DNA of 64,000 nucleotides from Acidobacteriota bacterium (GTDB lineage Bacteria; Bacillota; Syntrophomonadia; Syntrophomonadales; DTU052), in assembly GCA_050259595.1 (NCBI GenBank), contig JBLNAX010000013.1, forward strand, positions 11,364 through 75,363. The letters run 5' to 3'. The notes beneath the pieces were generated by a model. The model did not search any database. It worked only from the letters and a program-made list of their open reading frames with translations, and was not told where the DNA came from. Both the position numbers and the translations under genes were made by a program. Shown one piece after another: positions 1 to 64,000 of the stretch. How positions within the stretch are numbered: position 1 is the stretch's first letter; the number at the start of each line of letters is the position of its first letter.

Positions 1-206
1 GTAAAAGGCGGCAATGTAATTTTTGCGCCGACAAAATAGAGTTTATTGATTACAAAGATGTGCCCAGGCTGCGCCGGTACATCACCGAAAAGGGCAAGAT
101 TTTGCCCCGCCGGATAACAGGCAATTGCGCTCACCACCAGCGCCAGATAACAGGCGCTATCAAACGAGCCAGAACGGTTGCCATGTTGCCTTTTATATCT
201 GAATAA
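1..206 (+). CDS. rpsR: 30S ribosomal protein S18, C-terminal part (5' end outside window)
   Basis: Frame-3 translation ...[63 protein letters not shown] matches the conserved S18 core. Stop TAA at 204-206. Confidence 0.85.
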
Positions 207-211
207 GACTA

Positions 212-246
212 AAAGCCGCGGGAAATCCCGCGGCTTTTCCTTTTGG
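212..246 (+). terminator. Rho-independent terminator after rpsR
   Basis: GC-rich hairpin AGCCGCGGGA/TCCCGCGGCT followed by a T-run. Confidence 0.7.
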
Positions 247-357
247 AAATAGCATGCTTCGCTATCTCTGCTAAACAGGCCTTGTTCGCTTCCGGGAAGG
301 AAAATCCCGCCAGGTTAGCGAATAGAAATATATCTTAACCCGAACAGGGGGATAAAA

Positions 358-678
358 GTGTTGGCAAGTATGAAAAGTCAGGTCGATATTGCGAAAAACA
401 TACGTATTATAGAGTGGCTAAAGGCCGAGATGGTCGAGTCAGTTGCGATACTTTTCAAATCATTGCTGAGGACCGGAGACGAGGCGGTCAGTGACTGCCT
501 GGCCACAATCATCATAACCACATATATTCTTGGCAAAAGAGTCGGTGTAAGTTTTCCGCATATAGACCTTAAGGTTGAGAGCAAGCTAAGGTTTAGTATC
601 AATGAAGCCCATGAAGTAGAAAAATGGTATGGAGACCTTTCTGCTTTGCTTGGGTATCTGGAGAATCGCAAGAAGTGA
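358..678 (+). CDS. small MazG-like/hypothetical protein found between rpsR and yybS in Clostridia
   Basis: 106-aa ORF (GTG/TTG start preceded by GGGGGA). The IEWLK...LGKRVG...EKWYGDL pattern is recalled from small MazG-like family proteins at this syntenic position. The product call is tentative. Confidence 0.45.
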   Translation: MLASMKSQVDIAKNIRIIEWLKAEMVESVAILFKSLLRTGDEAVSDCLATIIITTYILGKRVGVSFPHIDLKVESKLRFSINEAHEVEKWYGDLSALLGYLENRKK

Positions 679-1643
679 GAATATTTTTTGCCGTTTTTGG
701 GTATGCAATTGCCCTTTTTATACTCTGCCTGGGGATAATCCGCATTCCAAACCTGGAAAGCGTCTGGGCGATAATGGTGACAGTTTTGTTGGTAGTAGCC
801 GGACGCCGGGGGAAAGCTTGGCTTTTGCTCATCTTGGTTGCCATCTGTCTAGTAGCGATTCCGTCTTATGGGTATCATTCAATTGCCTTTTTGCTAGTTT
901 CAGCTATCCCTGGTGTAGCCATGGGGTTGGGTATCAGGCATTGGCCCAAGTTCTCCCAGGTAATGGCGCTGGGCTTTGCTGGTGCCGCAGTGGGGCTTGG
1001 CATATGGTGGCTGTATCTTCACTCTCATGGAGCGGCTGTGGGGATGCACTGGTTTGAACAACTGTATGCTGAGATCTGTAAGATCCTCCTGGTAAAGCCT
1101 GAATTTAAAGAAATGAACGCCCGGCAGAGTATTACTATGGATCAGGTTCAACTGATAATGAAAGAAATATCGGAAAGTTTGTCCCGGGTCCGCTATGGAT
1201 TCTTCGTTATGCAGGAATGGGTCAAGGTATTCATAGCCCTATTGGTGGTAAGAGTATTGAGCGACTCGCAGAAACAGCTCACCGTCAGGCCTTTTAGCCA
1301 GCAGCAAATGGCATGGGAAATCGACTACCTAATAATTGCGGCTTTTGCGTTGATATTGGCCGGCGGTCAGTGGAACCTGGCTTGGGCCAGATTGGCTGGA
1401 ACTAACATAATCTTCGTTCTTGCGCCGATCACGGTGTATTATGGATTAGCAGTTGCTGTTTTTCACATATCCAACTGGAAAATGAATTTCTGGCTGATTA
1501 TCGGCTTATCACTATTCATTCCATTATTGATCATTACGCCATTTTTGCTACCACAGTTCTTGATATTTTTTGCGGTACTTGGTATATTTGACCCGCTTAT
1601 TGATTATAGAAATTTCGAACACCAGAAGGAGGATCCTGAATGA
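675..1643 (+). CDS. YybS-like (DUF2232) polytopic membrane protein
   Basis: Highly hydrophobic multi-TM protein immediately upstream of rplI (ATGA overlap at 1640), as for yybS in Bacillus and Clostridia. The ORF opens at 624, but the start is more likely the GTG at 675, just after the upstream gene's stop. Confidence 0.55.
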
Positions 1644-2089
1644 AAGTTATATTACTGGCTGATGTTAAAGGACTTGGCCCCAAAGGTAAGGTTGTGGAAG
1701 TGGCGGACGGGTATGCCCGCAATTTCCTTCTGCCGAAGAACTTAGCGGCGGAAGCGACTGAGGGTCGTATAAAAGAGCAGCAAGCCCAGGACAAACGAAG
1801 TGAACAGAAGCGTGAGAAAGAAGAAGACAAAGCACTTAAGCTCAAGAATGTTGTTGATAATAAAACAGTAACCATCAACTCTAAATGTGGAGATGGTGGC
1901 AAACTGTTCGGTGCTATCACTTCCAAGGAAATTGCTGATGCGCTAAAGAGTCAGTTGAAAGTCGATATCGATAAGAAGAAGATAGAGATAAAAGAAGCCA
2001 TGAAACACCTAGGGGAATATCCGGTCAAGATCAAGATCCACCACTCGATAGTTGCTGACATAAAAGTGCTTGTTGAAGAACAAAAGTAA
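1640..2089 (+). CDS. rplI: 50S ribosomal protein L9
   Basis: [36 protein letters not shown]... is the canonical L9 N-terminus. 149 aa. Confidence 0.92.
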
Positions 2090-2172
2090 AATGGTTTTCT
2101 GATCCATGAGATGTGTATATGTTACTCTCGGCTCCGTTGCAGAAACGGTGTCCTGCCTTTGTGTTCCCTTTA

Positions 2173-2207
2173 TTGACACCTTTGTTCCTACCTGCTAATA
2201 TTACTTT
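2173..2207 (+). promoter_or_regulatory. sigma-A-type promoter for purA (TTGACA-17-TAATAT)
   Basis: TTGACA at 2173 and TAATAT 17 nt downstream. RBS AGGAGGTG precedes the GTG start of purA. Confidence 0.5.
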
Positions 2208-2244
2208 GTTGACTCCATAGACCGGAGCCACAGGAGGTGAGCCT

Positions 2245-3525
2245 GTGTCCACATTAGTATTGATGGGCGCCCAGTGGGGCGACGAAGGCAAAGGCAAAAT
2301 AACAGATTTTCTGGCTGAACAAGCAGATTATGTAGTAAGGTATCAAGGCGGAAGTAATGCCGGGCACACAGTTGTAGTCGGCAGTGATAAATTTCAGCTG
2401 CACCTGATTCCATCCGGTATTCTGTATCCAGAAACAGTATCGGTAATAGGCAACGGTGTGGCATTAGATCCGGTTATATTGTTGGAAGAGTTGGATGGCT
2501 TAAAGGAGCGGGGGGTGGACATCTCCAAGCTCAAGATCAGCAGCCGTGCCCATGTGCTTATGCCATACCATAAGACCTTTGATGAATTGCAGGAAGTGGG
2601 ATCCCGTAAACTGGGAACCACCAAACGCGGTATAGGACCTTTATACGCTGACAAGATCAGTCGTACTGGTTTCCGGGTTATTGATATGCTGGATGACCGC
2701 TATTTTCCAGAAAAACTCAAACTGATCGTTGAAGAGAAGAATACCATACTGGAAAAGATTTATGATCAAAAGGGTTTTGATTTCAAGCAAATGCTTGACG
2801 AGTTTAAATTCTATGCAGAGCGCATGCGTTCAATGGTGGTTGATACATCGCTGCTGATCAACCGCGCAATCGATTCTGGTAAGCGGGTGTTGTTTGAGGG
2901 AGCTCAGGGGACATTGCTCGACATTGATCACGGTACATATCCTTATGTAACATCTTCTCATCCAGTAGCTGGCGGGGCTTGTGTTGGCGCCGGTGTTGGC
3001 CCGACTAAGATCAATAGGGTCTTGGGGATCGTTAAGGCATACACTACCCGGGTGGGCGATGGACCTTTCCCCACTGAACTGCATGATGATGTCGGTGAGG
3101 CTATCCGTAAACGCGGTGATGAATTCGGTACTACCACCGGGCGCCCCCGGCGCTGTGGTTGGCTCGACACCGTGGTTCTTCGCTATGCAGCGCGGGTCAA
3201 TGGCTTGACCGATATTGCGATTACCAAGCTGGATGTTTTGGACGAATTCGATAAGATAAAGATCTGTGTAGCTTACCGCTACAACGGCAAACTGCTCGAA
3301 GATTTTCCGGACAGCCTACAGGTTTTGGATGAATGCGAACCGGTCTACATCGAAGTTGACGGCTGGCGGGAAAGTCTGGAAGGCATCACAAAGTATGATG
3401 ATCTGCCGGGCAATGCCCAAAGCTATATCGAGCAGATAGTCAAGCTGACCGGGGTCAACCACTGCATGGTGGCGGTCGGTCCAGACAGAGCCCAGACCAT
3501 AGTAACGAATAGTCTGTTTGACTAG
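2245..3525 (+). CDS. purA: adenylosuccinate synthetase
   Basis: GTG start. QWGDEGKGK P-loop, the GIGP, TTTGR and KLDVLD motifs, 426 aa. Confidence 0.95.
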   Translation: MSTLVLMGAQWGDEGKGKITDFLAEQADYVVRYQGGSNAGHTVVVGSDKFQLHLIPSGILYPETVSVIGNGVALDPVILLEELDGLKERGVDISKLKISSRAHVLMPYHKTFDELQEVGSRKLGTTKRGIGPLYADKISRTGFRVIDMLDDRYFPEKLKLIVEEKNTILEKIYDQKGFDFKQMLDEFKFYAERMRSMVVDTSLLINRAIDSGKRVLFEGAQGTLLDIDHGTYPYVTSSHPVAGGACVGAGVGPTKINRVLGIVKAYTTRVGDGPFPTELHDDVGEAIRKRGDEFGTTTGRPRRCGWLDTVVLRYAARVNGLTDIAITKLDVLDEFDKIKICVAYRYNGKLLEDFPDSLQVLDECEPVYIEVDGWRESLEGITKYDDLPGNAQSYIEQIVKLTGVNHCMVAVGPDRAQTIVTNSLFD

Positions 3526-3580
3526 AATTTGACAAACATTATTCGGGCATAATCCATTATAATAATAGATACAAGTTTTG

Positions 3581-3657
3581 GGGTGATTAGCTCAGCCGGT
3601 TAGAGCGCTTGCCTCACATGCAAGAGGCCGTGGGTTCGAGTCCCTCATCGCCCACCA
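3581..3657 (+). tRNA. tRNA-Val (anticodon CAC)
   Basis: Cloverleaf with 7-bp acceptor stem GGGTGAT/ATCGCCC, anticodon stem CTTGC/GCAAG, loop CTCACAT, T-loop TTCGAGT and encoded CCA. One T-T mismatch in the T-stem. Confidence 0.8.
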
Positions 3658-3665
3658 TTGAAGAC

Positions 3666-3697
3666 AAAGCCTTCCGAGATTTCGGAAGGCTTTTTGT
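3666..3697 (+). terminator. Rho-independent terminator after tRNA-Val
   Basis: AGCCTTCCGA-GATT-TCGGAAGGCT hairpin followed by TTTTTGTATTTG. Confidence 0.8.
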
Positions 3698-3821
3698 ATT
3701 TGTTAGACATTATTGAAGCTTCACCTTGCCTGTTAATGCAGTTTAACAATATGATTATTGAAAGAGCCGTCATACATTCATATACTGAGGTAGCTGAGAA
3801 TGGATTACGAGGAGAATACAT

Positions 3822-4733
3822 ATGAATTGTCCCTATTGCAGTTCGGAAATCAATGATAACAGCCACTTCTGTCCGTTTTGTGGTAAAGAGCTTGTCAACG
3901 AAAGAAAGTGCGCATATTGCAGGACGGTGTTGGCAGACAACCAGGATACTTGTACTAAATGCGGCACCCGTGTGGGATTTCCAATGGCATCTGCAGCTGT
4001 GGTCGACCCTGGCCAACCTGACCGGAGTGAACCTGTTTATCAGACAATGGACCAAAATCAAACTGTGCGCTGTACATACTGCGGACAGCAGATCCTGGCG
4101 GGGCAGCCCTATTGTACAAAGTGCGGCACCCGAGTAGGGCGCATGACAGAACCCGTTGGGCCAGTCACTACCATGTCATCTCAGATGAATTCGCCTGTAC
4201 ATCCACCGAAAAGTGGATACGGAAATAAGGCGGCATTTACCCGAGGCGCCTATGCCGGGGTGGGAATGAGGTTTTTAGCTACGTTTATCGATTGCATAAT
4301 AGGGTCGATCACCTGGTTTATCATGATGTTTACTGGAGTGGTCATTTTGGTTATATATTTGGATATAAATTACAGCAGAAAACCAATTGACAGTGAAACG
4401 GGAATAGCTGTTCTTATTTCAACACTGGTGTGGTTTATTATAGGGGTGTTTTATTACATAGGTTTCGAGGCATTGGCTGGTGGTACGCTGGGCAAGTTGA
4501 TATGCGGAATGAGGATATTAAGAACCGACGGTTCAAAAATAGGATCGCGAGAAGCGGCATTAAGAACTGTGGCAAGAATAATCGACGGTATTTGCTTTTA
4601 CCTGTTGGCTGCACTATGTGTCTGGTTTACTGACAGCCGCCAGCGTTTGGGCGACATGATGGCTGATACGGTCGTTGTCTATAAGAAAAAGATAGATTTG
4701 AGCCAAGCTTCATTTGCAATGAAGCAATATTGA
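3822..4733 (+). CDS. zinc-ribbon repeat / RDD-family membrane protein
   Basis: Three CxxC...CxxC zinc-ribbon units (CPYCSSEI..CPFCG, CAYCRT..CTKCG, CTYCGQ..CTKCG), then an RDD-like polytopic domain (RGAYAG...FIDCIIG...). Confidence 0.7.
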   Translation: MNCPYCSSEINDNSHFCPFCGKELVNERKCAYCRTVLADNQDTCTKCGTRVGFPMASAAVVDPGQPDRSEPVYQTMDQNQTVRCTYCGQQILAGQPYCTKCGTRVGRMTEPVGPVTTMSSQMNSPVHPPKSGYGNKAAFTRGAYAGVGMRFLATFIDCIIGSITWFIMMFTGVVILVIYLDINYSRKPIDSETGIAVLISTLVWFIIGVFYYIGFEALAGGTLGKLICGMRILRTDGSKIGSREAALRTVARIIDGICFYLLAALCVWFTDSRQRLGDMMADTVVVYKKKIDLSQASFAMKQY

Positions 4734-4742
4734 TATAAGAAC

Positions 4743-5165
4743 TTACTCATTCTTTTCCACGACTAGAACTTGAACCAGCCGCAGGGGTGGCTTGGTATTC
4801 AACCTGCGATAAACTGAAGCAGAACGAAAGTATTTTGATAAGCCTGCTCTGATCAATCGTGGTTTGACAGGCTCGTATCCAAAGGGCTGAAGGATCACCT
4901 TGACCATTGTACCGACAGCTTGTTTGTTAAAGTCATTGGCCAGGTCGAATTCGGCTTGCTGGCCAAAATTGCCCTCAAGATCTACGATAACAGCGCCCAA
5001 GGCCGGATGCCCGGCATCAGAAGACAGAATCATCTTTTGGATGTTGGTGAGATCGGCTAAGAAATCGAAAATGCCCTGAGCTGAGCTGTTACCCTTGAGT
5101 CGACCATATTTACCATAGGCATCTAGGAAATCATTAAAGTCAAGAGTGCCGTTTTCATTCATCAT
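4743..5165 (-). CDS. hypothetical protein
   Basis: ORF with internal GAGGAG RBS 6 nt before ATGATG (MMNENGTLDF...). No recognisable family. Confidence 0.45.
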   Translation of the reverse strand: MMNENGTLDFNDFLDAYGKYGRLKGNSSAQGIFDFLADLTNIQKMILSSDAGHPALGAVIVDLEGNFGQQAEFDLANDFNKQAVGTMVKVILQPFGYEPVKPRLIRAGLSKYFRSASVYRRLNTKPPLRLVQVLVVEKNE

Positions 5166-5285
5166 TATCTCCTCAAAACTAAGTCTCAAAAATAAGTCTT
5201 ACTATTAAGGCTATGTATAATGGTAGGCTTTGTCAAGTGACACAATGAGAGAATCGTTGGCCGGTGTTGTGGAAACAACCCCTAC

Positions 5286-5314
5286 CTTGACAATAGCCGG
5301 ACTGATTCTTACAA
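5286..5314 (+). promoter_or_regulatory. promoter of the tRNA-Asp/Phe/Gly-SCIFF transcription unit (TTGACA-17-TACAAT)
   Basis: TTGACA at 5286-5291 and TACAAT at 5309-5314. tRNA-Asp begins at 5327. A second extended -10 (TGTATAAT) lies at about 5212. Confidence 0.55.
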
Positions 5315-5326
5315 TTATAAGAGCCC

Positions 5327-5403
5327 GGAGTTGTGGTGTAGTCGGTTAACATACTGGCCTGTCAAGCCAGAGACCGCGGGTTCGAGTCCCGTCAACTCCG
5401 CCA
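5327..5403 (+). tRNA. tRNA-Asp (GTC)
   Basis: Acceptor GGAGTTG/CAACTCC, anticodon stem CTGGC/GCCAG with loop CTGTCAA, T-loop TTCGAGT, GCCA end. Confidence 0.88.
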
Positions 5404-5407
5404 TTTT

Positions 5408-5483
<76 letters not shown>

Positions 5484-5489
5484 TTATGA

Positions 5490-5564
5490 GCGGGATTAGC
5501 TCAGTGGTAGAGCATCGGCTTCCCAAGCCGAGGGCCGCGGGTTCGAATCCCGTTTCCCGCTCCA
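5490..5564 (+). tRNA. tRNA-Gly (CCC)
   Basis: GCGGGATTAGCTCAGTGGTAGAGC..., anticodon stem TCGGC/GCCGA with loop TTCCCAA, T-loop TTCGAAT, TCCA end. Confidence 0.85.
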
Positions 5565-5600
5565 TACTTATTCTTCATCCGGTAATCAAGGGGTGAGATC

Positions 5601-5738
5601 ATGGGTAAACACGTTAACACAATCGTTGCGCCGGTACTTAAGAAAGGCGAAAACACCAACTGCAGAGAATGCCAGGCATCATGCCAATCAGCCTGCAAAA
5701 CATCATGCACAGTTGGCAATCAAGTATGTAAGAAATAA
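5601..5738 (+). CDS. scfA: SCIFF (six cysteines in forty-five residues) ribosomal peptide precursor
   Basis: 45-codon ORF MGKHVNTIVAPVLKKGENTNCRECQASCQSACKTSCTVGNQVCKK. It has exactly six Cys in 45 aa with the CxECQxSCQSACKTSC core. Strong RBS AAGGGGTGAG 6 nt upstream of the ATG. It is below the ORF-track length cutoff. Confidence 0.85.
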   Translation: MGKHVNTIVAPVLKKGENTNCRECQASCQSACKTSCTVGNQVCKK

Positions 5739-5795
5739 ACCCGTCCGACTAATGACAAAAGCGAATCTCTGCGTTATTAGAAACCCCCGTTTGAC

Positions 5796-6000
5796 GGCGA
5801 GCTGTTTCGCCTAATGCCGATGGAATCGAATCTGAGGCTTGCCGACAGATGAGCAGCGGCCAATCAACGTACTCATCAAAACGCCTGACGGCGCAGTGTC
5901 GCGCCAAATGCCGTAGGATCGAATCAGGCGCTTACAACTGATGAGCTACGGCTAATCACGGGGTTTCCTAATGCCTTGACCTTCACTCTTGTCATCAGCC
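5796..6000 (+). repeat. 2.3 tandem copies of a ~94-nt structured repeat (hairpin + AATGCCG + GGAATCGAATC-like block), possibly decayed tRNA fragments or a structured RNA
   Basis: Unit A at 5796 (GGCGAGCTGTTTCGCC TAATGCCGATGGAATCGAATCTGAGGC...GATGAG...CTCATC) and unit B at 5890 (GGCGCAGTGTCGCGCC AAATGCCGTAGGATCGAATCAGGCGC...CTGATGAG...TCATCAG). A partial third copy starts CCTAATGCC at about 5968. Confidence 0.6.
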
Positions 6001-6015
6001 TGATTGGTTAGTAAC

Positions 6016-6047
6016 GTAACCCGTGTAACGCGGGTTTTTTCTTTTTT
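6016..6047 (+). terminator. Rho-independent terminator ending the tRNA-SCIFF-repeat unit
   Basis: AACCCGTGTAACGCGGGTT followed by TTTTTCTTTTTTT. Confidence 0.85.
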
Positions 6048-6262
6048 TGCTGTGGGACAGATGTGTTCCGCTGGGCTAAACTGTTATCCGATGATGGATA
6101 GTTAGTTAAAAAGAGGGAAATAGCCAGTTTGTAGCGAATAGACAACAAAAATATAATCACACGAGCTAGCTTTCTTTGAAGTAATCATTTCGACCGCTCT
6201 TCTTGTTTTATTTGTTTTCCTGAGAGGCTTACGGAACAAAATCATATCCGGGGGGTTTATTG

Positions 6263-8875
6263 ATGAGCGATAGCCAGCAGGTCGTTGGCCACCTAACGCG
6301 TCAATACAGTATCAGGACCCTGGTTCTTTGCGCTTTGGGCAATGTGTTCTTTGGCTCTTTGTTCTGCATCTGGTATCATGTTGCGGATTTGCAGACCTGG
6401 ATACTTGTTGTTGTGGCAGCCATGGGCGGCGGCGTGGTTACAGCCGCGATCACGGTGAAGCTCAACATCAAGAGGTTCTTTGTGCCTATGGGGTTGATGC
6501 TGCATAATGTAAGTACAGTCGCTAAGGGTGATTTGAGGGATAACCTGTCCCAACACCATTTTGAGACGATGGATATCATGCGCGATGCACTGAGTAAGAT
6601 GGACACGGAAATCGTTAGATTGGTTTTTATGGTAACAGCTATTACGGGTGTAGTCGAGCAGTCGGCCAAACAATTAGGCGATGAGACGACTTCGACTAAT
6701 AATGTAGCTAGGGAGGTTTCACTGGCTATCGCTGAAGTGGCCAAGGGCGCCGCCGACCAAGACCTGGCGCTTCGCCAAATCGTCGAGGAGACCGAACGGA
6801 TAATAAGTAACATCAATATAATCGAAGAAGAGTCCAAGCAGCTTGCAGTAGGTTTTGAACAGGTCAAGGGCAGTATCGATGAAGGCTCTAAAGCTATTGA
6901 CCAGCAGCATGAGCGCTTGGAAAGCAACAGGCTGGTGATCAAGCAGATCAACCAGGCCATAACTGATTTGGCTCATAAGTCGCAAGAAATTGGCAATATC
7001 ATGGAGACCATTTCGGAAATAGCTGAGCAAACTAACCTGCTGGCCTTAAATGCATCTATTGAAGCGGCTCGCAGCGGCGAGCGCGGTCGCGGCTTTCAGG
7101 TCGTCTCTCAACAAGTGCGGAAATTGGCTGAAGAATCAGCACGGGCTGCGGTGGAAACCGGCAAGCTGACCGAAGGCATTAAAAAGAGTATACTGCAGGT
7201 CAAAACCGAAGCGCATGTGGCCGAAGAATCGGTCAGAGGGCAGGAGGAAGCCATCGAAGATAACCAGAAAGCCATTAAATCGGTTTTCACCAATATTCAA
7301 CAGATATTGGGCAGCCTTTTCAGACTGTCCGATCAGATTACCGATATTTCTAAATCGATCAATGATATGCTGGTCTCAGTGAGTCATGTTCGCGATGTGA
7401 CCGCAAAAACTTCCGATGGGGCCAATAAGATATCCACTACCGCCACCCGCCAGGCTGGGATTATGGAGCAGATCAAGGGGAAATCGATCGTCCTTTTACA
7501 TGATCTGGTTGAAGAATTAAAACAGACTACCAGCAAGTTCTCATTGCCGAAAGACTTGCAATTAGAAAAAGGGGCGGAGATAAAGCCCTTGAACCTGGAT
7601 GAATTAAAAGCGGTTGCCAAGCATTATCGAATCAAAACAGTTGTTTTTGCCGGGATCATGGGAACCGTTCTCTTCTCCTGGATCATTGCCCTGGTTGGGC
7701 AAGTTAATAATACTGAAGGATGGATCAAAGCTATTATTTGTACTGCGGCATCAGGAACGATTCTGGCCATCATTTCTACCTCCAATAATATAAAGGATTT
7801 CATTTTCCCAACGGCGGTTTTGGTAGAGTTTGCTGATGGTGTAGCCCAAGGTAATCTGAACCGCAACATAGATCAGCAGACAAGAATGGGTAAGCTGGAA
7901 ATGATCAAGGTCGAGTTTAATAACCTGCTTTCGGAAATGCGGGCCATTGCCAGTAATGTAAGAGACCACTGTATCGAGCTCCATGACGAAGCAGCCAAGA
8001 CTGTGGATATGGCTAATGAAACCTCTGTCAATGCTCAAGAGATAGGCATCACGGTGGGAGAGATCGCTCAAGGTGCTACTGACCAGGCAAGTGGTTTAAC
8101 AGATGCTTCGGCTGAACTTAGTCACATATTTAGCCATCTGGACTCCATAATGGGAACCATTTCACAGTTGACGCAATTCTCGGCAGAGACAGAGAGCACA
8201 GTTGACAATGCCTCACAAAATGCTGCTGTTCAAAAGAACAAAGTTGAACAAAATATGGGAGCCATCAATAAGGTGGCTGATGCAGTACGCGACCTCGAGG
8301 AAAAGTCAGCAGCGATCGGTCAGATAGTCGAGGTTATAACCACCATTGCTAGCGATACCAACCTATTGGCCCTGAACGCGGCTATTGAAGCGGCTAAGGC
8401 TGGAGTCGAGGGTCGGGGATTTGCAGTGGTAGCCAGTGAGGTGAAGAAATTAGCTGAAGAAACACTGGGTGCTGCCCAGAAGATATATGATTTGATAGAG
8501 GATATTCAAACCGGGACCAGAAAAGTAGTATCCGACATGGAGAATGCGCGCCAGGCCTTAAAGGACCAGGTCAAGGCGGTATACTTCAGTGAGCAGGTTC
8601 TGGAACAGGTCAATACACAAATGGGACCGATCAATATCAAGACTCGTGAATTGATCCAGAACTGCAACATAATGAATGGCGCCACCCAGCAGATCGCCCG
8701 AGATATCGAGAGTATCGCGGCGGCTAGCCAGGAGACGGCTGCCTCATCGCAAGAGGTTTCCGCTTCATCAGAAGAACAGGAGAGATTAGTGGAAAGCATG
8801 AAACATAATATGGAGCAGTTCGCAGTTCTCACAGACAAGCTTTATCGCCGGCTCTCCCGGTTGAACCTGGCCTAA
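6263..8875 (+). CDS. methyl-accepting chemotaxis protein with two complete TM-linker-MCP signalling modules (double MCP)
   Basis: Two copies of the MCP signalling core ([25 protein letters not shown] at about aa 255 and [25 protein letters not shown] at about aa 695). Each follows a hydrophobic pair and an xDGDLRE / AQGNLN linker. ATG at 6263 follows GGGGGG. Confidence 0.85.
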
Positions 8876-8897
8876 GTAAGTTAATTGAAGATTATTA

Positions 8898-8925
8898 AAA
8901 GAACCCCATTTGGGGTTCTTTTTTA
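8898..8925 (+). terminator. Rho-independent terminator
   Basis: GAACCCCATTTGGGGTTC followed by TTTTTT. Confidence 0.85.
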
Positions 8926-9097
8926 TGGAATCAGAACACATTGTCGTTGATTTTCTTTAATTGCTAGACAATTTATTTTCCTATAGAAGGTAATTTGTAA
9001 ATAAATAGAGAAATATACGCATATCTGCGTAATTTACCTTTTGGAAATTGTAATTTTATAAATGATTTCATTTGTGTTTCGAAGAGGAGGCAAAGAC

Positions 9098-11719
9098 ATG
9101 AATGATAGCCGGCAGCAAGTAGCTCGGTTGATTCGTCAGTATAAATATGTTACGCCTGTAGTATGCATGCTTCTCAATATTCCCTGGGGATTGCTCTTAT
9201 GTTGGTGGGCTGGTATCACTGGGGAGCATCGCACATACACGGTCATCATGGCTATGGCTGGCGGTATAGTAATAGCGTTACTGGTCATCCCCCTTAATTT
9301 AAAAAGGTTTTTTAAACCAATCAGCATTATGTTGGATCATGTTATAAATGTTGCCGATGGTGATTTGCGAGAAGATCTGGAAAAGTACGATTTCGATCAT
9401 TTGAATTTTATGAGAGATGCGCTGAACCGCATGGTGTTTGAGACCAGGCGGCTTGTTTTAATGGTCAGTGTCATCAATGGCAATGCCGAAACTAGCGGTA
9501 CCACACTGCGTGCGGAAGCCGAGAACACCAGTGTAGCGGCGTCCGAGATCGCTCGAGCTGTCAGTGAAGTGGCCAATGCCAATGGCGAGCAGGACCAAGC
9601 CCTGCAGTTGATCATTACGGAAACTGACCAAATAAGTACGATTGCTGAGCGTATTACTGGTCAGGCCCTGGCACTTGTTACAAATCTTGATGAATCTAAG
9701 GTGATTGTGAATAATGGTGTGGAGATGGTGCAGCAGCAGAAACAACACATGCTGACTAACCGCAGAATTATCAATGAGATAAATAAAGCCATATCAGATC
9801 TTTCTGTTAAGTCCCATGAAATAGGCGAAATCATGCAGGCCATTTCAGAAATAGCCGCACAGACAAATCTTTTGGCGTTGAACGCATCGATCGAGGCGGC
9901 ACGCAGTGGTGAACGCGGGCGTGGATTCCAGGTGGTAGCCCAGCAAGTCCGAAAATTAGCCGAGGAATCAGCTCGTGCGGCAGTCGAAACCGGAAGCTTG
10001 ACCGAGAGTATCAAAAACAGTATCAAGCAGGTAGTATTTGAAACGAAGGTGGCTGAGGAAACGGTCCTGGATCAGGAGGTAGCTATTGGCGAAAGCCAGA
10101 CGGTGATCAGTCAGGTCATGGATGATATTGGTGTCATTATTGCTGACATCAACCTGCTGTCCCAGGGTGTTGAAGAAATAGACTCGGCAATCAATCGTAT
10201 CGAGACCACCGTTCGGGACACTTCGGCGGTAACCTCACAAAACACGCAGTCATCACGGGAGATTGCTCTTACTGCTGACGAACAGGCCCGTTTGATGGAC
10301 AAATTTAAAATGGGTTCAAATTCACTAGGGGGACTGGTTCAGGAGCTCAAGGAGCAGGTAGCCAAATTCAAACTACCTGCTGGTTTTGACTGGAATAATG
10401 AAGTGGAATCCAAACTAGTCAGTGATGAAGACCTTAAAAACATCGCTAGAGTTTACCGCAAGAAAACAGTTATTTTATCAGGTGTGGCGGGCATGATCAT
10501 CTTTGCCCCTTTATTATATGGAGTAAGTGGTAAGCCTATATTAGCTGGCTTGGATACAGTTACCTTGATTAAGGCGACCATAATAGCTTTTATGTCAGGC
10601 TCGTTAGCTGCAATATTGTCGGCAACCAAGAATATCAAAGGCTTTATAATGCCCATGGGGGTAATCGCCAAATATGCAGACGCCATAGCACAAGGGGATC
10701 TCAGCCAACAGATTGGACCAGAACATAAAATGGGTAGCATAGAGTTCGTCCGTAATGAATTCAACAATCTTATTCAACATCTGGATCAAATCTCCCAAAG
10801 CATGAAAGACTGCTGTGTGCGCCTGCACAATGAGGCTGGTGATGCTCAAGGACTCGGTAATGAGACTGCTGTCACCGCCCGGCAAATGGCTACCAGTATC
10901 AACGAAATCGCACAAGGCGCTACTTTCCAAGCCCAGGGTATGATGGAAGCATCGGAGCAGGTCAATGAATTGTTCAGTTCACTGAAAAACATTGAAGAGT
11001 TCACAGCTATACTGTCAGTCCATTCCACAGAAGCGGCAGAAGTGGTGGAAAAGGGAGTCGCTAATACAACCGTTTTGAGGTCCAAAGCCGAACAGAATAT
11101 GGGGGCAGTTAATCGTGTAGCTGCTGCCGTTCGTGATCTAGAGGATAAATCGACTGCCATTGGGCAGATCGTTGAGGTTATCACGGCGATTGCTACTGAC
11201 ACCAATTTGCTTGCCCTTAATGCAGCTATAGAGGCTGCCCGGGCTGGCGAAGAAGGTCGGGGCTTCGCGGTCGTAGCCAGTGAGGTTAAGAAACTGGCTG
11301 AAGAGACACTGGCTGCGGCAGAAAAGATTTACGAACTGATTGGGCAGATCCAGAATGGGACAGAAAAAGTGGTCGGTGATATGGAAGCAGCCCGGAAATC
11401 ATTAGAAACTTTGGTGCAGGCCGTTTTCACCAGTCAGAATGTCATGGAACAGGTAGCCAACCGGCTGGGTCCTATCAGAAAAGAAACCCTTGTGATCATA
11501 GATGATTGTCAGGTCATGAACTCATCCACCGGGAGAATAGCCGGAAGCATACAAAGCATTGCGGCTGGTAGTCAGGAAACAGCAGCTGCTGCTGAGGAGG
11601 TACTGGCATCGACCGAGGAACAGGAACGGTCGGTAATCGGCGTTAACCAGAACTTGGAACAGTTTGCCGACTTAACCAATAAGCTTTATAGCCGTCTGCT
11701 CAAATTAAAGGTCAGCTAG
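9098..11719 (+). CDS. methyl-accepting chemotaxis protein, tandem paralog of the upstream double MCP
   Basis: Same two-module architecture as 6263-8875 ([44 protein letters not shown] is identical in block). Likely start is the ATG at 9098 after GAGGAGG; the ORF opens at 9062. Confidence 0.85.
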
Positions 11720-11744
11720 AAAAAGAATTCTTATATCAGCGTAG

Positions 11745-11776
11745 AAAAGCCCACCATTAGTGTGGGCTTTAATTTT
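11745..11776 (+). terminator. Rho-independent terminator
   Basis: GCCCACCATTAGTGTGGGC followed by TTTAATTTT. Confidence 0.75.
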
Positions 11777-11794
11777 GGCTTGGGGATATTAGGT

Positions 11795-11822
11795 TTGCCA
11801 TAAGCCGTATTTCGGCTAGAAT
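11795..11822 (+). promoter_or_regulatory. putative promoter for the rSAM maturase gene (TTGCCA-16-TAGAAT)
   Basis: Read by eye between the upstream terminator and the GTG start. Weak. Confidence 0.3.
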
Positions 11823-11868
11823 TATATGTGTGATACGGAAACAGGCTCTCTGAAAGGTTGGTTTTATT

Positions 11869-13260
11869 GTGGACAGCTTGACCCATCTCAAGAATTATAA
11901 TTTCTCGGCCAATATTCACCTTGTTGAGATTCAGGGCCAGTACCTGTTGTTAGATGTCAATTCAGGAGCGATCCATGTGCTCGATGAGGCTGCAGTCAGT
12001 TTTGTTAAGGGTTTACAGGAGAACGGCGGAGATTGGGATGCAGCCCGCACATCTTGCCTGCTCCACTTTGCTCCCCAAATAGTAGAAGAAATCGAGCAGG
12101 AGCTGCGGGAATCCATGAACAGCGGTTCTTTGTTCTCTGTGGAAGATGACTTGTCCACATTCAGTTATGAAGGAGCCGTTCCCAAAGCCTTGTGTCTTAA
12201 CGTGGCCCACGCCTGCAATATGCGCTGCAAATACTGTTTCGCTGGCCAGGGGACCTTCGGGGAGGAAGCCATGCTGATGAGTCGGGAGACTGCTTTCCGG
12301 GCTGTGGACTTCTTAATTGCAGCAAGCAAAGAACGCCGACACCTAGAGATAGATTTCTTTGGCGGTGAACCGTTGTTAAACTTCGATGTGCTAATAGCCA
12401 CTGTGGACTATGCGCGTCAAGAGGCAGCCCGTTCGGGTAAGGAGGTCGCACTGACCCTGACCACCAACTCACTGGACCTGGATCAGTCGGCCAGCCAGTA
12501 TCTGATCGATGAAGGGATCGCCATCATTGTAAGCCTAGACGGCCGGCAGTCAGTCAACGACTACATGCGTCCGGCGGCTGATGGCAGTGGTACCTACGAA
12601 CGGGTGCTGGCCAATATTCGCCGGATAATAGATATGAGTCCAGCAAGCTACTATGTCCGTGGCACCTTCACCGCACACAATCTGGACTTTGCGGAGGACT
12701 TCCGACATCTGGCTGAGCTCGGATTTACCAACATATCCCTGGAACCGGTTGTGGGCGGAGAAACTGGAATCTTGATTCAAGATCAGCACTTGCCGCATAT
12801 AATGAAAGAGTACGAGAAGATGGCAGATACTTTGCTGGAAATGCGAGGCCAAGGTCGGCATATAAATTTCTTTCATTTTAATCTGGATATGAACCGTGGG
12901 CCCTGCTTATCCAAGCGCTTGACGGGCTGCGGGGCCGGTGTTGAGTATCTGGCCGTAACTCCGGCCGGTGATCTTTATCCCTGCCACCAGTTCATCGGAC
13001 ACCAGGAGTTTCGCATAGGAAGCGTATTGCATGGTGTACAAAATCCGGAGCTGGTGAACAAGTTTGCACATAATACTCTGTTAGATAAAAAATGCCATAG
13101 ATGTTGGGCGCGTTTCTTCTGCGGGGGCGGCTGCCATGCTAGTGCGTTCTTTGCTAACCGTGATATAAGCGTGCCGAATGAGATAGCCTGCCAGATGCAT
13201 AAGAAGCGGTTGGAATGTGCATTTTACCTGGCAGCCAAGACAGGAGGCGGTTCTGATTAA
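11869..13260 (+). CDS. scfB: radical SAM/SPASM peptide maturase, probable SCIFF maturase
   Basis: CNMRCKYC (CxxxCxxC) rSAM cluster motif, FFGGEPLL and a C-terminal Cys-rich SPASM region (CGAG...CHRCWARFFCGGGC...C). About 100 aa of N-terminal leader-binding-like domain (IHLVEIQGQYLLLDVNSGAIHVLDE). 463 aa, the typical SCIFF-maturase size. Confidence 0.75.
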   Translation: MDSLTHLKNYNFSANIHLVEIQGQYLLLDVNSGAIHVLDEAAVSFVKGLQENGGDWDAARTSCLLHFAPQIVEEIEQELRESMNSGSLFSVEDDLSTFSYEGAVPKALCLNVAHACNMRCKYCFAGQGTFGEEAMLMSRETAFRAVDFLIAASKERRHLEIDFFGGEPLLNFDVLIATVDYARQEAARSGKEVALTLTTNSLDLDQSASQYLIDEGIAIIVSLDGRQSVNDYMRPAADGSGTYERVLANIRRIIDMSPASYYVRGTFTAHNLDFAEDFRHLAELGFTNISLEPVVGGETGILIQDQHLPHIMKEYEKMADTLLEMRGQGRHINFFHFNLDMNRGPCLSKRLTGCGAGVEYLAVTPAGDLYPCHQFIGHQEFRIGSVLHGVQNPELVNKFAHNTLLDKKCHRCWARFFCGGGCHASAFFANRDISVPNEIACQMHKKRLECAFYLAAKTGGGSD

Positions 13261-13780
13261 GAACTACCTGGCTTTTCTTAAAGTAGGGTTCCTAGGCTTT
13301 GGTGGCGGAGTAGCTATGCTGCCCCTGCTGGAGGAGATCGCCCGTGATCAAGCCCAGATAGATAGTGACGGGTTTGTGCAGATAGTGGCCATTTCCCAGA
13401 CCTTTCCCGGGCCTCTAGGAATCAATGCAGCCGGAATTCTAGGTTACCGTATAGGCGGGTGGATGGGCGCAGTACTGGCTATTCTGGGTATAGCCATACC
13501 CAGTTTTATGTGTGCGGCGGCCCTTTTCTACTTTCTGGGGTCGGTGGCCAAGTACAAATATCTGCAGGATGCGCTGCAGGCTTTAAAAGCAGCTCTTGTA
13601 GGTGTCGTTTTTGGAATGGTTGCTAATTTAGGGCGAAAGAGCTGGTCGGGAGTAATCGAATGTATGATAGGAATAGCGGCGGTGCTGCTATTTTACTTTT
13701 GTAGGGTAAATCCTATATGGCTACTGATAGGTGGGGGTTTTTTAGGACTAATACTACTATCCCACCGGCAGGAGGTGTAG
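13217..13780 (+). CDS. chrA: chromate transporter ChrA, short-chain N-terminal paralog
   Basis: LAFLKVGFLGFGGGVAMLPLL is the ChrA signature, about 6 TM. The GTG start overlaps the rSAM gene end and is uncertain. Confidence 0.75.
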   Translation: MHFTWQPRQEAVLIKNYLAFLKVGFLGFGGGVAMLPLLEEIARDQAQIDSDGFVQIVAISQTFPGPLGINAAGILGYRIGGWMGAVLAILGIAIPSFMCAAALFYFLGSVAKYKYLQDALQALKAALVGVVFGMVANLGRKSWSGVIECMIGIAAVLLFYFCRVNPIWLLIGGGFLGLILLSHRQEV

Positions 13781-13783
13781 AAA

Positions 13784-14311
13784 ATCTTATACACTCGTGT
13801 TTTTTTAACATTACTGAAGATAGGACTGTTGGGTTTTGGCGGTGGCTATATGATGATCCCGCTATTTTTCAGCGAAATGACTATTCGTCATCATTGGCTG
13901 ACCCATCGCCAAATGTTTGATATAATTGCTGTTTCGCAGACCGTTCCCGGCACTCTGGCTACTAACACAGCGACCTTGATCGGTCTGCATATGGGCAGTA
14001 TTCCGATCGCGATCGTGGCGGTACTGGGAATTATCACTCCATCATTGTTTTTTGCCTATATCGCTGATAAATATGTGGTTCCACATCTAGATAATCCAAG
14101 GGTGCAGAGTACATTAAAGGGCTTAGCAGCAGTGGTAGTAGGTATAATCCTGGGAGCCGGCTTGAACCTGATGAAGGCCGCAGTCACTGATATACCAACG
14201 ACTGCCATATCAGTAGTGGCGTTCCTTCTGTTTTTCTGGCGGCGAATAAATGCGGGAGCCGCCATGATAACGGCATCTTTGATCGGCATCGCGCTAATTA
14301 ACATTTATTAG
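13784..14311 (+). CDS. chrA: chromate transporter ChrA, second short-chain half
   Basis: LLKIGLLGFGGGYMMIPL is the ChrA signature. The frame is continuous with the upstream chrA across a single TAG at 13778-13780. No ATG/GTG/TTG lies before the conserved motif. A possible ATC start at 13784 sits 6 nt after GGAGGTG. Confidence 0.6.
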   Translation: MLYTRVFLTLLKIGLLGFGGGYMMIPLFFSEMTIRHHWLTHRQMFDIIAVSQTVPGTLATNTATLIGLHMGSIPIAIVAVLGIITPSLFFAYIADKYVVPHLDNPRVQSTLKGLAAVVVGIILGAGLNLMKAAVTDIPTTAISVVAFLLFFWRRINAGAAMITASLIGIALINIY

Positions 14312-14395
14312 TGGGAGGAGATTGATTTTGACCGTCGAAACCTTAAAAAGCGTCCCAAAATGGCGTCCTAAACTGTCAGAATTGGAGATCTTATT

Positions 14396-15748
14396 ATGCC
14401 AAATATTCTAAGAAAGAAGGAATATCTGCTTACTGCAATAGGATTTGCGGGCTTAGCGGTGATAATCCTCCTTATCCTGGTGCTTCAGGGAAAGACAACA
14501 GCATATAGTGTGAAAATCAACGATAAAGAGATCTTGATAGCCAAAGATTCAGAACTAGTCAAGGACCATATTGCCAAAATATGTACAGAGGAACAAAAAA
14601 AGATAGGGCACAAAGTCAACTTGACCGGCAGCATTACATATGACACTATGTTAGTCGATGAAGACAAGCTCACCAGCACAAAACAAATCTACCCCATTCT
14701 CAAACAAGCTCTTCTGTTAAAAACTAGTGCCGCCGCGATCGTGGTCAATGGCAAGCCGGCGGTATATGTTGCAGATGTTGCTACTGCAGAAAAGATACTT
14801 AAAACTCTTAAAAACGACTACTCATCATGCAATTCCCAGGAAAAAATCGATAAATCAAGCTTTTGTGAAGAGGTAAAAGTTAAGAATTGTAAAATCGAAA
14901 CAGAATATGTTTATCCATCAGATGAGGCCCTCACTCTGCTGAAGACCGGGACCAGAACCCCGATCATCTATACTGTTAAAGAAGGCGACTCCCTATGGGT
15001 GATCGCTCGTTTGCACGACATGCATGTTTCCGAGATCAAGGAAGCCAACGGGCTCAGGTCGGAGAACCTGCAGCTAGGGCAGAAACTTGCTTTAAGTGAG
15101 ACCAAGCCTTTTGTAAACGTGGAGACGGTTATCAATGGGCGAGAGACGGAGACCATCCCCTACGAGACCCGGATAGTGGTGGATCGTTCTCTCAAGTATT
15201 TAACCAAAGTGAAACAAAAGGGTGAGGATGGCGAGAAACAGGTCGCCTATACTCTGATAAAGCGCAACGGTCAAATCACGCAGAGAAAGGTCTTATCACA
15301 GGAGGTAACCAAAAAACCGATAGACCAGATAATCGCCCGCGGTAAAAAAGTTAAACAGCCGGTTATGGTGGCTTCCCGTGGTAGCTTTATCGGCGGATTT
15401 TCCTGGCCTATATTCGGCAGCATAACCTCTGGATATGGATCACATAGAGGGCATACAGGCATCGACATAGATGGCGAGACTGGCGATCCTATCCATGCTG
15501 CCAAGAATGGGGTCGTTGAATATGCAGGTCGTGATGGCAGTTATGGTCTGATGATCATAATCGATCATGGCGGTGTAAAGACCCGCTATGCTCACTGCTC
15601 CAAAATACTGGTCAAAGCAGGTCAATCAGTCACTAAGGGTCAGACTATAGGCAAGGTGGGGTCAACTGGCCACAGCACTGGATCGCACCTCCACTTTGAG
15701 GTCATTCGCGGAGGGTCATTTAATAACCCCTTACGTTACCTTAGATAA
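14396..15748 (+). CDS. LysM domain / M23 family peptidoglycan metalloendopeptidase, membrane anchored
   Basis: N-terminal TM, LysM (YTVKEGDSLWVIARLHDMHVSEIKEANGL) and a C-terminal M23 domain (HTGIDIDGETGDPIHAAKNG...GSTGHSTGSHLHFEV). Confidence 0.85.
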   Translation: MPNILRKKEYLLTAIGFAGLAVIILLILVLQGKTTAYSVKINDKEILIAKDSELVKDHIAKICTEEQKKIGHKVNLTGSITYDTMLVDEDKLTSTKQIYPILKQALLLKTSAAAIVVNGKPAVYVADVATAEKILKTLKNDYSSCNSQEKIDKSSFCEEVKVKNCKIETEYVYPSDEALTLLKTGTRTPIIYTVKEGDSLWVIARLHDMHVSEIKEANGLRSENLQLGQKLALSETKPFVNVETVINGRETETIPYETRIVVDRSLKYLTKVKQKGEDGEKQVAYTLIKRNGQITQRKVLSQEVTKKPIDQIIARGKKVKQPVMVASRGSFIGGFSWPIFGSITSGYGSHRGHTGIDIDGETGDPIHAAKNGVVEYAGRDGSYGLMIIIDHGGVKTRYAHCSKILVKAGQSVTKGQTIGKVGSTGHSTGSHLHFEVIRGGSFNNPLRYLR

Positions 15749-15772
15749 CATCTATTAGAAAGAGCCATAACC

Positions 15773-15803
15773 AGCGGCATCCACAGGGTGCCGCTTATTT
15801 GTT
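15773..15803 (+). terminator. Rho-independent terminator
   Basis: AGCGGCATCCACAGGGTGCCGCT followed by TATTTGTTTG. Confidence 0.7.
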
Positions 15804-15886
15804 TGCCAGGGCTTATCCATTAATTGCCGCGTCCTTTGCCTGTCCCCAGGTAGTATAATAGGGGGCGGGAAGGGAGAGGCATTGTT

Positions 15887-16753
15887 GTGTTGGGGACGAG
15901 AACACTGCAAATGCTGGTTAAACTGGTATCTGGTTTAACCATTGCATTTTTGGTAGTATTAACTGTGAGTTTGGTGCGGTCACCGCGCCAGGCTATTTTT
16001 GGAATCAGTCGGTATTTGTCCAGAGAAAACACCAGTATCCGGACAAAGGACCTGAGCGAAGTCAGGACACCGCATTTCACAATCAAATATCACGATGAGA
16101 ATAAAACCAGTATACCTATAATAGCCGCCAATGTTGAGGAGATCTATGGCCCGGTGACCAGGATATTCGGCAGCGAACCGAATGAAAAGACACTCATTGT
16201 AGTTTATCCTGACTCAGAAAGTTTGGCAAAAAGTTTTGGCTGGGATAAGAATGAACGGGCAATGGGCGTATATTGGGGTGGGACCATTCGTGTTTTGGAT
16301 CCCCAGCAGTGGATCAACGCTGGTGATGTCAAAATGGAATTTACCAAGCAAGGGCCCATGGCCCATGAGTTTACGCACCTTATGGTCGACTATTATACAC
16401 AGGGAAATTATCCACGCTGGTTTACTGAAGGAATTGCTCAATATGTGGAAAGAATAATAACAGGATTTGAATTCTCTCCGCCATTCAGTTATAATTCTCA
16501 ATCAGTGACATATTACGATTTCACAGCGATGGAAAACGGTTTTGACACTCTTGACCAGAGGATCGTGTATTGGGAAAGTCTGCGGGCGGTACAGTATATT
16601 GCCGATAAATATGGTGAAAAGACACTGTTCTCAATAATGACCAATCTCGGTCTAGGGTATGAAATGCCCACGGCGTTTGTCAAAGCAACAGGTGTAACAT
16701 TTGTCGATTTTGCTCAAGATTTTTATACCTTTTTGGATAAAAATCCTCAATAA
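15887..16753 (+). CDS. membrane-anchored putative zinc metallopeptidase (HExxH, peptidase MA-like)
   Basis: GTG start after GGGAGAGG. N-terminal TM and a HEFTHLMVDYY...WFTEGIAQY motif. Confidence 0.55.
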   Translation: MLGTRTLQMLVKLVSGLTIAFLVVLTVSLVRSPRQAIFGISRYLSRENTSIRTKDLSEVRTPHFTIKYHDENKTSIPIIAANVEEIYGPVTRIFGSEPNEKTLIVVYPDSESLAKSFGWDKNERAMGVYWGGTIRVLDPQQWINAGDVKMEFTKQGPMAHEFTHLMVDYYTQGNYPRWFTEGIAQYVERIITGFEFSPPFSYNSQSVTYYDFTAMENGFDTLDQRIVYWESLRAVQYIADKYGEKTLFSIMTNLGLGYEMPTAFVKATGVTFVDFAQDFYTFLDKNPQ

Positions 16754-16793
16754 TAATATTTAAAGGCGAACTATGAACGGGCGAGGAGGTACA

Positions 16794-18047
16794 TTGGTGC
16801 AGAATACCCTTGTAATTGAAGGTGGGCACCGCCTGTCCGGCAGTGTCCGGGTAAGCGGGGCCAAAAACGCAAGTCTAGTCATAATTGCCGCCAGTATCAT
16901 GGCCCATGGCAAGACGGTTTTGGAAAATGTCCCTAAGATCAAGGACGTAGAAGTCCTTGTGGACATACTTAAGCACATTGGAGTGAAGGTTCATTGGAAT
17001 GGGGAAGGGCTTCTGGAAGTCGAAGCCCCTGACAATATGATCCCGGAAACTCCCTATGAATTGTCGAAAAAGCTAAGAGCATCCAACCTACTGCTCGGTT
17101 CATTGATGGGCCGTATGCGTGAGGCTCGGATCTGCTTGCCAGGTGGCTGTGATATCGGGTCGCGGCCGATGGATCTACATCTCAAGGGACTTCAGGCTAT
17201 GGGAGCCAAGGTCAGCCTGGATCATGGCTTTATTGAGGCGAATGCCACCATACTGCAGGGAAGTCGGGTATACTTGGATTTTCCCAGTGTAGGAGCTACC
17301 GAAAACATTATGATGGCTGCTGCAACAGTACCTGGACAAACCACTATTGAAAACGCGGCTAAGGAGCCGGAAATCGTAGACCTGGCCAACTTCCTAAATG
17401 CTATGGGAGCCAGGATACGAGGAGCCGGAACGGACCTGATCAAGATCGATGGGGTCGAATACCTCAAAGCGACCCGCTATGCGGTCATACCTGATCGTAT
17501 TGAAGCTGGAACTTTTATGGCGGCCGCCACCATAACCGGCGGTGACATTTTGATAGAAAACGTTATTCCTACGCATCTGCATCCAATAAAAGCTAAGTTG
17601 GAAGAGACCGGGGCGATAATTACATCAGAACAAGGCGGCATAAGGGTCAAAGGGACAGGCCGTATCCTGCCGGTCGATATAAAGACCCTGCCCTATCCTG
17701 GTTTCCCCACTGATATGCAGTCGCAAATGATGGCACTATTATCTGTTGCTCAGGGAACCAGTGTGATTGTAGAAAACATTTTTGAGAATCGTCTCCAGAT
17801 GGCAGATGAGATCAAAAGAATGGGTGCCAAGATCAAGGTCGAAGGCCATACAGCGGTAGTAGAAGGGGTCGATAGGCTCAACGGTGCTAAGGTCAAGGCT
17901 ACCGACCTCCGAGCCGGAGCAGCACTGGTGCTAGCCGCACTGGTAGCTGATGGGGTAACTGAAATCGAATCAGCCCAATATATTTATCGCGGTTATGAGA
18001 AAATCAAAGAAAAGCTGACCAATATAGGAACCAAAGTACTTTCATAG
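16794..18047 (+). CDS. murA: UDP-N-acetylglucosamine 1-carboxyvinyltransferase
   Basis: VIEGG...GAKNA...LPGGCDIGSRPMDLH... are MurA hallmarks. The ORF opens at the ATG at 16773, but GGAGG at 16784 favours the TTG at 16794 or GTG at 16797 start. Confidence 0.92.
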   Translation: MVQNTLVIEGGHRLSGSVRVSGAKNASLVIIAASIMAHGKTVLENVPKIKDVEVLVDILKHIGVKVHWNGEGLLEVEAPDNMIPETPYELSKKLRASNLLLGSLMGRMREARICLPGGCDIGSRPMDLHLKGLQAMGAKVSLDHGFIEANATILQGSRVYLDFPSVGATENIMMAAATVPGQTTIENAAKEPEIVDLANFLNAMGARIRGAGTDLIKIDGVEYLKATRYAVIPDRIEAGTFMAAATITGGDILIENVIPTHLHPIKAKLEETGAIITSEQGGIRVKGTGRILPVDIKTLPYPGFPTDMQSQMMALLSVAQGTSVIVENIFENRLQMADEIKRMGAKIKVEGHTAVVEGVDRLNGAKVKATDLRAGAALVLAALVADGVTEIESAQYIYRGYEKIKEKLTNIGTKVLS

Positions 18048-18187
18048 ACTATTGACAAATTCGCAGGCGTATGACGGAAGTGAAGGTCAAGGCGTTAGGA
18101 AAGACAGCGATTGAGGCGTACTTGGGGTACGTTGATTGAACGGGATTTTCGAAACAACGCAGAGATTCGCTTTTGTCATACGCCTGA

Positions 18188-19756
18188 TTAATTATTGGGG
18201 AGGACAATGTTCACGACAGTGCCCTCCTTTTCTTTGCTCTTGATTTGAATATTGCCGTTCAGGCTCTCTACGATCTGTTCACAAATAGTTAGACCTAGAC
18301 CTGAACTGCCCTTGTTAGTCGAGAAGAAAGGTTCGAAGATATTGTCCATCAAATCATTGCTGATGCCCATTCCGCTGTCGGCTACCTGCAGTGTTGTCGA
18401 ACCCCGGCCGCTAAGGGTCTTGATGGTAAGGACTCCTCCGTTAGGCATAGCATTTAGTGCATTGGAAACCAGATTCGTCAGCAGCACTTTCAATTTATCC
18501 TCGTTAGCTCGGATGGTGGCCAGGCGCTTGTCCAAATACAATTCGATCCAGATATTGAACTGCTGGGCCATTAATTCTATAGAGGGATAGAGATCAGTGA
18601 TTATCTCATTGATGTTGACATGATAAGTTTGTCCCAGATAATTTTGCGACAGCATCTGAATGTCCTTGATAGCCAACTCGATGTTTACGATCTCATCATC
18701 CAGCAGCTCCCAGGGTAAATCGTCCGGCCGATTCTTGTATAGTTGAAGAAATCCCTTGATAGTTGTCAGCGGGTTGCGGACCTTATGTACGGTTTCCTCA
18801 ACTACACTGGAAATAAGGCTGATCCGCTCACGCTTGTTATGCTTTTTCTGCCAATCGATGAAGGTCATAGTGCTTTGCATGATGGCGACCGCTCCGATGG
18901 GAGCTCCTGTGTTGTCCAGCAGCTGCTTGGTGTCAACTAGATAGGAGCTCTTTTTGCCATGCCGTTCCGGTGAATTGATAGTAATGCCGCGGTAATTGGT
19001 CCCTTCAAACATAGTAGTAAACAGTAGGCTGGACAAAGCCGGGAGGTGCTTATCGAGCACGTTTACCGACCTTCCCTCATAACTGGCAGATGAAGCGCGT
19101 AAGATTTGTTCTGCGGCTTGATTGACCACATTGATCTTACCGCTGCCATCGATCACGATGGCTGGCCAGGGCACCTGTTCTAGGACCGCATTAGCCAGGC
19201 TTCCTTGAGTCGGTAATGACTTTACTTCAGGCTCGGCTACCAGGATGATCCTGCTGCTGCTGACATTAACCGTTATCTCAAGCGGCACACGGATGCCGGA
19301 ACCATTATATATACTAACTCGGTAATTCTGAATATTGCAGGGGTTTTTTCTCCAGGAACGGACCTTCTCATACTCTTCGGCTTCCAATACCTTGCGCAGT
19401 AGTGATGTGATGCTGCGACCAAGTATTTGGCCTAGCGGCATGGCCAGTAATTCTACCATTTCCTGATTAACATCAGTGATATGGCCGTCGACGTCGATCA
19501 ACAACGCACCAGCCGAAAACCAGCGAAATCCGCCTGTTTGGGTGGGATATTCTAAACCATATGGCCGATTATTTGACACTTGTACCAACAGTTTTCCCCC
19601 TTCTGTTGGATTGCATATCAATTTAATACACTTCGCACTATATTCCACCAAAACAGGGGCTATTCCTCCAACGAAAGATGACTTATTTTGTTCTAGAATA
19701 GGGTTTTGGCGGGGGTGGTTGCCATAATGCCCGTATAAATCGGAATTTTCAGGCAT
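18188..19756 (-). CDS. cytoplasmic PAS-domain sensor histidine kinase (KinA-like), orphan
   Basis: H-box VHKVRNPLTTIKGFLQL, N-box LVSNALNAM, G-boxes DSGMGI and GLGLTI. Two PAS-like segments. No adjacent response regulator. Start uncertain; an alternative TTG at 19588 follows AAGGGGGA. Confidence 0.8.
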   Translation of the reverse strand: MPENSDLYGHYGNHPRQNPILEQNKSSFVGGIAPVLVEYSAKCIKLICNPTEGGKLLVQVSNNRPYGLEYPTQTGGFRWFSAGALLIDVDGHITDVNQEMVELLAMPLGQILGRSITSLLRKVLEAEEYEKVRSWRKNPCNIQNYRVSIYNGSGIRVPLEITVNVSSSRIILVAEPEVKSLPTQGSLANAVLEQVPWPAIVIDGSGKINVVNQAAEQILRASSASYEGRSVNVLDKHLPALSSLLFTTMFEGTNYRGITINSPERHGKKSSYLVDTKQLLDNTGAPIGAVAIMQSTMTFIDWQKKHNKRERISLISSVVEETVHKVRNPLTTIKGFLQLYKNRPDDLPWELLDDEIVNIELAIKDIQMLSQNYLGQTYHVNINEIITDLYPSIELMAQQFNIWIELYLDKRLATIRANEDKLKVLLTNLVSNALNAMPNGGVLTIKTLSGRGSTTLQVADSGMGISNDLMDNIFEPFFSTNKGSSGLGLTICEQIVESLNGNIQIKSKEKEGTVVNIVLPNN

Positions 19757-20111
19757 TAACAGTCTTTTGAAAGGAGACTTCCCGCGAAAAAACCAATAAA
19801 TAGGATTAGTGCGCTGTGCCGTGTGATGGCCGATTCGACGGGATTTGTGGGAAGGTTGACAGCGATGGGGAAATTCTTCTGATTTTTATTAATTTCAGGT
19901 ATTATTCGTTAACGTACCAAGATTGCTTTCGCTTTTCGGGGAAAATAGCAGGAATAAGGCGAAATTGAGCGCTATGGCCAACCTCTTGCAATGCCCGGTT
20001 TACCGAATCTGTAGATATCATGCTGCGTCCTGACAAGTACTCAGAGCTATTTCCTAAAAGTACATATAAGTCGAAAACTAATCTCATACTAAGCTAAAAC
20101 GGAGGCCAAGT

Positions 20112-21179
20112 ATGAGAAAATCCATTCTAGCTGGGGTTGCAGCGGTTGCCTTTTTCACCATCGGCTTTTTCACAGCCCAACTACTACACCCGCTGCCCGG
20201 TGGAAGAACCATAAGCCATGCTGAAAGCAAAACTACGGGAACCGTTGCTCAAGTAGCCAAGCAGCTCTCCTCATCTATTGTGGGAGTAGTTGGATACGGA
20301 GAGGAAGGAGATTTTTTCACCCGCCGCCAAGTGCAAAAAACAGGCTCAGGGGTCATCATCGATCCGAATGGCTATATTGTTACTAACAATCATGTGGTAT
20401 CGGGCACCACCAGGCTGACGGTAGTCTTAGCTAATGGTAAGGAAGTCCGTGCCCACCTGGTGGGCGGGGACAAACGCACAGATCTAGCTCTTCTCAAAGT
20501 CACTGGAATGAGGCTCAAACCAGCACCCCTGGGGAATTCTGATCAGCTGGTTACTGGACAAAACGTGGTAGCTATCGGTAACCCGCTGGGGTTAAGATTT
20601 GCCCGTTCGGTTACTGCCGGTGTTGTAAGTGGTCTTAACCGCCTGTTGACCACCGAGGAGGGCTTTGTTCTACGACTGATCCAAACCGATGCAGCCATCA
20701 ATCCGGGCAATTCCGGAGGGGCGCTGGTCAACCTCGATGGCGAGGTGATCGGTATAAACACGATCAAGATCGCGGTTCAGGGTTTCGAGGGAATGGGTTT
20801 CGCTATACCTTCCAATCAGGTGAAGACGGTCATTGCTGAGATACGCGACCACGGTAGGGTCGTGCGGCCGGTCGCCGGATTGAAAATCGTCAATGAAGTG
20901 TCCACCGAGGAGGCGCGCTTCTATAACCTGCCAGTAAATGCAGGCATAGCGATTGTTGCTGACAAAGACGGATCGGCTTATAAAGCTGGTCTTAGAGATT
21001 ATGATATTATTCAGTCGGTCAACGGACATGAAGTAAAATCAGCTTATGAGCTGCAGGATTGCATGTTCAGGTGCAAAGTGGGCGATAAAGTAAATGTTAA
21101 AGCTATCAGACTGGCTCGGCGCCAGGGAGATACACCCAAGGCTATGAAGTTTACGATCAAATTGGATGGCGAGAAATAA
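20112..21179 (+). CDS. HtrA/DegP-family trypsin-like serine protease with PDZ domain
   Basis: TNNHVV (His), D, GNSGGALVN (Ser) and a C-terminal PDZ. N-terminal TM. Confidence 0.88.
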   Translation: MRKSILAGVAAVAFFTIGFFTAQLLHPLPGGRTISHAESKTTGTVAQVAKQLSSSIVGVVGYGEEGDFFTRRQVQKTGSGVIIDPNGYIVTNNHVVSGTTRLTVVLANGKEVRAHLVGGDKRTDLALLKVTGMRLKPAPLGNSDQLVTGQNVVAIGNPLGLRFARSVTAGVVSGLNRLLTTEEGFVLRLIQTDAAINPGNSGGALVNLDGEVIGINTIKIAVQGFEGMGFAIPSNQVKTVIAEIRDHGRVVRPVAGLKIVNEVSTEEARFYNLPVNAGIAIVADKDGSAYKAGLRDYDIIQSVNGHEVKSAYELQDCMFRCKVGDKVNVKAIRLARRQGDTPKAMKFTIKLDGEK

Positions 21180-21198
21180 ACATTAAAGACATCTTATT

Positions 21199-21228
21199 CC
21201 GGGGCAGCAGTGTCCCGGTTTTAATTTG
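21199..21228 (+). terminator. Rho-independent terminator
   Basis: CCGGGGCAGCAGTGTCCCGG followed by TTTTAATTTGTT. Confidence 0.75.
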
Positions 21229-21358
21229 TTAACAACTAGAACTGCTGTTAACAAATTGGCAACATATCAGTAAAAATCTGATAATAGTCCCCCGCTATCA
21301 TTAGTACATGATTAAAAAGTAGGTGTCGGGATTCAGAAAAAGATAGGGGGACAATATC

Positions 21359-22522
21359 TTGGTTATAGGGAAGGTTAAAGCGAGAGCCAGAATAGCTTTG
21401 ATACTGTGTGTGATGTTTATCGTGAGTTTGGCCGCGCCTATCGAAGCTTTTGCTTGTCATGACAAAGGGAACAAGGTGAGCTGGAAGCAGGCTAAGCAGA
21501 TCGAGAAAGAAGAACACAAGAAGCGTTTAGAAGAAGAGAAACATAAGAAAAAGTTAGAGAAAGAGAAAAAGGAAAGAGAAAAAAAGAACCAGCAAAAGCA
21601 ATATTTTAATGGTACCTGGTCCACTACCTGGGGAGCCATGACGCTGACCCAAAATGGCAGCAATGTGACAGGGACCTTTGTTTATAGTGACGGCAAGATA
21701 GAGGGTAAAGCAACCGGTTGTTCTATGGTAGGCTCCTGGTCCAAGACGCCTTCATATAATCCGCCTACCGATGGTGGAGACTTGATCCTATTTGTATCAT
21801 CGGACAAAAAAACTCTATGGGGAGCATGGAGAAACGGTTCCAGCGGTATATGGCATTTTGATCTTAAGATGGCCAAAGGAAATACCACTCCGCAACCACC
21901 CAAGCCTGTGGAACTCTGCTGGCCAGGGACCTGGAACACAACCTGGGGAGAAATGAAGCTGACTCAGGATGGAAGCAATATAACAGGAACCTATACTCAT
22001 GCTTCGGGAAAAATATCTGGTACGTTGAATGGGCGCACTTTTACCGGCAAATGGTCCGAGGCACCGACCTATGCGCCGCCCTATGAAGCAGGAGATGTCA
22101 TAATTACGATATCGACTGACGGCAAGAGTCTGACCGGTAAATGGCGCTACGGTACATCCGGGGACTGGCAGACCAACTGGCGCGGTACTCAGGTTGTCTC
22201 CAGCTCGACATCTACCACAACCACGCCGAGCACTGGCGTAGCTTGGACTGGCACCTGGACGACTAGCCGTGGGCAGTTAAAACTGGTCCAGAATGGCTCA
22301 GTAGTCACCGGTACCTACAATAATGGTACTGGATCGGTTTCTGGTACCGTCAGTGGCAACGTATTCAGTGGCAGCTGGGCCGAGGCGCCTGGCTTTACGG
22401 CCCCGGATCACGCGGGCAACTTCGAGTTTACAATGAACACAGGAGGCCGTACCTTCACCGGCAAATGGCGCGGTGGTTTCACCGGCGACTGGAAAACCGG
22501 CTGGGATGGCGTAATCGAATAA
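21359..22522 (+). CDS. secreted protein with KE-rich segment and three ~95-aa tandem repeats (GTWxTTWG...LTQxGSNxTGT...GKWSExPxYxPP...GKWRxGxSGDW)
   Basis: TTG start, signal peptide (ILCVMFIVSLAAPIEAFA), a KKRLEEEKHKKKLEKEKKEREKK stretch, then three clearly alignable repeats. Confidence 0.7.
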   Translation: MVIGKVKARARIALILCVMFIVSLAAPIEAFACHDKGNKVSWKQAKQIEKEEHKKRLEEEKHKKKLEKEKKEREKKNQQKQYFNGTWSTTWGAMTLTQNGSNVTGTFVYSDGKIEGKATGCSMVGSWSKTPSYNPPTDGGDLILFVSSDKKTLWGAWRNGSSGIWHFDLKMAKGNTTPQPPKPVELCWPGTWNTTWGEMKLTQDGSNITGTYTHASGKISGTLNGRTFTGKWSEAPTYAPPYEAGDVIITISTDGKSLTGKWRYGTSGDWQTNWRGTQVVSSSTSTTTTPSTGVAWTGTWTTSRGQLKLVQNGSVVTGTYNNGTGSVSGTVSGNVFSGSWAEAPGFTAPDHAGNFEFTMNTGGRTFTGKWRGGFTGDWKTGWDGVIE

Positions 22523-22579
22523 GGGCAACCCTTCCTACTTAGAGATAATTGACATATAATCAGAAGTGAAAGGTATTAT

Positions 22580-22607
22580 ACCGGGTGATAAACCCGGTTT
22601 CTTTTTT
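22580..22607 (+). terminator. Rho-independent terminator
   Basis: ACCGGGTGATAAACCCGGT followed by TTCTTTTTT. Confidence 0.8.
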
Positions 22608-22618
22608 GGCTATTTATA

Positions 22619-23898
22619 TTGTCACAAGGGGGTCGGCATTTGAATCAAGAGAACCATCCAGGGAAAGGAAGATTCGTTATCCTGGGCATTTTGTTTATCA
22701 CCCTTATGATTGCTTACATCGACCGGGTTAATATTTCGGTGCTGATTGCTGACCCTGGCTTTATTGCCGATATGAATCTGAAGGAACAGAATGCGAAGCA
22801 GGGGATGCTGATGACCCTCTTTCTTATAGCCTATGCTCTGGGGAACATTATACTTGGGTATTTTGGCGATCGTTTAGGGCCGCGTAAGGCAGTGTCATTA
22901 TCAATTGTGTCTGGTCGGCTGCACTATTTGTTGCGGGAACTGCCCGTAATCTCGTTACCCTGATTGGCGCTCGCATTTTTATGGGTTTTGGTGAGGGGTT
23001 CCATTGGCCTATGCAAAGCACCTATGTCAAGAACTGGTTTCCCCTGCACGAGCGAGCCCGGGCCAACTCTGCCTGGACGGTTGGTTTAATGGTCGGCCCA
23101 GCGGTAGCTATGCCATTGTGTTCTGGTATCGTAGCCCAATGGGGCTGGCAAAGTTCTTTTGTAATCCTGGGATTAACGGCCTTGGTGCTGCCGCTGCCGC
23201 TAATTTGGTTCTTGACAACTGACAAGCCGCGGGAGCATCGCTGGGTAAGCGAGGCTGAGGCTAGCTATATAGAGCGCGAGCAAGCGGATGAACAGGCAGC
23301 TCTGGCTGGGATACAGTCAGGTTCCTATCGGGAGCTCCTGCGGTCGGGGCCTTTCTGGCTGGTAACCATTGGCTACATGGCAACAGCTTCAATCTGGTGG
23401 GGGATTATGACCTGGCTTCCTCAGTATCTCAAAGTCGCAAGGCATTTTTCCTGGACCCAAATGGGGATCTTTTCTTCTCTGCCCTACATTCTGGGAATGA
23501 TTTCAGTGGTTGGAGTGGCTTACATTTCGGATAGGTGGGGTCGCCGGGGGATTTTCTACACCATGGGCTTGTTAGGCGCGGTGGTGTTTATTTATCTGGG
23601 CGCTACAACAACAAGCAATCTCTACAGCGCGATCTTCATCGCTTTGGGGATTTTCTTTCTTGGCTGGGTTATGCCGGTGGCTTGGACCCTCCTACAGACT
23701 ATTGTGGCACCTCATTTGGTGGGAGCCGCAGCTGGCTTGATGAATGGAATTGCTAATGGTTTTGCGGCTATGGCGCCGTTGATTATGGGTTACTTGATAG
23801 GTCAGACTGGGAGTTATCTGGCGGGGATGGTTTATTTAATGGTCGTAGGGTTGATTGGTTCGGTATGTACAGCAGTATTTGCGATTAAAAAGTACTGA
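22619..23898 (+). pseudogene. MFS transporter disrupted by a frameshift near 22905-22912
   Basis: The N-terminal part (22619-22963, ...GDRLGPRKAVSLSIV) and C-terminal part (frame continues from 22888; ...WSAALFVAGTARNLVTLIGARIFMGFGEGFHWP...) are both MFS-like. A 1-nt frame change is needed between SLSIV and WSAA. Confidence 0.7.
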
Positions 23899-23928
23899 TT
23901 TCACTGAGGGAGTACTCGGAGGAACTAG

Positions 23929-24408
23929 ATGCGTTTTGTAATCCTGTCGGTAGGTAAAGTGAAAGATGGTTACCTGAAATCAGGGGTCAATGACTTCATG
24001 ACTCGGCTGCGCCCGTATATGAATGTTGATTACATCGAAGGGATGGAGGAAAAGACCCCGCCCAACCCATCAGATGCGCAGATAACGGCGGTAGTGGACA
24101 AAGAAGGTAAGCGCATCCTGGCCCAATTGAAAGATGGGGATTTTCTGGTCGCTCTAGACTCCCACGGTAAGCAGCTAACTTCAGAAGAACTGGCCGATAA
24201 GATTCAAGATTGGATGAACCAGGGCACTTCCCGGGTAGTCTTTGCTATCGGCGGTTCCCACGGACTGTCACCCGAAGTTCTGAAACACGCCTATATTAAG
24301 TTATCACTTTCGAAAATGACCTTCCTGCACCAGATGACGGCCATGATCCTGCTCGAGCAGCTGTATAGAGGGATGAAGATCATAAAGGGAGAGCCGTATC
24401 ATAAGTGA
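23929..24408 (+). CDS. rlmH: 23S rRNA (pseudouridine1915-N3)-methyltransferase RlmH
   Basis: 159-aa SPOUT protein MRFVILSVGKVKDGYLKSGVNDF... is the typical RlmH. Confidence 0.88.
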   Translation: MRFVILSVGKVKDGYLKSGVNDFMTRLRPYMNVDYIEGMEEKTPPNPSDAQITAVVDKEGKRILAQLKDGDFLVALDSHGKQLTSEELADKIQDWMNQGTSRVVFAIGGSHGLSPEVLKHAYIKLSLSKMTFLHQMTAMILLEQLYRGMKIIKGEPYHK

Positions 24409-24515
24409 AGTGTGATGCTCGAAAACAAAATGTCAACTATCAGTAATTCGTTTTTCAGTGATGAGGTTGGTAGGCTGAAAAAGGCAACCTGTCGAGAAGG
24501 GCAATTTCATTTCCT

Positions 24516-25232
24516 CTAAACGGTGGTTCCTTTTATGGTGCCATCTGGCAACTTAGTTAGCAGTGTTTTCTTATCGGTTCCATTGTCCAGTAGGACAAAA
24601 CCATCTCTCAATAATCGAATACTATAATTAAGACTTTCTTTAACAGCATTATCTTCTTCAACAATCCATTGAGATTCTAAAATCGGTAGCATATTAATTA
24701 GATTTAGTCTATTACATACATCTGGCACTTTCCGTCTTACTTTAGAGCTTTTATCTGTAGCGCATTTGTTAACAACATAGCGAATAACTGAATCACAGGG
24801 TCTACTTAACAAGATAGTAACGGCGTTAAATCTGATCTGAGCACTTCTGTCGTCCGAAAGACACTTTAATAATAGTTCAGCTTCGGGAAAACCATGAGAT
24901 AAAATTGACACAAATCTGCCCGAGTAGTAGGAGAACACCATTTCATGCCTCTGTCTCATTCCTTGATAAAGTAAGTCGAGGTGTGATTGTTTTAATTCTT
25001 CTGTATTCTGAATTTCATAAGCACAATTAATTAAATCACAAAGCAAATCCTGGTACATTGCCCTAGTTGTCTTGTTCAGAAACTTGAATGCATTTTCTTT
25101 CTCACTCTCGATATGGCGGTACAATCCCAATGAATATCTATTGTCCAAATGAATGTCTTCCTTTCTTTGAACATGTTTATGCGGTGCTTCTATTTGAGGT
25201 TTGAAATAATTATCATATACATTAATTAACAT
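24516..25232 (-). CDS. hypothetical HEAT/armadillo-like repeat protein in a low-GC islet
   Basis: 238-aa ORF with DxxxxVRxxA-type repeats. AT-rich context. Confidence 0.45.
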   Translation of the reverse strand: MLINVYDNYFKPQIEAPHKHVQRKEDIHLDNRYSLGLYRHIESEKENAFKFLNKTTRAMYQDLLCDLINCAYEIQNTEELKQSHLDLLYQGMRQRHEMVFSYYSGRFVSILSHGFPEAELLLKCLSDDRSAQIRFNAVTILLSRPCDSVIRYVVNKCATDKSSKVRRKVPDVCNRLNLINMLPILESQWIVEEDNAVKESLNYSIRLLRDGFVLLDNGTDKKTLLTKLPDGTIKGTTV

Positions 25233-25272
25233 TACAACAGTCTAAAGGCTCCTCTACATTATGGAATATTAG

Positions 25273-25533
25273 GGCCTCAAATACTTATCTAATCAGACTG
25301 TTGAAGCTATAACTCGTGTCGACAATGGCTGCACCGGCGAAGCTATAGACAAACTGGCTAAGTTCGAAAATGCTTTAGATGCACTGATAGCCAACCAGGC
25401 CGAAGTGGCGATAGAGCTTGAAAAACTCAGGAACGAGGAGAAAACGAAATCGGTCAGATTCAGAGAGCTGATGGTCAAGAAAATGACTAACAGCACGATG
25501 ATTTCTTATTTCAAGAGTCATGGCCTGGAGTAA
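25273..25533 (+). pseudogene. start-less C-terminal gene fragment (coiled-coil-like)
   Basis: An open frame of 86 codons begins right after a TAG at 25270-25272 and ends at the TAA at 25531. No ATG/GTG/TTG lies before codon 45. Confidence 0.4.
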
Positions 25534-25687
25534 TTATTCAAACTACCACCAGCCAAGAAGAAGCGGGAATAATTTTGTTACGAGCTTATCGAAGCACACT
25601 GTTACGGTGAAAAGTATCACAGGGAACTGGAAGGAAGAAGGTTAATAATTCGGTGAAAGGTTCACATTTCAACCGGATGGAGGCTTT

Positions 25688-26002
25688 ATGAACGTAGATC
25701 AGAATACAGTTCTTGGTGTAATCATCTATTCGATTGTGGGTGTGACAATTATGATTGCCTATGCGATCGTAAGCCCAACAGTTGGTTACAAGCAGTTTAT
25801 GAAATCAAAATTAGGTTTTGTCCTTACTCAACTATATGTAGGCGTTATACTTGTCATTTCGGCGGTTTTTGTTGATAAAATGTTTCCTGGATATGGGACT
25901 CATTCTGCCATTATCATTTGTGTGGCTTATACAATCCAACTAATACGTAAGAAGAGAAAGGAGAAAGAAAACAGCAGGGTAATGAGCAATGATGTTTTAT
26001 AA
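25688..26002 (+). CDS. small membrane protein, hypothetical
   Basis: 104 aa, three hydrophobic helices. Confidence 0.45.
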   Translation: MNVDQNTVLGVIIYSIVGVTIMIAYAIVSPTVGYKQFMKSKLGFVLTQLYVGVILVISAVFVDKMFPGYGTHSAIIICVAYTIQLIRKKRKEKENSRVMSNDVL

Positions 26003-26133
26003 CTGTGTTCGATAATACATTATTGTCCCGGTGGGCAATCCATATGGTATAATCTGGATAGACACTACAGCACTTCGCTTTCATTGCAGCAAGAATCTCG
26101 TTTAAAAATTGATTTAAAGGGAGGATTCTGACT

Positions 26134-27186
26134 GTGACCCTATTTACCCGTTTGCACCTGCGCCGACATTCGGCACGCCTTTTAGTCTTAGCATTGATTC
26201 TGGCTATTCCGCTCCTATTGACCGGCTGTACGGGCAAGACGATCGTAGCTCCGGGAATCGGGGATGCCGAAAATGCCCTGTTCACTAATGATGGCCGCTT
26301 GTTTGTAACCGGCGGCACCAATATCTATGAGATCACCCCGACGGCGGTCGTCGCCCAGTGTTATCAGCAAAACAATCACTGCGGCTTGGCCCAAGCTGGT
26401 AATTACATCTATGCACTTCGTAATAAGGTCAATGCGGGCGCGCTGTTTCAACCACTGCCCTTGGATCAAATGCTTAAGCCAGGTGGCGCTAATACAGTTA
26501 TCCAGCAGTTCAAGTGTACCTTGTCCCAGTCAATATTGCTGCGGGCGGAACTGAAGCCTGGCAAGCTTGACTTCCAGGAGATCTATACGTTTCCGAACAT
26601 GTTTATCGCTAATGGTATGGTAACCGACGGTCAGGGACATTTGTATATTGCGGATGAGACCTTCGCTCCGGTGGGCAAGATCGTGCGCCTGACCCTATCG
26701 GCTAACAATCCGCCTGAGGTAACCGAAGAAAAAACCTGGGCCGCCCAGAGCAATGGCATAAGCTCACTCAATGGCATGGCTATTCGTGACAATTTTATAT
26801 ACTTTACCGATTTCAATTTTCTAACACTCACGACCTATGTAAAAAAAGTTGAAATTCTGCCCAGCGGCGATCCTGGGCCAGTCAAGACCATCTTTTCCCG
26901 GATCTCTTTCTTTGATGATCTGGATACCGGGGATTACAAAGGGATTCGCGGGATCGCAGTATCTGACTACTTGCGTGGTTCGATAGTGTTCTTGAAGGAT
27001 AACGGCACCCGGCGCTGGATAGCAGATGGCGAGACATCTGCCGGAGCCTTCCAGAGCCCATCTTCAGTACATGTAGGTCAACCACCGATGTTCACGAACC
27101 AGGATCTGATTGTGACCGAGAAAGGGATCATGTTCGAAAACAATTCAAATATTGGCAACAAGGTTACAAAAGTAACGGCACCGTAA
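26134..27186 (+). CDS. lipoprotein with SMP-30/gluconolactonase/NHL-like beta-propeller repeats
   Basis: Lipobox LLLTGC. Repeated NGM..D...Y.TD motifs. Confidence 0.5.
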   Translation: MTLFTRLHLRRHSARLLVLALILAIPLLLTGCTGKTIVAPGIGDAENALFTNDGRLFVTGGTNIYEITPTAVVAQCYQQNNHCGLAQAGNYIYALRNKVNAGALFQPLPLDQMLKPGGANTVIQQFKCTLSQSILLRAELKPGKLDFQEIYTFPNMFIANGMVTDGQGHLYIADETFAPVGKIVRLTLSANNPPEVTEEKTWAAQSNGISSLNGMAIRDNFIYFTDFNFLTLTTYVKKVEILPSGDPGPVKTIFSRISFFDDLDTGDYKGIRGIAVSDYLRGSIVFLKDNGTRRWIADGETSAGAFQSPSSVHVGQPPMFTNQDLIVTEKGIMFENNSNIGNKVTKVTAP

Positions 27187-27317
27187 TAAGGGCATAAGCC
27201 ATAAAAGGACGGCGTAGCCTGTCCACATATATTTTGGATTTGATTAGCTGGAGGGCTGAATGTCCTCTGGCTTTTGTTTTCTATGTAATTACAAATCCCG
27301 GCTGGTCTCGGCTTGAA

Positions 27318-27356
27318 GGACACAAAATAGACAACGATAAGACACAAAATGGACAA
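27318..27356 (+). promoter_or_regulatory. two 17-nt direct repeats (GGACACAAAATAGACAA / AGACACAAAATGGACAA) spaced 22 bp apart, upstream of the lipase promoter
   Basis: Near-perfect direct repeat about 50 nt upstream of a TATAAT-rich -10 region (about 27395-27410) and the lipase start at 27466. Confidence 0.5.
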
Positions 27357-27465
27357 ATTGCGTAAATAGTAAATATATTTAGCGTTGTGCGAATTTTTAT
27401 AATATAATAACAATAGGACCATCTGTCGAATGGTTGGACCACAAAAGAGGATAGGGGGCTAGGGT

Positions 27466-28743
27466 ATGGTTAGAAGGAGTGTTGGTGTCTTCTTGGTGGC
27501 GATAATGCTATTATCGTCGATTTGTTTAGTGTCGCCGGTTGCGCAAGCGGCTGATGGGCCGCGACTGAACAGCTATCCGATCGTTCTGGTGCACGGCTTC
27601 ATTGGATGGGGGAGAAATGAAGTTCTGGGATACAAATATTGGGGGGGCTTCGGCGATATTCAGGAAGATCTGAACCGCCAGGGATTTATTTGCCGTACTG
27701 CAGCAGTAGGTCCGGTATCAAGCAGTTGGGATCGTGCCTGTGAGTTGTATGCCCAGATCATCGGGACTACTACCGATTACGGAAAGGCACATTCTGAACG
27801 ATACGGTCATCAACGGTTTGGACGTATATATACCCAGCCACTGGTTGCTGATTGGGGTCAGACAGGTGCCAACGGCAAGATAAAGAAAATTCATCTGATT
27901 TGCCACAGCCATGGCGGGCAGACGGGTCGGATGCTGATCCACCTTTTGGAGAATGGAGCCTCAGAGGAGATAGCTTCTACTCCGGCGAATGAAATGTCAC
28001 CGCTTTTTGCTGGCGGAAAGCAATGGGTTGCCAGTCAGACATTGGTTACCGCACCGTGTGATGGGACCACGCTGGCGACGAGAGTAGAACAGCTGATCCC
28101 GGCTGCACAGCAGATCTTTGCTTTAGTCGCAGCTGCATTAGGCCAAACGGGTCAGAATTTATATGATTTCAAACTTGATCAATGGGGTCTTAAACGCAAT
28201 CCGGGAGAATCTATGGCGAGCTACAGCAATCGAGTTTGGAGCAGTTCAATATGGAAATCGACCAAAGACATCAGCTCTTGGGACCTGAGTCCAGAAGGGG
28301 CGCGTGAGTTCAACGGGAAGGTCAAGGCTTCTCCTAATGTGTACTACTTCACTCTGGCCGGCGAGGCAACTTATAAGAATATATTTACCGGGACCCAGAT
28401 TCCGGAACTCACTATGAATCCGGGCTTCCTGGTATTCACTTTTGAAATGGGCAAATATACTCAGGATGGCTCCAATGGCAAGGTCGTGGTAGATAAGAGT
28501 TGGTGGCAGAATGACGGTGTTATCAACACTAATTCCGCAGACGGGCCGACTATCTATCCGGCGGGTTCTGTGCCGGATACAATCGTACAGTATAATGGAA
28601 TACCGCAAATCGGGGCCTTCAATTACATGGGGCTGTGGGACCATTATGATCATTTCGATCTGGTGGGGATGCCGTTCCTAAACTCATCGGTCACTAATTG
28701 GTACCGGAGTCAGGCAGCTCTGATCTATTCCTTGCCCAACTAA
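27466..28743 (+). CDS. secreted triacylglycerol lipase, family I.5 (Geobacillus/Staphylococcus-type)
   Basis: Signal peptide, PIVLVHGFIGWGRNE and ICHSHGGQTGR (GxSxG) motifs. Long colinear similarity to thermophilic Bacillus lipases (YDFKLDQWGL..., NDGVINT...). Confidence 0.85.
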   Translation: MVRRSVGVFLVAIMLLSSICLVSPVAQAADGPRLNSYPIVLVHGFIGWGRNEVLGYKYWGGFGDIQEDLNRQGFICRTAAVGPVSSSWDRACELYAQIIGTTTDYGKAHSERYGHQRFGRIYTQPLVADWGQTGANGKIKKIHLICHSHGGQTGRMLIHLLENGASEEIASTPANEMSPLFAGGKQWVASQTLVTAPCDGTTLATRVEQLIPAAQQIFALVAAALGQTGQNLYDFKLDQWGLKRNPGESMASYSNRVWSSSIWKSTKDISSWDLSPEGAREFNGKVKASPNVYYFTLAGEATYKNIFTGTQIPELTMNPGFLVFTFEMGKYTQDGSNGKVVVDKSWWQNDGVINTNSADGPTIYPAGSVPDTIVQYNGIPQIGAFNYMGLWDHYDHFDLVGMPFLNSSVTNWYRSQAALIYSLPN

Positions 28744-28761
28744 CGATCTGATCCTTCATGT

Positions 28762-28803
28762 CAAAACAAAAGGCGGCTTGCTGGAGCGAGCCGCCTCTTT
28801 TAA
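28762..28803. terminator. bidirectional terminator between the lipase and the convergent acyl-CoA ligase gene
   Basis: AAGGCGGCTTGCTGGAGCGAGCCGCCT flanked by an A-run and a T-run. Confidence 0.8.
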
Positions 28804-28841
28804 TGAATTCATCACAAAGGAATAGCTTGCCAATGCCTACC

Positions 28842-30707
28842 CTATTCTTCGTAGAGTTTGTCAATCAGCGGCTTATATTTCTCGTCGATGAATTTGCGCT
28901 TAAGTTTAAGAGTCGGAGTCAACTCGCCAGCTTCCTGCGTAAGCTCCTGTGGCAATAATATAAACTTCTTGATTTGCTCGACTTGACCGAGGGATTTGGT
29001 TTTATGTCTAATCAGGCTTTCATAAAACTTATAAATCTTAGGATTTTGGATGATCTGCTCCGGGGAAGAGTATTTTATGCCGTTCTTTTTGCAGTATCCT
29101 TCCAATAGTACAAAGTTCGGCACGACCAGCGCCGATATAAACTTCCTGCCCTCACCTATACAGACAAACTGTGCTATATAGACTTCGTTGCCCAGTAGGG
29201 ACTCGATTTGTTGCGGTGAAATGTTTTTGCCGCCGGCTGTGATTATGATCTCTTTTATCCGGTCCGTTATTTTTATGTATGTGAGACGGTCTCCGTTTTT
29301 CTCGATCGAATAAAGTTCGCCTATGTCTTGGGTTCTAAACCAGCCGTCATCGGTGAAAATCTCCCGGGTGGCTTCTGGGTTTTTGTAGTACTCGGTCATG
29401 GCCATGCCACCTTTAACTTGAACTTCTCCCTCATCCGAAATTCGGGCTTGGGTGGTGGCAAGCAGGCATCCACAGTATCCAGGTATGGCATTGTCCCGGA
29501 ACCCGGCACATACTGGGAAAAACTCGGTCAATCCGTATCCCATAGAAATATTAATCCCGATAGCTTGGAAGAATTCATTAACCTCCGGGGAGAAAGCAGA
29601 ACCCCCCACCTGATAAACATTACAGTTTTCCGCACCAAGCATAGAGCGTATCTTGCTAAAAACCAGTTTGTCAGCAATTTTGTAGGAAGTGCCGTAGCTG
29701 TTGTTTTTATAGGCCTTGATACCAACCCCTTTGGCCCATTCGAATATTCGGTATTTAAGACCTCCGGCATTTCTCATGGTTTCATGAATGGTTCCATAAA
29801 CTTTATCCCATATTCTTGGCACACTGGTCATATAGTGGGGTTTAAGGTGGACAACGTATTCCAGGAAATCAGTAGGATTAGGGCAGTACGCAATTCTGAC
29901 ACTGCGGCTCATACACCCGTATGACCAAAGCCTTTCGTAAATATGGGACAGCGGCAGTATGGACAGAGAAACATGATCAGGACTTGATTCGGGGTAACGG
30001 AAGGCTGAGAATATCCCGGTTAAAAAGGTTCTGTTAGTATGTACGGCTCCCTTGGGATTGCCGGTCGTGCCTGAGGTATAGATAATGGTAACGATATCAT
30101 CGAGATCGCCGTTATTGACCCGGTCGGCTAATTCTTCATTATTAGCCAGTTGTCTGCCATTTTCAAAAAGCTGGCGCAAGTGAAAGCTTTGGTCTCCTGT
30201 TATCTTGATGTTATCCTGCATGGCAATAATGTATTTGAGGTATATGTTGTCTTTAATAATTTGGGCGGCTTTATCGTATTGATCCTGGTCTCCCACAAAG
30301 ATAACTTTAACTTCTGCATTGTTAATGATATATTCGGTTTCCTCTTTGGAATTGGTGGCATATATCGGCACCGAGATGGCACGGGTGGCTAAAATGCCAA
30401 GGTCTGAGATGGCCCATTCAGAACAGTTATTGGAAAATACACTGCATGTATCGCCTTTTTCGATCCCCAGGTTTATCAGGGACTTGGCTACTGTATTGAT
30501 TCTATCCGAAAATTCGGCCCAGGTTAGTGTTTCCCACTCACCGTCAATATTCTTTTGGATCAGTATAGGTTCATCTTGATGAATTTTTGAGTTTTCAAGC
30601 ATCATAAAGGCCAGTGTTCTGTTTTTCCCCAGGTATTCTTTAAGACCTGTGTCCCAGTCTTGGTCACAATCGCGCCAGACGGGTAGGTGTTTGGTGGCAG
30701 CGTGCAT
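28842..30707 (-). CDS. long-chain-fatty-acid--CoA ligase (AMP-dependent synthetase)
   Basis: IIYTSGTTGNPKG AMP-binding motif. 621 aa. Confidence 0.85.
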   Translation of the reverse strand: MHAATKHLPVWRDCDQDWDTGLKEYLGKNRTLAFMMLENSKIHQDEPILIQKNIDGEWETLTWAEFSDRINTVAKSLINLGIEKGDTCSVFSNNCSEWAISDLGILATRAISVPIYATNSKEETEYIINNAEVKVIFVGDQDQYDKAAQIIKDNIYLKYIIAMQDNIKITGDQSFHLRQLFENGRQLANNEELADRVNNGDLDDIVTIIYTSGTTGNPKGAVHTNRTFLTGIFSAFRYPESSPDHVSLSILPLSHIYERLWSYGCMSRSVRIAYCPNPTDFLEYVVHLKPHYMTSVPRIWDKVYGTIHETMRNAGGLKYRIFEWAKGVGIKAYKNNSYGTSYKIADKLVFSKIRSMLGAENCNVYQVGGSAFSPEVNEFFQAIGINISMGYGLTEFFPVCAGFRDNAIPGYCGCLLATTQARISDEGEVQVKGGMAMTEYYKNPEATREIFTDDGWFRTQDIGELYSIEKNGDRLTYIKITDRIKEIIITAGGKNISPQQIESLLGNEVYIAQFVCIGEGRKFISALVVPNFVLLEGYCKKNGIKYSSPEQIIQNPKIYKFYESLIRHKTKSLGQVEQIKKFILLPQELTQEAGELTPTLKLKRKFIDEKYKPLIDKLYEE

Positions 30708-30901
30708 ATCCGATCCTCCTTTGAATGCTTTTAATTAACAATGTTGGCCTTATTATCAATCTTATTAGTTATATAGTCAATCAATTAAAAAGATTCAATA
30801 ATTTTTATCAAAAGCATTGTTTTAGAAAAAGATAAGCTCTCCCTCGTTCCTTGTGAGAATTCGGGAGAGCCTTTTAGTACTTACATCAACTATCGGATTT
30901 A

Positions 30902-33100
30902 TTATTCCTCTTTGGTGGCTGCAGCCGCCGGGAATAAGGCGCTATTCTGAGTCAAAATCCTGGACATGATCACATTCATAATGCTCGACGAATCGCCTCC
31001 GGCGACGATGTCAGGCGTGATCTTGATATTGCCTTCGGAGACCAGCTTCATCAGCTCGATCATAGCAACGCTTTCAGGTCCGATGGCTGTTCTGGTCCGC
31101 GTATAAGCCTCGGCAGTTGCCTTTCCTATTTCGAGGATCTTCTCGGCTTCCCCGATACCTTCGAGCTTGACCCGGTTCGAGTTACCCTCGGCGATGGTAA
31201 TGGTCCGGATCTTTTCCTGTTCAGCAACTTTTACACTGATCTCAGCAGATACGATATCACCCTGCTTGTCGGCCTGAGCCTTGGTTTTTTCCATATCAAT
31301 ACGCTTGAGCTGGGCTTCCCTTTGCTGGGAGTACATATCCTGCTGCTGAGCGGCGATGACTTTGTTAGTCTGCGTCTCCATCAGCGACGGTGGCAGAACG
31401 ATCTGACATATCAGAACCGAGAGCACTTCTACATGATATTTTTCCAGTTCCCCTTTGGCGCGCTCCAGGGCTTTCTCCTGCTGTTCATGGCGGTCCTGCA
31501 GGAATGCCATAGCTTCCGTGGAAGAAGCCTGGTTACGGAATGAACTGTCGATCAGTGGATGGATTACGTTCTTAACCAGGTTTTCTATACTGCCGATACG
31601 AGCCACCATGAAGGGGGCTTGTTCAGGCTGCACGCGTATAACGACCTTAACTCCTACTTTGATTTCAAAGCCGTCTTTGGAAGTTACCAGCAGTGGGTTG
31701 AAGCCGGATGACTGCTCATCGTCCCAATCAATAGTAGTATTGGTAGTTTTCACTATGATCGGAATGGAGGCGCGTTTGTTAACATAGTAGGTTCCGGGGC
31801 CGACTACATCCAACTGTATTCCGCGGTATCCTCTCTGCACTACATATAACTCGGGTTTATCGCCTGCATAATTGGGCTCCCCAACGGCTGCGCTGCGCTC
31901 TGGCGGTCTGCCTACGTTGGAGATGATTACTGCTACCTCACCTTGATTGACCACAGCTGCGTCATCGATATCCACCACGAACATCAGTGGATTAATATAA
32001 TAGGTTCCCGGGGGCAGAATATCCAGCTGGGGACCGCGCTGACCTTTATTAGCCAGGAAGCCGGAAGCGTCCTGATAGTTATTGTGGCCAGTGGCGGATT
32101 CCGCAATCAATTCATTGGGCGGCAGTGGTTCCCCGTCTTTGGCGGTGATCAGGCCGACTTTTCCGGAAGGAATAATCGTGGCTTGCTGCTGAGCCACTGT
32201 GAACATCTTGTTATTGATACGGTATTTACCGGGCAGGAGAATATCCATCTGCGGGCCTTTTTGCCCGCCGCCCTTAATAAAGCCGTCGCCATTCTGGTAG
32301 CTGACATGTCCCGTAACTGACTTGGCCAGCAGGCGCCCGTTTTCGATGGGCTGACCGTCAGTGGCTGTTACCAGACCGATACTGCCTTCGGGAATATTCG
32401 TACAGCCCTGCAGAGTTACGCGGAACAAAGCTGTATTGATACGATAAGTTCCTGGCGGCAGATAATCTGTTTGCGGACCTTTCTGGCCACCGTTCATAAG
32501 AAACATTTCGCCGTCCTGGAACATATTATGTCCTGCCACAGATTTGGCGAAGATAGAATTGGAATCTAGTGGAACGCCGTCTACTGCCTCAACCAGGCCG
32601 ATGTCTTCCTGACGAATAGTGATGTTCTCCACCAGGCTGATCTTAAACAGCTTGATATTGATTCGATAAGTTCCAGGTGGGATCACGTCGACCTGTGGGC
32701 CTTTTTGCCCACCGCTTCTTAAGAACGCTTCGCCGTCTTGATAGAAGTTGTGGCCATTGACCGAACGCGCAAATATGCGTCCCGGCGGAAGTGGTGCTCC
32801 ATCAATAGCTTCGACGATACCTACACAGTTCTGATCGATGTTTATAAAGTTTTCTTTAGTTACCCAGAAAAGAAACGGAAAGAAAAAGTGCAGTCCGGGC
32901 CCGATGGTGCGTGCTTGGAAGCCTACCTCGCCGTTTTGCGCTATAATGCGGTCATCGGGCAGGTTCTTGCCGATGTATTTGCGCTCTACCAGACCCATCT
33001 GGCTGCCGCCGATGATCACTATGAAATTTGAGTAGCTGAGAATAACCAGCGCGGCCAGGAATCCCATTACATAAAGGGCATAGGTCATATAAACTTCCAA
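30902..33100 (-). CDS. SPFH/band-7 (flotillin-like) membrane protein with 4-5 N-terminal ~70-aa tandem repeats
   Basis: N-terminal TM. The repeats follow IGLVEAxDGxPL...AKSVxGHNxxQDGxxFLxxGGQKGPQxDxLPPGTYRIN. The C-terminal SPFH domain (FEIKVGVKVVIRV...) and coiled-coil are flotillin-like. Confidence 0.75.
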   Translation of the reverse strand: MEVYMTYALYVMGFLAALVILSYSNFIVIIGGSQMGLVERKYIGKNLPDDRIIAQNGEVGFQARTIGPGLHFFFPFLFWVTKENFINIDQNCVGIVEAIDGAPLPPGRIFARSVNGHNFYQDGEAFLRSGGQKGPQVDVIPPGTYRINIKLFKISLVENITIRQEDIGLVEAVDGVPLDSNSIFAKSVAGHNMFQDGEMFLMNGGQKGPQTDYLPPGTYRINTALFRVTLQGCTNIPEGSIGLVTATDGQPIENGRLLAKSVTGHVSYQNGDGFIKGGGQKGPQMDILLPGKYRINNKMFTVAQQQATIIPSGKVGLITAKDGEPLPPNELIAESATGHNNYQDASGFLANKGQRGPQLDILPPGTYYINPLMFVVDIDDAAVVNQGEVAVIISNVGRPPERSAAVGEPNYAGDKPELYVVQRGYRGIQLDVVGPGTYYVNKRASIPIIVKTTNTTIDWDDEQSSGFNPLLVTSKDGFEIKVGVKVVIRVQPEQAPFMVARIGSIENLVKNVIHPLIDSSFRNQASSTEAMAFLQDRHEQQEKALERAKGELEKYHVEVLSVLICQIVLPPSLMETQTNKVIAAQQQDMYSQQREAQLKRIDMEKTKAQADKQGDIVSAEISVKVAEQEKIRTITIAEGNSNRVKLEGIGEAEKILEIGKATAEAYTRTRTAIGPESVAMIELMKLVSEGNIKITPDIVAGGDSSSIMNVIMSRILTQNSALFPAAAATKEE

Positions 33101-33276
33101 AGTATCTCTCCCCTTTCGGTAGTGTCTAATATGAATAGTTATGATAATAATACGTTATTATCCACATTTATGGAATTATTTCCTGAAAGGATAACGTCAA
33201 GGGCTCTAATGTGAATTGTACTCCAGTAATAGTGTAAAGGGATGAGGATAATTGTGGCACAATGAAATGATTGCTG

Positions 33277-33627
33277 CTACAAATCAAATGGAGGGACTTC
33301 GATGCGCAGGTCGGGGTCATTGTGGATGAAGGTGATCTGTAAAGTTCCGTGCAGCTCAGTGTTAACGGCGATTTCGTGTGAGTGGTCAACCGGCTTGTCA
33401 TCTTGCCACAATTTCAATCCAATTTCCTGCAGGCATTCATACAACTTCGCAATATTCTCTGTATTTATTTCAAAGACAAAGTTAATAGTGCGGTTGGAAA
33501 ACATCTTGAAATCCAGAATGATAGCCCCGCTTTGAGTCAATGCTTCGCGGATTTGATTAATGGCGGTATGTCGTTCCTTGGTGGTGGAAGACTGCAACCT
33601 GACAATCTTGAGAGACATATGAGTCAC
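33277..33627 (-). CDS. hypothetical protein
   Basis: 116-aa ORF of unknown family. Confidence 0.35.
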   Translation of the reverse strand: MTHMSLKIVRLQSSTTKERHTAINQIREALTQSGAIILDFKMFSNRTINFVFEINTENIAKLYECLQEIGLKLWQDDKPVDHSHEIAVNTELHGTLQITFIHNDPDLRIEVPPFDL

Positions 33628-33724
33628 CTTTTGCTAGATTGATAAACCGATAAAATAGTTTATAGACATAGTATATACTAATGTTAAACAATGGTCTTTT
33701 ATGTAAACACGCAGAAGGAGATAT

Positions 33725-34213
33725 GTGAAATATATGAGCATCAAGCTTAGCTCTTCCGTGCTGTTGGTCGAAGATGTGGACAAATCTCGGCAGTTTTATG
33801 AAACATTACTTGAACAAGTCGTAGAACTGGATCATGGTGAGTGTGTGGTTTTCTTAGGTGGTTTCGCGATCTGGGATAGAGATTATGCTAATAACCTGAT
33901 CTTTGGGCAAACAAAAACAACGCCCCACGAAAGGAACCACGATTTCGAGTTGTATTTTGAGACTGACACATTGGATGAGGTATTTGATAAATTTAAGAAG
34001 GCCAATATTGAACTAGTTCATCCATTAGTCGAACAGCCGTGGGGGCAAAGGGTAATTCGTGTATATGACCCAGACCGCCATATTGTTGAAATCGGCGAGC
34101 TCATGACTATCGTGATCAAACGTTATCTGGATCAAGGTATGACAGTCGATGACGTAGCAGCAAGAACGTCGATGCCGGTAGAGGTCGTTAGGGCGGTTGT
34201 GCAAGGTTCATAA
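33725..34213 (+). CDS. VOC/glyoxalase-family protein
   Basis: VLLVEDVDKSRQFYETLL... is a glyoxalase/bleomycin-resistance fold signature. Confidence 0.65.
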   Translation: MKYMSIKLSSSVLLVEDVDKSRQFYETLLEQVVELDHGECVVFLGGFAIWDRDYANNLIFGQTKTTPHERNHDFELYFETDTLDEVFDKFKKANIELVHPLVEQPWGQRVIRVYDPDRHIVEIGELMTIVIKRYLDQGMTVDDVAARTSMPVEVVRAVVQGS

Positions 34214-34224
34214 GGAGGTATCAC

Positions 34225-34881
34225 ATGAAAGCCATTATTTTCGGAGCTACCGGAATGATAGGCCAGGGAGTCCTGCGTGAGTGCCTGCTGGATGACAGCG
34301 TGGAATCCGTGCTGGTAATCGGGCGCAGTGAGACTGGTCAGCGGCATAAAAAGCTTAGAGAAATACTGCATGTGGACTTCTTGGATTTCTCGGCAATTGA
34401 AAGTGAGCTGGCTGGCCATGATGCCTGCTTTTTCTGTCTCGGTGTTTCCTCCTCGGGCATGACCGAACAGGATTACCGGCGCATTACATACGACTACACC
34501 TTAGCGGCAGCAAAAGCGCTGGTCAAATGCAGCCCCGATATGACCTTCATCTACATCTCGGGTGCGGGGACCGACAGCACTGAACGTGGGCGCACTATGT
34601 GGGCGCGGGTCAAAGGGGAAACGGAAAATGCCCTGCTCAAGCTGCCTTTCAAAGCTGCTTATATGTTCCGCCCTGGCTTTATACAGCCGATGCATGGCTC
34701 TGTATCGAGGACCAAACTCTATCGCGTTGTCTATGGGATATTAAGGCCTCTATTTCCTGTATTAAGGCGCTTTCCAAAGTATGTGACAACGACTGAGCAG
34801 TTGGCGCTGGCCATGATAAAGGTCGCCCGGCAGGGATCGGATAAACCCTTGCTGGAGAATGCGGACATTAATAGGATCTAG
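34225..34881 (+). CDS. NAD(P)H-binding Rossmann-fold oxidoreductase (atypical SDR)
   Basis: IFGATGMIGQGV nucleotide-binding motif. 218 aa. Confidence 0.65.
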   Translation: MKAIIFGATGMIGQGVLRECLLDDSVESVLVIGRSETGQRHKKLREILHVDFLDFSAIESELAGHDACFFCLGVSSSGMTEQDYRRITYDYTLAAAKALVKCSPDMTFIYISGAGTDSTERGRTMWARVKGETENALLKLPFKAAYMFRPGFIQPMHGSVSRTKLYRVVYGILRPLFPVLRRFPKYVTTTEQLALAMIKVARQGSDKPLLENADINRI

Positions 34882-34913
34882 ATGCTGCGGTTTGATTTAT
34901 TACGAGTCTGTGG

Positions 34914-36317
34914 TTAATTCGTATCCCCGATCTCCTTAACTAACTCCTCGATCCTTTTTGAGCGGTCGGGCTCGATCAGTTTCATGAAGCTGATCAGTTG
35001 ATTGATCCATTCTCTTTCTGAATTGGGTGTTTGGGCCAGGAGTTCAAGCAATGATCCATCACTGGACCTCAGTTCATCGGCAACGATGGTCCATACTAAT
35101 AGGGACAGTTCAACATCACCAAGCGATTCATAAACTGTTTGATATTCTTCATCAAATACACAATCGGCTGCCAGGATCTCCATGAAGTCATCCAGTGATC
35201 TTACGTTGGTCAATATAATATCGGCCTTTTTCACTGCATTAGGACACTCCAAAATGAGTTCGATCAAGTCTCGTAATGCTTCGTCATTCATGATATCGCC
35301 CTGTTCAAACGTAGCCCGGGGATGCGCTTTGGCTGGTTGATCTGTTATCAACAGCTTGTTGAGACTGTCCAGCTGCAGCGCGTTGATCAGTCTTGGGGTC
35401 AGGCTTTTTTCATATTGGCGTATATAGCTGCAAATATCAGGGGCAGTGATGGCCAGCTCTTCGGCCAGCTTGTCAATGGCTTTGTTTAGTACTACGGGGA
35501 TGTCCCTGGCACTGATCTTGTTTAATTTTTCATTTAGGATCGCACATTCGCCTGTGGAAATGGCTAGTATTCTCGGATCTCTTCCCAGCAACAATGAAAA
35601 GATCGCATTGGTCAGCACGATTTCAAATATGTTCAGCAGGAATTCGGGATAATCGATTCGATATGTTCTTCCGTAGTTTTCAAGAAGCATATCCACTTCA
35701 GATCTTTCGAACAGGTTACAAAACTGATTTTCCGTGCTTAGTGTTCGAATATATTGGCTGATATAAAAGATACCCCGCTGATTCATGGGGTCAGAGGCTA
35801 ATGGATAATCGATATCCGCCGTGGTTTCATGGGCATTGAACTGGATATTGTAATTAGCGAAAAATCCAGGTATCCCCTCGCCCACTGTTGAATTATAGGC
35901 TACTATTTTAGTTACAAGTTGTTCGGATCTGGTGGCAATAAACAGTTTCTTGGTTTCATCGAAACACGACCGCACCAGACTCAGCCCTTTTTTATAAATG
36001 TCATGTATGCTGGTGGTCTTCAATTCGGCAAGACACTCTTCTGGTGTGGGAAAACTCATACAGTAAGCATCAACACAATATGAGATCGATAACAGTAGAT
36101 TCTGCGCTGTTTCTACCTGTACCGAACTGCTCTCGCCGCTGGTATATTTAGTAACCACGTCTTTCAGTACATCCATGATTTGGGTGTGGATGTCTTCGAC
36201 ATCGGAATCAGCAATGAGCTTGGCTTGACAAGCGGCATCCAGCAGAGAAAACAGGTATTCATTGGGGTCTAAGTCTTCCGCCCATTTGGGGGCAATCCTG
36301 GCCAAACGGTGTTCCAT
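34914..36317 (-). CDS. conserved hypothetical protein (467 aa), operonic with the upstream 157-aa protein
   Basis: Soluble, no recognisable catalytic motif. The stop of the upstream gene at 36320 abuts its start at 36317. Confidence 0.55.
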   Translation of the reverse strand: MEHRLARIAPKWAEDLDPNEYLFSLLDAACQAKLIADSDVEDIHTQIMDVLKDVVTKYTSGESSSVQVETAQNLLLSISYCVDAYCMSFPTPEECLAELKTTSIHDIYKKGLSLVRSCFDETKKLFIATRSEQLVTKIVAYNSTVGEGIPGFFANYNIQFNAHETTADIDYPLASDPMNQRGIFYISQYIRTLSTENQFCNLFERSEVDMLLENYGRTYRIDYPEFLLNIFEIVLTNAIFSLLLGRDPRILAISTGECAILNEKLNKISARDIPVVLNKAIDKLAEELAITAPDICSYIRQYEKSLTPRLINALQLDSLNKLLITDQPAKAHPRATFEQGDIMNDEALRDLIELILECPNAVKKADIILTNVRSLDDFMEILAADCVFDEEYQTVYESLGDVELSLLVWTIVADELRSSDGSLLELLAQTPNSEREWINQLISFMKLIEPDRSKRIEELVKEIGDTN

Positions 36318-36319
36318 GT

Positions 36320-36793
36320 CTACACCTCGTCCTCATCCGATATTTTGCCGTAATAACGCCCTTGTTTGACCTCCTGGATAAGGCTTTCCAGTTCCCGGCT
36401 GATCAGAAGATCTACCGCTCCGCAACAGCGGCTGTCAAAGCGTTCCTTCATTATCTGTATAAGATCTGTATCGCCGATTTCGTCGGCTGTTTCGTTTTTC
36501 ATGTAGTAAAAGAGCTCCACTAGATCACATATGGTTTCTGTATAATCGATCTGGTTGATATATGGCGAAGTGCAAAAAGCCTTAATTATCTCACTAATAA
36601 CGTCAAAACCAAGCTCAAAACGGCCTAGATTCTTCAGGGCATCGTTTCTGGCTTCAATGATCGCCAGAGCATCTGTTTCAGATAACATTAGTTTGTAGTC
36701 TTTGGATACAATATTGGTTTGAGTTATCTGAGTGACGATAGAGCGTTTCATCACGCTGTTCGTGGGGTTGAAGAATTTCATAATGTTGGACAT
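36320..36793 (-). CDS. conserved hypothetical protein (157 aa)
   Basis: First gene of a two-gene minus-strand operon. The RBS GGGGGGAATTA lies upstream. Confidence 0.55.
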   Translation of the reverse strand: MSNIMKFFNPTNSVMKRSIVTQITQTNIVSKDYKLMLSETDALAIIEARNDALKNLGRFELGFDVISEIIKAFCTSPYINQIDYTETICDLVELFYYMKNETADEIGDTDLIQIMKERFDSRCCGAVDLLISRELESLIQEVKQGRYYGKISDEDEV

Positions 36794-37087
36794 ATAATTC
36801 CCCCCTTAATTGCACTTGACAAAATACAATATGTGTGCTATATTTAAATATTAGATGAAGCAGAGACTATATTATAACTTGGAAAGGGTCTTATGTCAAT
36901 ATGCAGGGGAAGCGGTAAGCTTCTCCTTTAGTTTATTCAACCATCCTGATTACATCACACCTCAATTCTAGTTATGCAGTTTCAAATCAAGAAAACCAGC
37001 TATTGACTCCTCTACAAAAACATTCGTGAGAATTCTGCGCCAATGAGGAGATACTAGTTACCAGATTCCTAAAAGGAGGGATTAATA

Positions 37088-37285
37088 ATGAATGGAACAG
37101 TAAAATGGTTTAACGAGAGCAAGGGTTTTGGGTTTATTGAGACCGATCAGGGAACCGATGTCTTTGTCCACCAGTCGTCGATCTCGGGTGGAGCGGCACG
37201 GGCTCTGGCCGAAGGGCAGAGAGTTAAATTTGACGTAACAACGGGACCTAAGGGGCAGCAGGCTTCGAACGTTCAATTGATCTAA
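37088..37285 (+). CDS. cold-shock protein (CspA family)
   Basis: [22 protein letters not shown]...VFVHQSSI contains the RNP1/RNP2 motifs. 65 aa. Confidence 0.92.
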
Positions 37286-37302
37286 CCCTCCGGAATCATC
37301 AA

Positions 37303-37329
37303 AAAGGCCGCTCTTACGGGCGGCCTTTA
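37303..37329 (+). terminator. Rho-independent terminator after csp
   Basis: AGGCCGC-TCTTACG-GGCGGCCT followed by TTT. Confidence 0.65.
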
Positions 37330-37404
37330 GACAATTAACACAAGCAAACATTTGCATAGTTTCGAAAAGCCGGTTCAAGCAACGCTCATGTGTAAGGGCT
37401 CGAA

Positions 37405-37773
37405 TTAGATTCTTTTCTTATAAAACTCCATGTTTTCCTTGGCTAGTTTTTCTTCCCACATCATCTGCAGTAGTTCCAAATCATCCGTATAATCGATTTT
37501 TGAATCGTCGTACTCCAACTGCTCCAAGATTTCCATTGTGAAGTTGTCTGCGCCAAATTCCGTCCATTCTTTCTGCAATTCTACAAAAGGGTGGAACCCG
37601 GAGTGGAGGCGGGCCAGCGCGCCATTCATAACTCCGCGCAGATCCTGCGTTGTCTGTAGGTAACATTTGTTGTTGAGCTTACAGCGCACAATAAATATTC
37701 CCATAGGGTGTTTCATCTGCTTATACTGCTGCTTTAGTTCTCTTTTTTTATCCATCAGAATCACCTTCATCAT
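37405..37773 (-). CDS. GIY-YIG nuclease-family small protein
   Basis: GIFIVRCKLNNKCYLQTT matches the GIY-YIG core. 122 aa. Confidence 0.65.
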   Translation of the reverse strand: MMKVILMDKKRELKQQYKQMKHPMGIFIVRCKLNNKCYLQTTQDLRGVMNGALARLHSGFHPFVELQKEWTEFGADNFTMEILEQLEYDDSKIDYTDDLELLQMMWEEKLAKENMEFYKKRI

Positions 37774-38050
37774 TTTCCTTCTTTACCACCCGGTACTCAG
37801 CTCCATTAGGGGTGCGACCGAGAAACTGGTGATCGACCAACAGCCTTCTCAAAATGAAATAATCACCGAAAGTATGCCATTCGTTTATGATTCCATTGAC
37901 CTCTTTTTCATTATAGATGCGGCCTTCCTCAAACTTGCTTGCCAGGTAGGCCAGGACCGGGAGCTTGGTCCGGTTGGGCGAAGGGATCTGCACTATCTTT
38001 CCTTCATCATTTAGGAAGACCGAAATATTTATGCTTTTCTTTTTACTCAT
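37748..38050 (-). CDS. DUF2087-like small protein
   Basis: NEWHTFGDYFILRRLLVD motif. Overlaps the downstream GIY-YIG gene by 26 nt. Confidence 0.55.
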   Translation of the reverse strand: MSKKKSINISVFLNDEGKIVQIPSPNRTKLPVLAYLASKFEEGRIYNEKEVNGIINEWHTFGDYFILRRLLVDHQFLGRTPNGAEYRVVKKENDEGDSDG

Positions 38051-38053
38051 TAA

Positions 38054-38539
38054 TTAGTACCCCATAGCTTTAAGAATCCTGGATAATGTATGCAGGCGTT
38101 CGCTGAGCAGCTCATCATCATTGTTAAGTGCCTGGCTGAACAACTTTATATCATCATCGATTTTTTCATTGTCTGTGCAAATAGCCACGGTCATAGCATC
38201 ACCCTGTAAACCCACTCTGTCGATAACCGGTTTTGCGGGATCGTACAACTTTTCATAACGGTATGCCTCTCGAAAATGGAGTTGAGTGCGGCAAACCAAA
38301 ATGGCTAGATCAAGAACACGGTGTAGCGGCATCTCTTCGGATTGTCTGGACCACTTTTCTCCGGTATATCTCCACACCTTGGCGGAAATGTCCACCTTGC
38401 CCCGGTCATTCCACTGGGCTAATCCTAATGAAAGGCCTTTCGCATCAGAATTATAGGCATATCTGCCGTCAACATTCTCGTAGTTTTCTGATACTATGAC
38501 CGGCTTGTGTTTTAAAGTAGTTGGTATTTTCATAATCAT
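38054..38539 (-). CDS. hypothetical protein
   Basis: 161-aa ORF at the head of a three-gene minus-strand cluster. Confidence 0.45.
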   Translation of the reverse strand: MIMKIPTTLKHKPVIVSENYENVDGRYAYNSDAKGLSLGLAQWNDRGKVDISAKVWRYTGEKWSRQSEEMPLHRVLDLAILVCRTQLHFREAYRYEKLYDPAKPVIDRVGLQGDAMTVAICTDNEKIDDDIKLFSQALNNDDELLSERLHTLSRILKAMGY

Positions 38540-38717
38540 TACCTCCGGTTTTTCAACATAATGGGCAGTAATTTAGTAAATTAGTAAACTACTAAAATGA
38601 TTATAGCTTGTGATATTCTCGTAAGTCAACAATGTAAGAAAAAATCCACCCTAAAATGTTTAAAGGAACAATTAGGGTGCTGGTCGAAAATGGGATTAAA
38701 CTATTAAGGAGTAATCA

Positions 38718-39176
38718 ATGATGAATGAAAAGGTGCGTTTAATAAGACCTGCTGAACTTGAGCAGCTGCTGGCTCTCTACCAGCACTTGAACCAGGACGA
38801 CCCTCTGCTGGCCATTGACCATGTGCTGATAGATCATTGGAATGAAATATTAGCGGACCCTAATCTCTATTACTTTGTGATCGAAGAAGAGGGAGTACTT
38901 ATTTCGTCATGCACCCTAACTGTTATCAAGAATATAACTCGGTCAGCCCGTCCGTATGCCCTAATAGAAAATGTTATTTGCCATCCAGATCATAGAAAGA
39001 AAGGATATGCCAGAGCCGTATTACATCAGGCAATATATACAGCTAAAGAAAGGGGCTGCTACAAGATCATGCTCATGACCGGGCGCAAAGACGAAGGAAC
39101 CATGATTTTCTATGAGAAGGTTGGGTTTAAGAAGGGTGAAAAAACGGCTTTTATAATGAGGTTTGACCAGGAGTGA
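38718..39176 (+). CDS. GNAT family N-acetyltransferase
   Basis: Acetyl-CoA-binding-like region HRKKGYARAVLHQAIYTAKERGCYKI. 152 aa. Confidence 0.75.
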   Translation: MMNEKVRLIRPAELEQLLALYQHLNQDDPLLAIDHVLIDHWNEILADPNLYYFVIEEEGVLISSCTLTVIKNITRSARPYALIENVICHPDHRKKGYARAVLHQAIYTAKERGCYKIMLMTGRKDEGTMIFYEKVGFKKGEKTAFIMRFDQE

Positions 39177-39201
39177 GTTGTCAGTTATTAGTTGGGGGGT
39201 G

Positions 39202-39609
39202 ATGGATCTGATCGAGGGGATTAGCCATTTGACTTTCATAGTAAAAGACCTTGAGCGTTCAGCTCAGTTCTTCAAAGCCATTTTCAATGCCGAGGAGATC
39301 TACGATAGTGGGGAAAATACTTTTTCACTGTCTAAAGAAAAGTACCTATCGATGGGCGGATTGTGGATATGTATTATGGAAGGGGAATCTCTTTCTGAGC
39401 GTACATATAACCACATTGCGTTCAAGATACCTGATGAGGAATTGGGGATGTATGAAGCCCGAATCAAGGCTTTGGGATTAGAGATCAGACCTAGCCGACC
39501 CAGGGTAGAAGGGGAAGGACAGTCTTTATATTTCTACGATTATGACAATCATCTCTTCGAATTGCATACCGGAACGCTTACCGAAAGATTGGCACGGTAC
39601 CATTGCTAA
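39202..39609 (+). CDS. fosB: FosB/FosX-like fosfomycin-resistance thiol/metal-dependent VOC enzyme
   Basis: ISHLTFIVKDLERSAQFF, YNHIAFKI and LYFYDYDNHLFELHTGTL...RLARYH are colinear with Bacillus FosB, including the metal ligands. The ORF opens at 39163, overlapping the GNAT gene; the ATG at 39202 is more likely. Confidence 0.6.
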   Translation: MDLIEGISHLTFIVKDLERSAQFFKAIFNAEEIYDSGENTFSLSKEKYLSMGGLWICIMEGESLSERTYNHIAFKIPDEELGMYEARIKALGLEIRPSRPRVEGEGQSLYFYDYDNHLFELHTGTLTERLARYHC

Positions 39610-39691
39610 CTGCCTTTTTGAGAGTCGATTATAAAAAAAATGGGGTTCGATGAATTCACCGAACCCCGAGGGATGGGATTGTCTAAGCTGC

Positions 39692-41071
39692 TTAAGAAAT
39701 CTTATTGGAACGCCGCCAGATTCTAGCCGCTTCAGCTGCTTTAATCAGATCGTCGCGGAAATCCGGGTGGGCGATCGAAATTAGTTTTTCTGCTTTTGAC
39801 CAGGTGGGTGCACCTTTCATTGAAACCCAGCCGAATTCGGTGCATACGATGTTGACCATCTGCCGTGACACGGTAGTGATAGTGCCTGGGGAGAAGGTCG
39901 GTACGATCCGGGATACGCGTGTGCCGTCTTTAAAGGTATGGGTAGAGGGCAGGCATAGGATACTGCGGCCGCCTTTGCCCCAGTAGGCGCCATTAACGAA
40001 ATCGGATAACCCGCCATTGCCGGAAATCTGCCGGCCACTTTCGCTTTCCGCGTTGACCTGGCCATAGAGGTCAAGCTGCAGAACCTGATTGATCGAGATA
40101 AGGTTTTCCATTGTAGCCATGCGCGGCGGGTGCAGTATGTAATTGGCGTTATAAGAGGCCAGAGCCGGATTGTTGTGAATCCAATCATACAAAGCTTGGC
40201 TTCCTAAGGAAAAGGTGTAAGCAATTTTATTGCGGTCAAAGGTTTTGTATTTGCCAGTAACTTTACCTGCTTCGTATAAATGCATAAATGAGTCAACCAG
40301 CATTTCGGTGTGTACTCCGAGGTCCTTGAGATCGGTTTCCGCAATTAGTTTCCCCAGTGCATTAGGCATTGCTCCAATACCCAACTGGATGCAGCAGCGA
40401 TCACGCAGGTGTTCCAGGACATGCTGAGCGATCTGACGATCGGTTTCCGATGGTACGATTTCGGGCAAAGCTGCCAGATCGGGGTTCTCGCCTTCAATAA
40501 CGAAATCGACATCTGATATATGAATGCGCTCATGGTTGCCGCCGAGCGCAGTTGGGACTTTGGTGTTCACTTCGACAATGACTTTTTCTGCTCGAGTGGC
40601 TTGCTCAAACCCGCATGCATTCCAGGCTCCCCAGTTAAAGAAACCATTTTTGTCCATGGGAGTTACCTGGCAAACATAAGCCTTACGATTTGGTGCTCCA
40701 ACATTATCGGGATCAAGGCGACCATCCATAAAGTACTTTTCTGCTTCGCCAAAATTCAAAGGATTGTAAAAGATGTTGGAACAGTGCGGCATCATCATGC
40801 GAGTTACTACGCTGAAATGAAGGTCATTATAAGTGAATGTCTCCCCCTTCGGGTCCTTTGAAATGACCTCTGGAATGGGTGGTACAGTTACTGCACCGGT
40901 GATCACCACATCGCTTAACTCGTCCTTGCGGGCTGCTAGAGCCTTGTCGAATTCGATGGGTTTACCGTTGAATTTTGCATAATCCAGCCAGTCGCCAGAT
41001 TCGATTACTTGAGCAGCCTTTTCCGCGGTAACCAGTTTGTCCTTGTACATCTCCTGAAAACTATTAGCCAC
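39692..41071 (-). CDS. acetyl-CoA hydrolase/transferase family protein (4-hydroxybutyrate/succinyl-CoA:acetate CoA-transferase-like)
   Basis: 459 aa with the architecture of the AcH/Cat1 family (GGxxD...GIGxMPNA). Confidence 0.7.
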   Translation of the reverse strand: MANSFQEMYKDKLVTAEKAAQVIESGDWLDYAKFNGKPIEFDKALAARKDELSDVVITGAVTVPPIPEVISKDPKGETFTYNDLHFSVVTRMMMPHCSNIFYNPLNFGEAEKYFMDGRLDPDNVGAPNRKAYVCQVTPMDKNGFFNWGAWNACGFEQATRAEKVIVEVNTKVPTALGGNHERIHISDVDFVIEGENPDLAALPEIVPSETDRQIAQHVLEHLRDRCCIQLGIGAMPNALGKLIAETDLKDLGVHTEMLVDSFMHLYEAGKVTGKYKTFDRNKIAYTFSLGSQALYDWIHNNPALASYNANYILHPPRMATMENLISINQVLQLDLYGQVNAESESGRQISGNGGLSDFVNGAYWGKGGRSILCLPSTHTFKDGTRVSRIVPTFSPGTITTVSRQMVNIVCTEFGWVSMKGAPTWSKAEKLISIAHPDFRDDLIKAAEAARIWRRSNKIS

Positions 41072-41112
41072 AGTTAATCCTCCCCGCTTTTTTCATCCCC
41101 AAGTATGGTACA

Positions 41113-41146
41113 ATAATTACATACCGACCGGTCGGTATGTAATTAT
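41113..41146. promoter_or_regulatory. perfect 34-bp palindrome ATAATTACATACCGACC|GGTCGGTATGTAATTAT, candidate TetR operator in the divergent promoter region
   Basis: Exact inverted repeat between the CoA-transferase gene (minus) and the tetR gene (plus). Confidence 0.6.
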
Positions 41147-41264
41147 AAATTATCAAAATTTGTTGAAAAATACAAGCGGACAGCACAATTTTTAGTTAAA
41201 ATAAAATAGGTAAGATTTACTATATGGCGATTTCCCGCTTGCGAATTATCTGGAGGTTATATAG

Positions 41265-41870
41265 ATGAGTGACACAAAGGAATTAATATTAGATGCTGCG
41301 CAGAGGATGATCGCCCGGCAGGGTGTGACCAACGCCAGTGTAAATGCCATAGTTGAGGAAGCCGGGATAAGCAAAGGGGCTTTGTACCATCATTATAAGA
41401 GCAAAGATATGCTGCTCTGTGATGTAGTGGACCGGGCTATTAAGGAGTATTCCGAGCCGGTTCTGGCCCTGCGTACTGGCGATAAAGAACATTTCAAAGA
41501 GCAACTGGACAAGGGAATCGCTGAACATTTACAGAATGAGACCCACAATAAGATTTTGTTTTATCTGACTCATGAGGCTATCCTGGGCAATGAAGAGCTA
41601 CAGAATCGTCTTTCGGAAATGTACAATGGACGTGTTGATACGCTGCGTGGGCTTATCAATGACATGTATGGGCTGCCGGAGACAAGGCTTACCCGGGCGT
41701 TGGCGGCAACCTTTCTAGGGGCAATCGAGGGGCAGATCATGCAGCTGATGCTGAAATCGCAGGCTGTGCAGGCAGACGAATTTGCAGAGATATGGAAGTT
41801 TATGATTTTCGAAGGGGTCCCGCTGCTGCTAAAGCGCTTAAAAGAGTTGGAGGATGAAAGATCTCAATAA
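41265..41870 (+). CDS. TetR/AcrR family transcriptional regulator
   Basis: N-terminal HTH (ILDAAQRMIARQGVTNASVNAIVEEAGISKGALYHHY). Confidence 0.85.
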   Translation: MSDTKELILDAAQRMIARQGVTNASVNAIVEEAGISKGALYHHYKSKDMLLCDVVDRAIKEYSEPVLALRTGDKEHFKEQLDKGIAEHLQNETHNKILFYLTHEAILGNEELQNRLSEMYNGRVDTLRGLINDMYGLPETRLTRALAATFLGAIEGQIMQLMLKSQAVQADEFAEIWKFMIFEGVPLLLKRLKELEDERSQ

Positions 41871-41890
41871 CAATAGTGGAGGCGAACGTT

Positions 41891-42100
41891 GTGTCAGACC
41901 TCAACAAATTAAAAGAACTAATTGAAAGCCAGCATTATCTGATCAAAAGTGTAAAATCAACGTCCAAGGGTACTACCCTAATCACATTGCGTTCCGGCGG
42001 CTGCAGCTGCTGTTCACATGATGAGCAGAAACCGGTGATGATGATCACTACGGATCCTGAATGCATTGCATATGCAAATGGTTTAGCCAGCATTAATTGA
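41891..42100 (+). CDS. small Cys-rich hypothetical protein downstream of tetR
   Basis: GGAGG 8 nt before the GTG at 41891. Contains GGCSCCSHD...PEC. The ORF opens at 41876. Confidence 0.35.
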   Translation: MSDLNKLKELIESQHYLIKSVKSTSKGTTLITLRSGGCSCCSHDEQKPVMMITTDPECIAYANGLASIN

Positions 42101-42197
42101 TCATTGATATTCTACAGAATCGTTGAATATAAATTAAGCCGTTATCGATTTAAGACAACGGCCTTTTTAACGAATCGTTGTTTAGAAAATGACAGCT

Positions 42198-42608
42198 TTA
42201 CTGAATGTTGACCTCCTGTTTGACAACGACTTTGCCGGCAACGGCCATTTCTACCCGATACTTACCAGGTGCAGTAAAGCCCAAGGTGCTTGCATACATG
42301 GTGCTTTTGGCTTTGACCTTGTAAGGTTGTTCCCCCATCTTTTCATTTGTCGCTGCGTTATTAAGGATGATCGAAATCGTATCGGTACCGAATGGTGCAT
42401 TGTTATTGAACACCCAGTAGAATTCCTCGTTTGCTTTGAAAGTGGTGCCGGTATCGCTTAACTTCAGGTTGGTTTTATCGATCGCTGTGCCAAATTCTAG
42501 AGTAGCCCCTCCAGTCGAGGTTCCCACAGTCGAATCGCATCCTGCCAATAGACCGAAAAGTAACATCATTAATACAATAGAGATAATCCTACGGTTCATG
42601 GATGACAT
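42198..42608 (-). CDS. lipoprotein, hypothetical
   Basis: Signal and lipobox LLAGC. 136 aa. Confidence 0.5.
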   Translation of the reverse strand: MSSMNRRIISIVLMMLLFGLLAGCDSTVGTSTGGATLEFGTAIDKTNLKLSDTGTTFKANEEFYWVFNNNAPFGTDTISIILNNAATNEKMGEQPYKVKAKSTMYASTLGFTAPGKYRVEMAVAGKVVVKQEVNIQ

Positions 42609-42863
42609 CTCCTTTGCGCGATATTTGATACTTATCTTAAGTCTAATCGTTGGAGATCAATAAAGAAATCCTCCCACGGGGTGATTTCTGTTCAAAGGAA
42701 AACATTATAGTCTTTTTATCGAAGCGATAAGACGTGTTGAAGAAGGGGCGTTGCAGGCTATTAATATAAAGGATTTGAAGTGAATTGTGTCGAAAGGTGT
42801 CTTGACAGTGGTGTTTTCTCTTGTTTTTGGCAAGTGCAATTTCATATTATGGAGGCGAGCAAT

Positions 42864-44576
42864 ATGTTAGCGTTTAAGTCTATTCGTTCAAAGATAATGG
42901 TCGCTCTGATCCTGACCTGCTGTTTGGTAAGCATGGTTGGTGGAACAGCCTACTATTACTATGCCAAATCTCTAATTACTAAGGATATTGGAAAGAACGC
43001 TATAGATCTTGCTAATGCCGCTTCTGTGTATGTTGATGGAGATTCACTACTATCCATCAAGTCTGAATCAGATCCCGTCTACATTCAACAGGTATCCCGA
43101 TTAAGGTCATTCCAAAAGAGGTCGGTCACGAAAATAAAATTCATATATACCCTTGCTGACTCAGGTAAAGGTAAAACAAGATTCGTTTTGGACGCGACAG
43201 AGGGTGAGGACCATTCGCCATTGAACATGGAGTATGACCTGCGAGAAGATATGAAACCCGCTTTTAACGGAATTCCTAGTGCCGATAAACAAGAATATAC
43301 GGACCAATATGGCAGTCAATTAAGTGGTTACGCACCTATTAAGGATTCGACCGGTAAGGTAGTAGGTATTGTTGGCGTCGATATCGATGCGAAAAACATT
43401 AGTGATGCCAAAACGACTACTGGATGGATCATTGCTGGTTTGGTCTTTGTTTCGCTTTTGCTTGGTTTGCTGGTGGCGTTTATCATTTCCAACATGCTGG
43501 TGCGTCCCATTTTAACATTGGATCAAGGTTTTACAGCTTTGGAACAGGCGGGAGCTGATCTTACAAATCGTATTCAGGTTTCAACCGGTGATGAGCTGCA
43601 GCATTTATCAAATTCGTTTAACAGTTTCTTAGGTAATCTACACGACATGATCGTCAATATAGCCGAATCCAATCAACAGATCGAGAAAGCCAATAATCAG
43701 CTAAGGGAAGCAGGTCGGCAGGTCGCTGATATCACTCAGCAAACCTCAGCTTCTACCCAGGAGATAGCCGCGGGGATGCAGGAGGTTTCGGCCACTACGG
43801 AAGAAATCACCGCAGCAACTGAGGAAATCGCAGCAACTCTAGAAGCAACTTATGCGGAAGCTGACAGCAACCGGCTTAAAGCGTCCGAAGTAGAAAACCG
43901 GGCTTTAAAAGTGCAGAATGAAGCAACTCAAGCTGCCAAACAAACCAGAGATCTTTATGGATCGATCCAAATAAGGCTTAAAGAGTCGATCGAGGGAACC
44001 AGAGTAGTGGAAAGTATAGCCGATATGGCATTGCAGATCGGAACGATCGCTGATCAGACGAACCTGCTGGCGCTTAATGCGGCTATAGAGGCGGCGCGTG
44101 CTGGCGAGCAGGGGCGAGGCTTTGCAGTGGTAGCCGATGAAGTACGCAAGTTAGCCGAAGATACTGCTAGCACGGTGCGCAGTATTCAGGAACAAACGGT
44201 GCAGGTAAAGAGTTCGATCCAGATACTGGTTGACAGCGCAAAAGACATCCTGGAGTTCATCAATAATAAAGTTCTGAGCGATTACGCATATATGGAGGAA
44301 ATCGGACGGCAATATAAGGATGATGCTAACATTATCGTTGATTTTTCGGAACAAATGACCAGTGATGTAGGCAAACTCAGCCATGCTGTTGACGAGATCA
44401 ACAGATCCATTGAGACTCTAGCATCGACAGTAGCCGAGGCCACCAGCGGCTCGCAGGCCATCGCTCAGGAAGCTGAAGAAGCCGCCCAGATTGCATGCGA
44501 GATCAATGATGATTCACAAAACGTTTCTGATCTTACATTAAAATTATCCAGGCTGGTGGACAGGTTCAAATTATAG
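42864..44576 (+). CDS. methyl-accepting chemotaxis protein with extracellular Cache-like sensor domain
   Basis: TM, periplasmic domain, second TM, HAMP and an MCP core ([36 protein letters not shown]). ATG at 42864 after GGAGG; the ORF opens at 42780. Confidence 0.85.
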
Positions 44577-44655
44577 TCACTGGTTGTTAAATTTTATTAA
44601 TTACTTAAGGGCCTTTGCTTCATTTAAAGTAAAGGTCTTTTTACTGGCCTCCTGC

Positions 44656-45201
44656 TTAGAACTTCTTTAGTCCTTCCCGCAGCCGTTTTACCCAATTCAG
44701 TTCGCTTTCATAAGAACTAATGATGTTCTCAGTCATCATCTGCCAGAGGTAGGACTCGCGTGGGGTCCTTTCTGGAATCAATACTTTGCGTCTAACTTTT
44801 TCCTGTTCCATGAGCATCTGCATTTCGACTTCACGTGCATATGCTGTAAGCAGGCTGTCGATCTCTTCGCTGCTCAATTGGTCAGCCCAAGCCAACTGGA
44901 TCAGGAATGTTTTACGCAGCTCGGGTGGTTCGGGGTTAGACAGCACCCATTTTTTCAACTCGGCTTTACCTTCTTCGGTGATAGTATATATCTTTTTATT
45001 AGGCGAGTTTTCCTGATACTGGACCTCATGGGTCACCAGTCCTTCCCCCAGAAGCTGGACCAGGGTCCGATAAATCTGATTATTGTTACCTGACCAATAA
45101 AAGGCAGTGATATTGGTAAACATCTTTTTTAGGTCATAGCCGGAAAAAGACTTCCAGCTTAAAAGGCCTAGTATGGCATATTTGATAGTCAATGCGATCA
45201 A
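44656..45201 (-). CDS. PadR family transcriptional regulator
   Basis: YAILGLLSWKSFSGYDLKK...IYRTLVQLLGEGLV is a PadR winged-helix. Confidence 0.8.
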   Translation of the reverse strand: MIALTIKYAILGLLSWKSFSGYDLKKMFTNITAFYWSGNNNQIYRTLVQLLGEGLVTHEVQYQENSPNKKIYTITEEGKAELKKWVLSNPEPPELRKTFLIQLAWADQLSSEEIDSLLTAYAREVEMQMLMEQEKVRRKVLIPERTPRESYLWQMMTENIISSYESELNWVKRLREGLKKF

Positions 45202-45378
45202 CTCCTATGTTAATGATGCAATAGGTTAATAATAACATAATAATTTATGCAGTAATGACTGTCAACCTTTGTAATTAACCAACTATATACAGGATAATCG
45301 GTAAAATTAACGAAGTTTAAATACTGAAAACCCTTTTAAAAACCAAGAATATACCCATAAGGATGCAGGAGGAGCCAG

Positions 45379-46773
45379 ATGGAAAAAACAGTAGTTAGAC
45401 AGTTGATGCGGGATACCGCGCGCTACGCTGGCCAGGAAGTAGAAGTCTGCGGCTGGCTAAGAGCCAATCGCGATCAAAAATCTTTTGGATTTATTTCATT
45501 AAATGACGGAACACATTTTAACACGATCCAGGTGGTGTATGAGAAAGATGGTCTTAGCAACTTTGAGGATGTAGCTCGTTTCAGAGTTGGTGCAGCAGTA
45601 ACTGTTAGGGGTTTGCTGGTGGAAACACCAGGTGCGAAGCAGCCGTTTGAAATAAAAGCCGGGGAAGTAATATTGGAAGGGGATGCACCGGAAGATTATC
45701 CGATACAGCCCAAGCGCCATACCCGTGAATTCTTACGTGAGGTAGCCCACCTGCGCCCGCGTACGAATCTTTTCGCGGCTGTATTCCGGGTGCGGTCAAT
45801 GGCCGCCTATGCCATCCATAAGTTCTTCCAGGACCGGGGTTTTGTCTATGTTCATACGCCGATAATAACTTCCAGTGATGCTGAAGGAGCGGGTGAGGTG
45901 TTTAGAACGACCGTCCTAGACCCGGCCAAACCGCCCTTTACGGAATCAGGGGAAGTTGATTTTTCAAGAGACTTTTTTGCCCGCAAAACCAACCTCACCG
46001 TCAGTGGACAGTTGGAAGCCGAAACATTTGCTCTTGCTTTTCATGATGTCTATACCTTTGGCCCTACATTCCGGGCTGAGAACTCTAACACCGCCCGCCA
46101 TGCAGCCGAATTCTGGATGATCGAACCAGAGATCGCCTTTGCCGATCTGCAGGATGATATGCGGCTGGCCGAGGATATGGTGAAGTATGTTATAGGATAT
46201 ATTCTTGATAATGCCCCGGAGGAGATGGACTTTTTCAATGAATTTGTCGATAAGGGTCTGGCTGACCGTCTCAAAAACATCGTAGAATCACAGTTTGCCC
46301 ATATAACCTACACCAGGGCAGTAGAGATACTCAAAGAGTCGGGGGAAGAGTTCGATTACCCGGTAAAATGGGGTTCGGACCTGCATACCGAACATGAACG
46401 CTACCTAACTGAAAGAGTATATAATAAGCCTGTATTTGTTACCGACTATCCAAAGGAGATAAAAGCCTTTTATATGCGGCAGAATGATGATGGGAAAACG
46501 GTGGCTGCTATGGATCTATTAGTTCCCGGAGTCGGCGAGTTGATCGGGGGCAGTCAAAGAGAAGAAAGATTGGATGAATTGGAACACCGCATGGAAGAAA
46601 TGCACATGCACAAGGATGACCTGTGGTGGTATCTGGATTTGCGTAAATATGGTGGTGTAAAGCATGCCGGATTTGGCCTGGGCTTTGAAAGGCTGATCAT
46701 GTATGTTACAGGAGTCAACAATATACGAGACGTGATCCCCTTCCCTCGAACAGTCAATAATTGTGAGTTTTAG
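45379..46773 (+). CDS. asnS: asparagine--tRNA ligase
   Basis: Class II aaRS motifs. [21 protein letters not shown] is AsnRS-specific. 464 aa. Confidence 0.88.
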
Positions 46774-46855
46774 ACTGGTTACTTATGAGTTCGGTACGAT
46801 AAAGCAAAAGGCCGCCATTATAATAATAATAATGACGGCCTCACTTGTTTGAGGA

Positions 46856-48538
46856 CTAATACATAATCGCAAAGTTGGTTTTGGTGTAATCGCTGACTGA
46901 AGAAGCGCTCCCTCCTGTGAATGCAGCGTCTTTAAAGGTGATTCCTACATTGGCTGCTGATCCACTTCCGGCGTTTCTGGTAAAGGTAAATATTAATCTT
47001 GTATCACTATCCCGAGTCACGTTTAAAGTGAGATCTGCTGGAAAAGTGCTAGTGAAGTGTGTATCCTTCACAAAAGAACCTGTTACAAAAGTATCGCCAC
47101 TAATATCAACATTGAAACTAATGGATGAACCATCCATGTAAAGACTGGATTTGCTCCAAGATAGACTGCGCTGTGGGAATCTAATGGTAAAATCCGATTT
47201 GGAGTAATTCTGTACCAAACTTGCTTGTCCGTGTGTAAATGCCGTGTTATCAAAGATGATTCTGAGGTCATTTACTGTGGATCGTGCGCTGGCTGTTCCG
47301 CTTAAAGTGACTGTGGCTACGGTATCGCTGGTGCGGGCGATGTTTACTGTAAATCCTGAGGGGACGTTAAAACAATTAAACTGACTGCCTGAGGAAAATG
47401 GACCTGCAGCAAATGTATCATTGCTCAATGTAGCAGTAATCGATGTTGAGCATGTGCCATTATTGGATGGTTCGAAAGTACTAGCACTCCATGCAATACT
47501 TCTTTCAGAGGACGTAGAACTGGTTGAACTGCTGGAGGATGAAGAGCTTCCAGTACTGGTTTGTTTGGTGCCACCGATGGTGGCCTCAATGCCGGGGGCT
47601 AGAACCAGATTTGTCGGTCTGGTTTCGAAAGTCGTGCCAGCAGCGTTGACATAAGCATTCTGGATCGTGCCGGTGCCAGATATCGTTGCCGGAGCGTTAA
47701 CATCCATTCTGGTTACTACTGATACAGGCGAAACAAGAAGCATGGGTTGAATGCCTTTAACTGTGACTACATCAAAAGATCCGGTTAGTATAGTTCCAGC
47801 GATACTTGATGGCGAAACGGTCATATTGGTAAAACCACTGCCTGTAAGCAGTGACTCCTGCAAGGTTGCGCCTGAATATAGCGATGTATTGGCTACAGTA
47901 GTGTTGCCGGAGGCTTTAACCGTTATTGTATTAGTGCTGTCGTTAATGTCCAGGGCGGTTAAAGTGCAATTGTTGAAGGTGACCCCGCTGGGGCCGACAC
48001 CGGATATGGTAAGCTTACCTTTGACAGTCACATTATTGAAAGTAACAGTACCTGTATCACTGGCAGAGCTAATGTTTAGATTACCGCTGAATACCGTGTT
48101 CTGCAGGGTGACTCCAGGAACAGTAACCGAAGAATTGCTGGTCACAGTCTGAGTGCCGGAAGCCGGTCCGTAGGTTCCGGCCTTGTTGAAAACCTTTTGG
48201 CCTTGAGTAGTTGTTGGAGTGGGTGGAGTAGTTGATGCCGGAGCAGGCTTGACCGGCGCCGGTGCTTGTTTTGCAGGAGCCACGATTGTAACTGGTTTGC
48301 CTGTGATAGTTATGGTTCCAGTATTGGAGTCATATTTGTAGCTGGCGCCTAAAGCTTGAGCTAAGGCGCTGGCTGGGACCATGACACACCCATTAACACT
48401 TAGTGGAGCAACGGGACATGCGACTTGTTTGCCGTTTACAACCAATTTACCTGGGTTTGCTGCTAGAACGGGGGTGGAGATGAGTACTAGAACTACAGTC
48501 AATAGGATGAGTATGGACCCCCCAATAAATCGTTTCAC
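46856..48538 (-). CDS. secreted cell-surface protein with copper-amine-oxidase-N-like domain, T/P-rich linker and beta-helix-like repeats
   Basis: Signal peptide, VVNGKQVACPVAPLSVNGCVMVPASALAQALGASY, PAP/TTPPTPTTT linker and S/T-rich repeats. Confidence 0.6.
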   Translation of the reverse strand: MKRFIGGSILILLTVVLVLISTPVLAANPGKLVVNGKQVACPVAPLSVNGCVMVPASALAQALGASYKYDSNTGTITITGKPVTIVAPAKQAPAPVKPAPASTTPPTPTTTQGQKVFNKAGTYGPASGTQTVTSNSSVTVPGVTLQNTVFSGNLNISSASDTGTVTFNNVTVKGKLTISGVGPSGVTFNNCTLTALDINDSTNTITVKASGNTTVANTSLYSGATLQESLLTGSGFTNMTVSPSSIAGTILTGSFDVVTVKGIQPMLLVSPVSVVTRMDVNAPATISGTGTIQNAYVNAAGTTFETRPTNLVLAPGIEATIGGTKQTSTGSSSSSSSSTSSTSSERSIAWSASTFEPSNNGTCSTSITATLSNDTFAAGPFSSGSQFNCFNVPSGFTVNIARTSDTVATVTLSGTASARSTVNDLRIIFDNTAFTHGQASLVQNYSKSDFTIRFPQRSLSWSKSSLYMDGSSISFNVDISGDTFVTGSFVKDTHFTSTFPADLTLNVTRDSDTRLIFTFTRNAGSGSAANVGITFKDAAFTGGSASSVSDYTKTNFAIMY

Positions 48539-48781
48539 GGAAAAACCTCCTCTGCTCTTGGATATTTCTGTTAAGGAATTCGACGGCCAGGTGATGTAAC
48601 CTTTTAAAAAAATGAATATTAATTATGACAAATTCAGGCAATAGTTCAGCTGCTCGAAACGGGTGGTATCAGATTAATACACTTCTGGTCGGCCAGGGAT
48701 AGGTGCAAGTATTATTATATGTTAAGCGTATCCACAGGAAACCCGATATTAAACGATGGTAATATTTTGGAGCAAGGTGAT

Positions 48782-49492
48782 ATGCGGAAATTTATTTTGC
48801 GATGGATCGTAATAGCAGCGGCGGTATTATTGATCTTACAGTACTATGGATACATATGGCATAATGAAATATTTGTACCAGGGAATTTGGTCAAAGGTCT
48901 TGATGTGTCGCATCATCAGGGAAAGATCGATTGGCCTGAACTCGAGGATCAGGAATATCATTTTGTATTTATCAAAGCAACAGAGGGAGCAGCGCTGCAG
49001 GACCATTATTTTCAATACAATTGGCGGGCTTCTAAAAAAGCAGGGTTTATCAGAGGAGCTTACCACTTCTACCGGGCCAACTGCTCAGGAGCTGAGCAGG
49101 CCCGTAATTTGATCAATACTGTGCCCCGTGATCCCCAAGGCCTGCCGCCGGTCATCGACCTGGAGGTGGATACCCGCGTGAATAGAGCAGGTTTGGTCAA
49201 GCAATTAAAGATAATGGTTAGCCGCTTGGAACGCTACTATGGAAGGCCTCCGATTTTATATGTCAACTATGCCAACTACAATGCTTTTGTTAAAGGTGAT
49301 TTTTCGGAGTGTGACATTTGGATCGCCGATCTTTACGACTATCCAAAATTGGACAACCAACGTAAGTGGACTTTCTGGCAGTATTGCAACCGGGGCCGGG
49401 TTGAGGGGATTCCGTCCTATGTTGATATTAATGTATATAATGGCGATAGAACTCAGCTTCTGAATCGGTATTGTCCTGAATCAGAAACTTAA
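48782..49492 (+). CDS. glycoside hydrolase family 25 lysozyme/muramidase
   Basis: GLDVSHHQGKIDW...FVFIKATEG is the GH25 signature. N-terminal TM. The ORF opens at 48719. Confidence 0.8.
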   Translation: MRKFILRWIVIAAAVLLILQYYGYIWHNEIFVPGNLVKGLDVSHHQGKIDWPELEDQEYHFVFIKATEGAALQDHYFQYNWRASKKAGFIRGAYHFYRANCSGAEQARNLINTVPRDPQGLPPVIDLEVDTRVNRAGLVKQLKIMVSRLERYYGRPPILYVNYANYNAFVKGDFSECDIWIADLYDYPKLDNQRKWTFWQYCNRGRVEGIPSYVDINVYNGDRTQLLNRYCPESET

Positions 49493-49641
49493 ATCGACAT
49501 CCCAAAAGGACAGACAAATTTTAGCTTTTTAGATCAGCCGTAGTAATACTGCTGATTTATTGTTTTATGTTAGTCCTCAGTTGATTATATAATAAAGGGT
49601 TAAATCTGCATTTGGAGTATATTTTATAAATAAGTCATATC

Positions 49642-50763
49642 ATGGATAGAAACTTGTTGTGTAGGGGGGATTTGGTGGAGCCCGAAAAGATCAAACAGAA
49701 AGACTATCAGTTTTTGTCTGGTGTTTTGCGTCAGGGAAGAGACCGGGAGATCGTTACCGATGAGCAGACCGAGGCCTTGCTGGCCATGTTTGAGCCTAAG
49801 AAAGCTATCGATTTTCCGGTGATCCTGCTAGGGGTCGGGGCGATTGTAGTAGGATTGGGGATCTTACTGCTCATAGCTTCAAATTGGGACCAAATACCAC
49901 GCGTTGCCCGTTTCATTATGATAGCCGGAACTTACGGCGGATTAGCTTATGTTGGGGCCCGCAAATATGAAGAAGGTAGCATAATGGGCAAGGTTTTGCT
50001 GTATCTGGCGGCATTTGTTTTTGGCAGCGGACTTGTACTGGTAGGGCAGACGTTCAATACCAACTCCGGAGATTTTTCCACACTTATTGCGATGTGGTTC
50101 ATTGGACTGTTGCCATTGTTGTATATCATGCGTGACAACATACTTTTGGCGATGGTAATGATCATTTTCAATATATATGTCTACTCCAATCAACACATAG
50201 AGAGATTCGATACGGTATTAGAATTCAGTTATCTTAGTGTTATATTTCCACTCTTTATCTTTGCGCAGAAGTATTTCAAAGAGAGCAGATTCAACTCGGT
50301 GTTAGCCACACTGACCGTTTTTTCCATATATTTTTCATATGTGATCATCATTGAACCTGACGATATCAGCCTGTCACTGTTTATTGCCTGTATGATAGCT
50401 GCTGTATTATATTTTGCAGCACTGGTATTACCTGGTCATACCAAGGCTATAGAAATTACTAACCTCATATCACTGGGCATATTGAGCTTTATCCTGTCAT
50501 TTACCATCGTTGAAGAGTCCCACTTGAGCGCACTTATCGTTACCATACCAGCCTGCATTTTCTTCCTGGCCCTGGTCAAGATCAAGGAGAGCAAATCCAG
50601 TCTGGTATTCTTTGGCTTGATGGTCATGCGCCTTTACTTTAGCACTTTGTGGGATTATATGCCTAAAGGACTGTTCTTTGTTGTTGCCGGATTAATAATA
50701 ATCGGCCTCGGATACTGGTTACTAAAGCTCCGGAAGGGAGGGACTCATGTTGAACAATTCTAA
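49642..50763 (+). CDS. DUF2157/DUF4401-like polytopic membrane protein
   Basis: About 10 TM, overlaps the downstream GDYXXLXY gene; such pairs are usually co-operonic. Confidence 0.5.
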   Translation: MDRNLLCRGDLVEPEKIKQKDYQFLSGVLRQGRDREIVTDEQTEALLAMFEPKKAIDFPVILLGVGAIVVGLGILLLIASNWDQIPRVARFIMIAGTYGGLAYVGARKYEEGSIMGKVLLYLAAFVFGSGLVLVGQTFNTNSGDFSTLIAMWFIGLLPLLYIMRDNILLAMVMIIFNIYVYSNQHIERFDTVLEFSYLSVIFPLFIFAQKYFKESRFNSVLATLTVFSIYFSYVIIIEPDDISLSLFIACMIAAVLYFAALVLPGHTKAIEITNLISLGILSFILSFTIVEESHLSALIVTIPACIFFLALVKIKESKSSLVFFGLMVMRLYFSTLWDYMPKGLFFVVAGLIIIGLGYWLLKLRKGGTHVEQF

Positions 50764-51196
50764 GAAAATGCTGACGGCAGCCCTGGTTCTGCCCTTTGTG
50801 TTAATGCTGGCGGTCACTGTTCCATATATATATTTATTGATTTATGGACAGGAGGTATCCCTGCTGATCGAAGGTTATGATCCACATGATCTGCTAAGGG
50901 GCAACTATGTTAACCTGACATACGTGACCGGTGATGGTGACAACATCAATTATATGGATCGTAAATACATTACATTTACCAACATAGGCAAGTACTATGT
51001 TGTGTCAGAATCAACGGATGAGGAAATGAATGGCGGGGTCTACTTTAAAACCGAGAAAATACCTAGAGAATTTTTTGTCATGGAGAAGGATGCCAAGAGA
51101 ATCGAGCGAGAACTGCGGACTGACCGCAAATATGTGGCAGTATTTCAATATAAAGACGGCCGCGGGTTCATCAAGGATATTCGGCCTGTAGATTAG
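50747..51196 (+). CDS. GDYXXLXY-domain protein
   Basis: LRGNYVNLTY matches G[DN]YxxLxY. N-terminal TM. 149 aa. Confidence 0.55.
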   Translation: MLNNSKKMLTAALVLPFVLMLAVTVPYIYLLIYGQEVSLLIEGYDPHDLLRGNYVNLTYVTGDGDNINYMDRKYITFTNIGKYYVVSESTDEEMNGGVYFKTEKIPREFFVMEKDAKRIERELRTDRKYVAVFQYKDGRGFIKDIRPVD

Positions 51197-51206
51197 GAGG
51201 GATTTG

Positions 51207-52061
51207 GTGGATGCGGTTCTGATCACCAACCCGGCTTCGGGAAGCTACAATAAGAAAAAAATCGAAGAAATCCTGGCTCGACTCAGGTCTGGAGGGGTAA
51301 ACGTTGAATTCTGTGAGACCCAATACCGGGGGATGGGAACTGAGATCGCCCATAATACCTGCCTTAATAGTCCGAGAACGACCATTATCGCCTGTGGAGG
51401 GGACGGGACTATCAATGAAGCCTTAAATGGACTGATTCAGGGTGCAACCATGGGCATAATCCCTATGGGCAGTGCCAATGTGTTGGCCAAAGAAGTGGGA
51501 GTGCGTACTATTGATAAGGCCGTGGAAGCTATAGTAAGAGGCGGCTCTCGTAAGATGTCGATAGGCTTACTGCAGAGAGAAGGTCAGGCTGATCAACGGT
51601 TTATGCTGATGGCCGGAATCGGGGCTGATGGACATGTTACCAAAGATGTTGATTTACAGGAGAAGAAAGCTATAGGCAATGGTGCCTATGTTCTCACTGC
51701 CCTCCGAACCTTTATAAAATGGGATCATGATCTAGTCGACCTATTAGTCGACGGACTACCCCTGCGCTGTCATACTGCGGTGGTCTGCAATGCCTCAAAA
51801 TACGGTGGAAGTTTTGTTCTGGCTCCCGGCGCCAGTATTTTTGAACCGGAGTTCAAGGTGGTTTACTCCCTTACTGGTGGCCGCTGGGCTACCCTGGGGA
51901 TATTTTTAGGAGCCGTAGCGGGTTTTAAGACCAAAAATATATTGACTGCCAGAGAAGTTGAGGTCATCGGTCGAAAGCCTGTGCAGATCGATGGGGACTT
52001 CTTCGATTTTTCGCCTATGAAAATATCTATTCTGCCGGATTTCTGTAATATTGTATGTTAA
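51207..52061 (+). CDS. diacylglycerol/lipid kinase (YegS/DagK catalytic-domain family)
   Basis: NPASGS...ACGGDGTINEALNGL motif. The GTG start follows AGGAGGGA. Confidence 0.75.
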   Translation: MDAVLITNPASGSYNKKKIEEILARLRSGGVNVEFCETQYRGMGTEIAHNTCLNSPRTTIIACGGDGTINEALNGLIQGATMGIIPMGSANVLAKEVGVRTIDKAVEAIVRGGSRKMSIGLLQREGQADQRFMLMAGIGADGHVTKDVDLQEKKAIGNGAYVLTALRTFIKWDHDLVDLLVDGLPLRCHTAVVCNASKYGGSFVLAPGASIFEPEFKVVYSLTGGRWATLGIFLGAVAGFKTKNILTAREVEVIGRKPVQIDGDFFDFSPMKISILPDFCNIVC

Positions 52062-52062
52062 G

Positions 52063-53097
52063 CTACCATTTGCATTTGTGTTCTTCGGCACTGCCTACTA
52101 CACGGTCCAGGATGATGGCCTGCCCATCGTCAGTCAAAAGTTGCCCAGAAAAATGGCCGACTACCTGGTACAGCTCGGTGCTTAAAACAATGACGCTGGT
52201 CTTGCCGATCCTGCTGTAGACTGGCTCAAAATCCAGACGCACCCGCTCCGAGGTCACACTTCTTATCTTCCAGGGTTTCATGATATTTATTAGATCATAT
52301 TCAAAGAGCACATCATCTGATATCTTGTGTAACCGACCGTCAACTACTATGGCGTTCTCTGTCATCCCGGTCCCGTCTGTCCATTTACTGCCTAGATTCA
52401 AGCCTGTAACCTGCCCGCCGGATGCAATTCCTGAGGCGGTGGCCCAGTTCCAGCCGATACGGTAAGGCCAGATCCCCCGGGCATAGTCCAAAGATGCAAA
52501 ACACATCTTGGGGTCGAGCTTATACTGTTGGGTACCCACTCGAATACACCCTTCCGCAGGTAGGCAGTTCTGCTTGGATGTGAAATGAAACAAACGATCG
52601 CTCCAGGGTATCACGGCATTCAGGGTTTCATGTCCCGGAGGTCGATGGATCATGACATTCGCTTCAATACCGGCACCCATGACATGCAAATGGGTATTGT
52701 TTTCCTGGCTAGTAAATGCGATTTGCAGGCTGCTGTTTTTGTATTCCATACTATCAAGTATGCTGTTCGGCATTTTTAAACCCCTAGAAAACGGCAGCTC
52801 AACAGTTTTTTCAATGTATAGTTTGGAGTTGAGATCAAGAAAGTACATGAAAGCCTGGCCAAAGTAATCAACATCATCGATGGCCGCTGCAAAAATGCAC
52901 TCCGGGTGGCAGATAAACCAGTAGTTCCAGCGTTTCTTGCGCGGCCAGCGGGTGGGTAGATTGCATTCCACCAGGGGTTGCCTGGCCCAACCCCGGCAGT
53001 CTCCAGCTAGTCTGCCATTGTCATCACATAGCCTGGTCGGCCTTGTCATTTCTGGTTCACGCAGTTGTTTATCAGCCATTCTGATTATACTCCTCAT
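52063..53097 (-). CDS. hypothetical protein (possibly DUF2804 family)
   Basis: 344-aa soluble ORF. The family assignment comes from memory of size and context only. Confidence 0.4.
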   Translation of the reverse strand: MRSIIRMADKQLREPEMTRPTRLCDDNGRLAGDCRGWARQPLVECNLPTRWPRKKRWNYWFICHPECIFAAAIDDVDYFGQAFMYFLDLNSKLYIEKTVELPFSRGLKMPNSILDSMEYKNSSLQIAFTSQENNTHLHVMGAGIEANVMIHRPPGHETLNAVIPWSDRLFHFTSKQNCLPAEGCIRVGTQQYKLDPKMCFASLDYARGIWPYRIGWNWATASGIASGGQVTGLNLGSKWTDGTGMTENAIVVDGRLHKISDDVLFEYDLINIMKPWKIRSVTSERVRLDFEPVYSRIGKTSVIVLSTELYQVVGHFSGQLLTDDGQAIILDRVVGSAEEHKCKW

Positions 53098-53362
53098 TCA
53101 TATTTATTTAACTGGTAATATAGCAATATTTTCTATGTGGTCGGACCGCTATCCTGCTTAGTACCAACACAAATCTTGTCATAAAGAGGCTTTATAAGTT
53201 GATCAAACCCACCTTTTTCCAGCCATTTGTGGTTTTCAGATTTAAATAAAGGATATTTCTATTTGGCATCGAAAGTATGTCGTACCAAAAAGTATTTTGT
53301 CTGTTGGGGGAATGGTCAAAATCCTTTTTGCGATTTTGGTGCAAAGGGGACAGTTGGGTCTT

Positions 53363-53917
53363 ATGATGAAGCTTATTTCGCAGTTCTATTTTTGGGTGAC
53401 GGGGTGGAAGCTTGAAGGCAAGCTGGCTCCTGATATCAAGAAATGTATCATGGTCGGAGCTCCGCATACTACTAACTTTGATTTTGGCTATTCGCGTGCA
53501 GCCTTGTACATAATGAAGCGGCGCGTTAAATTTCTGGTGAAAACCGAGCTACTGAAGCCGCCCCTAGGCTGGCTCATGAAAGCCACCGGAGCGGTTGGAG
53601 TAGACCGTGAAAAGTCCGAGAATATTGTCAATTACATGGTCGAGCTGTTAAATAAGTCAGAAGACCTGGTTATTTTACTGGCACCAGAAGGAAGCCGCAA
53701 ACTGAAAGGCAAGTGGAAGACCGGTTTTTATTATGCCGCTTTGCAGGCCAAGGTCCCTATTGTGCTGGCATCGCTGGATTATAAGAAGAGACTGGCCAAT
53801 GTAGGCCTGTCTTTCCTGCCCACTGGTGACTATTTAAAGGATATGGAGCAGGTAAAAGAGTTTTATAAAAATGTGACTCCCAAATTTCCAGAGAAGTTTG
53901 TGCTGGATATTTGTTAG
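53363..53917 (+). CDS. 1-acyl-sn-glycerol-3-phosphate acyltransferase (PlsC-like)
   Basis: HTTNFD (HX4D) at about residue 35 and APEGSR. Start chosen at the ATGATG 53363 by alignment with B. subtilis PlsC. The ORF opens at 53297. Confidence 0.7.
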   Translation: MMKLISQFYFWVTGWKLEGKLAPDIKKCIMVGAPHTTNFDFGYSRAALYIMKRRVKFLVKTELLKPPLGWLMKATGAVGVDREKSENIVNYMVELLNKSEDLVILLAPEGSRKLKGKWKTGFYYAALQAKVPIVLASLDYKKRLANVGLSFLPTGDYLKDMEQVKEFYKNVTPKFPEKFVLDIC

Positions 53918-54234
53918 CTGATTTGGTTTCGAATCGTGTTCAAAGGCCGCTTTCAGGGGCGGTCTTTTTTATTGGGTTATTTACGCTAATGCAATTTATT
54001 TGTCAATTCAACAATTCTTTGTTAAATGTTAATATCGACAGAATTTTATAGGTAATAAGGAAAAATGACATTATTCTGTTCAATGCTGGAATTTTAATAA
54101 TGCTTTCAATTTGATAGTGTATAGGAGGCAATATTACTGTTTCACCCTGGTTTAATGGCTGAACCGCTGGAGCAGGATTGTAGTAATGATCGATGTTTGT
54201 TCGGAGCAAAAGTGTTAGCTGATTCGTAGAGATT

Positions 54235-55149
54235 TTGAAGGAGACCACAATGCACGCGAAAATTGAAACTATACGCAATCCGGGTGTGCCAGGTACACTC
54301 AGCTATAACTTGTTTTATTACCACCGAACGATCAAAGGGATCTTGCGCAAACACCGTTTGATTTTTAACGGACCACGTTACGGACGCGACAGCAACTTCC
54401 GTTTCGATCAACCTACTATCAATCGCTGGTATGAGCTTTTCGATGTTCCGGAAGATGTCCAAGTACCGTTTACCTGCCACGACTTTGCCCGCACCGCCGC
54501 CCTTATGGAAATAGTCGATGATATGGGGGTAAATTTCAAACACCTTCTGCATCTAAAATGTGAGCTGTGGTTTCACCGCCCTTTAGTTTCTGAACAAAGC
54601 TATACTATTGATTATGTTTTCGAAGATGTGCGAAGGATCAGAAAAGATAAAGGTGCAGTAATTGGTTTCAGCGCTATCCGCCAGGGAGAGGATCTGTATG
54701 TAGAGGTCCGTGACCATTTTGTGGTCAAAGAAGTCCCGGAATCTGATTTGGAACGCCTGCAGCCTGATGAATCCAACCAGTTCAAAGAGTTAAAAAATCC
54801 ACCGGTCGATCACTTAAGTAACAGTTGTGCTAAAGAACTCCATATTCCGACTCAACTGAGCAAACGTTACGGTGCCACCTCGGGGGATAAGAACATAATA
54901 CATACCTCGGCCTGGGCCGCTAGATTTTTCGGATACGAACGTCCATTTATCCAAGGGCTTTGCACAGCTAATCTAATAATCAAGGAGTTGTGTCTGAAGG
55001 GAATAGATCTAAAGTATTTCTCAATCATATTCTGTCGTCCGGTCTATCTCGATTCAACAGTGCAGCTCAGTTTCACAGATACTGATTACCGATTAAGGGA
55101 TGAGGCAGGTAGTATTCTGTGTTTCGGGCAGATCAATTCAAAGGGCTGA
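54235..55149 (+). CDS. double hot-dog MaoC-like dehydratase-family protein
   Basis: GDKNIIHTSAWAARFFGYERPFIQG is a MaoC hydratase motif. 304 aa. Confidence 0.6.
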   Translation: MKETTMHAKIETIRNPGVPGTLSYNLFYYHRTIKGILRKHRLIFNGPRYGRDSNFRFDQPTINRWYELFDVPEDVQVPFTCHDFARTAALMEIVDDMGVNFKHLLHLKCELWFHRPLVSEQSYTIDYVFEDVRRIRKDKGAVIGFSAIRQGEDLYVEVRDHFVVKEVPESDLERLQPDESNQFKELKNPPVDHLSNSCAKELHIPTQLSKRYGATSGDKNIIHTSAWAARFFGYERPFIQGLCTANLIIKELCLKGIDLKYFSIIFCRPVYLDSTVQLSFTDTDYRLRDEAGSILCFGQINSKG

Positions 55150-55220
55150 TTGATATCGACCTCCGTTAAAAGCGGAGGTTTTTCTTTTTCGGATGTATTT
55201 TTATATGGGCGCCGACTAGT

Positions 55221-55766
55221 CTATTCACTGTATAAATGAGCCCCAAATTCGCCGGTATTAGAGTCGCGAAAGACCTCCATGTGCGGGGGGTAATAAGTGG
55301 TGGCTGCAAAAAGGGCAAATAGTGCCAGTCCAGCCAGTACAGCTACATAGTTGAATGAGGGTGGCAGAGGCTGGATCCTGGTCATGACCAAATAGCTGGC
55401 GATTTGCGCAATGACCACGGAGAGAAAGAAGATAAAAATATCCACGGCCAACGATTCTTTGAGAAAAACTGCCTGGTATAAATAATAGAGCGCAGCGGTG
55501 GCTATTGGGATCAAGTACAGAGCGACAGTGCGTGCTGCCACAAAATTGGGCTGATTCCTACCAACATAATAGTAGGCGACTAGAGAATAAACTAACGATG
55601 GAAATAATCCCAGCTTGAAGTGTTCCCAGACGCTTTCGTTGACCGGGGCAATTAATGAGAGAAAGAAGCTGCCCCCTGACCACTCAAATACGAAGTGCCA
55701 CAGAGAGCCCAATATGAAAATCACGAAAATGCCGGTGATCTCCCACCAGAAAAGGTTGTTTTTCAA
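55221..55766 (-). CDS. membrane protein, hypothetical
   Basis: 181 aa, about 5 TM. Confidence 0.45.
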   Translation of the reverse strand: MKNNLFWWEITGIFVIFILGSLWHFVFEWSGGSFFLSLIAPVNESVWEHFKLGLFPSLVYSLVAYYYVGRNQPNFVAARTVALYLIPIATAALYYLYQAVFLKESLAVDIFIFFLSVVIAQIASYLVMTRIQPLPPSFNYVAVLAGLALFALFAATTYYPPHMEVFRDSNTGEFGAHLYSE

Positions 55767-55987
55767 GCTATTTCCCTCCTCTTGCAGATATTTAATATTA
55801 CCAGCCTGAACCCCTTTATATGCCCAAATTTGTTTTCACAGAGTTAATTGAAGATCCTAATCTTATCTCGAAGAAAGGGATTCAAGGTTTAGTAAGGAAA
55901 TATTAGTTAAGTATTGTTGTTGGCCCGCACGGTCATCAGCGTTTGATTGATCGGTGAAGAGATTGTTAGAAAAGGAGAGGGTCTTAA

Positions 55988-57571
55988 GTGAAGAGACTGC
56001 TGTATGTACTCATTTTGACGGCAATGATCCTGGTTATCGGAGCAGTGCCAGTGCTGGCGGATGGCTTAAAGGCCGTGCCTTTGTATTATGTTTACAATTG
56101 GAGCGGAACGGGGCCAGTCTACACAACTTCCCTACAAGAGCGGGATAATTTGGTAGCTCAAGGCTGGAAGTGCAAGGACCCGGATATGTTTGTCTCACCG
56201 GTACAGGTGCCCAATACGGTGCCGTTGTACAGGCTGTATACTGCCAAATACTATGGTGACCATTTCTATACGATCGACAAGGCAGCCCGGGATGCTGCTA
56301 TAAAAAATGGCGGATATACCGACGAAGGGATCTGCTGTTATGTGGTTCCTCCTACCGGCAATGCTGCTGGTACCTTGCAGATAAACCAGTATAAAGAGAC
56401 TTACAAAGGGTTCCATCTTTATTTTGTTAACGGTTCAAACGTCAATGCTAATATTCAATATGAGTTTGCTGCATTTAGGTGCTGGCAGTCGGCTGGCGAA
56501 GTAGCCTCTATCAACATAAAGTCACCCAACGGTGGTGAATCATGGCCGGTGGGCAGTAAAAAGACGATTACCTGGTCCACCAGTGGGAGTGGAGGTTATG
56601 TCAATATTCTTTGTTCCACCAATGGTGGGACTAACTGGACCGCATTGAACGCGGTGGCAGTCGATAATAAAGGCAGTTGGCCGGTAGCGATGCCCTCCAC
56701 TGCCTCAGATCATGCCCTCATCAAATTGATCTGGATCAACAGCTTTTTAGCCCCGACAACGACATGGAGCACAGATACCAGTGATGGTGAGTTCAAGCTG
56801 ACCAAGCTTACTTTGTTTCCGGGGTTGAGCAAACAAGTAGCAATTGGGATACCCCCGGCTGCACCCACAGGTTTGTCAGCCAATGCTTTGACCAGTACGA
56901 ATGTTAAACTAGCCTGGACAGACGCCTCCAACAACGAAACTGGATTTAAGATAGAACGTAAGGGCAGTGGGATGTTTGCTCAGATTGCAGTAACAGGTGG
57001 AGGTGCCACATCTTACTCCGATACTGGTCTAACAGCTAATAATACCTATACATATCGGGTAGAAGCATACAATTCATTTGGTGAGTCAGCTTACTGTTCT
57101 GAAGTGACAGTGACCACCCCGCCAGAACTAGGTCAGCCACCGCAGCAGCCGCCTCAGAACAATCCGCCTGCTAAGACGGTAATACAATTGTACTTAGGGA
57201 AGATGTTGTATTACGTAAATGGCAATGGCCTGAATATGGATGCTGCGCCAATTGCGAAATGGGGACGGACTCTGCTGCCGATCAAATATGTAGGGGATGC
57301 CCTAGGGGCTACTGTCCAGTGGGATCCATCCGATAAGAAGGCTACGATAAGCCTAAATGGTAATACTGTAGAAGTATGGGTAGGTAAAAATGCTGCCCGT
57401 GTTAATGGGGCATACAAAATAATCGATGAGCAGAACCCCGAGGTTCTACCGGTAATAGTGCCTCCTGGGCGTACCCTGCTGCCGCTGCGATTTATAGCTG
57501 AAAACCTGGGCTGTGACGTGCAATGGGATCCTGGCCTGCAAATGGCAACGGTCACTTATCCAAAACCTTAA
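55988..57571 (+). CDS. secreted protein with fibronectin-III-like domain and two C-terminal copper-amine-oxidase-N-like (stalk) repeats
   Basis: GTG start after AGGAGAGGG, signal peptide, Fn3-like (PAAPTGLSANALTSTNVKLAWTD...YTYRVEAYN), PPQQPPQ linker and two YYVNGN.../WDP... repeats. Confidence 0.6.
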   Translation: MKRLLYVLILTAMILVIGAVPVLADGLKAVPLYYVYNWSGTGPVYTTSLQERDNLVAQGWKCKDPDMFVSPVQVPNTVPLYRLYTAKYYGDHFYTIDKAARDAAIKNGGYTDEGICCYVVPPTGNAAGTLQINQYKETYKGFHLYFVNGSNVNANIQYEFAAFRCWQSAGEVASINIKSPNGGESWPVGSKKTITWSTSGSGGYVNILCSTNGGTNWTALNAVAVDNKGSWPVAMPSTASDHALIKLIWINSFLAPTTTWSTDTSDGEFKLTKLTLFPGLSKQVAIGIPPAAPTGLSANALTSTNVKLAWTDASNNETGFKIERKGSGMFAQIAVTGGGATSYSDTGLTANNTYTYRVEAYNSFGESAYCSEVTVTTPPELGQPPQQPPQNNPPAKTVIQLYLGKMLYYVNGNGLNMDAAPIAKWGRTLLPIKYVGDALGATVQWDPSDKKATISLNGNTVEVWVGKNAARVNGAYKIIDEQNPEVLPVIVPPGRTLLPLRFIAENLGCDVQWDPGLQMATVTYPKP

Positions 57572-57753
57572 AAGAACGATTGAACACTGAGAGGGGATGT
57601 CGCACGGACATCCTCTTTTTTTATTAATTTTTTCTAAAAATATGGGACTGGCTTTTGGAAAAGATATTTTGGGTAATAATAATAGAGAATATTTAATTCA
57701 TATGCGGATTGATTGTTCAATAGCAGCAGAATTAAGCTAGGAGGAGTGTTGTT

Positions 57754-58068
57754 GTGCAAAATTTAATGGGTGATTTTGACTCTGGCAGTAGGATGTTTGA
57801 GAACACCGGTCGCAAGATGTGGGAATCTTACTTGAATGGCGTGGAAAAGAGCCTGGAGTTGACCAGATCTATGAGCGATGTGTTTATCACTTCCATCGAT
57901 CGGGCTAAAGAAACTCAGAAGCAGATGACAGACATGAGCAGTGAAGCCGTAAAAAACTTTGCCAAGTATCAAATGAACCTTCAGGGGTCATATAATGATC
58001 TTCTGAAACAAGGCATGCGCATGTTTGGCAGCCAAAATGAAGACCAACATGATCATCACGAACACTAG
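57754..58068 (+). CDS. small hypothetical protein, paralog A (possibly phasin-like)
   Basis: GTG start after AGGAGGAGTGTTGTT. MQNLMGDFDSGSRMFENTGRKMWESYLNGVEKSLE... is a paralog of 59290-59583. Confidence 0.6.
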   Translation: MQNLMGDFDSGSRMFENTGRKMWESYLNGVEKSLELTRSMSDVFITSIDRAKETQKQMTDMSSEAVKNFAKYQMNLQGSYNDLLKQGMRMFGSQNEDQHDHHEH

Positions 58069-58096
58069 AAACCAAAGATAACCAGTCAAATATCGA

Positions 58097-58137
58097 GTAG
58101 AAGCAGTTCGAAGTTCTTTCAACTGCTTCTTTTATTT
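58097..58137 (+). terminator. Rho-independent terminator
   Basis: GAAGCAGTTCGAAGTTCTTTCAACTGCTTC followed by TTTTATTTC. Confidence 0.75.
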
Positions 58138-58219
58138 CTTGGATCTAGTTATTTAAAAGGATATAGTTATGAAAAGTCGTATTTAGATTATAAAGAGAGC
58201 CAGTGAAAGGAGATGCCTG

Positions 58220-58882
58220 TTGAAAAAGGCGCTTGTCGCAATTAGTATAACTTTAGTAATAATTGTGGGGCTGATGGGGTACTGGGGCTTCATCCCTTGG
58301 TTTTCTAAGGCTTTAGGGACAGACAAACCGGTTGACTTAGAAGTTCGCCCAGTGACTAGTGATCTGGCCCAGGCAGTAGATAAGATGAATTTCCTATCGG
58401 TCCAGTCAGGGAATAGAAAGCTGGGAATGGTCGATCTCACAGGAAATGAAGTGACCTGTTTGGTTAATAGCGGGTATTGGAGTACATTGCCGGTCAAGGA
58501 GGTCCAGGTCAGGTTCAACCAGGATGGCACTGCCGAGGCTTCAGGTATGATCCAGGCTGACCAGGTCAGCTCTTTTGCGGCCAGCCAGGGTTTGCCGCCC
58601 GAAGCTTTGAGCCAGGCCATGCAAAAGTTCAATATGGATCGGGACATGCCGTTTTACACCAAAAGCAGACTATCTGTCATCGATAATCAAGTCGGATTGT
58701 ATGTTGACAGTCTAGAAATAGGGCGCTTCCCCCTAAAGGGATTGATAGATCAGTATCAAATGGAAATAAACACTATGGGAACGTACACTCTAGGTCAGCG
58801 CGGCTATCAAATCAAGTCCCTAAGCATAGAGGGCGGAAAGCTGGTACTGAATGCTGCACTGCCCGTAGGCAGTGAACCCTGA
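58220..58882 (+). CDS. membrane-anchored hypothetical protein
   Basis: N-terminal TM, 220 aa. Confidence 0.5.
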   Translation: MKKALVAISITLVIIVGLMGYWGFIPWFSKALGTDKPVDLEVRPVTSDLAQAVDKMNFLSVQSGNRKLGMVDLTGNEVTCLVNSGYWSTLPVKEVQVRFNQDGTAEASGMIQADQVSSFAASQGLPPEALSQAMQKFNMDRDMPFYTKSRLSVIDNQVGLYVDSLEIGRFPLKGLIDQYQMEINTMGTYTLGQRGYQIKSLSIEGGKLVLNAALPVGSEP

Positions 58883-59289
58883 TTTAACTTGCATGATAGA
58901 GATTTCGTTTAGTTTGGTGCGGGTATATCGGTTTGATTTTTTTCTATCAGATTAAATCGGAATTATATGAACCAAAGCGAGCTTAGAAAGCTCGTTTTCG
59001 TGATCTTCAGCCTCTATTGTGAAGATTCTATGTAATTTATGTTAACAAACCGTTAAATTGTGTTAAGAAATTATTTATCGGAAGTTAAGTGGCTAAAAAG
59101 GGTGTTTTTCGGGACAATCTCGAATTGTAGGCGTTTAAGAAACGGGACATATAGGTCCCTGTTAACATTGGGTTAATTTTTCCATAAAGTTATGGACTTA
59201 TATTTATTCAGGCCTTACAATGAGACTTGTGCGATGGATGACGTCGCCAGCGCCACTAAAAATTTTATAGAACTTAGAGGAGTGTTATT

Positions 59290-59583
59290 GTGCAAAACTT
59301 ATTTGGTAATTATGAAATGGGCAGTAAAATGTTCGAAGATGCCAGCAAGAAAGTATGGGAATCCTATTTGACTGGTATGGAAAAGAGCCTTGAATTCTCC
59401 AAGTCAATGACTAGTGCGTTTATGAATTCATTCGATCAATCGAAAGATGCTCAGAAGACATTCACCAACATGACTAGTGAAGCAATTAAGAACATGACAA
59501 ACATTCAAGCAGGAATTCAAGCTACATACACCGATCTTATGAAACAGGGTTTACAGAGCTACACACTGTTTGCAAACAAGTAA
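59290..59583 (+). CDS. small hypothetical protein, paralog B
   Basis: GTG start after AGAGGAGTGTTATT. MQNLFGNYEMGSKMFEDASKKVWESYLTGMEKSLE... Confidence 0.6.
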   Translation: MQNLFGNYEMGSKMFEDASKKVWESYLTGMEKSLEFSKSMTSAFMNSFDQSKDAQKTFTNMTSEAIKNMTNIQAGIQATYTDLMKQGLQSYTLFANK

Positions 59584-59667
59584 TAATTATTTGGTGTTGG
59601 GCATAAATATACTTGGGGCAGTTGTTAAATCAACTGCTTCTTTGCTTTTCTTGGGCTTCTTGAATAA

Positions 59668-60798
59668 TCAAGAAGCCGCATCTGTATCCTGTTCTAGTGG
59701 GACATAGCCGCGCAAAGCTGATTTGGTAGCGGCTAGAACAATGGTCAAAACGCAAGCCCCTGCCAAGTATGGATAGACAATATCAAATTCGAATAACCAG
59801 CCGCCTGCCACAGGCCCGAATACACGGCCTAAACTGTCTGATGACTGAGTAAGCCCGAGAGTGGCTCCCTGGCCACCACTGGCGACTTTGGTGACGAAGG
59901 CGGAAATGCTAGGCCGCAGCAAAGAATTGCCTACGGTAAAAACCCCGGTGAAAGCTATTATTAGACTCCGGTTAGGAGCTATAAGAAGTAGTAGTAATCC
60001 GATTATGGAGATGACCATGCCGGAAATTATGATCCCCGAATCGCCGATGGCTTTGACCAATCGGCTTATCAAGCCTGCCTGGACCACTGAACCGATAACT
60101 CCCAGGAACGCAAAAAGAAGGCCCATGTCCTTCGGGCCAAATCCCACTCTGTCAGCAGCAAAAAGGGCAAAAGTGCTTTCAAACAGAGCCATGCTGAAAC
60201 TAACTGCGAAGGCTAGAGCGATCAACGGAAAAAGCGGATCATTGATGATAGACAAGTCGAATCGCAGAGACGAACCTGGCTCCAGCTCACTGTGGGCAGG
60301 TAGGGACTCCTTTAGAAGAAAGAAAGCAAAAGGGAGTGTAAGCAGTGCCAGTCCTCCGGCTGCAAAAAAGGGCAGGTGGAAGCCATAGTGACCCAGCCAA
60401 CCGCCCAGTGCTGGACCGAAAACCATGCCTAAGCCCATAGCTGCACCCATCATACCCATACCAGCAGCCCGGTTCTCATGACCGGTGATATCGGCGATAT
60501 ATGCCATTGCAGTGGGCAGGGTGGCGGAAGAGACGGCGCCTGATACAATTCTGATCACAAATAACATCCACAGCTGGGTGGCTACTCCAAACAGAATAAA
60601 GGTCAGTCCATAGCCAGCCAATCCTATCAGAAGTACCGGTCGGCGGCCAATGCGGTCAGAAACACGACCCCAGATGGGGGCGAAGATGAACTGCATAATG
60701 GAATATGTGGCCATTAAAAATCCCAGCGATGTAGGGGTGCCTTTCAGCTTAATAACCAAAAAGGGCATAACCGGGATCATTATGCCAAAACCCACCAT
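59668..60798 (-). CDS. MFS transporter
   Basis: 12-TM-like hydropathy with MFS motifs (GRVSDRIGRRPVLL). The N-terminus may extend upstream with a non-ATG start. Confidence 0.75.
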   Translation of the reverse strand: MVGFGIMIPVMPFLVIKLKGTPTSLGFLMATYSIMQFIFAPIWGRVSDRIGRRPVLLIGLAGYGLTFILFGVATQLWMLFVIRIVSGAVSSATLPTAMAYIADITGHENRAAGMGMMGAAMGLGMVFGPALGGWLGHYGFHLPFFAAGGLALLTLPFAFFLLKESLPAHSELEPGSSLRFDLSIINDPLFPLIALAFAVSFSMALFESTFALFAADRVGFGPKDMGLLFAFLGVIGSVVQAGLISRLVKAIGDSGIIISGMVISIIGLLLLLIAPNRSLIIAFTGVFTVGNSLLRPSISAFVTKVASGGQGATLGLTQSSDSLGRVFGPVAGGWLFEFDIVYPYLAGACVLTIVLAATKSALRGYVPLEQDTDAAS

Positions 60799-60963
60799 TA
60801 CCAGGAATAGTGTGATAAATAATACGGTTACTTCGCTGCGATGTTCCTGTAGTGACGTTGCTGTTCAACTCGCTTTCCTGGCATTGCTTATCATCATGTG
60901 AACTATATTCTAAACGTTGTCGATGAAGCTTGCCACTAGTAAACGGCAAAAATATGCAAAGAG

Positions 60964-61836
60964 TTAGTCGGCTCGTGAGTAAACCAGCCCTGCAATACTG
61001 CCAAAAAGGAAGTTGGAAAGCATTATTTCGATAAAAAGGGCGGTTCGAACCGCACCCGGCATATAGGGGTTAGGAATGAGCAGGTTGGCTGCATACAGTA
61101 CGCTCAAAAGTAGGGCGACACCGATGATAGTGACCCATCGCTCACCTCTGATCATAAAACTGGCCAGAAGTGCCAGGCTGCTCCAAAAGAATCCGCGCAG
61201 TATCTGGAACGGGAACAACCAGGGGTTATGGCTTATGGTGTTGATCATATGCGGCATAAAAGCTTGTAGGTCGCTGCTTGAAGAATAAAAATGCCTAACG
61301 GCCGGGTACTGCCAGGCTATTAAATAGCCGAACACAAAGTAGAAGACTGTATATATCAATGACAATCCCAGCATTTCGAACAGGAAGTTATAGCGCGGGT
61401 TCTCTATATGAAACGAGAACTCGCTGGGAAATGTGCGGCGTCGGAGCTTGTCGGTCAGGAATGCTGCGAATGGGGAGAATATGGCTGCGCTGATGGCGCC
61501 AGCGGTGAAATAGCCAAAAATATACGATTGCGGTATACTAAGCGCCGCATTGAAAAATATTGCTTCAAGCTGTGCCATGACGGTTTGGATACCAAAAATC
61601 AAGATGAAAAGTGTAAATATTACTTTGACTCCATGCCACCCAGTATTGATCAACGCCAAGTAGATCACCGAAGAATTCAGGAAACAGGCCAGTATAGTAA
61701 ACCACGCATTCGAAGTATTAGCACTACTGGTCGGCTGTACGCCGGCCAGCCAGGCAGCTATGGCCATGCTGGCAAACATCATAGCGGTTAGGATCAATAT
61801 CTTAAGAAACACCATGGCTGCTGGCTTAGCTCTCAT
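60964..61836 (-). CDS. polytopic membrane protein, hypothetical
   Basis: 290 aa, about 8 TM, aromatic-rich. Preceded by a ~370-nt leader. Confidence 0.5.
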   Translation of the reverse strand: MRAKPAAMVFLKILILTAMMFASMAIAAWLAGVQPTSSANTSNAWFTILACFLNSSVIYLALINTGWHGVKVIFTLFILIFGIQTVMAQLEAIFFNAALSIPQSYIFGYFTAGAISAAIFSPFAAFLTDKLRRRTFPSEFSFHIENPRYNFLFEMLGLSLIYTVFYFVFGYLIAWQYPAVRHFYSSSSDLQAFMPHMINTISHNPWLFPFQILRGFFWSSLALLASFMIRGERWVTIIGVALLLSVLYAANLLIPNPYMPGAVRTALFIEIMLSNFLFGSIAGLVYSRAD

Positions 61837-62209
61837 GGGTAGACCCCCTCCAGAAGAATGTCGGCTCTATTAAGTATTTGCATCTACCGCTGGTTTTACT
61901 AACTAAATGCGGTGGCCGAATTCCCCTGGGATGCCGCATTTTGAGTTTTCATGGCCTGAAGGCTACCTGACATACATTGATTCGATCGACCCCATTAGGT
62001 CCTTTCCAGATCCCAGCAAACTGCAGTGTAGTCCCTATCCGGGCATTCGCCGAGAAATCAGATCGAGTCCCCTGGCCAGCATTTATCCGCCTACTAATCG
62101 TTCCGTTGGCTGTTTGGGCCATTATACTCACCCCTTTTTATAGTCAGTATTATCCTGGCAATTAGAATATGAGCCGGTTTGGGTCGAGGTGAGTATAACA
62201 GCTTGTTTT

Positions 62210-63292
62210 CTAACGGTTGAACTTGGTTCTGATGGTCGTCCAGTAGTTGGCATCTTCCAGCCCCAGTCTCCAAATCCCGATCCCGCCGAGACCCTGGGCA
62301 TTTACCAGGTTGAGTTTGAAGGCCAGGCTGTATGAGTTTTCGAACCAAACTGTGTGTTTTACCCCATTATCATCCCAGTAGAGGAAATATGGAGTCTGAG
62401 ACGCATCATCCCATATAATGGTGGCCCCGCGTTCTTTGGCAATATCCATGCATTTTTGTATTGAGTAAGCCCGGGTGCCTTTGCTGGACCAGTCATAGCC
62501 GTAGGCGGCCACACCCAGTAGGATTTTTTGTTTCGGTACTACAGTTGATGCGTACTTTACTACGTTAGTTACCCAGCCAATGGAGGCAATGGCTCCAGGA
62601 GAGCCGCCTGGGTAGTGTTCATCATAAGTCATTAGCATCAGTTGATCGACATTAGGCGCAATGGCTGCATAATCGAAGGCTCCGCTCCAGCCCTCGGTGC
62701 GATAATCCCAGGTCTTGGCTGGGACTGAGGCTGTAACCGTATAGCCCAGAGGTTTTAGAGCTGAATATACTTCCTTAATAAAGGTTGTGTAATAACTCCG
62801 GTCCCAATAATAAACGCCTTCGAGGTCGATATTTACACCGCGATAGTAATTGCTCTTTAATATGTACTTAAGGTTTTGAATGCAGTTGTTCCGGTTGCTC
62901 CAGCTTCTGAGCAGGGTGGTGGCAACGTCCCCGTCAAATTCGTTGCCGATCATGAGCAGCGGTTTGATGCCATTATTATTGGCATAAGAAATCTGCTGAG
63001 TAGGAATCAATCCTGAGATGTTGCCCCAGCTGTCCACCACATGAGTGGCAGTAGCTATTTCAGTCAGCGAGCGGGTGTTATTGACCATTGAGTCGTATGA
63101 TCCCTTGTCGCCATTATAGTAATATGTAGTGAATCCCAGCACCTGTTTGGCAGGTGTTGTGACTGTTTGATTCACTGGATTGGCTGCAGCATCTGTAGTA
63201 ACTGCGGCTGCGGCGGGCGAAGTGGGGCCCATGAGAATGGCCAGAATCAAGAATGCTGCTGTGATTAATGAGATGAATCTTCTGTTTTTCAT
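62210..63292 (-). CDS. secreted glycoside hydrolase family 18-like protein (chitinase/spore-cortex-hydrolase-like)
   Basis: Signal peptide. GVNIDLEGV resembles the GH18 DxDxE catalytic motif. TIM-barrel-like length. Confidence 0.6.
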   Translation of the reverse strand: MKNRRFISLITAAFLILAILMGPTSPAAAAVTTDAAANPVNQTVTTPAKQVLGFTTYYYNGDKGSYDSMVNNTRSLTEIATATHVVDSWGNISGLIPTQQISYANNNGIKPLLMIGNEFDGDVATTLLRSWSNRNNCIQNLKYILKSNYYRGVNIDLEGVYYWDRSYYTTFIKEVYSALKPLGYTVTASVPAKTWDYRTEGWSGAFDYAAIAPNVDQLMLMTYDEHYPGGSPGAIASIGWVTNVVKYASTVVPKQKILLGVAAYGYDWSSKGTRAYSIQKCMDIAKERGATIIWDDASQTPYFLYWDDNGVKHTVWFENSYSLAFKLNLVNAQGLGGIGIWRLGLEDANYWTTIRTKFNR

Positions 63293-63546
63293 TTCTTGTC
63301 CTCCTTTAGTTCTGTGAAGTCTGAATGGTGACCTTTAATACATCGGTGGAAATGGGGGTGGTTGTAAAAGCCCCAAAACAGGCGTTATCCGGCTGTGGCT
63401 GTGCGGACATGTCCCATGGTGAAACAGTTGTACTAAGTAGGGTAAGAAATGCACCCATTTCAGGGCTTTTTCATAGTGTGGTAATGTACGGGGCGTATGC
63501 TTCTATTCCCCATTTACAAATAAAACGGATATGGGAAGGTGTCACG

Positions 63547-63999
63547 ATGGCGGGGGAACGTTGGATAGAAGAAATGGTCGAAATGCAGACCAGGGTTACA
63601 GAGTTAGCAAATAGTCGTCCCAATATAACCCTGGAAATACTCATGCATCTGGTCAAAATGTGGGGCCAGCGGCGTGGTGATATGAGGCTCGATATCGCCA
63701 ACATAGTAACTGGGGTCTGGAATCTTATCCAGAAGCAGCGAACGGACCAGCCGGCGGCTTTATCTGCTAGCCATGAGCCGCTCTTTGATATTACCGAGAC
63801 TGATAATGAAATAGGGATTTCCACATTTATGCCGGGGATTCTTGATAAACAAGATCTTTCGGTAAAGATCGACGGGGATGAACTTCACGTGGTCGGTAAA
63901 AGTGCTATCATTCCCGGAGCAGACGGGCCTGGCCAGTACATTCGTAATGTGCGGCTGCCCGGAGCTGTGGCTCCGCACGGAGCAACCGCTTCGTACGAC
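63547..63999 (+). CDS. Hsp20/alpha-crystallin-family protein, 3' end beyond window
   Basis: ATG after GGGAAGGTG. FDITETDNEIGISTFMPGILDKQDLSVKIDGDELHVVGK matches the alpha-crystallin domain. No stop before the window end. The minus-strand ORF 63471-63824 is therefore spurious. Confidence 0.65.
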   Translation, partial: MAGERWIEEMVEMQTRVTELANSRPNITLEILMHLVKMWGQRRGDMRLDIANIVTGVWNLIQKQRTDQPAALSASHEPLFDITETDNEIGISTFMPGILDKQDLSVKIDGDELHVVGKSAIIPGADGPGQYIRNVRLPGAVAPHGATASYD

Positions 64000-64000
64000 A

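Follow-up and report, generated by a model that had tools for sequence, protein, structure and literature searches.

A SCIFF ranthipeptide precursor gene located behind three tRNA genes and apart from its maturase gene in a Syntrophomonadaceae-like genome

Curated profiles, codon-position bias and an identical annotated protein identify the open reading frame at positions 5601–5738 (+ strand) of the 64-kb stretch of DNA analysed here (the window) as a bona fide, already annotated scfA, the precursor gene of a well-known RiPP family, the six-cysteine SCIFF ranthipeptides. What is unusual in the window is the wiring of this gene, which stands behind three tRNA genes with no visible promoter of its own and 6 kb from the gene for its maturase. 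The arrangement of signals around it suggests that scfA is probably co-transcribed with the tRNA-Asp, tRNA-Phe and tRNA-Gly genes. The separation of scfA from its maturase gene scfB, and the insertion of a repeat between scfA and its terminator, are additional organisational quirks of the locus.

Translation of the reading frame gives the 45-residue peptide MGKHVNTIVAPVLKKGENTNCRECQASCQSACKTSCTVGNQVCKK, with its six cysteines at positions 21, 24, 28, 32, 36 and 43. A preliminary description of this DNA had noted a 45-codon, six-cysteine frame at exactly this place, had assigned it to the SCIFF family and had asked for a search with TIGR03973. That search was run and supports the assignment, with the peptide scoring 64.5 bits against a cutoff of 50 (E = 6e-18); PF13165 agrees (69.6 bits, cutoff 27, E = 2e-19), as does a 29-member ScfA alignment in which the window peptide keeps 21 of the 21 invariant columns. 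The product follows the family pattern of about 45 residues, six cysteines and a C-terminal core SCQSACKTSCTVGNQxC. Written out from its first cysteine, the core of the window peptide reads C-x-E-C-x-x-SCQSACKTSCTVGNQ-x-C, which is invariant in the family and includes Cys32, Thr34 and Thr37. A Shine-Dalgarno-like GGGGTGA lies at 5590–5596, 4 nt before the ATG, so a ribosome binding site ahead of the frame is present as described, and the distance of 36 nt given from tRNA-Gly is exact (tRNA-Gly ends at 5564 and the ATG is at 5601). No second scfA-like frame was found in the 64-kb window.

The gene had also been called unannotated, which is wrong. NCBI holds an identical 45-aa protein, MGE5415410.1 ("six-cysteine ranthipeptide SCIFF"), on an 88,342-bp MAG contig that also carries MGE5415407.1 (PurA) and MGE5415413.1 ("thioether cross-link-forming SCIFF peptide maturase"). 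At 45 codons scfA is short enough to escape a six-frame track, but current pipelines do call such genes (see PMC5300114), and as a lesson in annotation this one teaches nothing new.

Comparison with a sister locus, L081, shows which frame is maintained. The scfA coding sequences are 84.8% identical, and of their 21 nucleotide differences 19 are third-position changes; counted by codon, 17 changes are synonymous and 3 non-synonymous. The related loci L082, L083 and L087 show this third-position bias too, and together these patterns argue strongly that the scfA frame is under purifying selection. A 73-aa frame overlapping scfA at 5593–5814 is the longest one that a mechanical six-frame listing gives here and could in principle be the real gene, leaving the SCIFF frame a coincidence. 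We give this next to no credence: the 73-aa frame is broken by in-frame stops in all four relatives examined (L081, L082, L083 and L087), its C-terminal third falls inside a 280-nt insertion that L081 lacks, and it is the SCIFF frame that matches two curated HMMs. The earlier view that the 73-aa frame is spurious was correct.

Three tRNA genes lie directly upstream on the + strand, each with an encoded CCA end and each found with both ARAGORN and Rfam: tRNA-Asp (GTC) at 5327–5403 (RF00005, 72.6 bits), tRNA-Phe (GAA) at 5408–5483 and tRNA-Gly (CCC) at 5490–5564. Promoters and terminators were scanned for over positions 4700–6400, the promoter scan covering the sigma-70-type consensus only. The single + strand promoter-like site upstream of scfA in this region is TTGACA-17-TACAAT at 5287–5315, 12 nt before tRNA-Asp and with 11 of 12 consensus matches; the promoter proposed earlier for the tRNA operon is thus there, although its coordinates, given as 5286–5314, were off by one. 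Three promoter-like sites were found in the scanned region where 2.1 are expected, and such counts are not significant by themselves. Identical hexamers stand at the equivalent position in L081, and L083 has an equivalent TTGACA-17-TATGAT ahead of its tRNA cluster.

Downstream, the sole + strand terminator-like site between 4700 and 6400 is a hairpin with a T-run resembling an intrinsic terminator at 6018–6046, which has an orthologous terminator in L081. The 36 nt between tRNA-Gly and the ATG (5565–5600, spacer and 5′ UTR with the Shine-Dalgarno-like site) are identical to L081 at 32 positions. They contain no hairpin and no sigma-70 promoter-like or terminator-like site, and their fold has no significant structure (z = −0.26). 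A gap of this length is too short for a terminator, a promoter and a 5′ UTR together. We read scfA as part of the tRNA transcription unit on the strength of the lone strong promoter-like site at 5287–5315, the 36-nt gap and the lack of any terminator before 6018–6046. The earlier statement that scfA has no separate promoter agrees with our scan, in which no sigma-70-type promoter or terminator separates it from the tRNAs.

If this reading is right, transcription would start at the sigma-A-type promoter at 5287–5315 and yield one primary transcript of ~725 nt, from about 5322 to 6046, carrying in order tRNA-Asp, tRNA-Phe, tRNA-Gly(CCC), scfA, a 3′ UTR with a 280-nt repeat element, and the terminator. 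RNase P and 3′-processing nucleases would free the three tRNAs, and the processed scfA mRNA, with its 5′ end within the 36-nt spacer, would be translated from the GGGGTGA Shine-Dalgarno site.

How the gene is placed in other genomes bears on this directly. A scan for the conserved SCIFF core across species representatives of GTDB gave 80 loci, 76 of them with enough upstream sequence, and a same-strand tRNA lies within 300 nt upstream of scfA in only 4 of the 76. Three of these four (L009, L010 and L052) have a terminator and a promoter in the gap, and the fourth (L001) has no clear terminator. The coupling had been called unusual, and across the family it is indeed rare; it is not, however, a one-off, as nearly all members of the Syntrophomonadaceae-like clade have tRNA-Gly(CCC) directly upstream of scfA, a conserved synteny with gaps of 36–135 nt.

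The contents of these gaps vary. The gap is 36 nt in both the window and L081 and 45 nt, again terminator-less, in L087. At L083 it is 51 nt; the sole promoter-like site precedes tRNA-Val, and as far as scfB nothing resembles a terminator. In Syntrophothermus lipocalidus (L085), a cultured relative, tRNA-Gly lies 58 nt upstream of scfA and the gap holds a short hairpin with a T-run and no promoter-like site after it; L088/89 is similar, with 71 nt and no recognisable promoter after its short hairpin and T-run. At L082 the gap is 94 nt and includes a terminator and TTGCAC-17-TATAAT, at L001 it is 135 nt, and at L086 it reaches 1.4 kb, with an intervening PAS gene and its own promoter. A hairpin with no promoter behind it, as in S. 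lipocalidus and L088/89, suggests that read-through or unrecognised promoters operate in this lineage. From this distribution we identify the tRNA-Gly(CCC)–scfA linkage as old synteny and a trait of the lineage. Since some relatives keep a terminator and a promoter in the gap, the state of the window, with neither, reads most simply as one end of a spectrum and a derived transcriptional fusion, in which scfA would have lost the terminator and promoter that part it from tRNA-Gly in several relatives.

The same comparison gives some room to a different account, in which scfA is a genuine SCIFF gene with a promoter of its own, either one for an alternative sigma factor (a sporulation or stationary-phase factor, for instance) or one that overlaps tRNA-Gly at its 3′ end, so that there would be synteny without coupling. 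Five loci (L082, L009, L010, L052 and L034) do insulate scfA in the uncoupled arrangement absent from the window, with a clear hairpin and T-run followed by a sigma-70-like −35/−10 pair; the hairpins after tRNA-Gly in S. lipocalidus and L088/89 are also terminator-like, and our scan recognises the sigma-70 consensus only. We nevertheless consider an independent promoter unlikely, though worth keeping in mind. Of the 36 nt between the tRNA and the ATG about 15 are taken up by the Shine-Dalgarno site and its spacing, no site in them reaches 9 of 12 matches, and with no terminator between the tRNAs and scfA, polymerases would read through in any case. L081 moreover keeps both the arrangement and the spacer, and L087 and L083 have similar terminator-less gaps of 45–51 nt. 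Co-transcription with the tRNAs thus stays our preferred reading.

The partner of the precursor is also encoded in the window. The gene scfB (11869–13260, + strand; annotated as MGE5415413.1) encodes a 463-aa radical SAM/SPASM SCIFF maturase that scores 499.2 bits against TIGR03974 (cutoff 425), 445.9 against NF040492, the "not_ScfB" exception model for orphan maturases, where it is far under the cutoff of 855, and 66.5 bits against TIGR04085 for its SPASM domain (cutoff 27). The radical SAM motif CxxxCxxC appears as CNMRCKYC at residues 116–123. With ScfB passing its models, the SCIFF system in the window is complete. By analogy with characterised systems, ScfA would be bound through its leader by ScfB, whose radical SAM/SPASM chemistry would then form one or more non-alpha thioethers from Cys to Thr. 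Homology to CteA/CteB and Tte1186a/Tte1186 predicts a thioether from Cys32 to the C-gamma of a threonine, and the candidate residues Cys32, Thr34 and Thr37 are all present in the window peptide; the acceptor in the characterised homologs is disputed between Thr37 and Thr34 (PMC8326336). As for the role of SCIFF peptides, one proposal, made for solventogenic clostridia, is quorum sensing (PMC8326336).

The distance between the two genes sets the window apart from most of its family. The start of scfB lies 6,131 nt past the scfA stop codon, well outside the typical placement within 500 bp: in a published survey every one of the 234 radical SAM genes lying no more than 500 bp from scfA coded for ScfB (PMC5300114), and among our 80 sampled loci scfB lies within 500 nt of scfA in 74, the other six having none in the fetched flank. 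Between the two genes are two methyl-accepting chemotaxis protein (MCP) genes, both on the + strand and each encoding a chemoreceptor of ~870 aa. MCP1 (6260–8875, probable true start ATG 6263) has two MCP-signal modules, and MCP2 (9062–11719) has its probable true start near 9098. MCP2 is 85% identical to the single MCP of L081, and MCP1 is 48% identical to MCP2 and 49% to the L081 protein. These identities mark MCP2 as the ortholog of the L081 gene and MCP1 as a paralog. The preliminary description was silent on this separation, as it was on the 280-nt repeat in the scfA 3′ UTR.

Other close relatives show a conserved order of (purA)–tRNAs–scfA–scfB–(chromate transporter genes, in most)–LysM/M23 peptidase–peptidase MA–murA. 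This was seen at L082, L083, L086, L087, L088/89 and the S. lipocalidus locus (L084/85), which were fetched by exact protein look-up; scfA and scfB are adjacent in all of L082–L089. Among the relatives compared only the window and L081 carry the MCP insertion; these two share 93% identity in ScfA, 80% in ScfB and 97% in MurA. A functional tie between the inserted chemoreceptors and SCIFF signalling was considered and set aside. Because only L081 shares the insertion and the other close relatives keep scfA and scfB adjacent, the split is best identified as a recent, lineage-specific rearrangement, in which chemoreceptor genes would have been inserted between precursor and maturase, one in the sister genome and two in the window. 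A terminator-like hairpin follows MCP2 (11746–11770, + strand), and the best promoter-like site of the interval upstream of scfB, TTGCCA-16-TAGAAT at 11795–11822 (+ strand), has its hexamers conserved in L081. With terminator-like sites after scfA and after MCP2 and this conserved site before scfB, scfA and scfB look like separate transcription units.

Such a displaced gene could be a relic on its way to being lost, unproductive since the chemoreceptor insertion and the arrival of the repeat in its 3′ UTR. A distance of 6.1 kb from scfB, where 74 of 80 sampled loci have the two within 500 nt, and 280 nt of inserted sequence between stop codon and terminator are what such decay might look like. 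The pattern of substitution speaks against it: the MCP insertion was already there when the window and L081 split, and since then scfA has been under strong purifying selection, with 19 of 21 differences at position 3. The invariant residues, the start codon, the Shine-Dalgarno site and the terminator are all intact, and scfB is intact and scores above its cutoff. We therefore regard decay of scfA as very improbable.

Of everything in this region, the insertion that separates the scfA stop codon from its terminator is arguably the least explored. It is a structured repeat element of 280 nt at 5745–6024 (+ strand), flanked by a direct repeat AACCCGT (5738–5744 and 6018–6024) and missing from the orthologous site in L081, where the terminator directly follows the scfA stop codon (TAAACCCGCTTCTATCGCGGGTTTTT); with 5745–6024 removed, the window is colinear with L081. 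The element consists of an outer rod-like stem, in which the 5′ arm ...TGACAAAAGCGAATCTCTGCGTT... pairs with the 3′ arm ...CCTAATGCCTTGACCTTCACTCTTGTCA..., enclosing two tandem hairpin units of ~93 nt, and a fold of 5739–6050, which contains it, gave z = −3.04. By eye the two units differ by compensatory changes in both the outer helix (GCCGAUG/CAGCGGC vs GCCGUAG/CUACGGC) and the inner helix (AUCUG/CAGAU vs AUCAG/CUGAU). In our own reading the units may fit a k-turn-like pattern, with a C-helix GCCGNNG/CNNCGGC, a 3-nt bulge, tandem G-A/A-G pairs and a helix AUCNG/CNGAU.

Further copies are dispersed. A second copy, made up of the frame only, lies at 18056–18190 on the − strand, directly behind the stop codon that ends a histidine kinase gene (MFE −36.1 kcal/mol, z = −5.96); at this site L081 has just a short hairpin with the matching outer 8 bp. 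A weak third copy (37327–37390) comes after the terminator of a small ORF, which we read as encoding a cold-shock protein. In L081 a single unit is found at 3945–4006 on the − strand, between the MCP gene and scfB, and is missing from the orthologous site in the window, so presence and absence vary between the two genomes in both directions. A three-armed version stands between convergent genes at 340–640 of an otherwise unrelated metagenome contig (L115). A three-copy alignment of the arms shows double changes in 10 of 34 pairs, a figure that is weak statistically, with three sequences and 4 of the 10 beside an artificial GAAA joining loop.

Wider searches added little. Rfam, run on the whole window at gathering thresholds and on 5200–6300 at E ≤ 10, returned the tRNAs and chance-level matches only, with none in the scfA 3′ region. 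Searched with nhmmer profiles of the two arms, 5′ and 3′, ~1.6 Mb of fetched loci contained no additional copy. In metagenomes, a gapped 21-base pattern of the unit matched 53 stretches, of which only L115 is a true homolog; the other 52 are chance matches in unrelated, mostly GC-rich sequence with no P1 complementarity. There was no RAYT, IS200/605 or other transposase among the ~30 window ORFs scanned. Two other ideas about the element were set aside. The motif CUGAUGAG in the units suggested a hammerhead ribozyme, but the sequence accommodates just two helices, leaving no space for stems I and III, and the Rfam hammerhead models are silent. A small ORF within the repeat (MTKANLCV..., in copies 1 and 2) is unlikely, as it has no Shine-Dalgarno site and its downstream frames differ between the copies. 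The best label appears to be a REP/REPIN/MITE-like structured intergenic repeat that lands at hairpin/terminator junctions, with five copies too thin for a firm claim.

The best relatives of ScfA, ScfB, PurA and MurA, as well as the gene order, are from Syntrophomonadaceae, including S. lipocalidus, and fit the known range of SCIFF in Clostridia and related Firmicutes. A butyryl-CoA:acetate CoA-transferase homolog in the window, below its model cutoff, and sporulation-type kinase homologs are consistent with this family. The NCBI labels of this MAG and its siblings (Acidobacteriota, Saccharibacteria, Chitinophagales and Solirubrobacterales) look erroneous; the sibling labelled Solirubrobacterales has a 467-kb contig with matching synteny.

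Taken at its fullest, the locus would be a SCIFF precursor taken over by a tRNA operon and no longer coupled to its maturase, with the 280-nt insertion belonging to an undescribed mobile and modular family of structured RNAs. That all of this holds together is doubtful, and we put it forward as a speculation with a small chance of being right. If it were true, precursor supply would come under tRNA-type control (growth-rate or stringent) while ScfB is regulated separately, this would point to a role of SCIFF in housekeeping or growth-state signalling and not that of a classical secondary metabolite, and the repeat elements would target hairpin/terminator junctions and could change the stability of the mRNA that carries them. 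Few RiPP systems are as widely conserved among anaerobic Firmicutes as SCIFF, and this lineage, in which a tRNA promoter appears to drive the precursor and the maturase appears to be transcribed apart from it, offers a natural experiment on the need for co-expression of precursor and enzyme and on the physiological signal behind the peptide. A more sober assessment is that this is a known family in a modest organisational variant, for which the idea of co-transcription is reasonable and gains comparative support, and whose general significance is modest.

Against known systems, the gene products themselves are conventional. Like CteA/CteB of Clostridium thermocellum and Tte1186a/Tte1186 of Caldanaerobacter subterraneus, the window has a 45-aa six-cysteine precursor with the invariant core, and as in known ScfA–ScfB pairs the radical SAM/SPASM maturase scores above the ScfB cutoff and no dedicated protease or exporter stands beside the genes. 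Unlike known SCIFF loci, the precursor and maturase genes of the window are 6.1 kb apart, with two chemoreceptor genes and terminator- and promoter-like signals between them, and the precursor gene has no recognisable promoter of its own and lies 36 nt behind a tRNA cluster. The repeat element resembles REP, BIME, REPIN and MITE repeats in being short, non-coding and hairpin-forming, in occurring in several copies at gene 3′ ends and terminators, and in being polymorphic between sister genomes with a stem apparently held by compensatory changes. It differs from them in having no associated transposase among the annotated ORFs and in its modular build, in which a rod-like frame encloses between none and three hairpin arms, and in matching no Rfam family.

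We found no report in the literature of RiPP precursors co-transcribed with tRNAs or of SCIFF–tRNA linkage, and nothing of relevance on SCIFF in Syntrophomonas; the nearest counterparts are mixed tRNA–mRNA operons. In E. coli these include thrU-tyrU-glyT-thrT-tufB and tyrT-tyrV-tpr, and tpr is a very small ORF distal to the tRNA genes. The window fits this type of layout, in that a promoter-like site precedes the tRNAs and nothing terminator-like parts the last of them from the ORF: the tRNAs come first and the protein gene last, with one promoter and one terminator, and at the window too the mRNA would be released by tRNA processing. What sets it apart from the tufB and tyrT-tpr operons is that the cargo is a RiPP precursor, that the co-transcript is deduced from sequence, and that comparative data point to coupling through the loss of an intervening terminator and promoter in one lineage.

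Between the scfA stop codon and the scfA terminator, the window carries a 280-nt insertion (5745-6024, forward strand) that is bordered on both sides by the direct repeat AACCCGT and, in a comparison of the window with the sister locus L081, is absent from the latter. The insertion consists of a rod-like outer stem and two hairpin units of ~93 nt, and the differences between these two units are compensatory changes. No Rfam match was found for the insertion. Judging from their 3-nt bulge and tandem G-A pairs, we read the hairpin units as putatively k-turn-like.

Further copies of this repeat were found in the window and in other genomes. The outer stem, or frame, occurs without internal units at 18056-18190 on the reverse strand, directly 3′ of the stop codon of a histidine-kinase gene (18188-19756, reverse strand), with a fold z of −5.96; at this site L081 has merely a short hairpin that shares the outer 8 bp. 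A diverged frame copy, also without internal units, lies at 37327-37390 (forward strand) after the terminator of a small ORF (37089-37286) that, from its sequence, is read as a putative cold-shock protein gene. L081 itself carries a single hairpin unit (3945-4006, reverse strand) with GGCTTG flanks, inserted between the chemoreceptor gene and scfB, and the orthologous window site (~11785) is without it. A three-armed version is located between convergent genes on the metagenome contig Ga0179951_1193336 (340-640, forward strand), and its outer stem shows covariation with the window copies.

The region upstream of scfA also differs between relatives. In the close relative L083, purA is followed by tRNA-Val, tRNA-Phe and tRNA-Gly as one uninterrupted block, and in the window (3581-3657 to 5327) tRNA-Val is set apart from the Asp-Phe-Gly cluster by two genes, one encoding a zinc-ribbon/RDD membrane protein (3822-4733) and the other an uncharacterised 148-aa product (4743-5189, opposite strand). 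This split adds to the local rearrangements seen here. Between scfA and scfB are two forward-strand chemoreceptor genes (6260-8875 and 9062-11719), paralogous and 48% identical at ~870 aa each, of which the sister genome has an ortholog of the second only. Each encodes two complete TM/HAMP/MCP-signal modules in tandem, and this "double MCP" architecture is unusual.

Among the sampled SCIFF loci, no ScfB-like gene was found downstream of scfA within the fetched 10 kb in L012, L026 and L040, or within the fetched flanks, shorter than 10 kb, in L013, L031 and L034. These six, from Peptococcaceae, Quinella, Selenomonadaceae and others, are further candidate SCIFF loci of the split or orphan type.

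The taxonomic labels of the window contig and of the NCBI records behind P0001, P0002, P0009 and P0011 look wrong. NCBI assigns the contig to Acidobacteriota, and gives its siblings in the JBLMZ* MAG series as Saccharibacteria, Chitinophagales and Solirubrobacterales. Each of them carries a SCIFF locus whose synteny and best similarity are with Syntrophomonadaceae; in one case the contig is 467 kb long.

The tRNA-scfA spacer varies among relatives. In L001, a Syntrophomonadaceae MAG, the tRNA-Gly-scfA spacer (9866-10000) contains a tandem duplication of ~62 nt (CCATTATTATTTCGCGAGCGCAGCGAGCATAYAATCCGT...), and a clear terminator was not found in it. In Syntrophothermus lipocalidus (CP002048.1, 7829-8001), a promoter-like site lies upstream of tRNA-Gly(ccc), and the 58-nt gap from this tRNA to scfA holds a 6-bp hairpin and T-run, with no promoter-like site seen between these and scfA. 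The hairpin and T-run could act as an attenuator or leaky terminator setting the level of scfA expression. This cultured relative offers a practical system for the question of tRNA-scfA co-transcription.

Follow-up and report, generated by a model that had tools for sequence, protein, structure and literature searches.

The closest described systems are those of the SCIFF ranthipeptides, CteA/CteB in C. thermocellum and Tte1186a/Tte1186 in Caldanaerobacter, in which a precursor with a CxxCxxxCxxxCxxxC...C core is matured by a radical SAM/SPASM enzyme (ScfB, CteB). In one survey, 234 radical-SAM genes were retrieved at a distance of at most 500 bp from a SCIFF gene, and every one scored as ScfB (PMC5300114). 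In the window, by which is meant the whole stretch of 64,000 nucleotides that was analysed (GCA_050259595.1, JBLNAX010000013.1:11364-75363), 6,130 nt separate the stop codon of the precursor gene scfA from the start of the maturase gene scfB, and the interval is occupied by a repeat and two chemoreceptor (MCP) genes. The preliminary description of this sequence had named both members of the pair and placed them about 6 kb apart, and the identifications and the distance hold. What is unusual is the order of the genes; the system itself is a known one. It is likely that an ordinary SCIFF pair was here separated, in one Syntrophomonadaceae-like sub-lineage, by the insertion of MCP genes and later of a repeat. 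The features concerned are the following.

5287-5315, plus strand: sigma-70-like promoter TTGACA-17-TACAAT (11/12 matches), before the tRNA cluster and scfA
5327-5564, plus strand: tRNA-Asp(GTC), tRNA-Phe(GAA) and tRNA-Gly(CCC) (ARAGORN, Rfam)
5601-5738, plus strand: scfA, SCIFF ranthipeptide precursor, 45 aa (TIGR03973, PF13165)
5739-6016, plus strand: W1, 278-nt copy of an imperfect-palindromic interspersed repeat, between the scfA stop codon and the terminator
6018-6045, plus strand: predicted intrinsic terminator of the tRNA-scfA transcript (8-bp stem at 6018-6036, T-run)
6263-8875, plus strand: MCP1, double-module chemoreceptor, 870 aa (two PF00015 stretches)
8900-8925, plus strand: predicted intrinsic terminator after MCP1, AGAACCCCA-TT-TGGGGTTCT and a T-run (read from the sequence)
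9098-11719, plus strand: MCP2, double-module chemoreceptor, 873 aa (two PF00015 stretches, HAMP_2 hit)
11746-11780, plus strand: predicted intrinsic terminator after MCP2 (9-bp stem at 11746-11770, T-rich tail)
11795-11822, plus strand: promoter-like site for scfB, TTGCCA-16-TAGAAT (10/12 matches)
11869-13260, plus strand: scfB, radical SAM/SPASM SCIFF maturase, 463 aa (TIGR03974, CteB alignment)
13217-14311, plus strand: two short chromate-transporter-family (chrA-like) genes (PF02417, 128 and 121 bits)
18059-18191, minus strand: W2, canonical copy of the palindromic repeat, in the gap between murA and a histidine-kinase gene (R1 model)

Gene order in related loci

The nearest relative, locus L082 (ScfB 80% identical), has scfA, a terminator, one MCP gene and scfB together on a single contig. 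This contig is collinear with the window apart from positions 5744-8944 of the latter, which it lacks. Relatives with 57-62% identical ScfB show the order purA-(tRNA-Gly)-scfA-scfB-chrA-chrA, with a scfA-scfB spacer of about 100-220 nt. These unsplit loci are L083 (62%), L084-87 (57%), L188 (57%) and L191 (59%), together with L190, a cut contig with the same ScfB protein and the same downstream genes as L191. MCP genes stand in the spacer only in the window and in L082. That the pair has been uncoupled by insertion of the chemotaxis genes, one of two readings offered in the preliminary description, is supported by the contiguous scfA-scfB order of these relatives. The GTDB scan with ScfB returned relatives of at most 50% identity, and the closer ones came from a protein search and contig look-ups.

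Adjacency is also the rule among GTDB species representatives, where scfA lies within 400 nt of ScfB in 66 of 77 informative loci, in keeping with the earlier statement that the two genes are almost always neighbours. Genes are inserted between the pair in two other loci of the 77, and in seven there is no scfA within reach. The inserted segment is 4.2 kb in Clostridium sp. (L066), with regulator and ABC-transporter genes, and 1.6 kb in Ruminococcus sp. (L069), with a TIR-domain gene; the latter gene overlaps scfB and is therefore probably co-transcribed with it, in which L069 differs from the window, where every unit has its own terminator. In the seven Selenomonadales ScfB loci, the 2.9-10 kb of upstream sequence that was fetched contained no scfA. 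All of these loci resemble the window in that ScfB is bona fide by TIGR03974 and scfA is not adjacent. No second scfA or scfB was encountered among the 120 ScfB relatives listed, the window itself belonging to a MAG. The rules by which genomes are mined for RiPPs, and especially for SCIFF, depend on precursor and maturase being neighbours. The window and about 12% of the comparison loci break this rule, and a search limited to a fixed distance misses real precursor-maturase pairs.

The precursor gene and its probable tRNA operon

ScfA lies above the cut-offs of both family models (TIGR03973, 64.5 bits against 50; PF13165, 69.6 bits against 27). Its six cysteines, at positions 21, 24, 28, 32, 36 and 43, are in the C-terminal half with the conserved spacing, and its core, SCQSACKTSCTVGNQVC, is the same as in many family members. 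An exact look-up of the 45-aa sequence returned no record; small genes are frequently left uncalled. Comparison of scfA with its counterpart in L082 gives 17 synonymous and 3 non-synonymous codon differences, from which the gene appears to be still under purifying selection. The window contains no second SCIFF gene and no other cysteine-rich SCIFF-like ORF.

The start codon of scfA follows the end of tRNA-Gly by 36 nt, and a tRNA-Gly(CCC) is found just upstream of scfA in 13 of 77 scfA hits (fetched loci and window). The hexamers of the promoter at 5287-5315 recur at the equivalent place in L082, and no other promoter-like site was found between it and scfA. Promoters and terminators are given throughout as consensus matches, the promoter scan having returned 14 sites in the sequence against 13.1 expected from shuffles. 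The predicted terminator at 6018-6045 is homologous to the hairpin that directly follows scfA in L082, and a hairpin with a T-run occupies the equivalent place in L083. Among unsplit relatives the scfA-scfB hairpin is clear, with a T-run, in L001 and L083 and weaker in L084. Its presence there suggests that transcriptional coupling of the two genes may have been only partial before the insertion.

An interspersed palindromic repeat behind scfA

W1 contains two tandem inner units of about 93-94 nt (5786-5879 and 5880-5972), identical at 65 of 96 aligned positions, with an alignment score of 29 against -11.5 +/- 4.5 and a maximum of 5 in 1000 shuffles. They were detected by a seed-based repeat search and pairwise alignment; Tandem Repeats Finder reported no array at 5786-5972. 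The tandem repeat of about 94 nt noted in the preliminary description is real, but it forms the interior of an interspersed element inserted here and is not a dedicated feature of the SCIFF locus. The arms of W1 match W2, which scores 134.7 bits (E = 7.6e-31) against covariance model R1 and has fold z-scores of -5.8 and -8.1 on the two strands. W1 is absent from the scfA site in both L082 and L083. A mini-element at the MCP-scfB site shows the reverse distribution, being present in L082 and absent from the window, and between murA and the kinase gene L082 has only a degraded copy. Direct repeats that may be target-site duplications flank W1 (AACCCG) and the L082 mini-element (GGCTT), two cases that are both short.

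Two copies were counted in the window (64 kb), two in L084 (21 kb) and two in L153 (13 kb), and one lies at the contig end of L187, which shares the sequencing run and NCBI label of the window. A scan of metagenome contigs with the repeat arm produced 93 matches. Most were fortuitous and lay inside genes, and about 17 were kept as real copies on the strength of a second arm or a covariance-model match; two viral scans gave chance hits only. In the hairpin proposed for the element 87.5% of cells are paired, against about 35% with slid partners, and 10 pairs have changed on both sides. Across species the arms hardly vary in their innermost part, and co-variation is seen in the outer and apical stems. 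The copies occur in both orientations to their neighbouring genes (roughly 7 to 4) and often lie between convergent genes.

An integron attC site and an IS200/IS605 end are candidate identities for the palindrome; several others were considered and rejected. A coding palindrome, with an ATGAC start on both strands, is contradicted by single-base indels between copies, which leave no conserved frame. A strand-specific RNA is unsupported, as the 'canonical' strand has more A-C mismatches (34) than G-U pairs (20) and the opposite strand folds better. A hammerhead, suggested by the strings CUGAUGAG and CGAA in the units, finds no ribozyme model match, and the string lies in a simple hairpin. Rfam at the gathering threshold recognized nothing in the window except four tRNAs, and at E <= 10 gave one terminator-like chance hit in 5560-6300. 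Literature searches for Syntrophomonas repeats found nothing.

The 278-nt stretch might act in cis as a regulatory RNA, for example as a tandem domain that binds a ligand or a protein and controls the terminator at 6018-6045, and with it read-through into MCP1, or as one that sets the stability of the scfA mRNA. It sits between the ORF and its terminator, which was rebuilt after the insertion, and base pairing is possible between 5781-5797 and the 3' arm of that terminator. In two of their stems the like units also differ in a compensatory way (AUCUG/CAGAU against AUCAG/CUGAU, for instance), and W1 as a whole has a fold z-score of -3.0. The single units, however, fold no better than shuffles (z-scores -1.8 and -1.4), the transcribed strand has 20 G-U pairs against 34 A-C mismatches, and no Rfam family matches. 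L082 has the same genes without the element at this place, the family occurs in either orientation to the flanking genes, and MCP1 starts 215 nt past the terminator. Such a regulatory role is accordingly judged improbable.

The chemoreceptor genes between the pair

The terminator and the two terminator-flanked double-MCP paralogs announced in the preliminary description are present, the MCP coordinates being corrected to those given above. The terminator after MCP1 was missed by the scanner because the scanner needs a loop of at least 3 nt. Each protein has two PF00015 stretches (224.8 and 216.7 bits for the MCPs) and four hydrophobic segments arranged as two pairs. In MCP1 these pairs lie at residues 17-67 and 457-506, giving twice over the layout of TM hairpin, HAMP-length linker and MCPsignal domain. 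MCP2 is the ortholog of the single MCP of L082 (85% identity over the full length), and its upstream region is conserved there. MCP1 is 48% identical to MCP2 and 48-49% to the L082 protein, a level at which L082 has no MCP1 ortholog at its SCIFF locus.

Full-length double-module proteins form about 38 clusters (50% identity) among 1.84 billion representatives, and single-module relatives of about 430 aa align with one half, the N-terminal in some cases and the C-terminal in others. Literature searches on double-module MCPs found nothing. At least nine paralogs of the family are carried on contigs assigned to the same NCBI MAG label or sequencing run; they are frequently arranged as tandem pairs at unrelated loci without SCIFF genes, and this scattering favours opportunistic insertion. 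A tblastn search with the C-terminal half of MCP2 (E <= 1e-10) detected no MCP relative in any of the 80 other ScfB loci, which reach up to 10 kb to either side. A general link between SCIFF loci and MCPs was rejected on that count (0/80).

That two species have kept the MCP2 ortholog between scfA and scfB could be due to selection and not to accident, and the chemoreceptors have no periplasmic ligand domain. One may imagine scfA, MCP and scfB as a selected functional module in which the MCPs sense the mature SCIFF peptide or share a signalling pathway with it. Against this, each gene has its own terminator, so that the genes do not form one operon; the same family is scattered as tandem pairs at non-SCIFF loci; and the MAG label of L188 carries members of it, yet scfA and scfB are adjacent in L188. 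With no MCP relative in the other ScfB loci either, a selected module is decidedly improbable. Very little credence is given to a still more elaborate idea, that the MCPs were kept since they sense the mature ranthipeptide or the resulting membrane state and that the palindromic element, lying in the scfA 3' UTR, tunes the amount of precursor. If the sensing were true, SCIFF would gain a receptor and a behavioural output.

The maturase gene and its probable operon

ScfB scores 499.2 bits against TIGR03974, whose cut-off is 425, and its SPASM domain 66.5 bits against TIGR04085 (cut-off 27). Residues 11-456 align with CteB (5WGG; E = 3e-126), the N-terminal domain included, so that the alignment is end-to-end. 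The radical-SAM motif C116-NMR-C120-KY-C123 (CxxxCxxC) aligns with that of CteB, as do all the C-terminal and cluster cysteines, which correspond to two auxiliary Fe-S clusters. The N-terminal RRE-like domain is recognized by sequence alignment (residues 11-109 against CteB 2-100). An identical protein stands on an NCBI record under the name SCIFF peptide maturase.

The 150 nt upstream of scfB hold a terminator and a promoter-like site and nothing else. Both hexamers (-35 and -10) of the site at 11795-11822, proposed earlier as the maturase's own promoter, are the same in L082, where the spacer and the surrounding sequence differ. The first chrA-like gene overlaps the end of scfB, and the chrA-like pair is therefore probably part of the scfB operon; the pair also follows scfB in L082-L087, L188 and L190. 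A general association of scfB with chromate transporters was rejected, as it is confined to this sub-clade.

The second reading of the preliminary description, that the radical-SAM enzyme serves another substrate, finds no support. Under it ScfB would no longer serve ScfA, being an orphan or the maturase of another, unrecognised peptide. The separation of the genes invites this view, as do the Selenomonadales loci mentioned above and the existence of an NCBI exception model for ScfB-like orphan maturases (NF040492, 'not_ScfB'); of seven proteins scored against TIGR03974, moreover, that of the window ranks lowest. Its score is nevertheless above the ScfB cut-off, making the protein a full ScfB by the curated model, while the score against NF040492 is 445.9 bits, under the cut-off of 855. 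Its orthologs in unsplit relatives adjoin scfA in the same neighbourhood, the upstream spacer holds nothing but the signals described, and scfA, intact and under purifying selection, is the sole SCIFF gene of the window. An orphan enzyme is therefore highly improbable.

Probable history and expression of the split locus

It is barely conceivable that the split arose in assembly, through a chimeric MAG join at the repeated element. The element is multi-copy and assemblies do break there: W1 contains the start of the independent Logan contig L081, and the end of L187 falls within another copy. But L082, from a different MAG, unites scfA, MCP and scfB on a single contig that lacks the element at this site, L081 is 100% identical to the window over 5795-22183, from W1 through MCP1, MCP2 and scfB, and to either side of the split the gene order agrees with that of relatives. 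A single assembly underlies the junction between scfA and the left repeat arm, since the Logan contig starts inside the repeat.

For an ordinary SCIFF pair separated by insertion, the ancestral order would have been purA-(tRNA-Gly)-scfA-hairpin-scfB-chrA-chrA. Double-module MCP genes, expanded in the lineage, would then have entered the scfA-scfB spacer behind the scfA hairpin; MCP1, the older paralog, would have been gained in the lineage of the window or lost in L082. Later the 278-nt palindromic copy would have inserted between the scfA stop codon and the terminator. Both genes are, to judge from their sequences, retained, scfA being under purifying selection with changes in the leader only.

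In the arrangement that resulted, scfA would be transcribed as the tail of the tRNA-Asp/Phe/Gly operon, from the promoter at 5287-5315 to the end at 6018-6045, each MCP gene would form its own terminator-bounded unit, and scfB and the two chrA-like genes would be transcribed from the conserved promoter at 11795-11822. Three predicted terminators between the pair and the preserved hexamers of the scfB promoter point to independent expression of the two genes. ScfB would act in trans on ScfA, its N-terminal domain binding the leader and the enzyme forming Cys-to-Thr thioethers as CteB does, and such action in trans would make gene adjacency unnecessary. It thus seems that ScfB can do its work when transcribed separately from its precursor. 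The locus may serve as a natural example of precursor and enzyme levels that are set independently, by a strong tRNA-operon promoter on the one hand and a separate predicted promoter on the other.

Comparison with described systems

Two by-products of the analysis may be of wider interest than the separation of the pair: a small, clade-restricted family of single-chain double-module chemoreceptors, and a family of palindromic repeats, so far undescribed, in which the core is conserved and the stems co-vary. The MCPs share with the known chemoreceptors that lack a periplasmic domain a TM hairpin and a signalling domain with the hairpin-tip motif. They differ in having two complete modules in one chain of about 870 aa, the halves being 26-30% identical; a HAMP model match is found in the second module of MCP2 only. 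Small palindromic repeats of bacteria include ERIC/IRU, Correia/NEMIS, RUP, REP/BIME and MITEs. The element of the window resembles these families in being an imperfect palindrome of about 120 nt, non-coding and multi-copy. Like them, it occupies short intergenic gaps, often just past stop codons or between convergent genes, varies in presence between related genomes, has size variants through internal insertions and, in two cases, is flanked by short direct repeats. Unlike the named repeats, it is unrelated in sequence to any Rfam family, and it has so far been seen only in a Syntrophomonadaceae-like clade and related metagenome contigs.

With the known SCIFF systems the window shares the cysteine core in a 45-aa ScfA, which keeps the positions of Cys32, Thr34 and Thr37 of known precursors, and a maturase with the CxxxCxxC motif, the SPASM cysteines and the N-terminal peptide-binding domain of ScfB/CteB. 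It differs from them in that the pair is 6.1 kb apart and not within about 500 nt, with three predicted terminators and two unrelated genes in between, and in that scfA hangs on a tRNA operon and scfB is probably the first gene of an operon that also contains two chromate-transporter-like genes.

Identity and layout of the SCIFF genes

The SCIFF precursor gene scfA and the radical-SAM/SPASM maturase gene scfB are separated by 6,130 nt in the window, with the following layout:

5601-5738, + strand: scfA, encoding MGKHVNTIVAPVLKKGENTNCRECQASCQSACKTSCTVGNQVCKK (TIGR03973, 64.5 bits, cut-off 50; PF13165, 69.6 bits)
5739-6016: structured stretch of 278 nt (W1), the first item 3' of scfA
6018-6036 plus T-run: intrinsic terminator between the 278-nt stretch and MCP1
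6263-8875: MCP1, chemoreceptor gene with two PF00015 stretches
8900-8925: terminator between MCP1 and MCP2, identified by reading the sequence
9098-11719: MCP2, chemoreceptor gene with two PF00015 stretches
11746-11770: terminator between MCP2 and scfB
11795-11822: promoter-like site ahead of scfB, TTGCCA-16-TAGAAT
11869-13260, + strand: scfB (TIGR03974, 499.2 bits, cut-off 425)

The features named in the preliminary description and its split of about 6 kb are all confirmed, and only the start coordinates of the MCP genes were corrected. The enzyme that it considered a probable maturase passes the equivalog model for SCIFF maturases, TIGR03974, and falls far under the 855-bit cut-off of NF040492, the NCBI model that sets aside ScfB-like orphans. 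Alignment with CteB, the solved maturase of Clostridium thermocellum (5WGG), extends over residues 11-456 of the protein (E = 3e-126), with conservation of the C116xxxC120xxC123 motif, every cluster cysteine of the C-terminal part and the N-terminal domain. An identical protein in NCBI is already named SCIFF peptide maturase. That the enzyme serves a substrate other than ScfA, the alternative raised by the distance between the genes, is unlikely. Between the window and L082, the locus of the nearest relative (80% ScfB identity), scfA differs synonymously at 17 codons and non-synonymously at 3, the latter all in the leader, so that the peptide is still under selection.

Frequency of the split

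The literature treats the SCIFF precursor and maturase as an adjacent pair, and all 234 radical-SAM genes that one study retrieved at 500 bp or less from a SCIFF gene scored as ScfB (PMC5300114). The comparison set consists of 80 ScfB loci from GTDB species representatives, in which scfA was located by a small HMM; three are cut at a contig end, leaving 77 informative. scfA lies within 400 nt of scfB in 66 of these and within 560 nt in two more. Inserted genes separate the pair in two loci, namely regulator and ABC-transporter genes (4.2 kb) in L066 and a 1.6-kb insert in L069 with a TIR-domain gene that overlaps scfB. No SCIFF-like ORF was found in the 2.9-10 kb fetched upstream of scfB in the other seven, all from Selenomonadales (L028, L036, L047, L050, L056, L068, L073). 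The five exceptional enzymes scored with TIGR03974 (three of these seven, L066 and L069) are all bona fide ScfB. The split is thus rare, yet not unique.

Synteny and origin of the split

Closer ScfB relatives were obtained by protein search, beyond the GTDB scan, and their contigs were examined. scfA is located 100-220 nt upstream of scfB in L084-87 (57% ScfB identity to the window; Syntrophomonadaceae MAG), L188 (57%), L191 (59%) and L083 (62%); contig L190, whose ScfB protein is that of L191, ends just before scfB on the upstream side and has the same genes downstream. L084-87 and L188 possess the order DUF2232-rplI-purA-scfA-scfB-chrA-chrA-LysM/G5/M23 peptidase-peptidase MA-murA, which is that of the window flanks. 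L082 contains scfA, a terminator, a single MCP gene and scfB, followed by downstream genes as in the window, and the two are collinear except for window 5744-8944, which has no counterpart in L082. The L082 MCP shares 85% identity with MCP2 and 49% with MCP1, and MCP1 and MCP2 share 48% with each other.

The compact order in the 57-62% relatives and the scfA-MCP-scfB order in L082 place the entry of an MCP gene into the spacer in the last ancestor shared by the window organism and L082, later than the divergence from the relative with 62% identity. The old paralog MCP1 was either gained in the window lineage or lost in L082. The earlier suggestion that inserted chemotaxis genes uncoupled the pair was therefore right, as the relatives keep scfA and scfB close and MCPs occur only in the window and L082 spacers. 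A hairpin is already found 3' of scfA in unsplit relatives, with a T-run in L001 and L083 and weaker in L084, and the MCP insertion sits downstream of it; the gene order of the window arose through lineage-specific insertions into a spacer already holding a hairpin.

The purA-scfA stretch (window 3581-5315) is also enlarged relative to unsplit relatives (L084 9590-9740, L188), having gained:

tRNA-Val
3822-4733: RDD-family double zinc-ribbon membrane protein
4743-5189, - strand: ORF of 148 aa, unmatched by any family
tRNA-Asp and tRNA-Phe

The interval from purA to scfB as a whole is an insertion hot spot. Downstream, scfB overlaps or abuts two short chromate-transporter-family genes in every close relative (window 13217-14311, where it overlaps the first; L082-L087, L188, L190). 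Among more distant ScfB loci this pair never adjoins scfB, the lone match being about 9 kb downstream in L073. The two genes may export the peptide or may be just neighbours.

The window proteins and their closest relatives (P0001, P0002, P0007, P0012, P0026) carry the NCBI labels Acidobacteriota, Candidatus Saccharibacteria, Ignavibacteriales, Chitinophagales and Solirubrobacterales. The labels of batch GCA_0502589xx and GCA_0502593xx look wrong, because gene content and synteny fit Syntrophomonadaceae MAGs.

Probable expression of the split pair

scfA starts 36 nt past tRNA-Gly(CCC), and the sole promoter-like site upstream (TTGACA-17-TACAAT, 5287-5315) precedes tRNA-Asp, so that scfA most probably forms the 3' end of a tRNA operon; L082 has the same tRNA/promoter/scfA layout. 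Read-through into scfB would be unlikely because three terminators intervene. As to the proposal that the maturase acquired its own promoter, the -35 and -10 hexamers of the candidate at 11795-11822 are identical in L082, with a differing spacer and nearby bases, and scfB would be transcribed from this site. ScfB would recognise its substrate through the leader-binding domain, for which gene adjacency would not be needed.

In 13 of the 77 scfA hits from the fetched loci and the window (window 5490-5738; L001, L002, L023, L030, L033, L044, L071, L082, L084-87), tRNA-Gly(CCC) immediately precedes scfA in the same orientation; the gap is about 36 nt in the window and reaches a few hundred nt elsewhere, and the labels include Thermosyntropha/Syntrophomonadaceae, Thermincola and Peptococcaceae. 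In these loci the tRNA transcript may extend into scfA and so supply the peptide mRNA. The glycine codons of scfA include no GGG, and there is thus no obvious codon link to this tRNA.

Double-module chemoreceptors

MCP1 and MCP2 (relatives P0121-P0144, P0155-P0177) each contain in a single chain two successive, complete sets of TM hairpin, HAMP-length linker and signalling domain, the halves being 26-30% identical. An exhaustive HMMER search of 1.84 billion representatives identified about 38 clusters of such proteins of about 870 aa, together with single-module relatives of about 430 aa that match the N-terminal or C-terminal half, which suggests that two genes fused into a putative covalent pseudo-heterodimer receptor. 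A literature search yielded no paper describing such an architecture. A conserved region upstream of MCP2 (window 8990-9030; L082 1125-1160) contains TAAA-N16-CGCATAT (CGTTTAT in L082), a candidate site that loosely resembles a sigma-D/sigma-28 flagellar promoter.

The position of these genes between scfA and scfB could indicate a functional link between SCIFF and chemoreceptors, which several comparisons make very improbable. At least nine paralogs (35-48% identity) are found under the NCBI label of the window MAG, often as tandem pairs at loci without SCIFF genes; family members also occur under the MAG label of L188, where scfA and scfB adjoin; and no MCP relative (tblastn E <= 1e-10) was found in the 80 other ScfB loci, reaching up to 10 kb on each side. 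The expanded and scattered family, the adjacent L188 pair and the 80 loci lacking relatives of these MCPs point to opportunistic insertion rather than a functional module.

Insertion W1 and the palindromic repeat family

The 94-nt tandem structured repeat reported earlier is real, its units (5786-5879 and 5880-5972) being identical at 65 of 96 aligned positions (score 29, against -11.5 +/- 4.5 in shuffles) with compensatory changes in two stems; it is not free-standing and forms part of W1. In the alignment with L082 and L083, W1 stands out as 278 inserted nt that separate the stop codon of scfA from the terminator; AACCCG flanks it at either end, and the stem of the terminator was rebuilt from the duplicated bases. 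The arms of W1 match a 133-nt element (W2; 18059-18191, - strand) between murA and a histidine-kinase gene, and the apical region of W1 is enlarged by two modules of about 70 nt, each preceding a YAATC motif. A related mini-element, GGCTT-flanked and missing from the window, lies between the MCP gene and scfB in L082.

The repeat in its canonical form is about 120 nt long and imperfectly palindromic, composed of:

outer stem: CAGGCCG ATGAC ... GTCAT CGGCCTG
inner arms, almost invariant: AAAAGCGAATCTCTGCGTTG and CGCCTTGATCTTCACTCC
next part: variable, co-varying stem
apex: hairpin between two CTCAATC motifs

Pairing in the proposed structure covers 87.5% of cells and drops to about 35% with partners slid, and 10 pairs are changed on both sides; across the family the outer and apical stems co-vary. 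Folds are far more stable than shuffles (z-scores -5.8 to -9.6). A covariance model identified two copies each in the window, L084 (13968-14072, 19840-19965) and L153 (1294-1425, 8602-8733), one at the edge of a contig from the sequencing run of the window, and a degraded one in L082, at the site between murA and the kinase gene that is orthologous to that of W2. The same model gave no hit across 1.3 Mb of further ScfB loci from Firmicutes. When metagenome contigs were scanned with a pattern, most matches were due to chance and about 17 were true copies; further loci with the repeat are L101, L106, L118, L127, L131, L148, L150, L162 and L171. Copies occupy tight intergenic gaps in either orientation, their apical region is lacking in the shortest form (97 nt) and comprises up to 150 nt of nested modules in others, and assemblies break at them. 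A coding role is ruled out by single-base indels between copies, which display no G-U excess on one strand. The repeat has no match in Rfam and has so far appeared only in the Syntrophomonadaceae-like clade and related metagenome contigs; it is best read as an interspersed palindromic repeat of MITE/ERIC type that is specific to this clade. The copy in the scfA 3' UTR might regulate mRNA stability or control the terminator, a reading that is possible but lacks support.

The double-module MCPs and the palindromic repeat are among the by-products that may merit separate study. The split itself is of modest interest, and the SCIFF system of the window is a known system with an atypical but explicable gene order.

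Follow-up and report, generated by a model that had tools for sequence, protein, structure and literature searches.

Tandem double-MCP genes of an uncultured Bacillota: two membrane-anchored signalling modules in one chain

Textbook chemoreceptors are symmetric homodimers whose subunits occupy different environments within the trimer of dimers, and telling the roles of the two subunits apart has so far needed engineered single-chain constructs. Some transducers have little or no outer domain: HtrI and HtrII possess two TM helices and receive a lateral, in-membrane signal from a partner protein, a sensory rhodopsin encoded next door. Double signalling domains are found in DosM (VC1403) of the Vibrio cholerae cluster I/F9, where they were described as unusual; DosM acts as a scaffold, and the sensor is absent in 98% of its homologs (PMC7534058, PMC9321776). 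The engineered single-chain receptor Tsr~Tsr, designed so that the subunits within one dimer would no longer be equivalent, signals if the connection spans at least ~19-22 residues, and the same study names only soluble natural single-chain MCP-like proteins (Mowery, Ames, Reiser, Parkinson 2015, PMC4692393). Our search of the literature returned the soluble DosM as the sole double-domain receptor described, and no natural heterodimeric or membrane-bound single-chain MCP.

Here we describe two genes, A and B, from an uncultured member of the Bacillota related to Syntrophomonadaceae, a placement based on PurA. Each encodes two modules, and each module consists of a membrane hairpin of two helices, a HAMP and an MCP signalling hairpin of 44 heptads. 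The genes lie in a stretch of 64,000 nucleotides that was analysed as a whole and is called the window below.

Architecture of the double MCPs

The ORF listing of the window places the two plus-strand frames at 6260..8875 and 9062..11719. Gene A probably starts at ATG 6263 and gene B, whose frame is open from 9062, at ATG 9098, which has GGAGG 7 nt ahead; independent gene callers choose identical starts for both. With these likely starts, the 871 and 885 aa given in a first-pass annotation stand as ORF lengths but not as protein lengths, which are 870 and 873 aa (Table 1). The product of gene A is 100% identical to P0001 (NCBI MGE5415411.1), and the two products are full-length paralogs with 47.5% identity. 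The terminator of gene A was found by direct reading of the sequence, the pattern scan having missed it.

Two MCP signalling cores per protein had been proposed earlier, and two were found. PF00015 (MCPsignal) matches two stretches of each protein (E = 7.9e-67 and 2.5e-64; Pfam cut-off 34.6 bits), and the tip motif NLLALNA[SA]IEAA[RK].G..GRGF is complete twice in each, at residues 258 and 700 of A and 257 and 703 of B, all four hairpin tips being intact. The N module of A bears the N-type signature NAS...AR[ST]G...GFQVV.Q. Ahead of each core lie two strongly hydrophobic helices with a connecting loop of ~4-8 residues, after which a P...GDL HAMP-like helix-loop-helix follows; hydropathy, this motif and AF2 agree with the original description of a separate membrane anchor, minimal loop and HAMP-like linker for each core. 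The four TM helices (Kyte-Doolittle 1.7-2.5) are kept across the double-MCP family together with their short loops, and they place the two signalling hairpins next to each other in the cytoplasm. As both tips face one way from the membrane, a double MCP cannot bridge two baseplates.

A HAMP (PF00672, PF18947) comprises AS1, connector and AS2 behind the last TM helix, with a conserved Pro and a Gly-rich connector. Only the HAMP of the B C module exceeds the Pfam cut-off (HAMP_2, 26.4 vs 24.3), the other three being sub-threshold or undetected. Despite these weak scores, F72, P75 and GDL in the N module and P516 and G530 in the C module are family-invariant, and AF2 predicts helix-coil-helix in both modules. 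The canonical DE.G.L of HAMP AS2 is replaced in both, and the HAMP connector of the C module is one residue longer than that of the N module throughout the family (conserved lengths 189 vs 190, N vs C). Further, AF2 predicts long helices in A at 101-270, 272-423 and 543-865 (pLDDT 85-93), and the Foldseek matches are the MCP structures 3zx6, 2ch7, 1qu7 and 8c5v.

The halves of one protein find each other in BLASTP at E = 3e-44 to 1e-36, far beyond chance, in collinear and almost gapless alignments, and the inter-module linker of A aligns with the protein's own N-terminus ahead of TM1. As first suggested, each gene consists of two entire minimal MCPs fused head to tail. The [KR]F.[LIV] tail with which free-standing MCPs end is present even in the internal (N) module.

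Alexander and Zhulin reportedly defined, in 2007, the 44H class by 44 heptads, or 308 residues, arranged symmetrically around the tip, and its members have no indels relative to one another. From HAMP to C-terminus, all four modules align gap-free with the MCPs of Bacillaceae and Paenibacillus used as references, which we take to belong to 44H. Hydrophobic heptad phases 0 and 4 occur in both arms, the bundle 119-427 comprises 44 heptads around tip E273, and module lengths are fixed throughout the double-MCP family. The heptad-class check proposed at the outset thus gives modules that fit 44H, both by gap-free alignment and by heptad phases.

Table 1. Positions of genes A and B, their modules and their terminators in the window
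Feature	Position	Strand	Basis
Gene A, double MCP, 870 aa	6263..8875	+	ORF, start context, PF00015 x2, independent gene call
A N module TM1 (aa 17-38), TM2 (aa 43-67), outer loop ~4 residues	6311..6463	+	Kyte-Doolittle peaks 1.9, 2.3; AF2 helices 2-38, 43-87
A N module HAMP-like domain, aa 68-119	6464..6619	+	F72, P75, G89-D90-L91 family-conserved; AF2 helix-coil-helix 43-87/88-100/101-
A N module 44-heptad signalling hairpin, aa 120-427, tip E273	6620..7543	+	tip motif nt 7034-7096
A inter-module linker, aa 428-455	7544..7627	+	coil 424-444, then amphipathic helix into TM3; AF2 coil pLDDT 54-74
A C module TM3 (aa 456-481), TM4 (aa 485-506)	7628..7780	+	Kyte-Doolittle peaks 2.4, 1.7; AF2 helices 445-478, 484-528
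A C module HAMP, aa 507-561	7781..7945	+	weak Pfam HAMP_2 match 502-560; invariant P516, G530
A C module 44-heptad signalling hairpin, aa 562-870	7946..8872	+	tip motif nt 8360-8422, canonical GFAVVA.EV
A C module, two consensus methylation motifs, aa 819-835	8717-8767	+	motif match
Intrinsic terminator of gene A: AGAACCCC-ATTT-GGGGTTCT then T5	8900..8925	+	direct reading of sequence
Gene B, double MCP, 873 aa	9098..11719	+	= P0003, MGE5415412.1
B N module	9146..10372	+	TM1/TM2 9146-9295; HAMP 9296-9451; signalling hairpin 9452-10372; tip motif 9866-9928
B linker 10373-10456, TM3/TM4 10457-10624, HAMP 10625-10789	within 10373..11716	+	HAMP_2 26.4 bits
B C-type signalling hairpin 10790-11716	within 10373..11716	+	tip 11204-11266; methylation motifs 11561-11611
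Intrinsic terminator 3' of gene B, 9-bp stem then T-run	11746..11780	+	pattern scan

Family history, asymmetry and split gene pairs

The order of events put forward in the first-pass annotation, internal duplication before gene duplication, agrees with the module identities and trees. N and C modules are 25-30% identical, as against 46% between the N modules and 51% between the C modules of A and B, and in trees of ~44 family members the N-type and C-type modules fall into separate, mirrored clades (bootstrap 100 for the N clade, 91 for the C clade and 65-79 for N and C together). Because N/C identity is the lower and the clades mirror each other, the internal duplication long preceded the duplication that gave A and B. 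N-type and C-type modules are ancient paralogs, their split being family-wide and not specific to A and B. Both modules look functional: canonically conserved columns are retained at 59 of 76 positions in N and 63 of 76 in C, and the tips are nearly invariant, the N tip being unchanged over ~50 N-type sequences at N258-R270, G277, F278 and V281. Both N and C tips are under strong purifying selection.

The two module types differ in their consensus methylation sites. The methylation consensus is said to have been given by Alexander and Zhulin, in 2007, as [ASTG]2-x2-[EQ]2-x2-[ASTG]2. Matches in A and B fall in the C modules only (A 819, 826; B 822, 829), and a search of the N modules of A and B for a consensus methylation site found none in either. 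The mean number of strict motifs is 0.78 for N, 1.45 for C and 2.55 for other MCPs. In the N modules of A and B, some near-invariant tip positions have changed from A to S/T, from A to Q or from E to Q. The differences between the N and C classes cluster at interface positions e and a (15/22), and at several layers the core residues of N modules are bulkier than those of canonical MCPs, a sign that the bundle may be stiffer.

The double-MCP family is rare, with ~24 full-length matches among 5.8e9 proteins and ~40 representative clusters among 1.84e9 (1.84 billion) representative proteins. The host genome holds at least 10 paralogs, in three tandem arrays. The fused frame recurs in ~40 diverged clusters whose sequences come from assemblies in NCBI, Logan and ENA. 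Gene A occurs on two independent contigs, and across the family the inter-module linker keeps its length and, in part, its sequence.

New here are split N-then-C receptor gene pairs in relatives. Free-standing N-type and C-type receptors of ~430 aa, adjacent and in the order N then C, occur in relatives and in the window's own MAG. In three lineages the junction could be read and measures 4-19 bp: P0151 is followed after 19 bp by P0145, which has its own SD and ATG, and contigs of several samples show this pair; P0149 by a C-type gene after 4 nt; and P0157 by a 435-aa C-type gene after 15 bp, in a Syntrophomonadaceae MAG. Two further pairs are inferred, namely P0153/P0143, which have consecutive accessions in the window's own MAG, and P0155/P0152, which lie together on one 2.8-kb contig. 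Throughout the sequences compared, N-type and C-type always co-occur, N first, as one fused gene or as neighbours separated by 4-19 bp. As relatives encode the halves as adjacent genes, the fused A and B can be regarded as the Rosetta-stone form of an obligate pair.

The scan for Che families covered 41 of the 49 window ORFs of at least 150 aa and gave no match; the other eight are shadow ORFs inside larger genes or two chromate-transporter ORFs. No che gene was present at any related locus examined, no sigma-D-type promoter consensus was found when looked for, and no conserved partner gene stands beside family members at the loci examined. The window also encodes a conventional ligand-binding MCP at 42780-44576. 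With neither che genes in the window nor a sigma-D-type promoter consensus, A and B are linked to chemotaxis by homology alone.

How the two modules may pair

We favour the reading that the N and C modules pack as one intramolecular four-helix bundle, a pseudo-dimer, and hold it to be evenly balanced between right and wrong. The N and C hairpins would zip into this single bundle, TM1-TM4 would form a four-helix membrane bundle and the two half-HAMPs would make up one HAMP; the split forms would assemble as an N:C heterodimer. N and C would be one obligate functional unit docking to the CheA/CheW baseplate of a 44H-type array. Asymmetry would be built into such a unit: in A and B consensus methylation sites persist only in the C subunit, and the N subunit has the substitutions at otherwise near-invariant tip positions. 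Because A and B have no ligand-binding domain, input would have to come, speculatively, from the membrane-embedded/HAMP region, from the cytoplasmic bundle itself or from some partner; the first-pass annotation had suggested that membrane or cytoplasmic cues may be sensed. A broader proposal, which we put forward tentatively and at somewhat less than even confidence, is that the family is a natural obligate heterodimeric MCP with one methylatable subunit and with tips specialised for inner (trimer-axis) and outer (CheA/CheW-facing) roles. Both tips are almost fully canonical, however, and a full inner/outer division of labour would predict more relaxation.

The linker would allow the intramolecular arrangement. 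In A, a coil of ~21 residues and a helix of ~12 separate the bundle end (423) from the hydrophobic core of TM3 (~457), and the distance from the N bundle end to TM3 amounts to ~28-34 residues, against the ~19-22 or more required in single-chain Tsr~Tsr (PMC4692393). AF2 confidence is uninformative on N:C contact, because the N module reaches the same pLDDT (86.1) when folded alone as inside the full-length protein. Core-layer volume tests gave no N-versus-C packing compensation. Flank-charge analysis gave type-specific pairs, R223-E328 in N vs hydrophobic pairs in C, for which contacts of homotypic or intra-hairpin kind would account no less well than heterotypic ones. These packing and charge tests were underpowered or ambiguous.

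These last results bear on a competitor, which we consider possible though the less probable outcome: two chains could form a homodimer in which N packs against N' and C against C', so that two ordinary four-helix receptor 'dimers' with 8 TM helices are joined by two tethers. The tether would set a 1:1 ratio and might place both species in the same or neighbouring trimers, stiffening or coupling the array. Like the tips of homodimers, both tips are canonical enough to fill inner as well as outer roles; within a module type there is covariation of the type-specific e-e salt bridges (R223-E328 in N; R216-E335 in C) and of hydrophobic counterparts; heterotypic packing compensation is absent; and engineered single chains also swap strands between molecules (PMC4692393). 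The covarying e-e pairs could, however, equally be intra-hairpin, and the effective concentration of a covalently adjacent hairpin favours intramolecular pairing unless this is selected against. Further, such a homodimer gives no reason why modules only 25-30% identical should be strictly adjacent, N before C, or fused, because ordinary mixed trimers need no fixed 1:1 stoichiometry.

That A and B are mainly structural, as input-less scaffolds which nucleate or stabilise arrays for ligand-binding MCPs such as the one at 42780-44576, seems improbable to us. The absence of a ligand-binding domain, outer loops of 4-8 residues, the bulkier N-module cores with the stiffer bundle they suggest, and the precedent of DosM, itself the sole described double-signalling-domain receptor and a scaffold (PMC7534058, PMC9321776), speak for such a role. 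However, the conserved HAMP and the C-module methylation motifs point to signalling and adaptation, at least 10 diverged paralogs per genome are hard to justify for a scaffold, and parallel tips, in a geometry unlike that of DosM, cannot join two baseplates. It is very unlikely that one module, most probably N, is a degenerate, non-signalling relic that leaves one functional receptor per protein: the missing methylation sites and the altered tip residues of the N modules of A and B could be read in this way, but the N tip motif does not vary, purifying selection acts clearly on the N clade, 59 of 76 canonical positions persist and the N-type also exists as a free-standing gene. We give hardly any credence to an artefact in which an assembly or sequencing error deleted a stop codon and merged two adjacent MCP genes. 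Split pairs with junctions of 4-19 bp do exist in relatives; the recurrence of the fused frame in diverged clusters from three sources, the two independent contigs for gene A and the conserved linker nevertheless argue against it.

Comparison with known receptors

Compared by its described features, DosM resembles A and B in having two MCP signalling domains in one chain without a dedicated sensor domain. DosM is, however, a soluble extended rod with a tip at each end that bridges two baseplates of a cytoplasmic array, whereas A and B have four TM helices, a HAMP per module, parallel tips, 44H modules and a Bacillota host. DosM is tied to F9 gene clusters that include a triple CheW, while A and B have no che genes nearby. 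Engineered Tsr~Tsr shares the 4-TM layout of subunit 1, linker and subunit 2, and the natural linker of A and B is long enough by its measure. Tsr~Tsr is artificial, with identical subunits and periplasmic domains; in A and B the subunits are natural paralogs, 25-30% identical, with asymmetric methylation sites. A and B may represent, by this analogy, a natural "single-chain" receptor pair.

Minimal TM-hairpin MCPs of ~417-430 aa (such as P0186, P0192, P0208, P0218 and P0159) have the architecture of each A/B module, the KF.[LIV] tail included, but are single-module genes outside the N+C clade and are not known as obligate ordered pairs. The closest sequence relatives outside the family are Bacillus-type 44H MCPs (McpA/B/C, TlpA/B class; P0040, P0060, P0027), which match C modules in tip and methylation-helix motifs and align gap-free from HAMP to C-terminus, but have one module each and large periplasmic dCache or 4HB sensor domains. 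Archaeal and bacterial Htr-type transducers are alike in having two TM helices and little or no outer domain, and differ in their neighbouring partner gene, the A/B family having no conserved one.

Collectively, the family shows how far receptors that lack a sensor have expanded in syntrophic Bacillota. Its two diverged subunits are encoded together in every case, in many cases as one covalent chain, and methylation motifs are largely limited to one of them. It would be a ready-made natural N/C system in which to study the part played by either subunit of a receptor dimer, and adds a second architecture, membrane-bound and with parallel tips, to the double-signalling-domain receptors beside the soluble DosM.

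Domain anatomy of the double receptors

The proteins of the neighbouring genes A (P0001) and B (P0003) are clearly MCPs. Pfam places PF00015 (MCPsignal) on two stretches of each protein (E = 7.9e-67 and 2.5e-64), each protein carries two complete hairpin-tip motifs (residues 258 and 700 in A; 257 and 703 in B), and comparison with the named MCPs of NCBIfam gave only partial similarity, below the cut-off. Four strongly hydrophobic helices per protein make up two membrane hairpins with outer loops of ~4–8 residues, and a HAMP-like helix–connector–helix follows each of them. HAMP-like residues are conserved family-wide (F72/P75/G89-D90-L91 and P516/G530); the Pfam HAMP cut-off is passed by the C-terminal module of B only. 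No sensor domain was found in the double receptors. The four transmembrane (TM) helices require that the two signalling hairpins both sit in the cytoplasm, pointing in the same direction.

An AF2 model of A (21-sequence alignment; mean pLDDT 86; pTM 0.48) has helices at residues 2–38, 43–87, 101–270 and 272–423 in the first half, coil at 424–444, and helices at 445–478, 484–528 and 543–865 in the second. The four modules (N-terminal A_N and B_N, C-terminal A_C and B_C) align over their full length with hardly a gap, and with Bacillaceae and Paenibacillus MCPs the modules align gap-free from the HAMP to the C-terminus. Hydrophobic heptad phases are 0 and 4 (from F278) in both arms, and the heptad-class check gave a bundle of 44 heptads, at about residues 119–427 around tip residue E273. 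Arm lengths do not vary within the family (189/147 residues in N, 190/151 in C). Further, the [KR]F.[LIV] tail at the end of free-standing MCPs is kept at the end of the internal module. In the AF2 models, an isolated β-bridge connects the HAMP connector to this tail (~90/~427 and ~531/~868 in A). Since the bridge at ~90/~427 also forms in a model of the isolated N module, it is intramodular in the models, and it may explain why the tail is conserved in MCPs, also at the internal junction. Collectively, these results bear out the first-pass annotation, which had described two MCP cores per protein, each behind its own hydrophobic helix pair with almost no loop and a short HAMP-like linker, and had read each gene as a head-to-tail fusion of two minimal MCPs.

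Family history and split N-then-C gene pairs

Only ~24 full-length relatives (867–905 aa, each from a MAG or a raw assembly) were found among 5.8e9 clustered proteins, and exhaustive profile searching through 1.84e9 representatives gave ~40 full-length clusters. Identity is 46% between A_N and B_N and 51% between A_C and B_C, against 25–30% for any N with any C. Neighbour-joining trees of ~44 doubles group every N module in one clade and every C module in a second (bootstrap 100 and 91, respectively; 100 replicates), with mirrored internal topology. When 12 further minimal TM-hairpin MCPs and 7 classical ones are included for comparison, N and C together are monophyletic at 65, or at 79 with the minimal MCP P0159 counted in. 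The identities and mirrored clades indicate that one old duplication event in a minimal MCP gave rise to the N and C types and that the A/B duplication is much younger, in agreement with the earlier proposal of an internal duplication followed by gene duplication. Orthologs of the A/B type occur in a sister MAG with 93% PurA identity. No conserved neighbour gene was found at the family loci compared.

The two types also exist as separate genes. Free-standing proteins of ~430 aa match the N half or the C half of the profile only (400–530 bits), have Met starts and natural KF.L-type ends, and nest in the N clade or the C clade according to type. In every readable context an N-type gene is followed directly 3' by a C-type gene. 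P0151 precedes P0145 across 19 bp (TAA, AAGGGGG, ATG) on contigs from several samples, P0149 precedes a C-type gene with a junction of 4 nt (contig L088), and P0157 precedes a 435-aa C-type gene across 15 bp (TAG, AGGAGGG, ATG) in the Syntrophomonadaceae MAG GCA_028698695.1. Two further pairs are probable: P0155 and P0152 share one 2.8-kb Logan contig, and P0153 and P0143 have consecutive accessions in the MAG of the window. The N and C module types are thus obligately co-encoded. Because N-type immediately precedes C-type in these relatives, the fused genes of the window represent the Rosetta-stone version of a pair that is obligate and ordered, N before C. In both subtrees the deepest branches are fused genes, a slight argument for fission rather than fusion as the direction of change. 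Some candidates were set aside: P0147, a 426-aa "single" N-type match, is a contig-end fragment, and a family-alignment scan of genome contigs, which used the universal tip motif, returned mostly ordinary MCPs, its long matches L011, L023 and L068 being ordinary tandem single-MCP genes.

Both modules look functional from their sequences; among 76 columns conserved at ≥75% in 90 ordinary MCPs, 59 are kept in N and 63 in C. N-type tips read NAS...AR[ST]G...GFQVV.Q(Q/E)V, and C-type tips share NAA...ARAG...GFAVVA.EV with ordinary MCPs. Methylation motifs are asymmetric between the modules: A and B each have two strict consensus motifs in the C module and none in the N module, and family means per module are 0.78 (N) and 1.45 (C), against 2.55 in other MCPs. 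Positions that are conserved within N and within C yet differ between them in residue class lie mostly at heptad e and a (15 of 22; ~6 expected).

Host genome and surroundings of the genes

The PurA encoded in the window is 65–73% identical to Syntrophomonadaceae, Syntrophomonas and Thermosyntropha proteins, its reliably named relatives. For the public MAG records of the window and its closest relatives (those of P0001, P0002, P0007, P0254 and P0257), the labels are Acidobacteriota, Candidatus Saccharibacteria, Ignavibacteriales, Solirubrobacterales and Chitinophagales, yet the PurA proteins are 76–93% identical to that of the window. Such NCBI phylum labels are mutually contradictory for near-identical PurA proteins and were rejected; to judge by these comparisons, they look wrong. 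The content of the window (DUF2232-purA-tRNAs, Cu_amine_oxidN1 proteins, SCIFF) fits Bacillota, and the tRNA, purA and DUF2232 surroundings are what we take to be a Bacillota-like neighbourhood.

Copies were counted along the accession numbers of one MAG (MGE5415411 to MGE5418308). In the MAG of the window, P0001 and P0003 (genes A and B) are adjacent, as are P0009 and P0004. A five-gene run, MGE5415999 to MGE5416003, comprises the N-type single P0153, the C-type single P0143 and the doubles P0012, an 871-aa gene and P0011, on a 13.9-kb contig partly covered by the matched contig L086; split and fused forms thus stand side by side in one genome. P0014, P0015 and P0017 each exceed 500 aa, and P0026 (505 aa), which covers the N module and TM3 and then ends, is possibly a double MCP cut short by truncation or a frameshift.

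Features of the window at and around the double-MCP genes
Feature	Position	Strand	Detail
purA	2245-3525		tRNA genes and DUF2232 gene nearby
tRNA-Val (CAC)	3581-3657	+	5' of SCIFF/MCP locus
tRNA-Asp (GTC), -Phe (GAA), -Gly (CCC)	5327-5564	+	tight cluster, 5' of SCIFF/MCP locus
SCIFF ranthipeptide precursor	5601-5738	+	45 aa, six Cys; TIGR03973 64.5 bits (cut-off 50)
Imperfect tandem repeat	5792-5975	+	~93 nt, two copies; blocks 76-82% identity
Terminator	6018-6036		3' of the repeat
Gene A, ORF	6260-8875	+	ORF scan; start ATG 6263, 870 aa
Gene A terminator	8900-8925		clean hairpin and T-run, by direct sequence reading
Palindrome TACGCATATCTGCGTA	9016-9031		perfect, 16 bp; ~70 nt 5' of B start
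Gene B, ORF	9062-11719	+	ORF scan; start ATG 9098 after GGAGG, 873 aa
Gene B terminator	11746 to 11770-11780		3' of B
Radical SAM maturase of SCIFF	11869-13260	+	TIGR03974 499 bits (cut-off 425)
DUF6179 + DUF6323 pair, DUF6530, DUF2804	34914-36793, 38054-38539, 52063-53097	-	conserved genes of unknown function
Conventional single-module MCP	42780-44576	+	598 aa, HAMP + MCPsignal

The starts of the co-directional genes A and B were taken from start-site context and independent gene calls. As each gene has its own 3' terminator, they are probably separate transcription units. A consensus scan of the window found no sigma-D-type promoter. The palindrome in the AT-rich A–B intergenic region occurs once in the window and does not exceed chance expectation; it could be an operator. 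The genes scfA and scfB, for SCIFF precursor and maturase, are normally neighbours, whereas here they lie 6.1 kb apart with A and B exactly between them, as if the pair of MCP genes had been inserted there. The tandem repeat just 3' of the precursor had no Rfam match even at E ≤ 1 and could form a structured element in a 3' UTR or a leader. No che genes were found among the window ORFs of ≥150 aa that were scanned. The conventional MCP has an N-terminal extracytoplasmic region of ~200 residues without a match to a Pfam sensor family, and, as its signalling domain is roughly as long as the double-MCP modules, it could share an array with the double MCPs.

One bundle or two, and comparison with known receptors

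Each chain has two intact, parallel, cytoplasmic signalling hairpins. N and C would together serve a 44H-type CheA/CheW array as a single unit. We give roughly even credence to an intramolecular pseudo-dimer, in which the N and C hairpins of one chain form one four-helix bundle, with an N:C heterodimer in the split forms. This packing is favoured by the overwhelming effective concentration of the adjacent hairpin and by the fixed 1:1 ordered N/C pairing, which is otherwise unexplained. It is further favoured by the engineered Tsr~Tsr chains, which share this layout and signal when the connection is at least ~19–22 residues (PMC4692393); ~28–34 residues are available in the present proteins.

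The main rival, somewhat less likely, is a homodimer in which N:N' and C:C' form separate bundles. The N module modelled alone reaches the same AF2 confidence as within the full protein, so this confidence carries no information on N:C contact. Layer-matched N/C positions showed no volume covariation, but this null is uninformative, as even the intra-module positive control was weak (-0.07, -0.04). With canonical MCPs as the reference, layer-sum volumes of N and C showed no compensation (r = +0.24), the packing and charge tests being of low power or equivocal. Charge complementarity of the e-e/g-g flanks was ambiguous, and a PDB fold search matched MCP hairpins and long coiled coils, which is uninformative on N:C packing. 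A natural asymmetric receptor, single-chain as in the pseudo-dimer or heterodimeric, is plausible.

In the literature searches, no natural MCP that is heterodimeric, or double and membrane-bound, came up; DosM of Vibrio cholerae is the sole double-signalling-domain receptor found (PMC7534058, PMC9321776). DosM is soluble and rod-shaped, has a tip at either end and is part of the F9 system; doubling is common to both, but its other defining features are missing in the present proteins. The natural single-chain MCP-like proteins mentioned by Mowery et al. are soluble only (PMC4692393). Each module alone has the architecture of the broader minimal TM-hairpin MCP class (~420 aa). Against these systems, the double receptors represent a rare, lineage-restricted and previously undescribed MCP variant that is membrane-anchored, with N-type and C-type halves occurring both fused and split.
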